Assembly (NCBI RefSeq): GCF_030144855.1
Contig: NC_082707.1
Location: forward strand, 36,394,001 to 36,458,000
Source: Hypanus sabinus
Lineage: Eukaryota
Length of the DNA stretch: 64,000 nt
Reading direction: 5' to 3'
The translations under genes and the position numbers were made by a program. Below, one piece after another: positions 1 through 64,000 of the stretch; within the stretch, counting starts at the first letter, position 1; every line of letters starts with the position of its first letter. The notes below the pieces were generated by a model. The model searched no databases. It worked only from the letters and a program-made list of their open reading frames with translations, and was not told the origin of the DNA.

Positions 1-396
1 TATCCACCAGTGTAGGGTGATGGGGTGAAGATACATCTCTATCAAAGGAGATGTATGGTCCTCCTTCCCTCTGCTAACCAGCAGGTTGCTCGTGATCAAT
101 ATGTAGCACCTGTTTAGCTGGCTTCAGGGCTGCATAAAGCCATGGGAGCAGATAGTGGATGGTCATATGAGCAGCTGGTGCATGACACAAGCCCTGGTTA
201 TGCGACCACTGACGCCCGGCAGGCAATCTCTGAAGAGCAGTGATAATTGCTGGGGTCACTCATTCTGTACAGAAGGCAGCACTGCCCAGAAGAAGGCAAT
301 GGCAAACCACTTCTGTAGAAAAATTTGTCCAGAACAATCTTGGACATAAGACCATGATCACCCCCGTCATATGACTCAGCATGATGATGATGATGA
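1..396 (+). mobile_element. RTE-tailed SINE/LINE 3' fragment
   Basis: GAAGAAGGCAATGGCAAACCACTTC resembles RTE/BovB-type tails; ends in (TGA)n at ~381-396; second copy at 23790-24055. Confidence 0.55.
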
Positions 397-464
397 TCAA
401 CCTGTGTTGTCTCCTTTAGGGAACAAGATACCTGTGGTTGCTGTTTTTCAACACCCTTCATGGC

Positions 465-785
465 CCTAAAACTTATTGTGCATGTCTTGCTCTGGTTTAA
501 CTGACCAAAACAAAACACCTCTCACCTGTCTAAGCCAAATGCCATTTGCCCACTTCCCCAATTTATGATGATCCTTTAAGAATCTGAGATAGCTCTCTTC
601 ACTATCCACCATACCACCAATTTTAGCATCATCCACAAACTTACTAACCATATTAACAACACTGTCATCCAAACTGCTAATATAGATGACAAACATCAAT
701 TTTCGCAGCACTGATCCCTATGGTATACCAGTCATCACAGGTCTCCAATCTGAATAACAACCTCCACCACTACCCTCTGCCTCCT
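465..785 (-). mobile_element. CR1 LINE reverse transcriptase fragment
   Basis: Minus ORFs give WRPVMTGIP and VSKFVDDAKIGGMVDSEE (CR1 SGVPQG and FADD regions), degraded. Confidence 0.8.
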
Positions 786-1606
786 TCATAAAGACAAAAG
801 TTATAATTTCAATTTTAAAGAAGTATAAAAAGAAAAATAAAGCAAGATAAGAAAGACTAGATGAGTGAAAAAATATCAACAAAAAAGTGAGAAAATGTTT
901 TAAATTATATGTTAAAACATCTATAATGGCTACTATAGAAATGAATGGCACTGTACACTTTATCTAAATATAGAAACCATGCCATTCAGTACAATTGATG
1001 AGATTTCCTTTTCCCAAACTTAATGGTGAAACACTATAACTTGAGAGAAATGGGCTGACATGCGTTCCCTTATCTATCTGTCATCTGAGCTTTCTGCGTC
1101 ATTTAACCTTAAATAACAGTGAGCGCTAATATTCTCAGTAATATTTTGACAGGAAAACCTATGCTAATAATAGATACAGTTCCAAGATCAAAAGAATGAT
1201 TGCCAGAGCATTAACATATTTTACTGGGTCTAGTCTTAAGTTCATGCTCTGAGCAAACTTCTAATATTTAGATTTTTATTGAGATTATTTTGGGGATGGG
1301 ATAAATGTGTTATAGATGCTGAAGGCAAAAATCTTTGTCTAAATTTGTTCAAAATCTAATACTTCTGGCAGAATATTAAGGCCAGAAGCCTACCACCGTT
1401 CAAGTACGTTTATTATTTTTATATAAATATATAGTTTCTGGAAGTGAGAGAACGCCATAATTTGTTTTCAAATCCGCTATGTGCATTTCATTTTCAGAAC
1501 ATTTAAGGTAACTTGAACAGTGATATATTGTGACTGCATTTTGATTTAATTCTTAAAAGTAGGAAATATTGCATTCAAAAGTGAATGTAAAACTGTTCTG
1601 AAGATT

Positions 1607-1832
1607 CACAAACAAGAGAAAAGTAGTTGCTGGAAATCCAAGCAACACACATAAAATGCTGCAGGAACTCAGCAGGCCAGGCAGCTTCTATGGAAAAGAG
1701 TACAGTCGACGTTTCAGACCGAGTAACATCAGCAATCCTAATGAAAGGTTTTGACCCGAAACATCGACTGTACTCTTTTCCATAGATGCTGCCTGGCCTG
1801 CTGAATTCCTCCAGCATTTTGTGTGTGCTGCT
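1607..1832. mobile_element. Penelope-like terminus fold-back (inverted repeat)
   Basis: Arms ~1640-1724 and ~1748-1832 are reverse complements; degenerate 13-bp TSD TGTTCTGAAGATT / TGTTTTAAAGATT. Confidence 0.75.
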
Positions 1833-1910
1833 TGTTTTAAAGATTATTACTTAGTAACTGTTAACAGTACGGGGAACCAATAAATTTTCACATTTTAGCA
1901 AAACATTTTT

Positions 1911-2180
1911 AGCGTAGTGGTTAGCATAACTAACTCTTTACAGTACAAGTGATCTGGGTTCATCTCCCATTGCTCTCTGTAGGGAGTTTGTACATACTCC
2001 CCATGACCGCACGTGTTCCGGTTTCCTCCCTCATTCCAAAAGATGTCCTGATTGGTAGGTGAATTGGTCAATGTAAGTTGTCCTGTGATTCGGCAAGGGT
2101 TAAATCGGGGGGTTGCTGGGTGGCGTGGCTCGAACGGCTAGCGCAGCCTGTTCTGCATTTTATCTCAATACATAAATAAA
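1911..2180 (+). mobile_element. V-SINE (tRNA-derived SINE)
   Basis: tRNA-like head GCGTAGTGGTTAG..GGGTTCATCTCC, V-domain CCGGTTTCCTCCCTCATTCCAAAAGATGT, AATAAATAAA tail. Confidence 0.8.
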
Positions 2181-3160
2181 TCTAAAAAGTCTGCATCTCA
2201 TGTACTTAAAGCCTACATACAGCAATAAAATAATGCCACACGAGTGAATCTGCAGATGCTGGAAATAAATAAAAACACAAAATGCTGGCAGAACTGGCAT
2301 ACAAAACCAAATGGCAGGTTTAGTTTGACCCAATTTTGATGGCTTCCTTTTTAGAAGAAGCATTTTGTAATTATGCAGAGAGTTTCACATCTCCCCTCTC
2401 ATGGACATGCATGTGTAAAAATGTCAGGTTTCCAAATTGATTTAGTAAATACGTTTTGATGCTCACACTTTAAAATCTGATCACACTCATCTGTGTCATA
2501 AAAATTAAATGATGGAAACAATCTACAGTTCAAGAACAATTGTGGAAAGAGAAAGAGAGCTCACTTATCAAACTGAAGACCCTTAATCATGTCAGCTCTC
2601 TTGCTGCCTTGCTTACCATCAACCACTCAAGTGAAAAATCCGCAAAATAACTGGAGTTAAATGTATTCCATGTATAAAACAACAGTGCTGTTAAAGCTTT
2701 GCAATCTATAATTGAGGTCAAGTGAACTAAAAGCTGTGCTGAATCCAACATCTCTCTCAATCTACATTAAGAAAGTTGGATCTCACATGTAGGCAACCTT
2801 GACTCAATAATCTATAATATAAATAACTCAACAACTTGGCAATAAGTTGCCAAAATTGCTCAAAAGCCTCAGGGATAGCTAATGAAAAGGTAATGAAATC
2901 TAATTAAGAAGGGACTACTTTGCTGTGGTTCACATTATAGTTCATTATTGGGGTTATGTTAAAATAACAACTTTTTACAATGATTAGTTTGGTTTCTAAT
3001 TTATCATTGTTAGCCGCTAAACAACAGTGTTTAGAACAGTTTTGTGTTGCCTAGAGTAAACATTCATTAATAAATATTCATTAATCACTGTTACTTTAGT
3101 CCGTTATTGAAGCAACCATGGATATGCAGATACTTTAACTGATTCTCCCTGATTAGGTCA

Positions 3161-3240
3161 TGCGGTTGTGAACTTTCCTTTTACTTGGCTTTACCGTGTT
3201 CCTGATCAGTTTACTTGGTTTACTAGTGTTCCTGATCACC
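3161..3240 (+). promoter_or_regulatory. Candidate proximal promoter motif cluster (RUNX, NFAT/ETS) including a 2x30-bp tandem repeat
   Basis: TGCGGTT 3161-3167, TTTCC 3174-3178, TTCCTG 3199-3204 and 3229-3234 within the tandem 3181-3240, just upstream of candidate ATG 3277. Short motifs, could be chance. Confidence 0.3.
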
Positions 3241-3276
3241 TTTGCTTATTCAATTCTGCCTAATAAGCATTCTGTG

Positions 3277-3303
3277 ATGGCACCAATTCAATTAACCTCA
3301 CAA
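3277..3303 (+). CDS. PDCD1: Candidate first coding exon (MAPIQLTSQ)
   Basis: gtgATGG Kozak (G at -3 and +4); phase-0 donor CAA|GTGGGC; unspliced read-through stops at TAG 3361-3363. Confidence 0.35.
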
Positions 3304-6300
3304 GTGGGCAACTTGGTCGGCACAGATGAGTTGAGCCAAAGGGTCTTTGTCCTTGCTGTATAGTTCTATGACTTTCTGAGCCTGTTCGAGTCTCCCCTCT
3401 CTATAGCTGCGTGCTGTGATTATTTTATTTCTGCAGAGGAATGTGGCTTCACTATTCCTGGTAACTGGTGCTGCGCACATATGCTTGTTGTGCTCAATGA
3501 ACAGTGTTAGAAATTTTAAGTCAAAGAATGTTATCTCAACAGCCATCTATTTTTCTTCTTATTTAGTTTCCTGCGGGGCCACAAAAGCTTATACCAGGTA
3601 GTTAAGATTTTCTGTGCACTGAATATGTCAGTCTTTTTTCCTAATCAATACTCATACCAACTAATCTTTAAATTAAATTTCAACATGTTAACGATACATA
3701 TATAAATGTTTACACAAGCTATACTGTCAATGAAGGATTGATGAAGACCTAATAGTTGCACAACTTGTTCTTAAAGGGTGTAATATTATTTTGAAGTTTG
3801 TATATCCGTACTGGACATTTTGCTGGTAAATCCCAAACACATGCTACTTCACTAACTTAGAACTAGTGTGTGTGTAAAATACTTAATATCACTGTTTTAA
3901 TATAATTTTATCAAACTGGAGCAGCAACAACTTGAAAACAGAAATGCACAGCACTTCAAGTTGTCCACTTTTTATTTGTAATATGCTGGCAGCTACTGGC
4001 AAAACAAACTTGCAGCAGAACACTAGAAGTAAATGGGTGCCACCACTAAAAGCTAGCAGCAATCCCTCCACTGTGGAAATGGCAGTCAATGTCTTTGGTC
4101 ACTTAATAATAGTAATATAAAGTATTAAAAGAAAATCATTAGCTTAATATTGCACCACTTGACTATTCAAAATTTATTGCCCAAGTTCAATCTTTAATCA
4201 ATACACTGTATTTTATTAACATTAAAGGATACTTTTACAGAAATTATATTTCAATCAGCCTCGCATATTTGAGGAACATTTCTCATCTATAGCTAGCTAA
4301 AGCATACTACATCCAGTGCTAATTTTGTAATCCAAATCCATTTTAGAAATAAGTGGAAATTAAGGATAATTGAAATCCATTTGTAAAAACAAAAACATGA
4401 GAAATAAAAACATAAAATATTGGAAATATGTAGCAGGTCAGGCAGCATCAGTGGCAAGAGAAACTGAGTTAGATTTTCAGTCAATGATGTATTAGGAAAA
4501 ACGGGGCTTCTTATTGCTTGTGGCTTTTATTCTCCACCTGACTCCTACTTACACCTTTCTAACTGCGACCTCCTGCATTGTTATATTGTAGTCCAATGCA
4601 ATTTTGAAGAACAAAATTTCATCTTGCATCGGAGCACTTTGCAGCCATAATATTAACTTGATTTATGTACTTGCACTAGCATCATCAATTGCATTTTTGC
4701 ATTGAGTTGTTTGCATTCTGCCATCATATCACAATTTGTTCCTGTTCTCTTCAGCTGCCGTCATTAATCTATTAAATGCATGACTGCATCTATAACCTAT
4801 CTCCATGGCAACCCTTCTCTCACTCTTTTAGAGTTGTCTTCATCTTTACCCTATCTATCTATTTCCCACCCTATCTACAACTTCAAGTGAACTTGTTTCC
4901 TCATCTGATGAAGACTTTAGCTTGAAATTTAACTCAGGTTGCCTTTCCATACACGCTGCCCGGATTGCTGGGTATTACAGAATTTTCTGCCTTCAAATCA
5001 GATTTTCAGTATCTGCAGTTTATTTCCATACAGCTGTGCATATTTTGCACAGAACTTTCACTTTATTCAAAGAATGGATTTGCATTATAGAAAAATGTAA
5101 TACCATAATATAACCATTTAATCTGGCCATCAGAAATTATAAATTATCCTGCCTTATTAGTCAGTGAGCGGAGGATTATTCCCAGTTATCATTCACATTA
5201 CTTTTGATTTATTTTGATTATCAATTGATTCTTTGAATAAATTTAACAGGGCTGATAATTGACCACATTAATAGAAAAACTATGAACTTCCTAAACTCAC
5301 TATGTGAATAACTCTGTTGCTTTTATTTGTAGGTAAACCCTTTATTCTGTCACAGTACCCGAAGACCATTGAGAAGAACACAGGGGAATCAGCTACTATC
5401 TTCTGTAAACTTTCCAATGAAACAATCACTGAAGATATGAGTCTGGTATGGTACAAGCACATGCGTAAGGACAAAAGCAAACTTGGAGAAATCAATCTGA
5501 AGACAAAAAACTTTACAGCAATTGACCATATTCAGTTGATATGGGACCATGGCAACCACACAGCAAAAATGTCAGTACAGCAGCTGAAGGTGAATGACTC
5601 CGGAATTTATGGTTGTGAGCTATTTGCCATTGGTCACAATGTCGTTATCGAGAAAGCCAGTGCAACAAACATCACTGTTGCCTTTGCTGGTATGTCTGCT
5701 CATTCTTCAAATATCTAAGTAATTGCTTGATAAATCTTTGCATAGAGAGTCATGGAGAAGTACAGGTCAGAAACAGGCCTTTTGGCCCATTTAGTCCATG
5801 CCAAAACCATTTAAACAGCCTAATGCCATTGACCTGCATCGAGACCATAGCCCTCCAAGCTAACCACTCCGAGAAGATAGAAAAATTGTCAATGATATAT
5901 TTTATGGTTTAAATTCCACTGAATTTAATGCATCTGTGCTTCACAGCTTATCTTGCAGTTCATAGAGTAAGATCCTGTAGATGGTTAACTCAATACTCAT
6001 AGATACTGTATCATAGATAGAGTAGCAGAACAGAGAACTCGAGGTACTCAAAGGCTTTATGAACAACCCCACTAGCGATCAGGAGTACCTTCAAATTTTG
6101 CCACGGCCATATAGTGAGTTTTATACCTAGATATAGCGTCCAAGTTAAATCATAAGAGTTTTAATTTTGTTTTTCAATCCCTTTGTCAAACACTCCTCAT
6201 ATAATTTATTGCACGTTTCTTTCATTAATTGCTAAATTACACTTAATCATTCACTACTCAACCTTTCATGAATGTTGCTGAGGTTAGGGAAGTTTATATG

Positions 6301-9300
6301 AAATAATGCAATATTATAAAAAGTGTCTTAAAATTCATTTGATATTCTTCAAACTCTTCTCGATTTAGGGCAAGTTATCATCATTGTTTAAGATTTCGAG
6401 GTTTACTGTTATTACCAGCTCTCAGTAACGCACATTAAAGCATTTTGAATAATATTTTGAGTGAGGCATATAAAGAACGAGATTCTGGGGTGGGAATTAT
6501 AGCTTGTATCAATTCAAAAAGTTTAGTTTTCTTGAAGAACATGTGCTACAATATGGATTGTCGATGGCTATTTAATGCTTTCTATAAAACAAATTATAAT
6601 ATTCATTCTAGGTTGCTTTCATTTCTGAGAACAAATTACTCATTTTACAAAAATAATTTTAAAAATAAGACGATAAGACAGGAGCAGAGTGAGGCCATTT
6701 GGCCCATCAAGTCTGCTCCTCCTTATCGGATCAGTTTTTCCGATGTAACCAGGAAACTGGTACTTTTTTACATTCTACATGGTCTTGTTCTAAAATTCAA
6801 CCTTTTTGGACAAATTTAAGACTTTTACTGGAACAAATTACAGGAACACAATTTCCTCATAATCCAATATTACTCTTATTAGGTGATATTGAAGGGATAA
6901 AACCGAAACTCAAACTAAATAAATACCAGAAAGAATTTATAAAAATTGCACTGGCAGAAGCCAAAAAAGCTATTGCAGTTACTTGGAAATTGGATACATA
7001 TTTAAGTATAGACTCTTGGAAGAAAGAAATCTATGGTTGTATTCCATTAGAAAAAATTACTTATAATTTAAGAGATAAATATGAAACATTTCTGAAAATT
7101 TGGAGCCCTTATTTACAAAAGACAGGATTAAATCTATAGATGCTCTGAAGATGAAACAATTGGTTATTTGGGGAAAGAAATAAATATACATATTAAGGTT
7201 ATTACAAATTCCATGGAGCATGTGGAGATCTTCCAACAACCAGGCAATCTTTCTTTCTTTTTTTTTCTCTTTCTCTTTTTTTCCTATAGGGCAGTTAGGG
7301 GGGAGGGTTAAGGGGAGGGGGGAAGGGTTATATACATTTTTTTTTCATACTCCATTTTGTAACTACTTAAAAATGCAATAAAAAAAGTTTTCAAAAAACA
7401 AACAAAAAAAAGTCTGCTCCTCCATTCCATCATGGCGGATTTATTATCCCTCTCAACCCCATTCTCCTGCCTTCTCTCCGTAACCTTCAACACCCTAAAT
7501 AATCAGGAACCTATCAACCTCCACTTTAAGTATACTCAGTGACTTATTCTCCACAGCCGTTTGTGGCAATGAATTCCACATATTCACTACCCTCTGTCTA
7601 AAGCAATGCCTTCTCATCGCTGTTCTAAATGGATGTCCCTCTATTCTGAGGCTGTGCGCTCTAGTCCTAGACTCGCTCACTATAGGAAACATCCTCTCCA
7701 CATCCACTCTATCTGGGGCTTTCAATATTCGATAGGTTTCAATGAGATTCCCCCTGTTTCTACTACACTCCAGTGAGGACAGGCCCAGAATCATCAAACA
7801 CTCCTCATACGTTAACCCTTTCATTCCCAGAATTATTCTTGTGAACTTCCTCTAGACCCACTCCAAATACACTGGTTTCAGCCACTCATCTGCCTTCATC
7901 CTCTGAGTTTATTGACATGGAGGTGAGCTTTTATACTTCCTGAGATTAGCTGGTGGTAAACCTATCTCCTGAACAAAGAGGAAGTTATATTACATAGACA
8001 ATTAAAAGTGCTTGTAAGGTCGTATCTTTTGATGACAATATACTACCTTCATTTGCTTAAGGATGACTTTTTAATAACAATTAAACACAGAATGAATTGC
8101 TTCTACTGTGGTCCTTTTGACAGAAAGACAATAGTAATTTGTCTAAAATGTGTTTCTAGCAGAACTAATGTAAACATTTGAAACAAAGTCCAATACCCAT
8201 TATATTATGTACATAAACATGCTGCATCCTTAGTAGTAACACCGCAATCCTGGATTTGATCTGTATTCCTAAAGGAAAAGTAAACATTTATATGAACATA
8301 ATATAAAGCATTTGAAAAGAACAGAGTGACTATCCCAGTCCAGAGTCTAGTCAGAAATTATATTGCTTCCATTCTTATCAGAGCGATGTCATGTAAATGA
8401 CATGACCTTTCGTATTTTATGGCTCACTAAACAGCCAGATATTTATTCATTAAGGTTTCAATTAATACATTTAACATGCTTTATTGACATTAATCCATAC
8501 ACAATGGAAAGAACAATTGTTTACTAGTTCCAAAATATTTAATCAACAAGAAATCAATAATCTTGTACTTAGATGCAAATCAGGCAAATAAGAAGCAGGC
8601 AGGAAAACTTTAAATAAACCTTACTAACTGAAGGTATTACTCATCATTATTAAATATTAGATTTCTATAAATCTGAAAATGGAGATGGTGAGTCATGTCA
8701 GTGTACTATATCTTTCATAGACTTGTAAACAACCTCCAGAATCATTTTCTCACAATGAATATTCCATTCGTTCGTTCACATACAGTATGTGGGTTAGGTA
8801 CAAAAATGGTCAATGAGCTAATGTTGCATTAAACCTTGTTAAGGAAAGAGTAGTTTCCGTGGTTTTTTCAAACCACACACTGCAAAGAGTGACAGGTAAA
8901 GGAGTTTTCCAGTGTACTGTACATTACACTCAGTGGCCACTTTATTAGATAACTCCTGTACCTGATAAAGTGGCTGCTGAGTGAATGTTCAATCTTCTGC
9001 TGCTGTTGCCCATCCACTTCAAAGTTCAACGTGTGATGTATTCAGGGTTGCCCTTCTGTACTCCACTGTTGTAATGCATGGTTACTTGAGTTACTGTCAC
9101 TTGAACCAGTCTGGCCTCTCTCATCAACAAGGCATCATCACCCACATAACTGCTGCTCACTGGATGCTTGATTTTGTTTTTCACACCATTCTCCATAAAC
9201 TGTAGAGACTATGGTGCGTGAAAATCCCAGGGGATCGGCAATTTCTGAGATACTCGAGCCAAGGCGTCTGGCACCAGCAATAATTCCGCAGTCAAACTCA

Positions 9301-9497
9301 CTTAGATCACATTTCTTCCTCATTCTGATGTTTGAACAGAGCCTCTCAATCATGTCTCCATGCTCTCCGTGCTTAGAGTTGCTGCCGCATGATTAGCTGA
9401 TTAGATATTTGTATTAACAAGCAGGGGCACAGGTATATCTAATAAAGAGGCCAGTGTGTGTATTTTTAACTAAATATAATACCTATTAGTTGAAAAT

Positions 9498-9534
<37 letters not shown>

Positions 9535-12500
9535 CATTGACACAATGGATCTGGATGATGTAGGAAAATTTAAGTAACACACACAAAAGGCTGGATAATT
9601 ATATAATTATTTTATATGTTATGGCTCAGTATAAAAATAAAATACACCGAGATTGTCAATGTAAATAATATTAGCTTTAATAAAAATGCCAGATAATCAC
9701 AAGAACTAGACTGAGCAAACTAATCACAGAGCCTGTTTTACTCAAGTACTAGATTTCAGGACACTCGCGCAAATTTCCAGGAAAAGTTCAATTGTAGAGG
9801 AAGTTTAGACTTTCCAGTTAGAGGCATAGAGTCACAGAACCCTCAGCCTGGAAACAGTTCTGACCTATCTAGTCAGTGCTGAACCATTAATCTGCCTAGT
9901 CCCATTGATATGCCCTTGTCCCAGAGCCCTCCCCACCCCTCTCATCCATGCACCTATCCAAATTTCTCTTAAATGTTGAAATGAACCACACATCTACCAC
10001 TTGCACTGGCAGCTCACTCACCACCCTCTGAGTGATGAAGTTACCTCTCATGTTCCCCTTAAATGTTTCACCTTTCACCCTTAATCCATGCTCTCTAGTT
10101 GTAGTCTCACCAACCTCAATGGAAAAAGCCTGCTAGATAGGGAGAAACCCTATCTACACCCTTCATAATTCTGTATACGTCTATCAAATATCCCCTCAAT
10201 CTTCTACATTCTAGGGAATAAAGTCCTAGCCTTTTCAACCCTTCCCTATAACTCAGGTCCGCAAGTCTCGGTAAAGCCTTGTAAATTTTCTCTGTACTCT
10301 TTCAATCTTATTTACATCTTTTCTGTAGTTAGTTGACCAAGACTGCACAAAATACTCCAAATTGGGTCTCACCAACATCTCCTACAATTTCAACATGTCA
10401 GGTTCACCGGCCTATACTCTCACGGTTTATTCTTTCTTGAACAACAGAACAACTTCAGCTACCCTCCAGTCCTCCGGCACCTTACCTGCAGCTGAGGATG
10501 TTTTAAATATCTCTGCTAGGGTCCTTGCAATTTCCGTACCAGTCTCCCATGGGGTCCAAGGGAACAGCTGGTCAGGCCCTGGGGATTTATCCACACTAAT
10601 TTGCCTCCTCCTCTGTAATCTGAATAGGGTCCATGACTTTGATGCTTCTTTTCCTCACATCTATAGACTCTGTGTCCAACTCCCGAGTAAATACAGATTA
10701 AAAAAAACAATTTAATATTTCCCCATCTCTTTCAGCTCCATGCAGGGATTATGATGCTGATCTTCCAGAGGACTAATTTTGTTCCTTGCTAACCTTTTGA
10801 TCTAAATATATATATAGTTCTCTTGCATTTCTTATACTCCTCAAGCACCTCATTTGTTCCTACCTGCCCATACTTCCTATGCACCTCCTCCTTTTTTTCC
10901 AAGCAGGGCCTCAATATCTCTCAAAAAGCCAAGGCTCCATAAATCCATTATCCTTGTTGTTTATTCTGATTGGAACATACCAACTCTGTACTCCCAAATT
11001 TACACTTTCAGAGGGCTTCACACTTACCAAATACTACACGGCTTTGCCAAACAACAACCTAACCCAAACCACACTTGCCAGATCCTTTCTGATTCCATCA
11101 AAATTGACTTTTCTCCAGCTCACAAACTCAACTCGAGAGCCGGGCCTATCCTTTTCCATAATTACCTTGAAACTAATGGCAATATGATCACAAGCTAAAA
11201 AGTTCATCTTGTCCAAAAGATTGCAGCGGCCCTGCAGAAAGTTATGTCACCTGCCCTGTCTCATTTCCTAATAGGAGATTTAGCATCACACACCCTCTAG
11301 TTGGGACATTTATGTACTGATTAAAGAAGCTTTTCTGAACACATTTGACAAATTCTTTCCAATCAAGCCTTTTTACAGTATGGGAGTTCCAGTCAATATG
11401 TGGAAAGTTAAAATCACCTATTACCACAACCGTATATTTCTTGAAACAGACTGCATTCTCTCTACAAATTTACTCTTCTAAATCCCGTGGATGATCAATA
11501 ATATAATCCCGTGGATGATCAATAATATAATCCCGTAAATGCATTTATACCTTTTTCATTTCTCAGTTCTATCCATTAAGCCTTACTGGATGAATTGTGC
11601 TGTCTGAGCACTGCCGTGACATTTTAACTGACCAGTAATGTCACCCTTCCACCTTTAATGCCTCCTGCTCTATTACAACCAAAACAATGGAACCACGGAA
11701 GACTGAGCTGCTGGTCCTGCAAGCGAGTCTCACTAATGGCCGATCCATGCCCTAAGCACTTCCGTCTTTCCTACAACACTCCTTGCTCTGAAAAAAAATG
11801 CAGCTCAGAACATGAGTCACACCATGCTCAACGTTTTGATTCCTGACCTTCTACGTAGGCTTAAAAACATCTTTCTCCACAACCGCTCCACTATCTGTTC
11901 TGGCAATGCAGCATTAGCAAACCTTCTCGCTAGGAAAGTCTTCAAATTTTTACAACTTTAGAACTTTACTAAAATCTTCTTGTTTAATGAGTATCTCTAC
12001 TGTGTAACAGGAAGCAATAGAAAAAAAAGCTCGGTATAATTTGAATTGATATTGTTGTAGACTATAGCCTACACGTAAATGCAAACTGTCACACATTTTC
12101 TTCAAAATTTGCAGTCTTTGCATTGCAGGAATATGATTATAATCTAACAGACAGAGGCAGGTGTTTCATCTCACTGAACTCACACTAACAATCAAGCAGC
12201 CATGGGTTTGACAAGAATAGCATCTGTTGATGTTTTGACTCACGACTCTGCATCAGGACAGACTAAAGGAAAGATAGCCAATATATGGAAGCACATGAGT
12301 GAGGTGAGGCAGAGGATGGAAGGTGATGATGAGGTGTGTAGGATGGGGAGATGAAGTCAGGAGAAGAGAGATGAAGGGGGAACAACTAGACAGATGCTGG
12401 TGGGAGATAGGTGCAACCAGAGATAGGGGTGAAGAAGACGAATTAGAAAATAAAAGAGGGATGAAGGGCAATTGAAATCAAGTGGGGGAGGTGATAAGAA

Positions 12501-15500
12501 ATGTAAGACAAAGGAGAAGAAATCCCACTGCATAGAAGGTGGGCTGAAGGAACCCGATGGTGTTAGAAGGGGTGCAGGTATTGAGCAAGATGGGGAGAAG
12601 GAAGAGAAAGATGAACAGAGGGAAAGATCCTGAGAGGACTGTGGCAAAGGATGGGTTACCTGAAGCTGGAACTTTGCTGGCTGTATGATTGGGTTTGTTG
12701 GATTAGGGTTTAGAATCATTATTTTTCTTTTATTTGTAATTTAACTTTACTCTGTTTGCTTCCTACTTCTATATAATCACCTATATTCATGGAATTGTTC
12801 AGTAATTGTTCTAGTATTTGTAGTATCTGATCTGTATTTTCTAGAAGCTTCACAGCTTTTCTGCAGCAGCTGTCATGCCTCTTGAATCTTAGGTTACATC
12901 TCATCAATAGAATGCACTTTTATCTTTAGTCTCAGTACGGGCTGATCACAACTTACTTTTCTTTGCTTGCTCTTTGTTCTTGTAATACTTAATAAAATAG
13001 CATTTCTGTTTGGCCTCACAATGCCAGTGAACGCAGCCAAGGAGAGACAAGCTGTCGTGGGAGTAGGAAGGGGAATTAAAGTGACGTGTGACCAGAACTA
13101 GAAGCTCAACATAGCCACTGCGCACAGGGCACAGGTTCATCCCAAAGTTGCTGTGTCTCTGTAGAGGAAGCACAACACTTATCCCTTCATCTTCCCTCTC
13201 ACCACCATACAGGGACATTAGCAGCTCCTCCAGGTGACTTCTCCAACCTATTGAATGCATTCAGGCCTTGCAATGTGGCCTGTGAAGGATGTAAGAAATA
13301 AAGTCAATTCAATTCAAATGATGACATATGAAGAAAAATCACCCAGTAGATGAGAGACTCCGAAGATCTACTGTCCGCAGTAAAGGAGAGGAAACTGGCG
13401 TGGTATGGCCCTGTAACAAGATCAAGTGGACAGCGCAGGGATAAAGAAAAAGGGGCAGATGGAGGAAGAAATGAGCAGAAAATATTGCAGAGTGGACTAC
13501 AGAGAACCTTGGGCAGCCCAAGCACTCGCCCACAACCATGAGGATTGGAGGCAACTGGTGCCGCGGTCAGTCGTACTCACCCCTATGACCCAGGCGGGTT
13601 GCGGGATTCATAACCGTTACCATAATTCAATTATTTACATAGGCTCCTGCAAAAAATTGAGGGTAAATAGTGTAGGTCAGAATTCATGTGAATGCTTTAA
13701 CATTTGTAGTGCAACTTTAGTAGGAAGAATTAAACAGCAATATGTTGGACATGCTGGCACAGAGAATGCAATTATCAATCAAAATGTTCTTTAAATGTAT
13801 GCCTGTTAATGAGACAAAAAGTTCTTCAAAAGCATTAATCTGGAATTTATTTTTATATTGGTCTTTCTTCATTATTTTACCCATATTTCTCCCTAACCAG
13901 ATCGGACCTGATTTGCTGCTAACTGTCCATATACATTGCTTAAAACAAACCACTGAATATGATCTTTCAATTCGATTTCATCTCTCAGTTCTATCAATCC
14001 CTTTCTTTCTGACAGAGAGCATCACAATTCTTGCTCACAATACTGCTGGAAGTTATGGCAAAAGTACTTCTATTTACTGTTAACTAGATATTCAATCCTG
14101 ATCTTACAAATAATGGCACAATTTCAATTCCAGGTAAATAAGTGTTAGTATCAGGTCAAAATATAAGAAGGTAACTGGGAATTAATTCTGAATGAAATTT
14201 ATTAGATGAATTTAATTCAATATATTAAATATTATTAATTGAGTGTGGCTATCAAATGAAATGAGAAATTACTCCTTTTTTTTGTAGGACAGACAACTAC
14301 TCCAGAACCAAGGAACAACACGAACAGCACAAGTATTGTGGCAGATTCCACAAGCATGGAAACCAATATTAACATAATACTTGCAGCAGTAGTAGCTACT
14401 TTTGTCATCATCTGCTTATTAATTTTTATTTTTATCAGATACCGACCAAAAAAACAAGGTGAGTTGCTTATCATTTTTTCTTCTATTGATCTAATTCAAC
14501 ATCTTAAGGAAATAATCTGCTCATTGCCTGAATATGTCTGTTCTGATTTTACCTGACTGGAATATTCAAAGCTCCAGCTTCCCAATCACACACATCTTGC
14601 CTAGTTTGTATCATCTGCATGAGTGATTTCCTGCAGCCAGTGTGTACTTGTGGAGAAGGAGATTAGAATACAAATTACTTTTCCCACAATATTTGGTCAT
14701 TTATCATTTTCCAGGTTTCCTGCAGTTTTTTGTCCTGATGCAAATGGACACAGCCCCCATTAAATGTAATCACACTTCTATATTCCACCCATCCATCCAG
14801 AATCCTCTTTGACTTTCTACCATCAGGCAGGAGACTATGATGCATGAAAACAAGAATGGTCAGGAGGAGTAACAATTTCTTCCCCAGGCCATTAGGTTTC
14901 CAAACTGTCAGTTGCATTGCATTCGAAGTGTCACTGGTTAATCTGTTCCGTAATTTACAACATATGTTAATAACACACTTTAATTTTATTTATGTGTGAT
15001 TCATCTGTAGATTTTATCCTTACCTTTATAACTTATCGTGTGTTATGTGCTTTAAACCCTGGTTCAAAGAAATGTTGTCTTATTACTTTACTTCACCCCT
15101 CCCCCTCTCCTGGTTTCATCTATCACCTACCACTTACCACCTACCACCTCGCACTTCTTCCTCCCTTCCACCCACCTTCTTGCTTTAACTTTTCATCTTT
15201 TTTCCAGTCCTGATGAAGGGTCTAAGCCTGAAACAAAGACTGTCTACTCTTTTCCATAGGTGCTGCCTGGCCTGCTGAGTTCCTCCAGCATTTTGTGTGC
15301 GTTGCTCACATTTCATAGCACCTTGTTTGTATCATTCATTTGGCATCATTTCATTAAGAATTAAATAAACTACCAGTGATATTACTATATAAGACCAAAG
15401 AAAATATAGCAGAATTAGGCCATCTCAACCGAGTCGGCTGATCCAATATTCCCCTCAGCCCCAATCTCCTGCCTTCTCCTCGTATCCCTTCATGCCCTAA

Positions 15501-18500
15501 ACAATATGTTGTAGAAAAGCTTATTTAAAGAGCACAAACAGGGTCTGAATGATCACTTGGCTACCTTTATTATTCAACCTTTAGTTATAGATCATACAAA
15601 GCAAAAGACTTGCTGAGAATTGATTTTAAAAGCTCCTTCTTGAACATTTTGCATTACTGGGGTGAGGTCCACAAATTAAACACATTTGACTGGAACCTCT
15701 CACAGATAAAAGTGGCAAATAAAATCCAGCCTCATTATTTTTCACTGCTGATGGGCCAACCATGCCAAACTTAACATAACCTAGTAATTAAAGTAAAAAC
15801 ATTAAGAAAGCTCATACCTTGAGGGAAGAAGATGGCCCCTTCCTTGCAAGAAGGATGAAAATTAGGAGCCAGTAGAATGAGCTATTTCTGCAATCAAAAT
15901 GAGATTGGCACAGGCCTTGGTTAAATCCTCCTCCTCATCAAGGTGGATGGTAGTAAAAAAAAAGAATTAAGATCCTAAAATGTACAACAATGCCTCTAAA
16001 GATAAACTGTCACAAAACAAGTTGAATTTATAATGTCCTCAGGATCAAATTATCTCCATCCAGACAGATTAAAATGCAATGAAGAAAGTTTCAATGTGAC
16101 GGAAGGAAGAAGTCATTAAAAGGCCCAGATGCTCTTCCATTGGTCGCCATTATTCATGCATGGCATGTGGTCACTGCTGGCAAAGTCAGTGCTTATTGCT
16201 CAATATTGCTCACCTGCCATGAACATCTACCAATATAACAAATGCCTTGCTGAGACACTTCCGACAGCAATCAGCCGTGCTAGTTTGGGACTGGACTTAC
16301 ATTTAGAAGAGACCAGGTGGAGAAGGTGGGCTTTTTACCCAAAATGACATCAATGAATTTATTGGCTTTGTGACAGTTTTATTGTAACTTTCTAACATCA
16401 GCTTTATGGATTGCTAATATAAATAAATAATTGTAAATAAAAATACCGAATTTCAATAAAAGCATGTTTTAATGAATTGCATCCTCACCCAGTCGAATCT
16501 GTATGTTATTGAGATCCACAGCAATGCAGCTGAATCTTAATGCCTCTCGTAAATAGTCTAAGAAGCCAGACAGCTTAACTGGTAAAAAGGGATGGGCAGT
16601 AAATGCTGGATTAGGTTTCCCACTTTGAATGAACTAATAAATAATTGCCAGTCACTAGAACAATTCCTCTTATTGAGTCCTGAACTAAAGCAGCAAACTT
16701 CCATTGAAAGAAAAATTTAGTCTGACAAAAATATAAAGACAGACAAAGAAGTTAATTCATTGTTTACAGAGTTTGAAATAAGCATCACTGTTTATGCGTC
16801 TCTGTCTTTCGTAAGTGTAAACACACAAAATATATAGACAATTTAAGTAGCACCTGAGATCGAAATCATGCACCTAATATAAATTTAATGTCTCTGCCAA
16901 TGATTTTTAGAGTTATTATATTCTGAATGCCTTGAGCAATGATTAGAAAGTAGAAAATCATTACTGGAATGCGAGATTAGCTATACCAAAGACCAAGAAA
17001 ATAATTGAGATCCTCATGAAATTCAAAATCTATTTGTGATTTGGTTCCACTTCAGCTGTTTCATTCTGTTTTAAAAATGTTATTATACCCCACGTTATTC
17101 TAACAGAGCATGAGAAATGACCTCAGCAGTGCCCAATCATTTCTTTAATCAGCTTTTTCTCTGAAGCTTTGCAAATAACTTATTCAAACTTAATTAGAGT
17201 CCAATGCCTGATCAGCAACGTGGTGTACAAAACCACCCTCGTCAAATATAGGAATAAGGTATTGGTGTTAAAAGTGATCATTTACTAAATTTACAGAAAT
17301 TGAATGGGATAAAAGTTGTTTTACATGTATTGAGGGCTTTATTTTCACAGGAGGTTTCTACAAATGTTCCAGCACTAGCTCCAGGTAGCACGGTGGATCA
17401 GACTTGGTGGGCCAAAAGGCCTAATTTTGCCCCTATATCTTATGGTCTTATGGTAATGGTTAGTCCTGCAAGTTTTATTATACTCTATACTGGACTTTTG
17501 AAGCAATATTTTGCAATTTTCTTTCCCTTGATAGATCCAGAAACCAGTCCCCCTACAGTGGATGCCAATTGTCAGGTAAATATATTTCACCCAGTTACTG
17601 TACAATATCAAAGGGTATCATGAGAAAAATAGTAAAGAGAGAGATAGACAACGAGGAGGAGAGGCAAGAAAGGAAAAGAGATGGCAATACACAGATGGTT
17701 ATTAAAGTGTCTCTTTGTAATACTAGGTTGGAATACCATGGAAACAGGTAGACAGTCAAACTGTTCCCCATTGTGCCCACACCCTGCAATAACCCAAGCA
17801 GTAGTATAAATATGCATTTATTGGTTGGACAAGACAGATGCATAAATTTAAGACTTGTATATGTGTACATATTTATGTAAGTGGAAGCCTTTGTCACTTT
17901 CAGTTGTGTTTCAGTGGTAAAATTATCACCCCTAAGTCAAGTCCTGTCCAGCAACCTGAACACCAACCCTATGTTGGTACTCCAATCCAGAGCTGAAGGA
18001 ACGTTGTATTGAGGTGTTGTCCCTCTAATAACATCCTGCCATGTAAAATATCCAAGGGCTTAACTTGATGAATAGCAGTGGAGTCGCCACCAGCATATTG
18101 GAATGTTCTTTCCATTAAATATCTGGGCATGATCACATGATCCTTGTGTGAAAATTGGCAGCCAATTTTCTTGCATTTCGTTCTTTTATCTTATATCTAT
18201 GGCTAAATGTGCCTGATGAGGCAAATTTAAATTGCTGAAGTAAAAAGTTAACTGAAAAACTGATGTGGCTCCATTGAGACCTATTTTAATCAAACACGAG
18301 GAAATCTGCAGATGCTGGAAATTCAGGCAACGCACACAAAATGCTGGTGGAACACAACAGGCCAGGCAGCATCTATAGGAAGAAGCAATGTTTTGTGCCG
18401 AGACCCTTCATCAGGACTAACTGGAATAAAAGATAGTAAGAGATTCTGAGGGTCTTGGCCCAAAACGTCGACATTGCTTCTTCCTATAGATGCTGCCTGG

Positions 18501-21500
18501 CCTGCTGCGTTCCACCAGTATTTTGTGTGCGTTGTTCCTATTTTAATCAGTTTGTTTCCAGTTTACAGATAATAAAGGGAATCAAAGTCATGGTGACTGA
18601 CATGATTGATAGACAGATACTTCATTGATCCCAAAGGAAATTAATGTCACAGTAGCATTATGAGTGCACAGACAGACAAATATAAGAAGGAAAGTAAGAA
18701 AAAATAAAAAATAAGTTACCTCAAACAGAATAACAGGAAGGGGTCATCAATTCCCTGGCTATAGGTTGACTCATTAAAGAGCCTAATAGTCAACGATAAG
18801 AATTACCTCATATAGCGCTCTTTGGAACAGCACAGTTGTCTTAGTCTGTGACTAAAAGTGCTCCTCCCTTCAGCCAAGGGGGCATGCAGAGGGTGAGGAA
18901 CATTGTCCAGAATTGCCAGGGTTTTCCATAGGGTCCTTTGTTCTATCACAGCCTCCTATGTGTCCAGTTTGACTCCTGTAACAGAGCCAGCCTTTCTAAT
19001 CAGTTTATTGAGCCTGTTGGCATCACCCGTGTTGATGCCTTTGCCCCAGCACACCATCACATAGTGCGCTTGGGGCAGATCTCAAGTGGACAGACAGACA
19101 CAGTCCCCAGGCAGGAATAGTCTAGCTGGGCACAGCCAGTAGTTAGCCTGGTAGCAGTAGGCACCGTTGGCAGCTTGGATGGCCCTCTGTGGCATCTTCC
19201 AAGCATTCCTGCAGTGGCAAACCATGGTTCTGGCGGGACCTCCACCATGGGAACAACAGGGGTTTTAGCCATGAAGCACTTCAAAGGGTAGAGGAGGTGT
19301 GTAGGTCACTGGCCAGCTCAACCCAGAGCAATTACTTCTTCCATGTGGATGGATTAGAGGCAGCGAAATATCGCAGAAACCTGTCCACTTGCTGCCCTTC
19401 CTGACTGACTGTTGATCTGTGGATGATAGCCATGTGGAGTTTAGGGTGGGCAATGAAGTGGACCACCTTGGAGAACATCCACCACTGTCATGACCACAGT
19501 GGCCCTATCAGAAGGTAGCAAACCCATAATGAAATCCATTGGCAAAGTGGGACCATGGGTGTCGGGGCCCAGATATGCTGGTTGGAGGAGTTATCTGGAC
19601 ATATTAAGGGCAGGCAGTGATGAATTGACATACTTCTGCAATCATGGTGGGCATTGCAGAAAATCCAGAGTTGGTCGTGTGTCTGAATAGCCAGAGAGGA
19701 TTGAGGAGTGGGCCCACGGGAGTACCTCAGAGCACATACATGCGGTTAACAGTTGTATCCAGAAAGGCTCATGACGTAGCGCCTGGCATATCTGGTTCCC
19801 AAGGTCCCAGATGATCAGGGCGAGTATCTGAAAAGATAGGATAATGGCCTGAGGGTCAATCTCCACTTCTGCTGGGTCGAACTGTTGTGACAAGGTGTCT
19901 GCCTAAGTGTTCTTGGAACTGGGTCAGTAAATGGTAAAGTTGAATTGCTCAAAGAAGCCGGACATGGGTTGAGTTGGCCTATCAGTTGTATGGATTTGAG
20001 GGTTTGGTGGTCAGTACAGATCAGGAAGGGTTCAGTGTTTCCAACCAGTCAACGTCTTCATTCATCAAGTTCCATTTAATGGCTATAGCTCCATGTCTTC
20101 TACCCCATAACAGCGCTGTGTGAAGTTGAACTTGTGTGAGGAGAAGGCACAAGGGTGTGTTTTCCCATCCAGTCCTCACTGGGAGAGGATGGCACATCAC
20201 ATGCATCCACCTCTACCCAAAAGGTCGGATAGTGGAGAATGGGAGTGGGAGTGAAGTGTCCCTTGAGCAGGTTATCCCTGAGGGAGGTGACTTGGTGTAG
20301 GAGGTTAAAAGACTGGTGACTTGGCTATGGTTTCTGTCAGAGAAGCTCAAAGAATGATGTAGCTGTTTAAGGGATCGCAGTTGGGGCCATCCAACAACAT
20401 TGCATGCTCTCCCTGGGTCCATGGTTATGCCTTGCTGTAAAAGGATGTAACCCTGAGTCAATCACTGGTTCACCCATCCTGTCAGGAAATGTAGAGCATG
20501 TTTGGCCCAAGAGCAGAATTAGCGGAGACGACTTAGCAGTGAGCGATAATTTTAATAGCAAACTGCAAAATTAGGTTAACGGAAATTAATCCAGGATTGA
20601 ATGACTTGCCACATGAAGAGCATTTGATGGCTCTGGGCCTGTATTCACTAGGATTCTGAACCACATTGGAACCTATTGAATGGTGAAAGCCCCAGACAGA
20701 GTGGATGTGGAGAGGATGTTTCCTATGGTGGGAGAGAACACAACCTTAGAAGAGAGTGGCATCCTTTTAGAACAGAGGTGAGAAGGAACTTCTTTAGCCA
20801 AAGAGTGGTGAATCTGTGGATTTCTTTGCCACAGGCAGCTATGGAGGCCAGGTCTTTATGTACATTTAAAGGCAGAGGTTGATAGACTGGTCAGGACTTG
20901 AAGAGATATGGGGAAATGGCAGGAGACTGAAAATCTTGTCCTTTTTCAAGATATATGCCATTTTCATTTGAAATATTTTCCCATTCCTTCTTCATCTAAG
21001 TCCTGGAATTCCCCATCCAACAGCATTAGGGGACAATCTTCACCAAAATAACTGCAGCAGTTCTAGAAGGGACTTCACCATAATCTTCACATGGGCAATA
21101 AATGCTGACATTGTTAGATCTTGAAAAGTCATTTTATTTTTATTAGAAGGACCTTACTGTTCTCCATCATCTGTGACGTTAAGTAATTTAAATATTCTAG
21201 CAAGTAGTTGGAGGAAGTCACAGATGGCAAAACCACTTCAACTAGTATTTTAATTTTTGCTAATCTGATAAGACTGTAGCTTGTTTCTCAGAACAGAACT
21301 GTCAGAGAAGAGCAGTTGGCAATGTTGCTACAGATACCTCTTTCCTCAAACTTCACTAACTCTCAGTGTGGCCTACAGTGATGTGCTTATTTCCTAAATT
21401 AATAAATCCATTTATTATTATCATATGTACTGAGCTACAGTAAAAACTTGCATAGCAGTCAAACAGATTATTTCATTATAATAGTGAAGTGAGATAGCAC

Positions 21501-24278
21501 AAGGTAAAAAAAAAATCGAAGTTCTAAATAAATGTTTTGGTCCTGAGAAAACGCAGGGAAGGTAGACAATAAGGTGTAAGGTCATAATGAGGTAAATTGT
21601 GAGGAGAAGATTCCATCTTACCATATTAAGGAAACACTTGGTAGCCTTATAACAGCTGAACAAAAATTGTCCTTGAGCCTGATGGTATGCCTTTACTGGC
21701 TTTTGTATCTTCTGGGAGGGAGAAGGGAGAATATTGAGGGTGCATGGTGTCTGATTACACTGACTGCTCTCTAAAGGAAGCAGGAAATGCAGAGAGAGTC
21801 CGTAGAGGGAAAGCCAGTTTCCATGATCTGCTGAGCTACGTGTATAACTCTCTGCAGTTCCTCGTGGTTACATGCCGAGCTGTTGCCAAGCCAAGCTGTG
21901 ATGTATCCAGGAAGGATGCTTTCTATGTTGCTTTGATAGAATTGGTGTGTGTCAAAGAGTACATACAAATTTCTTTAGCTTCTGGAGCATGCAGAGATGC
22001 TGGTGAGCTTATATCAATGTGGTGGCCCAGGACAGGCTGATTGTGATGTTTACTCCTCAACCCTCTCAACTCAGCATCACTGATGTAAACAACAGCATGT
22101 ACGACCAATCCTTCTCCCCTGTTCCCAGAAGTCATTGATCAGCTCTTTTGTTTTTCCGACATTGAGGGAACGATTGTTGTCATGACAGAGTGTCTCTATG
22201 TCCCTCCTTCCCTCTGACTAATCGTCATTTGGCATATGGCCCACTGCAGGGACGTCACTTGCAGATGGAGTTAGAGCAGGGTCAGGCCATGCAGCCATGA
22301 GTGTATGGGACAGAGTGGACAGCTGACGATGCAGCTTTGTGTTGCCGTTAATCATGGCGGAGGTGTTCAGAATCATTTATAACTTCACCGGCATATGTTG
22401 CGTTGTCTTTACATAATAATAAAAAGGAGTGGTGAGTTATAGTAAGTATAGATACTGTATATTAAATGGTTAAAATAAATAAGTAGTGCAAAAATAGAAA
22501 TAAAGAGTAACAAGGCAGTGTTCACAGGTTCATTGTCCATTCAGAAATCAGATGGCTGAATGGAAGAAGCTGCCCCTGAATCGTTGACTTTGTGCCTTCA
22601 GGCTTCTCTACCTCCTTTCTGATGGTATTAATGGGAACAAGGGATGACCTGGGTGATGGGGATCCTTAATGATGAAGCCACCTTTTTGAGGCATCACTCT
22701 TTGAAGATGTGGAGGCTAGTGCCCATGATTGAGCTGACCAATTTTAGAACTCTCTGCAGCTTATTTCAATCCTGCGCAGTAGCCCCCCCCCCCCCCCCAC
22801 TCCATACCAGACAGTGCTAATGCTTATTGATTGTGGTCTGTTAGTCAGGAAACCAAGGATCCATTTATAAAGTGATGTGTTGAGTTCCAGGTCTAGGAGT
22901 TTGGAGATCAATTTGCTTGGAATTGTAATATTGAAGGCTGAGCTGCATCCCTCTGCTTTACCTCATACTGCATAATGTCCATTGTTGCACTGGTGAATGC
23001 AGAGACCCTCCAGATTCCTTCAAACGCAGTAATTACAAAGCCTTTCTCTATAAGTTTTAGCAAATCTTCTTAATCAGACCAATTCCCTTTTTCCTCCAAT
23101 AAGCCTGCACCCTGTCAGTAATGTTCATTATATCTGGAGCCCAGTCCAGGAAATGTCATGTACACAGATCCAGAGCAGGGTCAGATCATATTTCTACTTG
23201 TGCCTTTATCCAAACATAAAGTCTCATCATAAAGGGAGAAAGGCAGTAGAAATATTTAACGGGCAAAGCAACACTTGTGATGAAGAAAAAACACAGGTAA
23301 TAGTTTGACTCAATGATAATTCATCAGTTCCGACTGACGTGCTGAATGTCCGTAGTTTTCAGATTTCAGGAGTATGCTGCATTTTCCTTTTGGATAAAAT
23401 TTGGCCATGTCTATTCAAAGTCATATTTTTCAGAGTGTAATTGCAGCTGGAAAGGTTGTCATTTATTGCTTATCCATAGCTGTTCTTTAGGAGTGGTGGT
23501 CAGTCCTCTTCTTGAACCATCAATTCTTCTGGTTAAAGTAAGAGTTGAGGAAGTCCCAGGAAGTGTTATAGCTCTCCTACCAGCCCAGGTTGTTACCAAT
23601 TGTACTCCAGACTTGTACAGATCTAAGTGATGTGTGAAGATCACTCAGGATTTGACAATGATGCATTCTGGAATCAGGTTATTGATAAGATGTTAGTTTA
23701 GTTCTATGTGTTGTTAAAAAGCATTTTTCAGTAATGAAGAAGCAGCAATAGAATTGCAACCCAAACTGTTGAAAAGACAGAATGTTCTGGAGTGCAAACA
23801 CAAGCATTTTCAGAAGGTGGATGGTCATTTGAGAAGCTGGTGCATATCACAAGTACTGGCTGTGACCACTGATACCAGGCAGAAAAACTCTGAAGAGTAT
23901 TGGTAATGGCTGGGGTCACCCATCTTGTAAAGACACTGCCCAGAAGAAGGCAATGGCAATCACTTTGGTAGAAAAATTTGCCAAGAACAATCGTGGTCAT
24001 GGAAAGACCATAATAGCCCATGTCATACGGCATGGCACATGATGAACGAACGAACATGTGCAAACAGTTTAACAGGAATGCGCAGACTAAAGATCATTCT
24101 TACTTATATTCAATTTCTTTTGATTGTATTTCAGAAACCGAATGATCAAATTTCCACCGTGTTCTCTGTCGACTACGCTGTACTCCAGGTCCCCGAGAAA
24201 AATATTCGTCAGAACCTAACAACATCTGTTGCTTCCGATGATTCATACTATGCTACAATTATCTTTGCTCCTCAATAG
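3277..24278 (+). CDS. PDCD1: PD-1 (programmed cell death 1)-like receptor gene, spliced; 4 core exons plus 5 candidate exons
   Basis: IgV - stalk - TM - short exon - ITIM/ITSM exon architecture, all GT-AG, open frame throughout. Full model 3277-3303, 3407-3460, 3567-3597, 5333-5689, 7882-7922, 14088-14133, 14288-14458, 16770-16810, 24135-24278 = 912 nt. The 5' start is tentative. Confidence 0.85.
3407..3460 (+). CDS. PDCD1: Candidate signal-peptide exon ([18 protein letters not shown])
   Basis: Acceptor TCTCCCCTCTCTATAG, donor CTG|GTAACT, hydrophobic core; LQ..FL pattern resembles the end of human PD-1 exon 1 (VLQLGWRPGWFL). Confidence 0.45.
3567..3597 (+). CDS. PDCD1: Candidate 31-nt linker exon ([10 protein letters not shown])
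   Basis: Acceptor TTTTTCTTCTTATTTAG, donor CAG|GTAGTT; phase 0 to 1 links the signal exon to the phase-1 IgV exon. Confidence 0.4.
4405..5000. mobile_element. Old, degenerate Penelope-like fold-back remnant
   Basis: Diverged inverted termini (~4405-4490, ~4905-5000 with CTGATGAAG..TTGAAA) around an eroded PLE C-terminal remnant. Confidence 0.45.
5333..5689 (+). CDS. PDCD1: IgV domain exon of PD-1-like receptor
   Basis: Acceptor TTTTATTTGTAG, donor CTG|GTATGT, phase 1-1. B-strand Cys (IFC), [11 protein letters not shown]; Cys spacing 70 versus 69 in human PD-1; MSV..NDSG.Y.C as in PD-1; no MYPPPY; sequons NET, NFT, NHT, NDS, NIT. Confidence 0.93.
6665..7872 (-). mobile_element. CR1 LINE 3' end, interrupted by an L1
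   Basis: ORF 7495-7824 ([39 protein letters not shown]); tail near 6665. Confidence 0.9.
6723..7409 (+). mobile_element. 5'-truncated L1 LINE with 14-bp TSD
   Basis: L1 ORF2 C-terminus ([31 protein letters not shown]), G-rich UTR, A-tail; TSD AAGTCTGCTCCTCC at 6709-6722 and 7410-7423. Confidence 0.9.
7882..7922 (+). CDS. PDCD1: Candidate stalk mini-exon A ([14 protein letters not shown])
   Basis: TTTCAG acceptor (weak tract), strong donor GAG|GTGAGC, 41 nt phase 1 to 0, open; complements mini-exon B. Confidence 0.45.
8927..9460 (-). mobile_element. Tc1-type DNA transposon, internally deleted
   Basis: TIRs CACTCAGTGGCCACTTTATTAG and inverse, TA on both flanks; minus ORF 9138-9353 is a Tc1 N-terminal HTH ([27 protein letters not shown]). 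Confidence 0.9.
9504..9532. repeat. (TA)n microsatellite
   Basis: Direct reading. Confidence 0.95.
9820..11830 (-). mobile_element. CR1 LINE, internally deleted (ORF1 remnant, endonuclease, RT C-terminus, 3' tail)
   Basis: [27 protein letters not shown] (APE) and [13 protein letters not shown] (C-terminus). Confidence 0.85.
12230..12700 (-). mobile_element. Degenerate Penelope-like 3' end (purine-rich on +)
   Basis: Purine-rich low-complexity tract like those at 50600-50820 and 57540-57800. Confidence 0.45.
13330..13610 (+). mobile_element. RTE LINE 3' fragment
   Basis: [18 protein letters not shown] and HEDWRQLV, typical of the RTE C-terminus. Confidence 0.75.
14088..14133 (+). CDS. PDCD1: Candidate stalk mini-exon B ([15 protein letters not shown])
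   Basis: Acceptor TATTTACTGTTAACTAG, donor CAG|GTAAAT, 46 nt phase 0 to 1, NGT sequon; usable only together with mini-exon A. Confidence 0.45.
14288..14458 (+). CDS. PDCD1: Stalk and transmembrane exon
   Basis: Acceptor CCTTTTTTTTGTAG, donor AAG|GTGAGT, 171 nt phase 1-1; [44 protein letters not shown]. Confidence 0.92.
15040..15305 (+). mobile_element. Penelope-like 3' terminus
   Basis: Pyrimidine tract, then CAGTC-CTGATGA-AGGGTCTAAGCCT-GAAAC-AAA-GACTG (cleavage triplet mutated) and the standard tail. Confidence 0.75.
16770..16810 (+). CDS. PDCD1: Short cytoplasmic exon ([14 protein letters not shown])
   Basis: TGTTTACAG acceptor, TTC|GTAAGT donor; 41 nt phase 1 to 0, exactly the shift needed between the TM and last exons (human exon 4 is 35 nt with the same phases). 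Confidence 0.75.
17930..18180 (+). mobile_element. Ancient DeuSINE-like remnant
   Basis: GTAAAATATCCAAGGGC..GAATAGCAGTGGAGT and ATCTGGGCATGATCACAT..AAATTGGCAGCC resemble the Deu-domain consensus (from memory). Confidence 0.5.
18292..18536. mobile_element. Penelope-like fold-back insertion with 12-bp TSD
   Basis: ~85-bp near-perfect inverted arms; TSD CCTATTTTAATC at 18280-18291 and 18537-18548. Confidence 0.88.
18575..19062 (-). mobile_element. Rex1/Babar-type LINE 3' end
   Basis: Tail GACAGATACTTCATTGATCCC and C-terminal remnant; same subfamily as 51770-52135. Confidence 0.6.
19065..20570 (-). mobile_element. Degenerate Ty3/Gypsy (Sushi/Tf2-like) pol fragment: RT thumb, RNase H, integrase
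   Basis: [19 protein letters not shown]; EVDA..HPCAF..TDH; [21 protein letters not shown]; GYHPQINSQ; many frameshifts. Confidence 0.75.
20585..20930 (+). mobile_element. CR1 3' fragment
   Basis: [30 protein letters not shown]; same subfamily as 29315-29770. Confidence 0.85.
21430..22820 (-). mobile_element. Two adjacent Rex1/Babar-type 3' fragments
   Basis: [28 protein letters not shown] (DUF1891-like); second tail begins ~22370. Confidence 0.7.
23790..24055 (+). mobile_element. RTE-tailed SINE/LINE 3' fragment (second copy)
   Basis: Matches 150-396; (GAAC)n tail ends ~80 bp before the last PD-1 exon. Confidence 0.6.
24135..24278 (+). CDS. PDCD1: Last coding exon with ITIM and ITSM-like motifs
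   Basis: Acceptor TTGTATTTCAG; [36 protein letters not shown]; matches human VFSVDYGEL and TEYATIVF, with the same Y-to-Y spacing of 25. Confidence 0.93.
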   Translation, partial: KPNDQISTVFSVDYAVLQVPEKNIRQNLTTSVASDDSYYATIIFAPQ

Positions 24279-26852
24279 CAAACTGCAGGTGTGCAGAAAA
24301 CTACCGGTCATTACAGACAGAATTCTGTGTCTGGCTTAGTAATTATTTAGCTTTGTGAGATCTCAGACATTACATAATATAATCACATGACCTTCTTTTA
24401 TACTCCTTTTTACTCGAATATCTCATTTTAAGCCAAGAATGGGATTTTGACCATGAAGGGGAGTATATGCCTAGCCTGTACATTCCTAAATAAAAACAGT
24501 CAATGCTGGAAACAGTATTTTTGGAACAAGAAAAAGATTAAACATTTAATGATGAAGACCCTTCATCATACAGTCATTTTGTGGTCAGAAGAATTAACTA
24601 ATGCTGGGGAGAAGATGGAGTGTTTAAAAGCTGCAGCAAGGACATGTAGATTCCGTCAATGGCAACTTCAAGATGATTATCATTGAAGCTTCATTCATTC
24701 ATTCACAGACAGGTGGAACATACAGTTGCTGCCTCCAGCTTTCCTTATCCTTGGACCATAAAGATTACATATGTGACTCATGATCTCATAGATTGGGTGC
24801 TGGATTTCATTTTTATGGTTAAAATCCTGACTGATAACACTGCACATATTTGTAGCGCCTCTATGATTGAATGGAATTTTCATATAACAATGTCAAATAT
24901 TTTAAATATTCTTCACTTAACCTGAGATGTGCAGAATATAATAGATTGCAATAGATACCAGTTACTGTACACACCAGAGCACATTCAGATGATTTATATA
25001 AAAATACTGGAAATGTATCTGCACTTTGAAAGCTGTAAAATAGCATTCTGAAATTCAACATTGATATTACAGGTGCCCACACATTTAAAGAGTGCATCTG
25101 TGCTTCGAAAACTTAGTGATTTAATCAAGTCAATTAATGCAGTTTATGTTAGCCTGTATCTTTTGTAAGGAACCAGGTGTCTGAATTCTAACATTATGCT
25201 TGATAAGCTATAGCTCTCCTGAAAAGGTCTTCATTTTATAAAACCAACAAAATCATGTTTACCTTTTACCTTGAGCATCAAGCAGGAGTCCACGTTGCAT
25301 CATAATTAAAAATATCAAATTACAAGATACACAGTGATGTATTACAAAATAAATAATGAAAGAAGGACTGACCAGCAAGAAAGGCTTCATAAATTAGGAA
25401 ATTCCTCAGACTCACCCATACCTTTCCCAAAATTGTGATGGAAATACTATTTACAGAAGATTATGCAGCCCTTAGGGACACATTCCAAGTAATTCCTTGT
25501 GTAATAGCTGTTGCGCACAAACTGTGGGAAAGACTTGATGAAGGCTGGGAGTGTCTTATACAGCAAGGCCTATGATTGTTAGCCAATCTTCAAGGAATGT
25601 CCTCAGCAAGGAACTTCACCCACCACTGAGGCACACTATAAGTTCATGCACACTCAGTGCTTGGACTGACAGCTATCTGAATAATGGTCAAAAGTTGGGC
25701 ATTGCACTCACTTTTACAAACTGCCTTCCTTGTACTAAGGTTTTGTATAGAGCACTCATGTCAGTAAACATAGAGTCATTGTAAATGTTAGAAACTATGT
25801 GACTTTATATCTGCACTTTTGCTACTCTGATGTCATTGAAAAGTCCAATAGCAAGAACTCACATTCTGATTTAGCTAGTTGTATCAAAATATAAATGAAA
25901 ACGTGGTAAAAATGCTTTAGATTGCACTTGCTAACTATACAGATTGCAATCCTTACAAACACGTCAATTGTATTATTAATTAATTACATTCTTTAAGACA
26001 TGGGTTGCAATAGGATTCAAATATTTTGATACTTACGGCAATAGAATAATCTGTCCATGGACATTTAGTGTGTATGGTTTACAAGGAGATACCCTATGAG
26101 CAGATAGTTACGATTTCACATGTTCACTTTCTAAGAAATACTACTCACAATTGATTTACAAGATTTGAACAATATAAGAGATCCAAATTGAGAAATCTTT
26201 ATCTTTGAGAGCTAGAGCTATGGATAAGATCAGCTTAATGTCTAATGGTATACTGCTTGGTTTCCCTAAGTCTCACATGAAACACATCGCTGTGTTTGGG
26301 AGTCATTAATCAGAATAGTTTTTTTCACAAATCCATCCGTCCTGTGTTCCAGTAAGTCTTGGAAGATTGTACCAAATGTTCTGAGCAACGTATAGAATGT
26401 AAATAAAAGACAGCCTATTTATTAAATATATAGTGGGGGGGGGGATGCTGATGCAACAATGTAACCTCTTTCCATCATTAAATTTATTTAAAATGAGAAT
26501 ATTTGACTCTGTGGTGTTTTTGTTTAGAATAGTTATTTGTTCATTTTATTGACAAGACTTGCACTTATCTTCCATCCTTAATCTCCACTCAACTAAGAAT
26601 GCAGTTAAGAGTTAACCACATTGCTGGGACTGAAATGACATGAAGACCGTTATTCCTTTCCCTGAATGACATTGTCATTTGGCTTTTGAGTGATACTTGG
26701 GTTTGAGGTTATCATTACTGAGAGTTGTTTTTATTCCAATTCTAGGATTATTTAATTACCTGATTTTAACTGCCTCAGCTAATCTCATAGGATCTGAACT
26801 CACTCTGATTCTCATCTCCAGAATAATCTTTAGAATAAGGGAAGAACGTGCC

Positions 26853-29045
26853 TCATGAGCCTGATTGAGTTTTTTGAAGAGGTAACAAAAGAAATTGATG
26901 AGGGCAGGGCAGTGGATGTGGTCTACATGGACTTTAGCAAGGCACTTGACAAGGTTCCTCATGAGAGACTCATCCAGAAAGTCACGAGGCATAGGATAAG
27001 TGGAACCTTGGCTGTTTGGATAAAAAATTGGCTTAAAGGAAGAAAGCAGAGGGTTGTTGTGGAAGGAAAGTATTCTGCCTGGAGGTCGGTGACTAGTGGA
27101 GTGCCACAGGGATCTGTCCTGGGACCCCTGCTATTTGTGATTTTTATAAATGACCTGGATGTAGAGGCGGAAGGATGGGTGAGTAAGTTTGCGGATGATA
27201 TGAAGATTGGAGGAGTTGTGGATGGAGCTGTAGGTGGTCGAAGGTTACAAGAGGATATAGACAGGCTGCAGAGTTGGGCAGTAAAATGGCAGATGGAGTT
27301 TGATCTGGACAAGTGTGAGGTGATGCATTTTGGAAGGATAAACCAGAAGACTGAGTACAGGATTAATGGTCAGTTACTTAAGAGTGGGGATGAACAAAGG
27401 GACCTTGGGGTTCAAATCCACATGTTCCTCAAGGTCACTGCACAGGTTGATAGAGTAGTTAAGAAGGTCTATGGGTTGCTAGGCTTCATTAACAGGGGGA
27501 TTGAGTTCAAGAGTAGAGAGGTCATGTTGCAACTCTACAAATCTCTGGTGAGACTGCACTTAGAGTACAGGCAGTCCCCGGGTTACGTACGAGTTCCGTT
27601 CCTGAGTCTGTCTTTAAGTAGGATTTGTCTGTAAGTCAGAACAAGTTCATCCAGTATTATTTAGCGTCAGTAAGTCAAACGTTTGTCTTAGTATAAAGTA
27701 CATATTTTACCTTTCTATGCATACAAAACACTTAAGAAACATATGTATTCCAATAATTAAACTACTGCATTGCTTAGTAATAATTGTAGCTTTCATCGGG
27801 GCAGGGCCTTTCACATGCTCCATTATTCTCATTTTACCCGTTATCCTTTAAAATTGTTCTGATCGGTGACCAACTGTAGCCTAATACGTTTCCAATGACT
27901 GATGGTGTTTCACCTCTTTCCGATCACTTTATTATTTTCACTTTATTTTCAATCAAGATCGCTTCCCATCAATGGAACAGAAACACTGCAGGTGGTGGGT
28001 CCCGAGCTGCGCCGGCTCCCGAGGTCCGCTGGGTCCTAAGGACCACCGTACTGAGACAGGCTAAATGGGACAAGTGGGGGTTGTGCTTGGTTTGGATATT
28101 AGATCCTCCACAATATTCCACATGGGTATTTAAACTGGAGGTGGCAGTGTTTTCTTTAGGAGGTTGAGTTGCGAACTCAACATCAACCCAGCACGGATGG
28201 TACTGGAGTCCCTGGATCGACATCAACCCGGTACAGGAGTGGACTGTCACTGGATCGAACCTCCGTTCTCGAGGCCCAGCGCTGATCTCACTGCGACACC
28301 ATCCGACCAGAACAGAGGAGGGGGGCCGGGTCAGGGTGAATCTTACTAAGAAAAATTTAAGCCAAATACAAAGTTAAACACTCAACACAATGTCAACGGC
28401 AATGACTTAAAATGGTGGACGGCATCACGATCCAACTTAAAATGGCGGACAGTGTTCTCCTTCCTCGGTTTGTAAGTACGAGTTGGCCGTAAGTCAGACG
28501 TTCGTAACTCCGGGACTACCTGTACTGTGTTCAGTTCTGGTCACCTCATTATAGGAAGGATGTGGAAGCTATGGAGAAGGTGCAGAGGAGATTTACCAGG
28601 ATGTTGCCTGGTTTGGAGAACAAGTCACATGAAGCAAGGTTAGCAGAGCTGGGACTTTTCTCTTTGGAGCGTAGAAGAATGAGGGAGGACTTGATAGAGG
28701 TCTACAAGGTTATGAGAGGCATAGGTAGGGTGGATAGTCAGTATCTGTTTCCCAGGGCACCAATAGCAAACACCAGAGGGCATAGGGAGGGAAGTTTAGG
28801 GGAGACATCAGGGTTAAGTTTTTTACACAGAGGGTTGTGAGTGCCTGGAATGACTTGCCAGGGATGGTGGTGGAGGCTAAAACATTAAGGGTATTTAAGA
28901 GCCTCTTGGACAGGCACACGGATGAAAGTAAAATGGAGGGTTATGGGGTAGTGTGGGTTTAGTACTTTTTTTAAGGATTATATGGGTCAGCAGAACATGA
29001 AGGGCTGAAGGGCCTGTACTGCGCCGTAGTGTTCTATGGTTCTAA
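26853..29045 (+). mobile_element. CR1 LINE RT to 3' end, interrupted by a MITE
   Basis: ORF 26855-27634 with [30 protein letters not shown]; resumes in register (HLEY|CVQFW) at 28525. Confidence 0.95.
27568..28522. mobile_element. Non-autonomous Tc1/mariner-superfamily (pogo/Tigger-like) element
   Basis: 24-bp imperfect TIRs CAGGCAGTCCCCGGGTTACGTACG / CGTTCGTAACTCCGGGACTACCTG; TA duplication at 27566-67 and 28523-24. Confidence 0.88.
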
Positions 29046-29314
29046 TAATGGCTTTAGTCCAGCAATTTAACCACTGTGTAATCATGCCTAAATTTTATGG
29101 CAATGCTAAGTATTGTTCTTTGTTTTCTTTGATTTGTAGTTATTTCCAGTGAGGAAACTGTGTCTCTTCTGTTGTGCATTTTAAAAGTCAATCTTCATAT
29201 TTCCCACCTTCTTCCATGAACTGCCCACAACAGCATTGCTGAATGTATAAACTTCAGCCTTCGGCTTTAGACCTGAAAGTTTCCTGTCTTCCAAATGTAT
29301 ATTTCCTTGAAATG

Positions 29315-29770
29315 GCTTGTCATATGAAGAGTATTTGATGGCTCTGGGCCTGTATTCACTAGAATTCAGAACAATGAGGGGTGACATCATTGAAACCTAT
29401 TGGATAGTGAAAGGCCTTGATTGAGTGGATGTGGAGAGTCACATGGTGTAAGAGTCAACAACCAGAGGACACAGCCTCATAATAGAGGGGCGAACTTTTA
29501 GAACGGAGATGAGGAGGAATTTCTTTAGCCAGAGAGTGGTACATCTGTGGAACTTGTTGCCACAGGCAGCTGTGGAGGCTAAGTCTTTATGAATGTTTAA
29601 GATGGAGGTTGATAGATTCTTTATTGGTCAAGGCATGAAGGGATACGGGGAGAAGGCAGAGGATTGATACAGGGGCTGAGAGGAACAATGGATCAGCCAT
29701 GATGAAATGCTAAACATTCTCAATGGGCCAAATGGCCTAATTCTGCTCCCATATTTTATGGTCTTATGGA
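29315..29770 (+). mobile_element. CR1 3' fragment
   Basis: GAAGAGTATTTGATGGCTCTGGGCCTG..TTTAGCCAGAGAGTGGT, tail TTATGGTCTTATGG. Confidence 0.85.
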
Positions 29771-30604
29771 AACAATTACATGATTCGAGATTGTTCAACT
29801 GCATCATGGTTGAATTTCATCTCACCTCTAAGTGATTCTGGTTCTGTAACCATTCAATACTAAAAATTAATTTGTCCCAAAGTTTTCAAATTTTCAGTTG
29901 GCTTGGCATTCCCTTTTTGGCGAAAGAAATTCGAGATTTCTGCTATGAAGATATGTTGCCTGACATTATCCAGAAAGACTAGTCTTACATTTAAGGTTAT
30001 CCCACTTTGTTCGGGCTTTGCTCTGTCCCCACTGAGAACTCTTTTCATCATTTTAAACAATTCCACCTTTTCATCTCAAAATGGCTGAGTTATTTCTGAT
30101 AAGATAGTAGGATGACTGTGGAACCAGGGCTTGGAGGAAGAGAAAGAAGAAGAAATTATTTAGAGGAACATCATACTGGTTGTATGACAACCATCTTATC
30201 TGCTGCCAACATCTTCCACCCTTGACAATGTTGAATTTTATTCTTGGTCCTCTTTAAAATCAACCGTAACATCAAACTCTTCTTTTTAGTGTGACATTTG
30301 CTAGGATTTTGAACATTTCTTGCATATAGTATATTAGATAAACATCTTAAGTAGTTAAAGACAACCTCACAATTGTGGTTGAGTTTTGTTCTACCAAACA
30401 GTCAATGTAAACCTGTTACACGAACAAAGCCACTATATTCCAGTAAATGCACTGTACTATTCTACATAATCTATTTTGCTGCAACAGCAATAAGTTCTGT
30501 AGTGCTTGGTGTTTTAAAACAAAATTGAAATAAGAGAGAAACTGAGTTTGTTCACTATATAAAGACAACTGTAATTTCTTTGTCTTTTGATAATACTACT
30601 GCCT

Positions 30605-30930
30605 CGTTTGCTTATGCCTGCCAAGTTGCACATCAACACCCTTACAATGACCTGCCTTTTTCGCTTATGTCTGCCAAGATGCACATCAACATACTGACAA
30701 TGGCCTGTTCTGCTTTTTGGAAAGGGGCAAAAAGACTTTTATTGTAGATAGGAAGGGTAAATGTGGAAGTATTTCTGTAGGTCACCTTAAATCAGCCTAC
30801 TAAGACCTGGATGGTTCCACTATCCAGCACAACCCTGGATGAAATGGAGGCACCTGTTGTTACTCCAATCAAGGACCCGAGCTCCAGACATACTCACAGT
30901 GCTGGTTTTGGTGAATTTGGGGGTGGGGGC
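30605..30930 (+). mobile_element. Ty3/Gypsy integrase C-terminal (GPF) remnant with internal ~52-bp duplication
   Basis: Decayed GPF..LERG.KTFIVDRKG..ISVGHLKSAY, followed by a G-rich PPT-like tract ~30918-30930. Confidence 0.55.
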
Positions 30931-31689
30931 TGGTTTGTGTAGAGTAATGTAATGGGTGAAAGATGGCACATATTGTTCATAATAGAAACTGTTCTACATA
31001 ATTCACAAAATGACATCATTGAGTTGCTGTGTTCACTTTAACAGACAGTGTTTGATATAGTGACTTCAGCATAAGTGACTGATTTTGTAAAGGGCTGTAG
31101 CTTTTGTTAATCACATAAAGCTACCCTAGCATGTTTTATTCATGAAATCTCACAACACTTCTAGCATGATCTTAGGCTAGGTGTTCTTGAAGTGCGTCAC
31201 AAAGAGATGCAAAGGTTAGGCAGTCTGCCTGCCAAATGAGTACGTCCCCTAATCTCATTATACATTAGCATATTCACCTAACTTCTGATGGATTTATACT
31301 ATTAAATATTCAAATAAGCTGACTAAGAAAACATCAGCACAGACAACTGAATGTCCAAAATTTATTCCATTGTAAAAACGGCACAACCCTACAGGTGGAA
31401 ATCCCACCTCCCACTACCACTGCAACTTTTCTACATTTTGTATAAATTCGTAAATTCATAGCAAACATGTTTCCTGTTTGAAATTGCTGTGGTTTCAATG
31501 AGGTTCTTTTTCCAGGCAGGAAGGGAGTGGGGTGTGCCAATGAAATGTATTACTTATCTTTCCTGTTTTGAGGCCTTATTGTGCAGCTGCATTTGTATAT
31601 CAGCAAGACCCCATCCCCAGTAAGAAAAGAGTCTGAGTGGCTAATCACAGAAAGGAACGGTGGGGAACACAGAACAGTCCTCACTGAGG

Positions 31690-31935
31690 GGCCAGTGGTG
31701 AAAGGTTGGGCAGCTGTAAATTTGTGAGTGTTAACATCTCCTTGTATCTGCTCTGGCCCTACCCCACTGATGTAATCATGAGGAAGGCATGCCAGCAGCT
31801 CTACTTCATTCAGTGTTTGAGGAGATTTCATGTGTCACCAAAGACCTTTGCAAATTTTTATAGAAGCATGCTGAAGAGCATTCTAACTGGTTGCATCACT
31901 GTCTGGAGCATCCAATGCACAGGATCACAAGAGAG
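31690..31935 (+). mobile_element. Rex1/Babar-type fragment
   Basis: QQLYFIQCLRRF..KSILTGCITVW; truncated at the Gypsy junction. Confidence 0.75.
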
Positions 31936-31952
31936 TTACCGAGTTATAAGTG

Positions 31953-31971
31953 TGGGGGCTACATTCGGGAT
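31953..31971 (+). other. Primer binding site, tRNA-Pro-like
   Basis: TGGGGGCTACATTCGGGAT versus canonical TGGGGGCTCGTCCGGGAT. Confidence 0.65.
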
Positions 31972-34900
31972 TGATTCTGTTGGATGCTGTGTGATTAACC
32001 CGGAGCATTGAACCAGTGGGGTAGATATTTGACTTCCGATTGAATTGCTAATTCACCTGCTAAGTGCTGTTAAAGTGCCATTGTGGGTGGAGGTTTGATA
32101 AAATGGCGGGCGCAACTGTCGTTTTGATGCAGACCAGCACTAACATAATGGTAGCTGGGGGTGGAGGTATCAAAGACAGGGTTCTATCATTTCTGAAGAG
32201 TGAAGGGAAGGAGTGGTCAGATTTGGAATGCCTAATTAGTCCATGTCCCCTGGTGAAGAGTGAGAACTCTGAGGTAGTATTCGCCCTTACCCTCTCTGGC
32301 AAATAAATGGAAAAATCAGCAATGGTAGGCTCTGCCTATTTTCTAGAATAACGCCCACCCCTAAAGGGGAAGAGCAGTATGAGACTTGGGTGGAGCGGGC
32401 CTCTCAGCTGTCAGCTGCTCTGATGGAGTAAAGTGTCAGAGATTGCTTGAAAGTTTTAATGGGCGGCCGCTGACATTGTGAGAGCTGTCAGGTTAAAGTG
32501 TCCCATAGTGACAGCTGTCAATTATCTGCAAGTACCGGACAATGCTTTTGGCCCGACAGGAAGCCCAGAGGAGCTCGTGGTGGGGTTTCAGAACATGCGT
32601 CAGGAGAAGGGGGAGAAGCTTTCTGCTTTCAGTTTTAGGCTGAAGCTAAAGCACGGAGGGGGTCATTCAGGCCACTGAGGTGGATCAGTTAAGAGTGGAC
32701 CAGATAGCCAGGGGTGCCAAGTCCCAGGACCTGATCTCTTGGGGTCTCTGACAGTCTCATAAGATGCACCCTCTCAGTCTTTTGTTGAGCTGATCAGAGA
32801 AGTATGGGAAGAGGAGAACGCGTCGGAGGCATGGGAAGGCTCAGTCAGCAGGGTACAGTCCCTCGGTAGTAGTCCCCTGTGGTGACGGATAGCCTACCCC
32901 AGGATGCTGTAGAGGAGATTGTGGCAGAGTTGCAGAGTTGAGAAAGGAGATGTCTTGGCTGTTATCAGTGGGTGTGACCCTTCCCCTCCCCCCCCCACGT
33001 ATGATGGAGCTGATCCCCTAATGGAACAAACAATGTGGAGGGCTGCTGGCAGCAGGTGTCACGCCAGAAGGAGAGTGAGCCCCCGAGCACCTCAGCAGGG
33101 AGAGTCGCTGGGACCCAATGAGGGAACGGCTTGGTGTCTCTGGGGGAGCACGTTCCCAGCAATGTGCCAAGGAACCCCCAGAAGCAAAAGGCCCAACTCC
33201 TGAAGGCTTAGTGGGACCATGCAATGGATAGAGGGTCACAGGTCACGCTGTCATTTTACAACCTGTATCTGACGTGTTTACCATTGACACCATTCAGTGC
33301 ACTGGAGATCTGGGGTCTTAGTGCGGGTGATTATCCATACAACGGTTATTTGTCAGTGAAACAGGAGTTTTCGGAGGCCGATGTAGGAATGGCTGAAGTC
33401 CTTGATATGTTGGTGCTGGTTTGTCCGGACCCCATCGAGAAGGGTGGTGTTTCAGCCCTGGTGGGGACCAACACCCCTCTGGTGGGGAGACTCATGGGAC
33501 CTGTAAGGAGAAGGCTGGGGAGAGTTTTCTGGGAACATTGTCCGTGCACCCATGTGTTTTGATCTGCTTTTGAGGAAGTGTGTGGCTGCATTGGGCCAGA
33601 TACCGCATTTAGACGAGGGACTGTGTGGTTCACCCAGTCAATGCCAATGGTGGTATGGCCCGGGGAAGTAGCGAGAGTGATTTCCCGCGGAGTGCCTGAG
33701 GGCGAGGTCCTCTTAGTGGACACTCCAGAAGACCACGAGGGGGAGTCGGGATTTCCTGCTGGGGTACTGGTGAGGCCCAAATTGCAGAAGCCCTCAGTTG
33801 TACAGGCGAGCAGGATGGCAGTGATTGTCAGGAACACTACGAAGAGGGAGGTCATCTTCAAGCGGGAGATGCCCCTGGAATATCTGTTCCTGGAGACGGT
33901 GATGTCTAGTGTCCCTGTGAGACAAGCCGGGGGGAAACTATTGGAAAAAGGGGGAAAGTTGACTGCTGAGTCATTCAACTTCGGGGACTCCCTGGTTCCT
34001 GCGGGTTGGAAGAAGAGGCTGCTGAAGTTGCTGGGCCACCTGAAAGTGAAGGGTTAAAACTTTCCCTGGAACAAGTGTCAGTTCTGCCAAACATCTGTTA
34101 GCTATGTTGGGCACATAGTCTCATAGTTTGGAGTAGTTACAGATCCTGCTAAGATAGAGGCGGTTACCACTTGGCCAAGACCTCAGACTGTGAGCGCTCT
34201 GCGCTGATTCCTCGGGTTCTGTGGTTACTATCAGAGGTTTGTGAAGGGTTACACAGAAGCGAGTCACCTGATGAATCAGCTTCTGTGTGGTTACCCTGCC
34301 TTGGGGAAGAAAGGGAGGGGGAAAATAGGAGAGGAGGGTAGAGAGTATCTTAGCCCATTGGAGCCCTTTGGACTGAGGTGAGATTTAAAATGTGAGGAGT
34401 CGCTGAAGGAGCTGCTGACCCAGGTGCCTGAGCCGGATTTTGCGAACCCGATTGCCATATGTAATGCATACGGATGCCAGCCGAGAGGGCTTAGGGGGCA
34501 TCCTGTATCAGGATCAGGGCACTGGGTTGAGACCCGTTGCATTTGTCAGCCAGAGTCTGACACCCTCCAAGAAAAACTATCCCACGCACAAGTTAGAGTT
34601 TCTGGTGTTGAAATGGGCTGTGGTGGATAAGCTGAGTGATAGCTATATGGCACCAAGTTAGTGGTGAGGATGAACAACAATCCCCTAACTTATATCCTGA
34701 CCTTGGCGAAACTGGATGCCACAGGCCATCGGTGGTTGGCGGCATTGTCTGCCAATGATTTCAGCCTGAAGTATGGCTGGGAAGCAGGAACATTAGTGCT
34801 GATGCTTTGTCATGACGGATGGTCAGGCGCATGTGGGACTGGTCAGGGATTAGGAGTGGGGAAGCGTTCCTGCCCCAGGGGTGAAGGACATTTGTCAGTT

Positions 34901-35269
34901 TGTCATCACCGTGAAGGCAGAGGGAAAGGAGGGACAGGATTGAGCAGTGAATCAACTGGGAGCTTCTGATGACACCATTCCCCAAGTTTACTGTAACCTG
35001 ACAGCTCCGAAGACAAATCAGTTGCCGGAATTGAGTCCTGGGGAAATGGCAGCTGCTCAGCGAGATGACCCGGGCATTGGCACCATTTGGGCGGTGGTCG
35101 AAATGGGAGACTTGGCTCAGGCGGAGAAGACGAAACATGCATCAGTGCCTCCATTACTGCGAGAATGGCCTCGGTTGGGGTTGAAGAACCAGATCTTACA
35201 CCGTCACCTTCAGACCGACCTCAGCGTTGCCAGCTGGTTCTGCCCGAGAAGTTTCGGAGGATTACACTG

Positions 35270-35863
35270 AAGTCACTTCATGACGATTCTGGACATTTGG
35301 AGGTTGAAAAGAACTGTAGATTGCTCAGAGATCGGTTCTACTGGCCCCAGATGAAATCAGCGGTCAAAGAATACTGCAAGTCATGCATTCGATGCATATG
35401 GCAGAAGACACTGCCTACGAGGGCAGCTCCCATGTCCCACTTGCAGAGGGTGGGGCCTCTAGACCTGGTGTGTATGGATTTCCTGTCCATAGAACCTGAT
35501 GCCAGCAACACAACGAATGCCTTAGTCATCACGGACCACTACACCAGATATGCTCAGGCTTTCCTTACCAAGGACCAGAGGGTGTCTATGGTGGCAAAAG
35601 TGTTATGGGAGAAGTATTTCATCTATTATGGGCTCCCCAGGCAGATACATAGTGATCAGGGACGGGATTTCGAGAGCAGACTCACCCATGAGTTACTGGG
35701 CATGCTTGGAGTCAAGAAGTTGAAGACCATATCCTATCATCTGCAGGGTGATCCCCAGCTAGAGAGGTTTAATCAGACCTTGCTTGACATGCTCGGGACC
35801 CCGGAAATTAGCAGGTGGAGTCGACATATTGGACATCTGGTTCACAGTTATAATTGTACATGA
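35270..35863 (+). pseudogene. Gypsy integrase HHCC and DDE core (stop at 35861-63)
   Basis: Part of ORF 35087-35863: HHCC zinc finger, D (CMDF), D (SDQG), E (LERFNQTL). Confidence 0.9.
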
Positions 35864-36872
35864 AACGAAGCTACTGGGTACTCGCCATATTATCTGATGT
35901 TTGGGCGCAAGGCGAGGTTGCCCATTGACCTTTGTTTTGGGACTGATGAGGGTGACTTACTACTGAAGCCTTATCTTAAGTATGTGTCTGATATGAGAAG
36001 AGAGCCAAAAAGGGCTTGTGAATTAGTTGGGGTCACGGCTGCCAAGCAGAAACAAGGAAAGAAGAGGAGGTATGATCAGAAGGTGAGGTTCTCCTAATTC
36101 CTGACGGGAGACCGAGTCCTCATAAGGAATTTATGGCTACCTGGGAAGCACAAGTTGGCTGACCACTGGGCGGCTACGCCCTATGTGGTGGAGAGTCAGA
36201 TACCAAACCTACCAGTTTTCCGGGTGAAACCAGAGGATGGGAATGGGCCTGTCAAGATTCTCCATCAGAACCACCGGCTGCCCCTGGGACAAGAGGTGCT
36301 GGCTGACCCAGAGTCTCACCTGCAGCCTACGCCTAGTAAGAGGACTCTGTGGAAGCGCGGGGTGACTGTAGGCGAGCAGTAGGGCCAACAGTAGGCGAGG
36401 TTAGGCTGGCTCCTACCCCTGAGAGGGATACTGATTCGGAGGATGAGGACCTGGATGTGTGCTATATGCGGCCTTTCACTAACTCCCCATTGATTGAGGA
36501 AGAGCCTCCTGGCCCTGGGTTATAGCAGGACTCTGCAGGGGAGGAAGCAGGCCTTGGTCATGGGACAGAGGGGTTCGAGTTGCAGGTGGGCACAAGTGAT
36601 AGGCCGGGGGAGGCCTCGCCAGGTAGACTGGAAGTATCCCCAGTAGTATCCAAACCTAAAGAGTTAGGTGAGGAGGTGCAGAGGTCTCAGAAAATTAGGA
36701 GACCATCGGATAGGCTAGACTATGTAACACCAGGGGAACAGAATGTGACCCCTACCGCTTTGGGGAGCTATGTCACTGCCTTTTACACCTGGATTGGACT
36801 TTGTGTTTTGCAGGAAGGGTTGGCGAATTATCTCAACGTCATGAGGACATTACTAAATTTGTGGGGGGAGAG

Positions 36873-37422
36873 TGTAACTCACTGTAAGGTTTCACTGCTA
36901 ATGTAATGGCTTCTTTGTGATGTTCCACTGCTAAGGTAATGGTTTCTCCGTAGCAGTAATGTTTGGGTTTTGACTAGAGATGACGGGGCATATTCGCCAA
37001 TCAGAGGGTTGTTGTTCTTTCTTGTGTGTCTGGGAGCTGGGAATGTGTGGTCTTTTGCCAGGGAGAGATGAGGAGAGAAGACGTGAATGGAGAGAGTTGG
37101 TAGACCGCCGGACTGAGCGGATTTGGAGCGAGGGTCCGAAGGGCAGCAACGATCGGAGGATGAACAGCCTTATCAGTGAGCTCCAACGTCGCGCATTAGA
37201 CTGTTTCATGAAATTGGGGCCTTTTCTTTTTTTGTTTCTTTACTAACCATATAGTCAAATTAAGAATTACAGTATAAAGCTCAAACGTTTAATCGCATAT
37301 TGTGTACTGTTTGTAACAGGGGACACATCGTGCAGCATCCACCCAAACGAGATTTCTTAAGTTTGGCTGGGGCGGGGGCTATCATCTGCTATATCAAGCC
37401 ACTAGCCAAACTGAGAGTTACA
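36873..37422 (+). repeat. 3' LTR (550 bp)
   Basis: TGTAAC...GTTACA terminal inverted ends, preceded by PPT GTGGGGGGAGAG. Confidence 0.88.
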
Positions 37423-38526
37423 ATTCAGAAGTGATAATAAATCTGATTGAGATTATGATATGGACCTTGCTAAACACTGAAGCAAGCAGTAAAGAATGTC
37501 CACTTGTAAGAAATTTGTAATGAAGCAATGAAAGATTTTCTCTTCTTGAAAATATAGTATTGAAAACAACTTCTGAGGTCTTCAAAGTTACAGTAGAAAT
37601 AGACCAAATGGATCAAACAACATTGAGATGAAAAGTTCAAAGAACAATACGGTGGCAGATGAATGTGGTGGAAAGTTGGCCCACAAAACTTACTGCCTTC
37701 TCCTTGCCACAGAGATATTTCTGAGAAGTTTGCCACTTCTGTGCTATATGTCATGCTTTGAAATATCATTTTGATTCAATAAGCTTTCTTTTCAGTTAGC
37801 TTTTACTTTGATCTGAGCGAGACAGTAGTGTGAGTCAGTCCCGGGAAGTCTGGGTGTAAAGGAGATGGCTGTACCCTTCCTCTGGCTGCCAAGTTAATTA
37901 TCACACGGGCATTGACAAGAGTGATAACTTCAAGATGGTGACATTGTGCCACCATGAATTTGACACCCATGTGGTCAGTCCTTCAGACTGATCCGGGCAA
38001 TGACATCATGGTTTCAATATTCCAAGGATTTGTTTAGTCATATTTCATATGGCAGCATTACTTCTGAATGCATGTTTCTGAAGTGTGGTTTGTGTAAGTG
38101 CTGTGAAACTTATTGACAGTGTATTGCCTTTATCATCCTGCAGTTACCCTTTAGTTGGTACCCTTAATTGTATTGGGCTCTGGTTGATAAGAACAAAAGA
38201 AGTGTCTGCTTTCATGCTGCAGATATTTCCAATATCACCCTGAAAATATTCTCTCTCCTGAAGCTTCCTCTTCCAGCAGTTTTCCACTCTGTTCTCCTCC
38301 ATTGAACCTCTCAGTTTTACTAGTATTCCGGTCTCTGCTTTTAATGCACAGAAGTCTAGTTGCAATGATGCTTTATTGCAGGTCCTTCCTGAAGGTTAAA
38401 CTGTGTTAGCTGGAGTGGGGAGCACCAAAGAAGCAGTGGTAATGCTAAACCTGCATTTTCCATGGTTCATCTGCACAATGTGCCTTTGCATACTCATAGC
38501 AATTATTAGCTGCACTCTTGCTAATA

Positions 38527-39374
38527 CAGGTTGAGCTCCCCTTATCCATAATTCAAAAATTAAAAACCTCCGATTCTTTTTGGAGCCTTGACAGGATGCC
38601 ACAAATGGGAATTGGACAACGCGCTGGGAAGGCTCCAAGCAATGCGCAGGTCTCTGCACACCACAGGCAGTTCTGAGAAGTGACCTCTCATATGTCATGA
38701 ACAGAAATGAATGAAAAATGGAAAAACGCTGCATAAAATGAAAATCCCAACATGTACTAAAAGAGTGGATTCATCAGCATTGGTGAGAACATATACCACT
38801 TAATGGTATGATGATCATGAAACAAGCAAAGATCTACCAAGGCAAACTGATAATTGAAGCTAATTGTGAACATTCAGCAGGCTGGTTTCAGAAATTTAAG
38901 AAAAGGCACAGCATTAATTTTAAAGGATTTGTGGTAATAAAGTATCTACTGATCATCAAGCAGCAGGAAATTCCTTGATATGATGCCAAGATTGTCACTG
39001 ATGAAAATCTAACATGCTGAATGTCTGTATTAATACATAAGTGCGAGCAACACGTGCAAGACAAAGACTGCTTACTGATAGAAAATAAATTCAGAGTCAG
39101 GAATAATACTGATGCCAAACAGCAACTAACTATTCACCTGGATATCTGAGGTAGTGATAGTTACTAAAAGTAATATATAAAACTACCTTCAGGGTATATG
39201 TATAAGCCGTGCATGTAAAGCATTTAGATTTGGTGTAACGAATTTCATGTTTAGACTTGGGTTTCATCCCCAAGGCATTTTTTTATACTGATACAAATAT
39301 TCCAAAATCCAAAAATAATCTGAAATCTGAAATACTTCGGCCTCAAGAATTTCAGATAAGCAGTGCTCAACCTA
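38527..39374 (+). mobile_element. Tigger4/Zombi-like pogo transposon, internally deleted
   Basis: TIR CAGGTTGAGC..CCTTATCC / GATAAG..CTCAACCT, TA flanks; decayed CENP-B HTH (PLNGMMIMKQAKIY..AGWFQKFKKRH). Confidence 0.85.
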
Positions 39375-40189
39375 TACCTCCATCGATAAAGAATGAAATG
39401 AGGCTCACACCGCAAATACACTCAATGGCAATCCTGAACTGAATCATCACCCATAGTACTAAAAATCTTTGCAGTAATTATGTTTAAAAGCATGCATATA
39501 AAATTGCAGACTTTTACACTTTGCTAAAGTGACCACAACTGACTCAATGGACTAACTATGAATCTAATTAGTGATAAGCAACATTTTAGCTGACATTGCA
39601 AATTGATTCTTTTTCTCTGCACCACAGTAGCCAACATGAACTAGCATATGATATTCTAAAAGCTCTTATCTCACATTTATTATCTTTATTGAGGCTAAAT
39701 AATCTTAGTAGAAAGGATAGCCAAGGGACTTACTGTTGTCATTTCTGAGAATTCCTCCAAGAAGACCATAATCTTGTTGTGGTTTGGAGGCTTACATGCC
39801 TCAATGATCTAGAGAGCTATGCTGGTTGGAGTCAGGACTTTATGCTTTGGCTCTTGGCTCTTGGTAGGGTCACCCATGCCAAATGGGTCAATGGGTAGAG
39901 GACGGAATAAGCATGGTCCCCTGTCCTCTGGGTTCAGGGGTTTAGCTCAAGGCTAACAACCCTGATAAGTAAGATAAAATTGTTACAGAAAGAGCAATGA
40001 AGAATCCTTCTGCAGTATTCCTTAGTCTCCACTGGGACTGCGTGACTGACATTAGTGAAAACCAAGAGGAAATTCCTGACACGCTGAAGGAAGCCCTGTA
40101 CACCACCAGAGATGGAGGACCTTCACTGCTGTTCCAGATGCCAGTGACATAACAGGCAATAAGTAGTTCTGTTTGAGTTTGATTATCGG

Positions 40190-40712
40190 GTTTGATGTGT
40201 GGTGGGAAGTGTGCCATTGGCTGCATTCTGGCCTGGCATGCAAACACTAATACCATTAAGTGGAAAATCCTACAAAAGGTAGTGGTTTCGGCCCAGTACA
40301 TCGCGAGTAAAACCCTCCCAGCCATTGAGCACATTTATATGAAACATTGCTGTAGAAAAGCAGCATCCAATATCAAACATTCTCACCACCCAGGCCATGC
40401 TCTTTTCTCGCTGCTGCCATCAGGTACAAGGCACAAGTGCCTCAGGATTCACACCACCAGGTTCAAGAACAGTTACTACCCCTCGACCATCAGATTCTTG
40501 AACAAAAGGGAATAACTACACTCATTTAAGGACACTTATTTTGTTATTTCATGCTTATTATTTATTACTATCTATTTATTTCTGCATTTTCACAGTTTGC
40601 TTACAGTTAATGTTCTATAGATTTGCTAAATATGCCCGCAGAAAAACATCTCAGGGTTGTATGTGGTGATCTGTATGTACTCTGATAATAAATTTTACTT
40701 TGAGCTTTAAAC
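40190..40712 (+). mobile_element. Rex1/Babar-type LINE 3' end
   Basis: ORF 40192-40515 (CCRKAASNIKHSHHPGHALFSLLPSG..RFKNSYYP); tail ATAAATTTTACTTTGA. Confidence 0.85.
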
Positions 40713-40763
40713 TTTGATTATCCCCAATAGAGTCCTGCAAGGTAATAAGAATTTTCATGAATT

Positions 40764-41625
40764 GTTTTTTTTATTTTCTTTCTTTTTACAATATTTTTAT
40801 TCAGAAGAAAAAAAAAACAAGATTTACAGAGTGCAACACATAGATACATCTCAACATAACTTGTGTACATTCATATATTATAATAAAATTGATCAAAATG
40901 TTATAGCATAACACATAAAGGTATACCACTCTGTAATCAAAAATTTAAAGATATCATACATAGTAAAAGAAATTTTTATATAAAAAAAGTCAACCCCCTT
41001 CCAACTACCAAAAAAAAAGCTGATGGATGACAATGGATAATTAGAAAAAAAACATATTCACTTAAGAAGAGAAGATAAAAATATACATAAAAGTCTGTGC
41101 ACTGTTAAACTTTATAAATTGGAAAAGTCATTTAGGAAAGGTCCCCAGATATCATAAAAAGATTGTTTCGAGTTTAAGACTGAGCAATGGATCTTTTCTA
41201 AGTTTAAATAAGACATAATATCACGTAGCCACTGAAGATGTGTAGGAGGGGTAGACTCCTTCCATTTAAGCAAGATTGCTCTTCTTGCTAAAAGAGAGGT
41301 AAAAACTAAAACCTGTAGGTTAGGAGTATTTAAAGTTATATCTTCATTTGCAATAATACCAAACAAGGCAGTACGGGGATTTGGGTCAAATTGGACCCTA
41401 AAAAGTTGTGAGAAGGTATGAAATACTTCCCGCCAAAACTTTTCAATTGTAGGGCAAAACCAAAACATATGAATTAAAGAGGCATCAGCAGAGTTGCATT
41501 TATTACAAAGTGGAGAAACATTCGGGTAAAAACTGGACAGCTTCTGTTTAGAAATGTAAGCTCCATGAACCACTTTAAATTGTAGAAGAGATTTTCTTAA
41601 TTACTAGACGAAGAAAAATTCCCAA
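40764..41625 (-). mobile_element. 5'-truncated L1 LINE
   Basis: ORF 41112-41573 (CNKC..HMFWFC..LARRAILLKWK..LEKI..IWGPFL); T-rich tail at ~40764. Confidence 0.88.
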
Positions 41626-43109
41626 TATCAGATTTGACAAGTCAGCTGGAGTTCTGGGGTAGTAACTAGTGAAGAACTGAAAACAAATCTGATTTCTTTT
41701 CAAAACTCCTGATACTGTTCAATTCTATTACTATTTTAAAAGATCCTTGCCACTTTTTATTAATATCGATTCCAGGATATTCCCTATTTCTGACCTTGAA
41801 ATAAAATTAAAACATTAATGCTGGGACCATGCAGCGCCTGTGGAAGGAGAAGCAGAGTAAATGTTCCATCAGAACTAGGAAAATGAGAACACATTTGTTG
41901 TAAGTTGAGGAGTGAGTGGGAATTGATAGTAAACTCTGTCACCAAAGCTGCCTGGATGATAGATATGATTGGGCTTCTGTTCAATGAAATGTCAGATCAC
42001 TATCCAATCAGAAACTAGGAACATGATTAAATAATTTACTAAATTTTCCTAACTTTAATTTAGCAAATCCATTCCTGCAATGATAAAGCCCCATGATGAG
42101 TTCTCCTGTTAAATAGAAAACATGTGCCTACTGGTGGCAAGAAAAAGGTATTAATTCTAAATCTAAGTACCCTTGTGATTCATGATTAGAGTAGTCACTG
42201 TGATAGTGTATTGAAGTAAGATACACCTTTAACATGAGAATTCAGGCATCACATGTAGGGAGCAGACTGGATGGGTGATACAATCAAACTGCACATTATT
42301 TGCTTTGGTCATAAGTTCCCAAGTATCTTCATTACTTCTCTTTTCAATCAGTATAAAATGCAACTTAAAATATTGTAAATCTTATTGCAAAAGTTAAGCC
42401 ACAAGAAAAAAAATCACCGAGTCCACAGATGCTGTTCGACCCTGAGTTCCTCCAGCAATCTGTTTAATGTTCCTCTTTGTCTTCTTTACCTCCACAGATG
42501 CTGCTTGAACTTTTGTGTTCTCTCAGCTTTCACTATGTCCCTGAACCCAGCGTCTATATGTTTTTCTCTTTGAGAACTTTTATATATAAAAAATTACAAA
42601 TCATTATCATACCTCAATGGAGTCAACCAAAATACTGGTCAACAGGGTAGAGATTTCTCTAAAAAGAAAAGTGCTAGAATGGCTTATGGAAAGGAATTCT
42701 GGAACCTAACATTATGGCAGATCAGTGGTGGAAAAAATATCATTAAAACTGTTCAGTAAGCTTTGACTGAAGGAGAATAGATATCTCAAAGGGTTATGAT
42801 TTGGGACAGATGCAACTATGCAGGGATGTGACAAAAGAAAGAGAACTTCAAGGTGCTGCATAACTGAAAGCCAGTGCAGGTATGAAAGCCCAAGGCTACT
42901 GAATAAATAGGACAACATGAATGTGGTCATAAATGACAGAATTTTAGATGATCTGAATTGGATGTTAAGGGAAATCAGCCAGGACCATGCAGCAGTGAAG
43001 TAGAAGGTCAAAAGACATGAACATGTCCAATAAGGAAAGTCAATTGAAAAACCTTTTCTTAGTAATACATGAGATATCTGGTCAAAAGCCCAGAGTGGCA
43101 TTATGTCAC

Positions 43110-44530
43110 ACCAGAGTTATAAATATGACATTGACATCAGAATGTCTTTCAAGAATGTGAACCTTCACAGGACAGCAGGCACTGATGGTGTACCTGTTGA
43201 GGCTCTGAATATATCTGCCAATCAAATAGCAGGAGTGTTCAAGAACATCGACAATCTCTCTCTGCTGCAGTCTGAAGTTCACACCTGCTTTAAAAGGAAT
43301 CACACCAGCACCCAAGAAGAGCAGGGTGAGCTGCCTCAATGAATATTCCCCAGTGGCATTCACATCTGCTGTAATGATGTGCTTTGAGAGGTTGGTCATG
43401 GCTAGAATCAGCTTCTGACTAAGCAAGGACCTGAACACACTGCAATTTACCTTTCATCACAATAGGTCTTCAGTGGATGCAATCTCACTGGCTCTCCACT
43501 CAGTCTTGGATCATCTGGACAAAAGCAATTTAATGCCAGGCTACTGTTTATTGACTACAGTTCAGCTTTCAACACAAACAGCCCCTCGGTTCTGATCAAC
43601 AAGCTCCAAACCTTGGGCCTCTGTACCTCCCTCTGAAACTGGATCCTTGACTTCCTCGCCAGGAGACCACAGTCTGTATGGATTGGAAATAACATGACCT
43701 CCTCACTGAGAATCAGCACTGGGATAGGTCACAGAGTGTGCTTAGTTCACTGCTCTACTCTTTCTACACATGTTTGTGTGGCTAGGCACAGCTCAAAGGC
43801 CACCTATAAGTTTGCCGATGACACAACTATTGTTGGAATTTCAGATGGTGATGAGGAGGTGTACAGAGATGAGACAGATCAGTTGGTTGAGTGGGTCACA
43901 GCAATAACCTTACACTCACTGTTAATAAGACCAAGGAATTGATTGTGGACTTCATGAAGGGGAAGTTGAAGGAACACATACTAGTCCTCATCGAGGGATC
44001 GGAAATAGAAAGGGTGAGCAGCTTAAGTTCCTGGGTGTCAGGATCTCTAAGGATCTATCCAGGGTGCAACATGTTGATGCAATTACAAAAAAGGCTATAT
44101 TTCATTAGGACTTTCAGAAGAATTGATATGGCAACAAAGACATCAGAAAATTTCTTCAGATGGAACTTGGAGAGCATTCTAGCTGGTTGTATCACTGTCT
44201 AGCATGGATGGACCACTGCACAGGATCAGAAAAACTTGCAAAAAGTTGTAAACCCTGCCAGCCCCACCATGGGCACTCGTCTCCCCGGCATCCAGGACAC
44301 CATCAAAAGATGATGCCTCGAAAAGGACCTCATCACCCAGGACATGCCCTCTTCTCCCTGTTACCATCAAGGAGGAGGTACAAGACCCTGAAACACACTC
44401 AACATTTTAGGAACAGCTTCTTCCCCTCTGCCAGCAGATTTCTGAATGGACAATGAACGAATGTTTTCTTTTTGCACTGCTGCTCCATATTTCATAACAT
44501 ATGCCAGTGATATTAAACCTAATCCTGATT
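43110..44530 (+). mobile_element. Rex1/Babar-type LINE, RT to 3' end
   Basis: KFADDTTIVG, VNKTKELIVDF, ESILAGCITV, HPGHALFSLLPS; frameshifted. Confidence 0.88.
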
Positions 44531-45099
44531 CCTATACAACCTCAAAAGTTACTAAGGAGAAGGATCAAGTCAGAGGTTATGGAATGGACTTCATCAAAGG
44601 CGGGGGTTCCCAACTATTTTTATGCCATGGACCAATAGCATTAAGCAAAGGGTCCATGGACCCCAGGTTGAAAACCCCTAACCTAAGGAACGAAAGACAA
44701 CAACTACAGTCATCCCAGTATTTACCTGAAGGAATCTTTTATTCAGCCAGTACTCAATGCCCGTCAATCCTCCCATCGATTATTCTATTGCCATCTGTAT
44801 TCAAGGTAATCTATGGTTCCAATGTACATCAAAACCTCCAATCTTTAAGATAAGGCAGAAACTGTAGCACTTCTGAGAAACCCACATGGTCTTAGGGCGG
44901 ATGTGCTGTTTTTAGCTCCTATACCGAAGTCAAAATGGAACAAAGTCATTGGAACAGCTGCCCTCACACAGCACTAAACTGCAACCTAGTGGCTCATTAC
45001 TGATCTTCATCTCCAGCACTACCTTTCAGTTCTTTAGCTTTATTCTAGTACTTTCAATGATTATTGATTAATCACTATTTTGAATAAGTTAAATGACTC

Positions 45100-46240
45100 A
45101 GTTTTCGTGAGTAGATAATTCCAAAGTGTCACCTCCCTCTGAGTAAAGATTTTTTTTCATCCAGTTCTAAATGGCTCACTACTATTTTTAAACTGTGCCC
45201 TAGACTAAGAGTTGCATCTTCCTATAGTTAGCCTGCCAGGCTTACAATTTTGAACAGCTTAAGCTTTAGAGAATGTAGTCTCAGTCTAGTCATACTCTCC
45301 TCATATGACAGACCTCTGAATCCCTGCTAGTCTTGTGAATATTTGCTGTGGTCCATCTATGACAAGTGCATCCTTTCTCATTTAAGGAGACCAAAACTGC
45401 ACAATACTCAAGTGAGGATTCATCAAGATCTTATACAACTGCAATAAGACTTGTTTGGTCCTGTAATCAGACTCTTCTGTTATCAAGACTAACATTACTT
45501 AGCCTTCTTAATTACTGGCTTTCAGTAACATGTTAGTCATCAGTAATTTGTGTGCAAGTACACCTGGATACCTTTGAACATCAATGTAACACAGTATCAC
45601 ACCATTTAACACACCTTTTTCTCTGTTCACTTAGCAAAGTTAATACCTGCTTCATTTCCTACATGATATTCCACCTGTCATATTCTTGCATACTCACGTG
45701 AATTGGCAATATGTCTCAAAACCACTCTGCATCCTTCTACTTACTCACAATCCCACCCAGTGTTATATCATCAGCAAACTTGGAGATATGGCATCTAGTT
45801 TTTCATATAGATTGTGAATAACTGGAGCCTTTGCACCAATCCCTGTAGTATACCAACAGTGATAGCCCGGCAAGTTGAGATCAATTTGTTTACCCACATT
45901 AGGGTCTTTGATTCCTACCCAACAATTGATACTCTACCTACATCAGAGTATTAATCTAATTCCATGCCCTCTACCCTTAATGGCCAACTTCCTCATGAAA
46001 CTTCATCAATAGTCTTCTGCAAATCCAAATACAGCCCAGTCACGTTTACAGTATTCCCTTATCTAATATGCTAGTCAAATACTCAAAGAAGCATAGTAGA
46101 TTAATTCAACATGATTTATCTGTTCATTCTTAATATTCCTTACCAGGTATTCTGTTAATACAGCTTTCATTATAGATTCTAGCATTTCCTTGCCACCGAT
46201 GTTTTTCCACAGTGGTTAACACATCCCTGCCTTTTCAACA
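45100..46240 (-). mobile_element. Old, highly diverged CR1 fragment
   Basis: Minus strand ISKFADDITLGGIV at ~45730-45790 and eroded C-terminal motifs. Confidence 0.5.
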
Positions 46241-46435
46241 TTTTTGTTCTATGTGGCCCTAATATTTGTGACCCCCGCCTAACTACATAATCATAAGCAC
46301 AGAGAGAGTAGTGCAGTGGATTAAGCATGCGTGCTTGAGGTATGCTAGTGTTGGTTATCAGCAAAGAGGACTTTTTCAAACTCCCTTTGACCTGAACCAT
46401 CTTTGCTGCTTGACTTTGTTTTTGTCATTTACTAA

Positions 46436-48720
46436 TTTCATAGAAACATAGAAAACCTACAGCACAATACAGGCCCTTTGGCCCACAAAAGCTGTGCCGA
46501 ATGAGTCTTTACCTGATTAATTACCTAGCCCTTGATTTTTCTGAGCTCCATATACCTGTCCAGGAGCCTCTTAAAAGACTCTGTCATATCCACCTCCACC
46601 ACTGTCGCCGGCAACACATTCCATGCACTCACCACGCTCTACATAAAAAACTTACCCTGATATCTCTTCGGTACCTACTTCCAAGCACCTTAAAACTGTA
46701 CCCTCTCATGTTAGCCATTTCAGTCCTGGGAAAAAGCCCCTGACTATCCACACGATCAATCCCTATCAAAATCCCTATCAGGTAACCTCTCATCCTCCAT
46801 CGATCCAAGGAAAAAAGCCGAGTTCACGCAACCTATTCTCATAAGGCATGTTCCCCAATCCAAGCAACATCCTTGTAAATCTCCTCTGCACCCTTTCTAT
46901 AGCTTCCACATCCTTCATATAGTGAGGTGACCAGAAATGAGCACAGTACTCCACGTGGGGTCTGACCAGGGTTCTATATAGCTGCAACATTACCTCTCGG
47001 CTCCTAAACTGAATCTCATGATTGATGAAGACCAATGCACTGTATGCTTTCTTAACCACAGAGTCAACCTGTGCAGCAGCTTTGAGTGTCCTATGGACTT
47101 GGACCCAAGATCTCTCTGATCCTCTACACTGCCAAGAGTCTTACCACTAATGCAATATTCTGCAATCATATTTGACCTATCAAAATGAACCACCTCAAGT
47201 CAATTCAAGTCAAGTCACTTTTTATTGTCATTTCGACCATAACTGCTGGTACAGTACACAGTAAAAACGAGATAAAGTTTTTCAGGACCATGGTGTTACA
47301 TGACACAGTACAAAAACTAGACTGAACTACGTAAAAAACAACACAGAAAAAAAATACACTAGACTACAGACCTACCTAGGACTGCATAAAGTGCACAAAA
47401 CAGTGCAGGCACTACAATAAATAATAAACAAGACAATAGGGCAGTAAGGTGTCAGTCCAGGCTCTGGGTATTGAGGAGTCTGATAGCTTGGGGGAAGAAA
47501 CTGTTACATATTCTGGTTGTGAGAGCCCGAATGCTTCAATGCCTTTTCTCAGATGGCAGGAGGGAGAAGAGTCTGTATGAGGTGTGCACGGGGTCTTTCA
47601 TAGTGCTGTTTGCTTTGCGGAAGCAGCGTGTAGTGTAAATGTCCATGATGGCAGGAAGAGAGACCCCGATGATCTCAGCTGACCTCACTATCCGATGTAG
47701 GGTCTTGCGATCCAAGATGTGCAATTTCTGAATCAGGCAGTGATGCAGCTGCTTAGGATGCTGTCAATACAATCCCTGTAGAATGTGGTGAGGATGGTGG
47801 GTGGGAGATGGACTTTTCTCAGCCTTCACAAAAAGTGGAGATGCTGCTGGGCTTTTTTTGCTAAGGAGCTGGCGTTGAGGGACCAGGTGAGACTCTCCTC
47901 CAGATGAACACCAAGAAATTTGGTGCTCTTAATGATCTCTACCGAGGAGCCATCGATGTTCAGTGGGGAGTGGTCTCCATGCCCTCCTGAAGTCAACAAC
48001 CATCTCTTTTGTTTGGTTCACATTCAGAGACAGATCGTTGGCTCTGCACCAGTCCGATAGCTGCTGCATATCCTCTGTAAGCTGACTTGTTCTTGCTGAT
48101 GAGACCCACCACGGTTGTGTCATCGGCAAACTTGATGATGTGGTTCGAGCTGTGTGTTGCAGCACAGTCGTGGGTCAGCAGAGTGAACAGCAGTGGATTG
48201 AGCACACAGCCCTGGGGAGCCCCCGTGCTCAGTGTGATGGTATTGGAGATGCTGCTCCCAATCTGGACTGACTGAGGTCTCCCAGTCAGGAAGTCTAGGA
48301 TCCAGTTGCTGAGGGAGGTGTTCAGGCCCAGTAGGCCTCACACTTATCTGGGTTGACTCCATCCGCCACTTCTCAGTCCAGTTTTGCATCCTATCAATGT
48401 CCTGCTGTAACCTCTGTTGTAACTATCCACAACTCTTCTAACCTTTGTGTCATCAGCCAACACATCCCTCCACTCCCTCATCCAGGTCATTTATAAAAAT
48501 CACAAATAGTAGGGGTCCCTGAACAGATCCCTGAGGCACCCCACTGGTCACCAACCTCTATGCAGAATATGATCCGTCTACAAACACACTTTGCCTTCCG
48601 TGGGCAAGCCAGTTCTGGATCCACAAAGCAATTTCCCCTTGGATCCCATGCCTCCTTACTTTCTCAATAAGCCTTGCATGGGGTACCTTGTCAAATGCCT
48701 TGCTGAAATCCATATACACT
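46436..48720 (-). mobile_element. CR1 LINE interrupted by a Rex1/Babar element
   Basis: VMLQLYRTLVRPHVEYCAHFWSP; RT motifs resume at ~48335. Confidence 0.85.
47197..48335 (-). mobile_element. Rex1/Babar-type LINE nested in CR1
   Basis: [23 protein letters not shown]; [17 protein letters not shown]. Confidence 0.85.
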
Positions 48721-49489
48721 ACATCCTCTACCATTTCACTTATTACTTTTCAGTCCTGCTGAAAAGTCTTAGCCCAAAATGTCGACTATACTCTTTTCCA
48801 TAGAAATTGCCTGGCCTGCTAAGTTCTTCCAGCATTTTGTGTGTGTTGCTTGGACTTCCAGGATTTACAGATTTTATTTTGTTTGTGAATCTTTAGAACA
48901 GTTTTACATTTCACTTTTGAATGCAGCATTTCCTACTTCTAAGAATTTCTCATTTGCCTTTTGTGTTTTCTTCCCCTTGAGGTTCCTAACCCCTGACAAA
49001 CTAATATTAATCTGCTACGATGGCATCAACAATGCCACCCCTTCCAAATTCTCACAGGATTCTTGTCCTGGTCATATTATGGTGTAACCTGTCCTTTCGA
49101 TACAGGTCCCATCTGCTCCAGGCATAGTTCCTAAACCTCCGAAACCTAAGAAATGGTGGTCCAAAGCCTTCTATACCTAAATTTTTCAAATGTTCATCTG
49201 GACACTTCTTAAGTGCTGCTGGTGACCTAGTTTAGCTCCTTCTCTCAGGCAGTGCATCGCACATACTCATTGCTCTCTGGATGAAGGTCCCCTCTAGTCC
49301 TTGTTACAATGACTTCCAGATGTTCATCATCCTCTTTCAGACTTCATTCTAAAGTCATTCAGTGGCTGAATTGACCTTGGCAACAGGAAGAAAATATTGT
49401 CTTCTTGCCCTGCCTAAGACTCAGAAATCTCAGTTGTTCCCCCCCATCCCCACCCCACCCTCACCAACTACTGAATCAACAGTGCTCTC

Positions 49490-49912
49490 TCAGAATCAGA
49501 ATCAGGTTTGTTATCAATGGCATGCCTTGTGAAATTTGTTAACTTAGCAGCAGCAGTTCAATGCAATACATAAAACAGAAGAAAAAATAAAATAAAAAAT
49601 AATAGTAAATAAATAAATCAATTACAGTATACGTATATTGAGTAGATTAAAATCATGCAAAAAACAGGTGATATATAGTAAAAAAGTGAGGTCGTGTCCA
49701 AGAGTTCAATGTCCATTTAGGAACTGGATGGCAGAGGGGAAGAAGCTGTCCCTGAATCGCTGAGTGTGTGCCCTCAGGCTTCTGTACCTCCTACTTGATG
49801 GTGACAGTGAGAAAAGGGCATGCCCTGGATACTGAAGGTCCTTAATAATGGACGCTGCCTTCTGAGAGACTGCTCCTTGAAGATGTCCTGGATACTTTGT
49901 AGGCTAGTGCCC
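49490..49912 (-). mobile_element. Rex1/Babar-type 3' end
   Basis: (TCAGAA)n tail; close relative of 56650-57130. Confidence 0.8.
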
Positions 49913-50144
49913 ATCTTCCTCCCTTTCTATGCAGTTGAACCACTGATAGTGTCACACTCCTGACTCCAACAGGATTTCTCTGAGAAGCCACCAGTGTAAT
50001 AACATCTGTCCATGAGATTAATCCAGAGGACTTCTGCACCAGCTGCCTACTCCAACAATCTGCCTGGTGGTCACCCATACCCCTGTCTGCTCATGTTTAA
50101 GCTGTAGTGTGATTCCCTCTCTGTGCATGCTATCCATGAAGGTC

Positions 50145-52545
50145 CCCTAGGGCCATACAGCATGACAGCACAGAAACAAGTCCTTTGGCCCATCTAATTC
50201 ATGTCTAGCCTCTTCGAACTGCACCTGGACCATACCATTCTACTCCATGTGCTTATCGACACTCCTCTGAAATATCGCAGCTGAACCTGCTTTTTCCACA
50301 TTCCCACCATCCTCTGCGTAAAGATCCTCCCCCGGTTCCCCTTAAACATTTCACCTTTTACTCTTAACCTATGCCCTCTAGTTTCAGTCTCATTAAGCTC
50401 ACTGCTTACCTTTACCAGATCTATAACCCCTCATAATTTTGTATACCTCTATCATATCTCCCCTCACAAACAAGAGAAAGTATGCAGATGCCAGAAATCC
50501 AAGCAACACACACAAAAGGCTGGAGGAACTGAGCAGGCCTGACAGCATCAATGGGAAAGAGTATGCAGATGACTTTCTGGGCCAAGATCCTTCAGTAGGA
50601 TTGGAGAAAAAAAGTTAGAGAAAAAGGTGGGGGGAAGGGATGAAGAAGTACAAAGTAGTAGGAGAGGTAAAACTAGGAGAGGGGGAGGGGTGAAGTTAAG
50701 AGCTGGGAAATTGAATGGCAAAAGAGATAAAGGGCTGGAGAAATCCATGGATGAAAGGGGGGGAGGAGGAGGAGCACCACAAGGAGGTGATGGGCACGTA
50801 AAGTGATAAGGTAAGCGAGTGAAATAGGAATGAGGAATCATGAAGGAGAGTGTGGGGGCAATTATCAGAAGTTCAAGAAATTGATGTTCGTGCCATCAGG
50901 TTTGAGGCTACCCACTCCTCCAACCTGAGTTTGGCCCATCTAACTGCAATGAAGCCACACTCAAGATGGAGGAGTGACATCTTATTTCCATCTGGATAGC
51001 CTCCAGTCTGATGGTATGAAGATCAGTTTCTCAATCTTCTGGTAAATTCCGCCCCCCCCCCCACCTCTTTGCCATTCCTCATTCCCATTTCCCTCTCTCA
51101 TTTTATCTCCTTATCTATCTCTTCCCTTTACCTCATGCCTCCCTCTCTCCCAGTTCCACCTCTCACCCACTAACTTGTACTTCCTCCTCTCCTCCCCCCA
51201 CCTTCTTACTCTGACCTCATCATTTCTCTCCAGTCCTGATGAATGGACCCGGCCCAAAATGTCAACTGTACTATTTTCCATGCATGCTGCCTGGCCTGTT
51301 GAGTTCCTCCAGCATTTTGTGTGTGTTGCTTAAACCTCTCCTCATCCTTCTACACTCCAGGGAATAAGGTCCCAATGTTTCCTTATAACTCAGGTCCTCA
51401 AGTCCCAGCAACATCCTTGTAATGTTTTCTGTACCTAGGTGATCATAGCTGCAGACAATACACCGAACTTGGTCTCACCAACTCTTATATATCTTCATCT
51501 TAACATCCCAAATCCTATACTCAATACTTTGATCTATGAAGGCCAATATGGTCTCATTGCTCTCTCTACGACTGTATCCACTTGTGATGCTACTTTTTAA
51601 TAGATTATGGCTCTGAATTCCTAGATACCCCTGTTCTACTGCATTTCTCAGTGCCCTAACATTCACTCTGTAAGTCCCACCCTGGTTTGTCTGTGTGAAA
51701 TTCCATCTGTCATTTTTCAGATCATTATTTCCAGTTGGCCCAAATCCCGCTGCAAGCTTTGATAGGCAGACAGACATACTTTATTGATCCCAAGCGAAAT
51801 TGAGTTTTGTTACAATTGCACTACCAAGAATAGTGTGGAAACATAACAATATAAAACCATAAATAATTAAATACTAATAAGTAAATTATTCCAAGTGGAA
51901 ATAAGTCCAGGACCAGCCTATTGGCTCAGGGTGTCTGCCACTCCGAGGGAGGAGTTGTAAAGTTTGATGGCCACAGGCAGGAATGATGCTCAGTGTTGGT
52001 TGCATCTTGGTGGAATGAGTCTCTGGCTGAATGTACTCCTGTGCCTAACCAGTACATTATGGAGTGGATGGGAGACATTGTCCAAGATGGCGAGCAAATT
52101 GAACAGCATCCTTGCTTACAGAGGCAGACTTCCTTGCTGCCTACTACACCATCAATCTTGGTGTCATCTGATCCAGTTTACCACATTATCATCTAGATCA
52201 GTGATATAGAAGAAAAATAACAAGGGACCAAAACTAGTCCCGCAACATGTCCTAGTCACAGGACTCAATTCAGAGAGGCAACCACCTACTACAGCTCGAT
52301 GGCTTCTCCTGTTTAGTTAATGTCAAATCCAATTTACTAGCTCATCCTGAATGCCAAGTGACTGAATCTTCTTAAACAGCCTCCCATGAAGGCCTTTGAC
52401 AAAGGTCTTGTTAAAGTCCATGTAGACAACATACGCCGCCTTTCCTTCGTCAACTTTCCTGTAACCTCCACAAAAAATCTTTATAAAATTGGTTAGACTT
52501 GACCTACCATGCGCCAAGCCATGTTTACAATCTCTAAGGAGGCCC
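50145..52545 (-). mobile_element. CR1 LINE with two nested insertions
   Basis: CR1 tail at ~50145; YVVYMDFNKTF at ~52400; contains the PLE fold-back 50467-51330 and Rex1 51770-52135. Confidence 0.75.
50467..51330. mobile_element. Long Penelope-like fold-back insertion
   Basis: Inverted termini with purine/pyrimidine arms around GIY-YIG C-terminal scraps; degenerate 14-bp TSD (10/14 match). Confidence 0.75.
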
Positions 52546-54769
52546 TCTCTGTCCTAATACTTATATATCAGCCTCCTTAGAATACAGCAGAATGAGCTGT
52601 TATGTGGTAACTCCAAGATGAAGAGCTAAAGCTTGGGGACTAGTCCTTTGAAGGAGGAAATAAATGTTTAGGGTGATAGACAGTTTTACTACCTCAGGAT
52701 GAGGTAGTAAATCAAAATTTATTTGGATGGTATTGAGCTTCTTAAGTGCTGTTTGAACTGTGTATCCAGAAAGAGTACCCCGTTGACCTATACCTTGTAG
52801 ATGGTTCAAAGGCTTTACAAGTTGGTAGGCAACTCACATGTGGCAAGGTGCTGTATTTTGGCCGGTTCTTTCAGCGAAAATAGTTATTTGACTGATCCAG
52901 ATACAACTCTAATCAATAGTGACTTCCAGGATTTTAATGGTGAAATCATTGCTTTCATATCAAAGTTAAATTCTCTCAGTGGAGATAATCATTGCTTGGC
53001 ACATGTGTGGTAAAAATGATAATCATTGCTTCATTTTCTGAGGTGCTGCAAATGGAATTGGATAACATACTATCATTAAATTTCCTCAAACTGATAGAGA
53101 GAAGGTGATTGATGAGGATCAAATCCATGATTTTTGAGTCCTGGGGTGAAACCTGAAGTCGGAGGTCCGGCGTCTGTGAGTCTGAGAACCCTGGGACAAG
53201 GACCAGAGGCTCAGCGGTGATCTGTCCTGGGGTCAGAGTATTGTCAGTGTGTGCGGGTAGATGAGATGGATAAGAAAGGGGCTTGTTTTGTAGTTGTCAT
53301 CCGGTTTTATTTTGTTTTTGTTGCTTCTTGTGGTGTTCTGCAGAATATTGTCGGCATGCTGTTTTGGGGCTGGAGTGTGTGGTAACACTTATTGGCCCAA
53401 AAGCATCCTTGCATGAATTGGGTGTTAACAATGCACCTCTTTGTATGTTTTGATCTAGATGTGATAAATAAATCTTTATCTGAAGCAGCTGAAATAACTG
53501 GATTTGAGATATTGCCCTGAAGAAACTCCTTGAGGAAAGCCCTTACCTGGAAGAGCCTCCCTTTGAACAAGCACAACCACTTTCTTTTACATATCTGAGT
53601 ACTCCAGCTGGTGCAGTTTTCCACTAGATTCCCAGTGACTTCTGTTTTAACAGGGCTTCTTGTTGTGAGATAATCATGGCACCTCGATGTTAAAGTGCAG
53701 TTACCCTCACATGGCCTTAAGCTCATTTGTCCATGCTGGAACTAAAGCTGCAATGTGGTCTGAGGCTGAATTGCCTTGGGAAAATCCTTACCCAGAACTA
53801 GTAAACAGGTTATTGGTGAGTAAGTGGAATGGTGATGCACTCGCCTAATCTTACTTCTTCCTAGCAGAAGATTTAGATCACAGCAGCTCCACCAAGGATG
53901 TCCCAGATGCAATGAATAAACACATTTAGACTGAGATTCTAGGTTCCATTAGTTTAGTATGTATTTGAGGTGTGGATGCTGGTGCATACAGTCAGGCAGG
54001 CAGAATACAATAAGACAGCTGAAGAAGCTGCTCCAGCAGGTTATTATGCAATGATGCAGAAACAAGTCTATCCTTTGTATTGCAGTGAAGTTAGAAACCA
54101 CAAGATCCGCCGAAGAAAAGTTATCATTGATTGAGTATTTAATGCAGAACTTAATGAAGAGATGGAATAATCTCCTCAGGCACAAATACATTCAACATCA
54201 TTCCTGTAACTGAGAGTAGGCTGACTCAATGTTGCTTTTCCGTTTACCCATACGATTACCAACAAACAACACCATCAACTTGGATGCGATTATTTATTTT
54301 CTTTCTGTGGTTAACAAGCTAGGCTTTAATCTAGGCCAAGCTGAAGTCATTTCTACAGTTTCCTCTGTTTGTGATCTTAACCAGCAGAGCGAATGTCTTC
54401 CTCCGGTTTTCATTTCCTTCCTATGCATTCATTTTGTGATATTGTACGGTATCATCGGAAATGTGCACAGTTTTGTGCCTTAGCTAAAATCTAAAACCTT
54501 AGCTAAAATCTTCATGCCTTAGCGACAAGAAATTTAAACCGCACCATACAAGTTATTGATGAAACTAAAAAAGGATAAATTAATAGGTTCCATATCCAGC
54601 AATCTGTATAGTTCTTGACTGGCCCAAATACCACACTATTTATCATTTTTTTCAGCAAACGTAATTTTGAAGGGTATAAAAAGGAACAATTTCTTTGGGT
54701 AAGGGGCAATCTTCTCTTAGGTTGGGTTATGACTAAGGCTAGAACTAAGACTTGGAGATACGGAGAGAG

Positions 54770-55265
54770 GAAAATCCAACAAAAAGTAGTACATTCGGCC
54801 CAGTACATTATAGGTAAACCCGCACCCCCCCCCCCCCAACCATACAGCACATCTGCATGAGATGGCGTTGTAGGAAGCCGGTGTCCACAATCAGCGATCC
54901 CCACCATCCAGGCCATGCTCCCTTCACACTGCTTCCACCCTCTAGAAGATACGAGAACTTCAGCACTTGCACCACCAGGTTCAAGAACAGTTACTACCGC
55001 TCAGCCATCAGGCTCTTGAACAAAAGGCCACAACTAGACTCAACCTCACTTTAGAAATGTTCCCACAACCAACTTTCAAGTACTCTTTATCTCATGTTCT
55101 TGTTATTTATTGCTCTTTGTTTATATTTGCATTTGCAGTTTGTTGTCTTCTGCACTCTGGTTGATCTTTCACAGATCCTGTGAGAGTTACTATTCTATAG
55201 ATTTGTTGAGTATGCCTGCAAGAAAATGAATTCAGGGTTTTGAAGGTGGCATATATGTACTTTGA
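54770..55265 (+). mobile_element. Rex1/Babar-type 3' end
   Basis: HHPGHAPFTLLPPSRRY..RFKNSYY; tail ACTTTGAACT. Confidence 0.8.
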
Positions 55266-55268
55266 ACT

Positions 55269-55325
55269 GAGAGAGAGAGAGGGAAGAAGCTAGAGAGATA
55301 GAGAAAGGTAGATAGAGAGAGAGAG
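55269..55325. repeat. Imperfect (GA)n microsatellite
   Basis: Direct reading. Confidence 0.85.
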
Positions 55326-55770
55326 CTTGTTTTCCTTATTGCTACTTCATTAGACATTTGTTTTTTTTCCTGTATTGCATGTTTTATTTAACTCTAAGAA
55401 AGTGATCTCTTGTACTTCAACATGTGTAGTGACTCTTATGCTTGTGAGTACACAGATGAATGCCTCTTGCTGAGTCAGAGAAGAATGTGGAATGATTTTA
55501 AAAATGTTTTCATTATAACCTTCAATTAAATAATACTGAGATTTTCAGCCAAGATGGACAAGGCAATATGGCATCAGGTGAGGCAGTTATATGGATTCAG
55601 AAAATGATGTTGATAGATCTTGAAGTTTTGCATTTCAGTTTTCTATGTTGATGAGAAGAGAGACTACAGAGAGGATAAGCAAAGTGGCCACCATTCTGTG
55701 GTAGAACACCCATTCAGGTTGGGCTGTGAAAAGGATAGCAGCAAGAGGCAGCAGTGAAGTGAGTGGGATG

Positions 55771-55987
55771 TGATGCACCATCAATAACTCACTCTGAGAC
55801 GTAAAGGCGAGATATCGGCTTTTATTGACTGGAAGAAGGAACAAGCAGTGAATGACCACCATACTACATCCTGGAGACTGAGAGGCCGGGCTCAGGCCTC
55901 GATCGCCTTTATACAGGGGTCTGTGGGAGGAGCCACAGGAGCAGTCAGCAGGGGGCGTATCTAGACAGGTATATGTAGTTCACCATA
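55771..55987 (-). mobile_element. Solo LTR copy 1 (217 bp), TSD GGATG
   Basis: TG..CA-type ends; TATAAA and AATAAA on the minus strand; GGATG at 55766-70 and 55988-92. Confidence 0.88.
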
Positions 55988-56109
55988 GGATGGTAACTGA
56001 ACACCATACAGGACATGCTTTCTTCTTGCTACTACCATTGGGTGGGAGATACAGAAGCCTTAGGTCTCACATCACTTGGTTCAGGGACAATAATTACCCT
56101 ACATCCATC

Positions 56110-56535
56110 AGTGGACAGGTTGCTTAAAGCTGACAATAAGACAACAGTAAGTCAAATTGATGTACCATCAATAACTCACTCTGAGACGTGAAGGCGAGAT
56201 ATCAGCTTTTATTGACTGGAAGAAGGAACAAGCAGTGAGTGACCACCATACTACATCCTGGAGACTGAGAGGCCAGGCTCAGGCCTCAATCGCCTTTATA
56301 CAGGGGTCTGTGGGAGGAGCCACAGGGGCAGTCAGCAGGGGGGCATGTCCCGACAGGTATATGTAGTTCACCACACAAATAACCACACATTACAACAATG
56401 GTGTGCAGAAGAGCATTTTTGAATGCACAACATGCCAGACATTGAAGTGGATGGGCTATGGCAGCAAAAGACCATGAACGTACATTCACTGGCAACTTTA
56501 TCAGGTACAGGAGGTGTGTAATAAAGTGGCTACTA
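56110..56535 (+). mobile_element. Tc1 remnant, same family as 8927-9460
   Basis: GTGCAGAAGAGCAT..TTGAAGTGGATGGGCTA..AATAAAGTGGC; split by solo LTR copy 2. Confidence 0.7.
56158..56375 (-). mobile_element. Solo LTR copy 2 (218 bp), TSD CAAAT
   Basis: Near-identical to copy 1; CAAAT at 56153-57 and 56376-80. Confidence 0.9.
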
Positions 56536-56649
56536 ACTGTATGTGTATTTTGATAATAAACTTACTTTGACTTTCAGTTTGTTCTCAGCAGCTACAAACT
56601 GCATAGTGAAGAAAGTGAGTTCTAAAGTCTGTGTTGTCTGTCTAGTCGC

Positions 56650-57415
56650 AGATCAGAATCAGAATCAGATTTATTATCACCTAATGTAGCAGCAGCATTT
56701 CAATGCAATACATAATATAGAAGAGAAAAGTAATAAAAATAAATAAGAAAATCAATTACAGTATACATATATTGAATAGATTAAAAATAGTGCAAAGAAC
56801 AGAAATACTGTATATTAAATAAGTGAGGTAGTGTCCAAGGGTTCAATGTCCATTTAGGAATCAGATGGCAGAAGGAAAGAAGCTGTTCCTGAATCACTGA
56901 CTGTGTGCCTTCAGGCTTCTGTACCTCCTACCTGATGGTAACAGTGAGAAAAGGGCATGGCCTGGGTGCGGAGGGTCCTTAATAATGGACGCTGCCTTTC
57001 TGAGACACCGCTCCCTGAAGATGTCCTGGGTACTTTGTAGGCTGGTGCCCAAGATGGAGCTGACTAGATTTACAACCCTCTGCAGCTTCTTTCGGTCCTG
57101 TGCAGTAGCCCCTCCATACCAGACAGTGATGCAGCCTGTCAGAATGCTCTCCATGCTGTATCTACAGAAGTTTGTGAGTGTACTTGTTGACATACCAAAT
57201 CTCTACAAACTCCTAATGAAATATAGTCACTGTCTTACCTTCTTTATAACTACATCAGTATGTTGGGACCAGGTTAGATCCTCAGAGATCTTGGCACCCA
57301 GGAACTTGAAACTGCTCACTCTCTCCACTTCTGATCCCTCTATGAGGATTGGTATGTGTTCCTTCATCTCACCCTTCCTGAAATCCACAATCAGCTCTTT
57401 CATCTCATTAAACAT
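56650..57415 (-). mobile_element. Rex1/Babar-type LINE 3' part
   Basis: ESILTGCITVWYGGATAQDRKKLQRVV..HPGHALFSLLPSGRRY. Confidence 0.88.
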
Positions 57416-57439
57416 GAAGTACACTGCAGATGCTGTGGT

Positions 57440-59290
57440 CAAAGCAACACATGCAACAAGCTGGAGGAACTCAGCAGGTCGGGCAGCATCTGTGGAAATG
57501 AGCAGTCAACGTTTCAGGCCGAGACCCTTCATCAGGACTGAAGAGGGAGGGGACAGGGGCCCTATAAAGAGGGTGGGGGGAGGGTGGGAAGCAGAAGGCT
57601 GGTAGGTGCCAGGTGAAAAACCAATCAGAGGAAAGATCAAGGGGTGGGGGAGGGGAAGCAGGGAGGGATAGGCAGGAAAGGTGAAGAAGGAATGTAAGGA
57701 AAAAGCACTATGGGTAGTAGAAGGTAGAATCATGAGAGAGGTGATAGGCAGCTGGAAGAGGAGGCAGAGTGAAACTGGGATGGGGGAATGGAGAGGGAGG
57801 GAATCACAGGAAGTTGGAGAATTCAATTTTCATGCCAAGGGGCTGGAGACTACCTTGATGATTTTTGAGGTGTTGCTCCTCCAACCTGAGTTTGGCCTCA
57901 TCATGGCAGTAGAGGAGGCCATGTATGGACATATCCGAATGGAAATGTGAAGCAGAGTTGAAATGGGTGGCAGCCGGGTGGAGGTGCTCGACAAAGCAGT
58001 CCCCCAATCTGCGTCGGGTCTCGCCGATGAAGAGAAGGCTGCACCAGGAGCACCGGATGCAATAGATAATCCCAACAGTCTCACAAGTGAAGTGTTGCCT
58101 CACCTGGAAGGACTATTTGGGGCCCTGAATGGTGGTAAGAGAGGAGGTGTAGGGCCAGGTGTAGCACTTACGCTGGCAGGGTTAAGTACCAGGTGGGAGA
58201 TCTGTGGGGAGGGACGTGTGGGCCAGGCAGTTATGGAGGGAACAACCCCTGCGAACAGTGGAAAGGGGTAGAGGGGGAAAGATGTGCTTAGTGGTGGGGT
58301 CCTGTTGAAGGTGGCAGAAGTTGCGGAGGATAATATGCTGGATCCGGAGGCTGGTGGGGTGGTAGGTGAGGACAAGGGGAACATGGTCCCTGTTGTGGTG
58401 ACAGGAGGATGGGGTGAGGGCCAAAGTGCGGGAAATGGAGGAAATGCGGGTGAGGGCATCATTGTTGATGGCAGAAGGGAAACCACGATCCTTAAAGAAA
58501 GAGGACATTTGAGATGTCCTGGAACTGAAAGCCTCATCCTGGGAGCAGATGCGGCAGAGAAGGAGGAATTGGGAATAGGGAATGGCATTTTTGCATTTGG
58601 CAGGGTGGGAAGAGGTATAGTCAAGATAGTTATGAGAGTCAGTGGGTTTGTAGAAGATGTCAGTGGACAGTCTGTCTCCGGAGATGGAGACTGAGAGATC
58701 GAGAAAGGGGAGAGAAGTGTCTGAGATGGACCAGGTGAATATGAGGGCTGGGTGAAAGTTAGAGGTAAAGTCGATGAAATTGACGAGCTCAGCATGGGTG
58801 CAGGAACAGCACCAATGTAGTCAATAATGTAGCAAAGGAAAAGTTGCAGTACCAGTATAGGTTTGGAGCATAGACTATTCCACATAACCCACGAAGAGGC
58901 AGGCAAAACTGGGGCCCATGCAAGTGCCCATAGCTACACCCTTGGTCTGAAGAAAGTGGGAAGAGCCAAAAGAGAAGTTATTAAGTGTGAGTACCAGTTC
59001 CGCCAACCGGAGGAGTGTGGTGGTGGTAGGGAACTGGTGAGGTCTACTGCCAAGAAAGTAGCGGAGGGCTTTGGCCTTCTTTATGGGGAATGGAGGTGTA
59101 TAAGGATTGGACATCCATAGTGAAAATGAAGTGGTCGGGACCAGGAAACTGGAAGTTATTGAAGAGGTGGAGGCACCTATTGAGGCGATAGGCAGATTAA
59201 AGGCACCAGAGAGGAAGTTGGAGGGAAAGCAATGTATCCATTTGCTGTGGATCATATGGGAAAGAGAAAAATAGATGGGAAGGGGAATCT
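57440..59290 (-). mobile_element. Penelope-like retroelement (RT and GIY-YIG endonuclease), 5'-truncated, frameshifted
   Basis: LAELVLTLNNFSF..GVAMGTCMGPSFA; VPLVLTYHP; IIYCIRC..LFIGET..EHL..HFNS. Confidence 0.92.
57503..57540 (-). ncRNA. Minimal type I hammerhead ribozyme motif in the PLE terminus
   Basis: CAGUC-CUGAUGA-AGG(GUCUCGG)CCU-GAAA-C-GUU-GACUG: stems I and II pair; helix III is the palindrome ACGU. Confidence 0.65.
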
Positions 59291-59292
59291 GT

Positions 59293-60380
59293 TGCAGAAA
59301 TATGAGGAAGTGAAAGGTTGGATTAGTAAGTTTGCAGATGACATGAAAGTCGGTGGTGTTGCAGATAGAGCCAAAAGTTGTTGCGGGTTTTACACAAATT
59401 GACAGGATACAGAGCTGGGCTGAGAAGTGGAAAAGTGTGAAGTGATACACTTTGGAACGTCAAACTTGAAGGCGGAGTACAGAGTTAACTGCCAATTCTT
59501 AGCACTGAGGAGGAACATGGAGACCTTTGGGTCCAAGTCCATATATCTCCTAAAGTTGCCAGGGAAGTTGATAGAGTAATCAAGATGGTGTATGGAATGT
59601 TGGCTTTCATTGTTGGGGGATTGAATTCGAGAGTCCCAAGGTAATGTTGCAGTTCTATTAAACTCTGGAAAGACTACACTTGGAGTACTGGTCACTTCAT
59701 GATGGGAAGGATGGATAGGCTTTAGAAAGGTTCCAGGGGAGGTTTACCAGCATGCTGCCTAGATTTGAAAGTGTATCTTAAGAGGAAAGGTTGAGTGTGC
59801 TAGGGCTATTCTTTGCAGTGAAAGAGGATGATAACGGACTTGACAAATGTGTACAAAAGGGCAACTGATATATTGAGCGGTCAGCCAGCGACTTTTTCCC
59901 AGGACCCAAACAGTGTATATGAGGTGGAATCATTTTAAGGTGGTTCGAGGAGGGATCTCAGAGGCAGCTTATTACACAGAAGTGCTAGGGCCAGGGTTGC
60001 TGATAGAGGCAAATACATTAGGGACATTTAAAAGACTCTCAGCTAGGCATTAGGGTGAAACAAAAATTGGGGGCTATGGTGGAGGGAAAGCTGGCCGGTG
60101 CTGTAGTGGCATCAGCACCAGACTTCGAGGTAAATGGTCCTGAGTTCAAATCCGGCTGGATCCTTGCACGCTTTCCATGCATGCAGGGTTGAGTATCGAG
60201 CTAGCAACTTGGCCTCATTAGAAAGATAGTCAAATGCTACGGGAATGGCAAAAAATGCCACCCGATACTCCACAAGGCGTGATAAGGAACAACAGTGGGT
60301 GAGGGAAGGATTAGATTGATCTTTGAGTATGTTTAAAAGTCAGCACAATATTGCAGGCTGAAGGGCCTGGACTATGCTGT
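59293..60380 (+). mobile_element. CR1 RT to 3' end
   Basis: ISKFADDMKVGGV; CR1 C-terminus and tail; interrupted by a SINE. Confidence 0.8.
60091..60295 (+). mobile_element. Short tRNA-derived SINE
   Basis: A-box-like GCTGTAGTGG, B-box GAGTTCAAATCC, tail GGAACAACA; splits a CR1 3' UTR. Confidence 0.6.
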
Positions 60381-60623
60381 TCTATACTCTGTGACGTCCG
60401 GTGGCGCTAAATTGTTGATTTTCATTCTCTGGGACTCTAGATCTAAGACTGATGAGTAAGAGGCACAAATTAAAATAAGCATATACAATCTAATGGCCAT
60501 TCTGGAGAATAGTTGCAAAGTAACCAAGGTCAGGAATCAAATAATCGAAGAGTTCTAACAATTAGAGTAAACAGGATAGAAAAAAAGGCATTGTCCTAAC
60601 AATAAATAAAAGGATAAATGTAG

Positions 60624-60755
60624 CCTGACGAAGGGTCTCGGCCCGAAACGTCGACAGCGCTTCTCCCTATTGATGCTGCCTGGCCTGCTGTGTTCCACCA
60701 GCATTTTATGTGTGTTGCTTGACTTTCCAGCATCTGCAGATTTCCTCGTGTTTGC
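60624..60755 (+). mobile_element. 132-bp Penelope-like terminus with 13-bp TSD
   Basis: TSD AGGATAAATGTAG at 60611-23 and 60756-68; begins at CCTGACGAAGGGTCTCGGCCCGAAACGTCGAC. Confidence 0.88.
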
Positions 60756-60899
60756 AGGATAAATGTAGTAGATGCGACAGATTTTAGCTCAGAAGATCAA
60801 GAGGTAGAATTATTTTGGGGGAAGCTAAAAGAACAGCAAGGAAAAGGAAGCAAGAAAGGAAGAATTTTTTTTTATACAGATTGCAAGTTGTTGATGTTC

Positions 60900-61790
60900 T
60901 TGTATGTGAGTTACTTTAGATTAGATGCTAATATGTGAGCAAGGCTTTTCTCTTTGGTGATGAGTAGGATGAGAGGCGACATGATAAAAGTGTATAGGAT
61001 GAGAGGCATAGAGTAGACAACCAGAATACTTTTCACATGTTAGCAAGACCAATACCAGAGGACATGCATTTCAGATTGGTGATGTAAAGTTTAGGAATAG
61101 GTCAGAGGTAAGTTTTTAAACACAGAGAGTGGAAAGTGCCTGGAATGGGCTATTGGTAGGGATTGATACAATAGGGCATTTAAGGGAATCTCAAATAGAT
61201 ATATGGATGTAAGAAAAATCCAAGTTTAACTTCAAGTTAAAGATTAATTGTCATTCAACCATACACATGTTTACAACTAAATGAAACAGAATTTCTCTGG
61301 GGCCAAGGTGCAAAACACAGTACTTACAGTCACACAGATCACACAGCACATATAGCTATGATAACACCTAGTCCAAAAAAGATAATAGTAGCATGGCCTG
61401 AAGATTGATGGTGCATGGGATGTTGTCCTAGAGTCACATTTCTGCAGGAACAAGTATGCAGCAGTCTCCCATCTCAGACTGCTTCAGCAGATAGAGGTAA
61501 ATCAGCTTGTCTCCTGCAGGGTAGCCATAGGCAATCCAGCTTGCTTCCAGGGACTGAACACTGGACAGCCCCCCACCCAATGTGACTGCTCACCTCTGCT
61601 CCCTCCAGCACCTCCTCCCCAGGTTGGCGGTAACAGGAGATGTCGCGGGTTGAGGGTCTGGTCTGCAGAACTGAGGACACGCAGCTCCCTTGTCATCGGT
61701 CTCATCAATGAACTGGACGCAGTATTTTATATTACCAATGTCCTACAGGGTCTTGCGATCACAAGAGAAATGTTGAAGACAAACATTTGC
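60900..61790. mobile_element. CR1 3' fragment (+) followed by a Rex1/Babar-type tail fragment (-)
   Basis: CR1 GATGAGAGGC..ACACAGAGAGTGG; TTCAAGTT..TTAATTGTCATTCAACC tail from ~61225. Confidence 0.6.
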
Positions 61791-62134
61791 ACTAATTGTT
61801 GGACCCCAGAGAAGCCGTTATGAGCAAGCGCACTGCCATATTTTGAAAAGGTGGAGGGTTATAGAAAAAGGGAGGGTTAGAGGCTGTGCTGGAGGGAAGG
61901 ATTAAATTAACTGCAGTGCAAGTTGGACAATCAGACCAGGGTAGGACTGTTATAGTCAATGGAGGGCACTGATGGGTGTTGTGGAACAAAGGTCCTGGGA
62001 GTGCAAGTGCACAATTTACTAAAGACAGCCACAAGTGGAGAGGTGGTGAAAAAGATACTTAGCATGGTGGTTTTTATTAGACAGGGCATTAAGTTCATGA
62101 ACATTATGTTTCGGTTATATTAGTTATTCTGGTG

Positions 62135-64000
62135 GCCCAATCAGTGGCAGGAGCAGGCAACAAGATTCTTTGCAGGCCAGCGATGCTTGTTTGAAAGTAC
62201 AAAAGGGACGGGTGGGGGGCAGCCACTATCGAGAGTAGGCCAGTGGTGTGAGTAGAAGTGTCCGGCTTTGGCTCTGGGTAGGCTACTGTTAAGGCTCCCT
62301 TTTTTCTCTTTTACTGCACCTAGTGTAGTAAATGGCTGTTGTGTGTTCTTCATGCCAGATGTTGGGAGTCCTGGGAGATCCAGAGTCTCCCGGGGAACTA
62401 CATCTGCGTGAAGTGCATCTGGCTGCAGCTTCTTGAAGACCGTATTAGGGATCCGGAGCAGCAGCTGGATGACCTTCGGCTTGTATGGGAGAGAGAGGAG
62501 ATAATGTCCCATACAGAGTTACAGGAAAGTAGTCACCCTGAAGCTGCAGGAGGCGAGTAGCTGGGTGACTGTCAGGAGAAATGGAAATGTGAATAGGCAG
62601 CTAGTGCAGAGCACCCCTGTGGCCATTCCCCTCAGTAATAAGTATACTGTTTTGGATACTGTAGTGGGGGATGATCTCCCAGGGGAATGCCACGGAGACT
62701 GGGTTACTGGCAGTCTATGATGCAGAAGGGAAAAAGGGAGAAGAGGGGAATGGTAGTGATAGGGGACTTAACAGTCAGAGGAACAGACAGGAGGTTCGGT
62801 GGACTTGAACAAGACAGCTGAATAGTATGTTACTTCCCAGGTGCCAGGCTCAGGGACTTCACAGATCATGTCTACATTATTTTGGAGTGGGAGGAAGAGC
62901 AGCCAAAGGTCTTGGTGCATGTTGGTACCAATACCATAGGAAGGATAAGCAAGGATCCTGAAAAGAGAATTGAGAGAGCTAGGCAGAAAGCTGAGAAGCA
63001 GAACCTCCCAGATAGTAATTTCCGGATGGCTACCTATGCCACACACCAGTGAAGGTAGAAACAAGTTAACTTGGCAGATTAATGTGTGGCTGAGAAGCTG
63101 GTGCAGAGGGCAGAGGTTCTTGGATCATTGGGAACTCTTCTGGGGGAGGTATGACCTGTTCAAAAGTGACGGGTTGCACCCGAACCTAAGGGGGACCAAT
63201 ATTCTCGCGAGCAGGTTTGTTAGAGCTATTGGGGAGGGTTTTAAACTAATTTGGCAGAATGGTGGGACCAGAGTAAAGGGACTGAGGATAGTATGGATGG
63301 TAAAAAGGCAAAGATAGTGTACAGTCAGACTGTCAGGAAGATCAGGCAGATGACAGGACAAAATTACAGCCAGCAGGGTGAGTATCAGTGCATTAGGGAT
63401 GCAAAATCAAAAAGGGTAGCAAATACAGAACTCAAAGTGTTATATATAATCTCAACACACAAAGTATAAGATATAAGGTGGATGATCTTGTTACAATATT
63501 ACAGATTGTCAGGTATGATGTTGCATCCTTCATGGCTGAAGGATGGTTGCAGCTTGGAACTGAATATCCAAGGTTACACGATGTATTGCAGGAATAAGAA
63601 AGTAAGCAGAGGGGGTAGTGTGGCTCTACTGGTAAAGAAAGGCGTCAAATCAGTAGAAAGGCGTGACATAGGATCGGATTGAATCATTCATAGGATTGAA
63701 TCATTGTGAGTTGAGTTAAGATACTGCAAGGGTAAAAAGACCCTGATGACAGTTATACACAGGCCTCCCAACAGTAGCTGGGATGTGGACCACAGATTAC
63801 AATGGGAAATAGAAAAGGTGTGTCAAAAGGGCAATGTTATGATAGTCATGGGAGAGTTTAACATGCAGGTTGTTTGGGAAAATTGGGTTGGTAATGGATC
63901 TCAAGAGAGCGAGTTTGTTGAATGCCGATGAGATGGCTTTTTAGAGCAGTTTGTCATTAAGTCTATTAGGGAAATAGCTACACTGGATTGGGTGTTGTTA
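62135..64000 (+). mobile_element. CR1 LINE 5' part: ORF1 (zinc finger, SGNH esterase) and start of ORF2 endonuclease
   Basis: C..CWE..YICVKC; HVGTN; DGLHPN..GTNILA; IHRPPNS..VMGEFN; runs off the window. Confidence 0.88.

Follow-up and report, generated by a model that had tools for sequence, protein, structure and literature searches.

PD-1 is one of the nine members of the CD28 family (Quiniou et al. 2024, PMC11599192). Besides the human and mouse proteins (Q15116, Q02242; PDB 3BIK, 1NPU, 4ZQK), PD-1 of sharks and rays has been known since 2024-2025 (PMC11599192; PMC12151841), and the statement in the original prediction that fish and shark homologues were reported only recently was correct. 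Quiniou et al. worded the orthology of the Chondrichthyes genes cautiously ('may possess') and gave their clustering with the tetrapod PD-1 as 'data not shown' (PMC11599192), and the cartilaginous clade was placed as PD-1 using synteny in two studies (PMC12151841; PMC11599192). Genes for which a linkage to PD-1 has been reported include muc4, tnk2 and rtp, or SNED1, MTERF4 and BOK. Among the residues that Kondo et al. 2025 treat as contacting PD-L1 or as typical of PD-1 are the human Y68, K78 and the N116-x-S/T sequon, and T145 and D/E146 are described as 'more typical' of PD-1 and not as defining it (PMC12151841). The Atlantic stingray, Hypanus sabinus, is outside the species that were treated in Kondo et al. 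2025 (PMC12151841) and in Quiniou et al. 2024 (PMC11599192). Here, we describe a locus of this ray and compare it with the genes of the thorny skate and the catshark, with mammalian PD-1 and with the other receptors of the superfamily.

Exon map of the stingray gene

The window, by which we mean the whole 64-kb stretch of DNA that was analysed, very probably contains coding exons 2-5 of the H. sabinus PDCD1 gene. The coding strand is the plus strand, and four of the five coding exons lie inside the window, as listed below together with a short stretch that follows the stop codon.

5333..5689, plus strand: exon 2, IgV domain, 357 bp, entry phase 1, exit phase 1
14288..14458, plus strand: exon 3, stalk, transmembrane helix and RYRPKKQ stop-transfer stretch, 171 bp, entry phase 1, exit phase 1
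17535..17575, plus strand: exon 4, short cytoplasmic exon, 41 bp, entry phase 1, exit phase 0
24135..24278, plus strand: exon 5, tail, acceptor atttcag/AAA, stop codon TAG at 24276-24278
24279..24314, plus strand: QTAGVQKTTGHY, remnant of an ancestral extension of the C-terminus, which follows the stop codon without a gap in the same frame and today forms the beginning of the 3' UTR

The original prediction of IgV, transmembrane and tail exons that are 9-10 kb apart and splice into a PD-1-like protein was borne out at each of the three places, with gaps of 8.6 and 9.7 kb and with good splice sites (tttgtag/GT and CTG/gtatgt for exon 2, ttttgtag/GA and AAG/gtgagt for exon 3). When joined, exons 2-5 encode 236 residues that are an exact substring of the 263-residue protein of the NCBI gene LOC132404574 of H. 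sabinus, which is labelled only as an "uncharacterized protein" and whose residue numbering is used throughout; the identity of the encoded residues also agrees with the earlier guess of a 'probable ray'. In all likelihood, the product is a type I membrane protein of 263 residues that consists of a leader, one IgV domain, a glycosylated stalk that is free of cysteine, a transmembrane helix and a tail of 67 residues. Because the exons match an independent NCBI gene model exactly and orthologues were found in 16 other cartilaginous fishes, the locus is beyond chance.

The leader exon was searched for inside the window using tblastn and no match for the Hypanus leader was obtained. A scan of positions 1-5332 for a hydrophobic exon of the ATG...GT type with phase 1 gave one weak candidate at 3944, which is unrelated to the known leader and was rejected. 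The coding sequence of the NCBI model spans 28,530 bp, which places the ATG of exon 1 about 4.25 kb upstream of the first base of the window. No Rfam match was found in the whole window, and no neighbouring genes were visible in the 64-kb window or, in three relatives, within 10 kb of the gene.

Orthology within the cartilaginous fishes

The 16 other cartilaginous fishes with an orthologue range from the chimaera to the rays, and the Amblyraja protein carries the name programmed cell death protein 1. Each species has one gene, and the branching order of the genes agrees with that of the species. The relation of the stingray gene to the published PD-1 genes of the thorny skate (XP_032887962) and the small-spotted catshark (XP_038672536) is one of one-to-one orthology, with a protein identity of 61-63% to the skate and 49% to the catshark. 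The likeness extends from the gene structure to the protein: five exons with phases 1-1-1-0 and sizes of 357, 162-171, 41 and 144, the IgV landmarks, the stalk without cysteine, a nearly identical transmembrane segment followed by RYRPKKQ, the SPPT.DA.CQ motif of exon 4, an alanine at pY+1 of the ITIM and a second motif that reads DDSYYATI(I/V)F. The full five-exon structure with these phases was found in the skate and the bamboo shark, and the phases of exons 2-5 in the window are (1)-1-1-0.

A decaying, non-functional copy might be suspected from the leader exon being outside the window and from the introns, which are crowded with transposon debris. Against this, all four exons have open frames and canonical splice sites, and their translation is identical to the corresponding part of the complete NCBI model; the gene is the single copy of its species in a tree that follows the species; and the dN/dS ratio against the skate is 0.32 for the whole and 0.10 for the cytoplasmic part, the tail being under strong purifying selection. 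We consider a pseudogene to have virtually no probability and treat the locus as an intact gene.

The short cytoplasmic exon

The phases 1-1-1-0 that had been predicted hold, but the short exon that supplies them is the one at 17535-17575 and not, as was originally proposed, a stretch of the plus strand at 16770..16810. The exon at 17535-17575 is the one used in the NCBI model and matches the LOC132404574 protein at 100% in tblastn. Hypanus, Pristis, Amblyraja and Chiloscyllium all keep its AG acceptor, its GT donor and its open frame, and its peptide is present in all of the orthologues with the motif SPPT.DA.CQ, in which SPP...C-Q is strictly conserved and includes an invariant cysteine that mammalian PD-1 does not have.

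The stretch at 16770-16810 would, if it were truly used, either constitutively or in a mutually exclusive manner, add a third tyrosine motif, TVYASL. Its splice signals are good (ttgtttacag/AG and TTC/gtaagt), its length of 41 bp and its phase equal those of the true exon 4, and its frame is open. In Pristis, however, the donor GT is changed to AT and the tyrosine codon to one for aspartate, and Amblyraja has no AG acceptor there and has lost 7 bp, which disrupts the reading frame. The interval between exons 3 and 5 also contains nine phase-compatible open AG..GT candidates under strict and 66 under lax settings, this stretch being one of them, so that chance decoys are to be expected, and the use of both short exons together would shift the frame. 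The similarity to the skate around 16770-16810 could have been taken for a conserved element, but at 69% over about 850 bp it is no higher there than in the flanks and reflects a general collinear conservation of the intron. The use of this stretch is therefore very unlikely; we regard it as a stingray-specific decoy inside intron 3, and the proposed third tyrosine motif falls with it. The lesson is that short, phase-compatible exons that are chosen by inspection of long introns should be checked across species.

Assignment to PD-1

The assignment of the gene with exon 4 at 17535-17575 to PD-1 is supported. PD-1 is the nearest non-antibody protein according to four independent rankings, one based on a sequence profile, two on the fold and one on a language model. 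When the family profile was compared with the PDB sequences, the highest score for a single domain was that of mouse PD-1 (31.4 bits, E 9e-7). About half of the top 60 matches were PD-1, and none of the 60 was CTLA-4, CD28 or BTLA. In the Foldseek comparison with the PDB, ranks 1-5 were all mouse PD-1 (rmsd 1.5-1.8 A, TM 0.85-0.89), and in that with Swiss-Prot mouse PD-1 (3e-13) and human PD-1 (1.9e-12) held ranks 1 and 2, followed by CD8 beta (1.4e-10), which is a lead of about 100-fold for PD-1 over the next protein. The first rank according to the language-model features of the ESM Atlas was a cluster named 'PDCD1 protein'. The orthology to the published skate and catshark genes together with these rankings bears out the PD-1 orthologue that had been proposed from the sequence.

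The search of proteins with the family profile (E <= 0.01 and again E <= 10) returned only cartilaginous-fish proteins and no tetrapod PD-1. The tetrapod proteins were lost at the word prefilter of the search, and mouse PD-1 would pass on its score; the missing tetrapod matches are therefore not evidence against homology. The tail exon gave no match in the PDB, in which the PD-1 chains have been deposited without their tails.

The other receptors of the superfamily were further away. CD28, CTLA-4 and ICOS share with the stingray protein a single IgV domain, a transmembrane helix and a short tail that bears tyrosine, but the stingray protein has neither the stalk cysteine of the dimers nor a proline-rich FG loop of the MYPPPY type, and mouse CD28 and pig CTLA-4 were found only at ranks 23 and 25 of the Swiss-Prot fold list, with E of about 1e-9 compared with 3e-13 for PD-1. 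BTLA is an inhibitory receptor whose paired ITIM and ITSM tyrosines recruit SHP phosphatases. It ranked 14th according to the language-model features and was found neither in the first 30 matches by fold nor in the first 60 by profile, and its tail differs from that of the stingray in the sequence around the tyrosines.

A different origin might also be considered, in which the gene would encode some other inhibitory receptor with a single IgV domain from the CD28 superfamily, one that is special to the cartilaginous fishes and whose tail converged on SHP-2 binding. In its IgV domain the protein is only 18-25% identical to mammalian PD-1 (about 25% for mouse PD-1), V domains of antibodies and of NAR reach roughly the same sequence scores as PD-1, and the cartilaginous fishes have several extra CD28-family genes (PMC11599192). 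Nevertheless, the ectodomain and the tail each point to PD-1: the PDB chains lack the tail, and yet PD-1 came first among the receptors, while in the tail the match exceeds a minimal ITIM/ITSM pair by including VFSVDY..L, YATI.F and the exact spacing of 25 residues. The exon number and the phases are constant across the family, and the two published studies placed the clade as PD-1 using synteny (PMC12151841; PMC11599192). We therefore consider a separate receptor with a convergent tail improbable and retain PD-1 as the identity of the gene.

Ectodomain, stalk and transmembrane segment

The domain encoded by exon 2 matches the Pfam V-set family (E 1e-09) and is predicted to fold with confidence, the AlphaFold pLDDT being >90 over most of its length. 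The core residues C51, W66 and C121 are invariant across the cartilaginous-fish family. Of the residues in the list of Kondo et al., the stingray has P36, W66-Y67 (codons 5449-5454), K76 (5479-5481) and N114-x-S116; the last of these is part of NDSGIYGC at 5593-5616, which includes the sequon N114-D-S and is closed by C121. Y67, K76 and N114-D-S116 are the equivalents of human Y68, K78 and the N116 sequon, and the lysine and the NDSG.Y.C motif are in register with mouse PD-1. Human and mouse PD-1, which are the best fold and profile matches, share with the stingray one IgV domain that has W-Y, the lysine at the K78 position and the NDSG.Y.C sequon, as well as a Ser/Thr-rich stalk and the order of a leader, IgV, transmembrane, short and tail exon. 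They differ in having T145 and E146: at the junction of exons 2 and 3, Hypanus reads ITVAFAG and the sharks read ITVTE, and the loss of these residues is a change of the ray lineage. Seven N-glycosylation sequons in the stingray ectodomain are a further difference from the mammalian proteins.

The stalk is rich in Ser, Thr and Asn and has no cysteine, and the FG loop has no proline. The AlphaFold model has a helix at residues 166-196, and the transmembrane sequence is nearly invariant among the cartilaginous fishes. In the skate, isoform X1 is a soluble form that lacks the transmembrane segment.

The cytoplasmic tail

The features that the original prediction had listed as shared with human PD-1, namely NDSG.Y.C, VFSVDY..L, YATI.F and the distance between the tyrosines, were all found. 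The ITIM-type motif VFSVDYAVL lies at 24159-24185 (tyrosine codon 24174-24176), and SYYATIIF is at the ITSM position (tyrosine codon 24249-24251), with YATIIF at 24249-24266. The tyrosines have a spacing of 25 residues, equal to that of Y223 and Y248 in human PD-1. The columns D229, Y230, A231 and L233 and those of Y255, A256, T257 and F260 were invariant in 14 species. With VDYAVL and YYATIIF, the tail agrees with the PD-1 consensus (I/V)(D/E)Y(A/G)(E/V)L plus YATIx(F/Y). It departs from the canonical ITSM, TxYxx(V/I), as S-Y-Y-A-T-I has a serine instead of a threonine at pY-2; the mammalian Thr-Glu at pY-2 and pY-1 is replaced by Ser-Tyr in the stingray. An ITSM position without the threonine was also observed in the PD-1 of 'primitive' vertebrates (PMC12151841; PMC11599192), and its absence does not therefore exclude membership of PD-1. 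At pY+1 of the ITIM, the stingray has an alanine and not the glycine of mammals; the same alanine has been reported for cartilaginous-fish PD-1, and in human PD-1 an alanine at this position promotes the recruitment of SHP-1.

The end of the tail has changed within the group. Sharks, the chimaera and Narcine continue with Q/E-Q-A-T-G-V-Q-K-T-T..., whereas in Hypanus and Amblyraja a TAG or TGA stop is followed by QTAGV(Q/E)K, and, except in Narcine, the ray proteins stop 13 residues before those of the sharks. The stingray tail stops eight residues past the second tyrosine; human PD-1 runs about 40 further.

The threonine of the ITSM confers selectivity for the C-SH2 domain. Given the alanine at pY+1 of the ITIM, a second motif without this threonine, the cysteine of exon 4 and the loss of the last 13 residues in most rays, it is conceivable, though we put it forward only tentatively, that cartilaginous-fish PD-1 signals unlike the mammalian protein and that rays have altered the signalling further. 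With its shortened end, the stingray protein would be a natural minimal PD-1 tail.

Proposed function

From homology with mammalian PD-1, we infer the ligand, the phosphorylation, the recruitment of a phosphatase and the inhibitory function of the stingray protein. The IgV domain would bind the single PD-L1 of fish through its front sheet, which has the equivalents of human Y68 and K78, and the conserved N116-type glycan might bind galectins. Engagement beside an antigen receptor would lead to the phosphorylation of the tyrosines in VDYAVL and SYYATIIF, which together could then serve as a docking site for the tandem SH2 domains of a phosphatase, either SHP-2 or a relative of it (SHP-2L or SHP-1). 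The docked phosphatase would presumably be activated and the signalling of the T cell damped.

Significance

The stingray gene is an unnamed orthologue of a known family and its novelty is low, much below what had originally been estimated. PD-1 sharing these features was described from sharks and rays in 2024-2025, and the stingray gene leaves the overall picture as it was. What is gained is a proper name and a verified exon map for LOC132404574, and a myliobatiform ray is added to the outgroup set for the evolution of PD-1. The comparison indicates what has been held for >400 million years, i.e., the W-Y pair, the K78 equivalent, the N116 sequon and both tyrosine motifs with their spacing, and what is dispensable in PD-1, i.e., the long C-terminal tail and T145/E146.

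Gene structure and the short cytoplasmic exon

The window contains four coding exons of the gene and the remains of a longer C-terminus.

Coding features of the gene
5333-5689, +, exon, IgV domain, 357 bp, canonical splice sites
14288-14458, +, exon 3, stalk and transmembrane (TM) helix, 171 bp, canonical splice sites
17535-17575, +, exon 4, short cytoplasmic, 41 bp, canonical splice sites
24135-24278, +, exon, tail and stop codon, canonical splice site
24276-24314 (skate locus L002, 32584-32640), stop and C-terminal relic

When joined, the four exons give 236 stop-free residues that are an exact substring of P0045, the 263-residue NCBI protein "uncharacterized protein LOC132404574 [Hypanus sabinus]", whose numbering is followed here. 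The DNA is thus that of the Atlantic stingray, or indistinguishable from it. The leader (residues 1-27) had no match anywhere in the window, the sequence of which contains no N; since the NCBI model spans 28,530 bp from start to stop, its ATG lies about 4.25 kb upstream of window base 1. The PD-1 genes of the skate Amblyraja radiata (79/357/162/41/144) and the bamboo shark (34/345/171/41/183) both comprise five exons (intron phases 1-1-1-0), and their sizes match the 357/171/41/144 of the window. The original prediction had listed several features shared with human PD-1, all of which were recovered: the intron phases, which are (1)-1-1-0 from the window exons, the motifs NDSGIYGC (5593-5616), VFSVDYAVL (24159-24185) and YATIIF (24249-24266), and two tail tyrosines that are 25 residues apart.

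The short cytoplasmic exon, however, had been placed at 16770-16810. This candidate has good splice signals and shares its 41-bp length with the true exon by coincidence, but it was rejected. In the NCBI model and in every orthologue, the peptide of the short exon is D-P-x-x-S-P-P-T-x-D-A-x-C-Q, which is encoded at 17535-17575. At the rejected site, the donor GT is AT and the tyrosine is Asp in sawfish, while in the skate the AG acceptor is missing and 7 bp are deleted; at the true exon, the AG, the GT and the frame are kept in stingray, sawfish, skate and bamboo shark. The identity between P0045 and Hemitrygon akajei, the next closest species, is 93-94%, but only 88% when the model includes the rejected exon. 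The interval from exon 3 to exon 5 offers 66 open AG..GTR candidates in the right phase (nine with strong donors), and decoys of this kind are expected there. Around the decoy, stingray and skate align at 69% over ~850 bp as part of an extended collinear block, in which the intron conservation is ordinary. Because the exon encoding it is a decoy, the proposed third tyrosine motif does not stand. In the family alignment, exon 4 encodes S-P-P-x-x-D-x-x-C-Q, with the Gln invariant and the Cys present in at least 90% of the species, from chimaera to rays; the exon-4 sequence of human PD-1 has no evident counterpart to this motif.

Orthologues and family assignment

A search of the IgV exon against 1.84 billion representative proteins returned three strong matches (basking shark, epaulette shark and elephant fish), below which there were unrelated multi-Ig proteins. 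A second round, which was seeded by the basking-shark protein and then by the family profile, revealed one gene per species in 17 cartilaginous fishes. The sole informative names among these belonged to Amblyraja radiata "programmed cell death protein 1" isoforms X1 and X2, and the catshark and skate sequences that Kondo et al. (PMC12151841) give as PD-1 in their supplementary material are the same proteins as these orthologues. The topology of a maximum-likelihood tree of 16 orthologues was that of the species tree, which is the pattern of a single-copy orthologue: the chimaera was placed outside, the rays were monophyletic (support 99/100), the shark orders were recovered and Hypanus paired with Hemitrygon, followed by Mobula and then Pristis. 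Searches seeded with the cartilaginous-fish sequence or profile retrieved no tetrapod PD-1 or CD28-family protein. No neighbouring gene was found in the 64-kb window, nor up to 10 kb away from the orthologue in three relatives, and the synteny support for PD-1 comes only from Quiniou et al. (PMC11599192) and Kondo et al. (PMC12151841).

Four rankings, none of which depended on database names, were used to place the family. When a profile from 14 species was run against all PDB sequences, the best single-domain score was that of mouse PD-1; approximately half of the top 60 were PD-1 entries, the remainder were antibody or shark NAR V domains, and CD28, CTLA-4, BTLA and TIGIT had no entry among these 60. 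As the PD-1 chains in the PDB are without the tail, this result reflects only the ectodomain. For most of the IgV domain, the AlphaFold model had a pLDDT >90, and Foldseek comparison of this model with 350,542 PDB chains placed mouse PD-1 at ranks 1-5 (rmsd 1.5-1.8 A, TM 0.85-0.89 by target). Against Swiss-Prot, Foldseek ranked mouse PD-1 (3e-13) and human PD-1 (1.9e-12) ahead of CD8 beta (1.4e-10), with CD28 in 23rd and CTLA-4 in 25th place. In the ESM Atlas, the nearest cluster was "PDCD1 protein" (0.97, 218 of 256 language-model features, which serve as a lead only), and BTLA and CTLA-4-like clusters were at ranks 14-15. All four rankings, whether by profile, predicted fold or language model, agree in pointing to PD-1. 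The relation to the published skate and catshark PD-1 is one to one, and the identification of the gene as a PD-1 orthologue is supported.

Non-coding surroundings

The PD-1 introns (800-17600) align with skate L002 13700-30600 in long collinear stretches of 65-77% identity, e.g., 69% at 16516-17369 and 77% at 8604-8909; the IgV exon region is about the same (69%). This suggests very slow neutral change, and intron similarity at this locus is no marker of function. At 26014-26482, 1.7-2.2 kb past the stop, a block is 66% identical to the matching position downstream of bamboo-shark PD-1 (L001, 33025-33490); the single frame translated is interrupted by many stops, and the block may either belong to the 3' UTR or be a conserved non-coding element. 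A short repeat (1647-1827 and 15200-15298; ~46-180 bp) contains an inverted repeat of its own and is present in both orientations in more than 10 copies, also at the skate locus; it is probably an ancient SINE- or MITE-like element of elasmobranchs. No further host genes were recognised within the 64-kb window, which also holds transposon remains, including a reverse-transcriptase ORF (RVT_1, 1e-20), an integrase ORF (Integrase_H2C2 and rve) within a block of 47-53% GC and a weak zf-RVT match.

Transposon remains
26855-27634, +
32000-38000
35087-35863, +
41112-41573, -

Discussion

Cartilaginous-fish PD-1 with the same motifs has already been published by Quiniou et al. in 2024 (PMC11599192) and Kondo et al. 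in 2025 (PMC12151841). Hypanus is absent from both, and our literature search found no paper pairing Hypanus sabinus with PD-1; the finding therefore correctly identifies a hitherto unnamed orthologue in a known family. According to Kondo et al. (PMC12151841), the residues P39, Y68, K78 and the N116 sequon are typical of PD-1, with Y68 and K78 being the two PD-L1 hydrogen-bond donors. The stingray equivalents are P36, Y67, K76 and N114-D-S116; T145 and E146 are not kept. Human PD-1 carries VFSVDYGEL (tyrosine 223) and EYATIVF (tyrosine 248) (PMC12151841, text and supplement), and cartilaginous-fish PD-1 is reported to carry an alanine at pY+1 of the ITIM and to lack a threonine at pY-2 of the second motif (PMC12151841, PMC11599192), as is likewise the case in the stingray. 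Unlike CD28 and CTLA-4, the stingray protein has no cysteine in the stalk and no prolines in the FG loop.

In most rays, with the exception of the electric ray Narcine, the stop codon lies 13 residues ahead of the C-terminus of sharks, chimaera and Narcine, in which the extra residues read Q-Q-A-T-G-V-Q-K-T-T... In stingray and skate, the sequence behind the stop can still be read in frame as the lost residues (QTAGVQKTT or QTAGVEKIT), which indicates a truncation common to most rays; this small point is possibly unreported. Skate isoform X1 (P0052, NCBI) skips the stalk/TM exon in frame, and the product would be a PD-1 that lacks the TM helix and is presumably soluble. An equivalent skip of the 171-bp stingray exon 3 would keep the frame. 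An exon-3-skipped isoform of human PD-1 exists, and skate isoform X1 resembles it.

The dN/dS against skate was 0.32 overall (IgV 0.35, stalk/TM 0.68, cytoplasmic part 0.10) and against bamboo shark 0.39 (tail 0.24). The tail is the most constrained region, which would fit a role in docking a conserved phosphatase. By analogy with mammalian PD-1, the front sheet of the IgV domain would bind the single fish PD-L1 and both tail tyrosines would be phosphorylated; 25 residues apart, they could then dock onto the tandem SH2 domains of SHP-2, or else of SHP-2L or SHP-1, and the phosphatase would be activated beside the antigen receptor.
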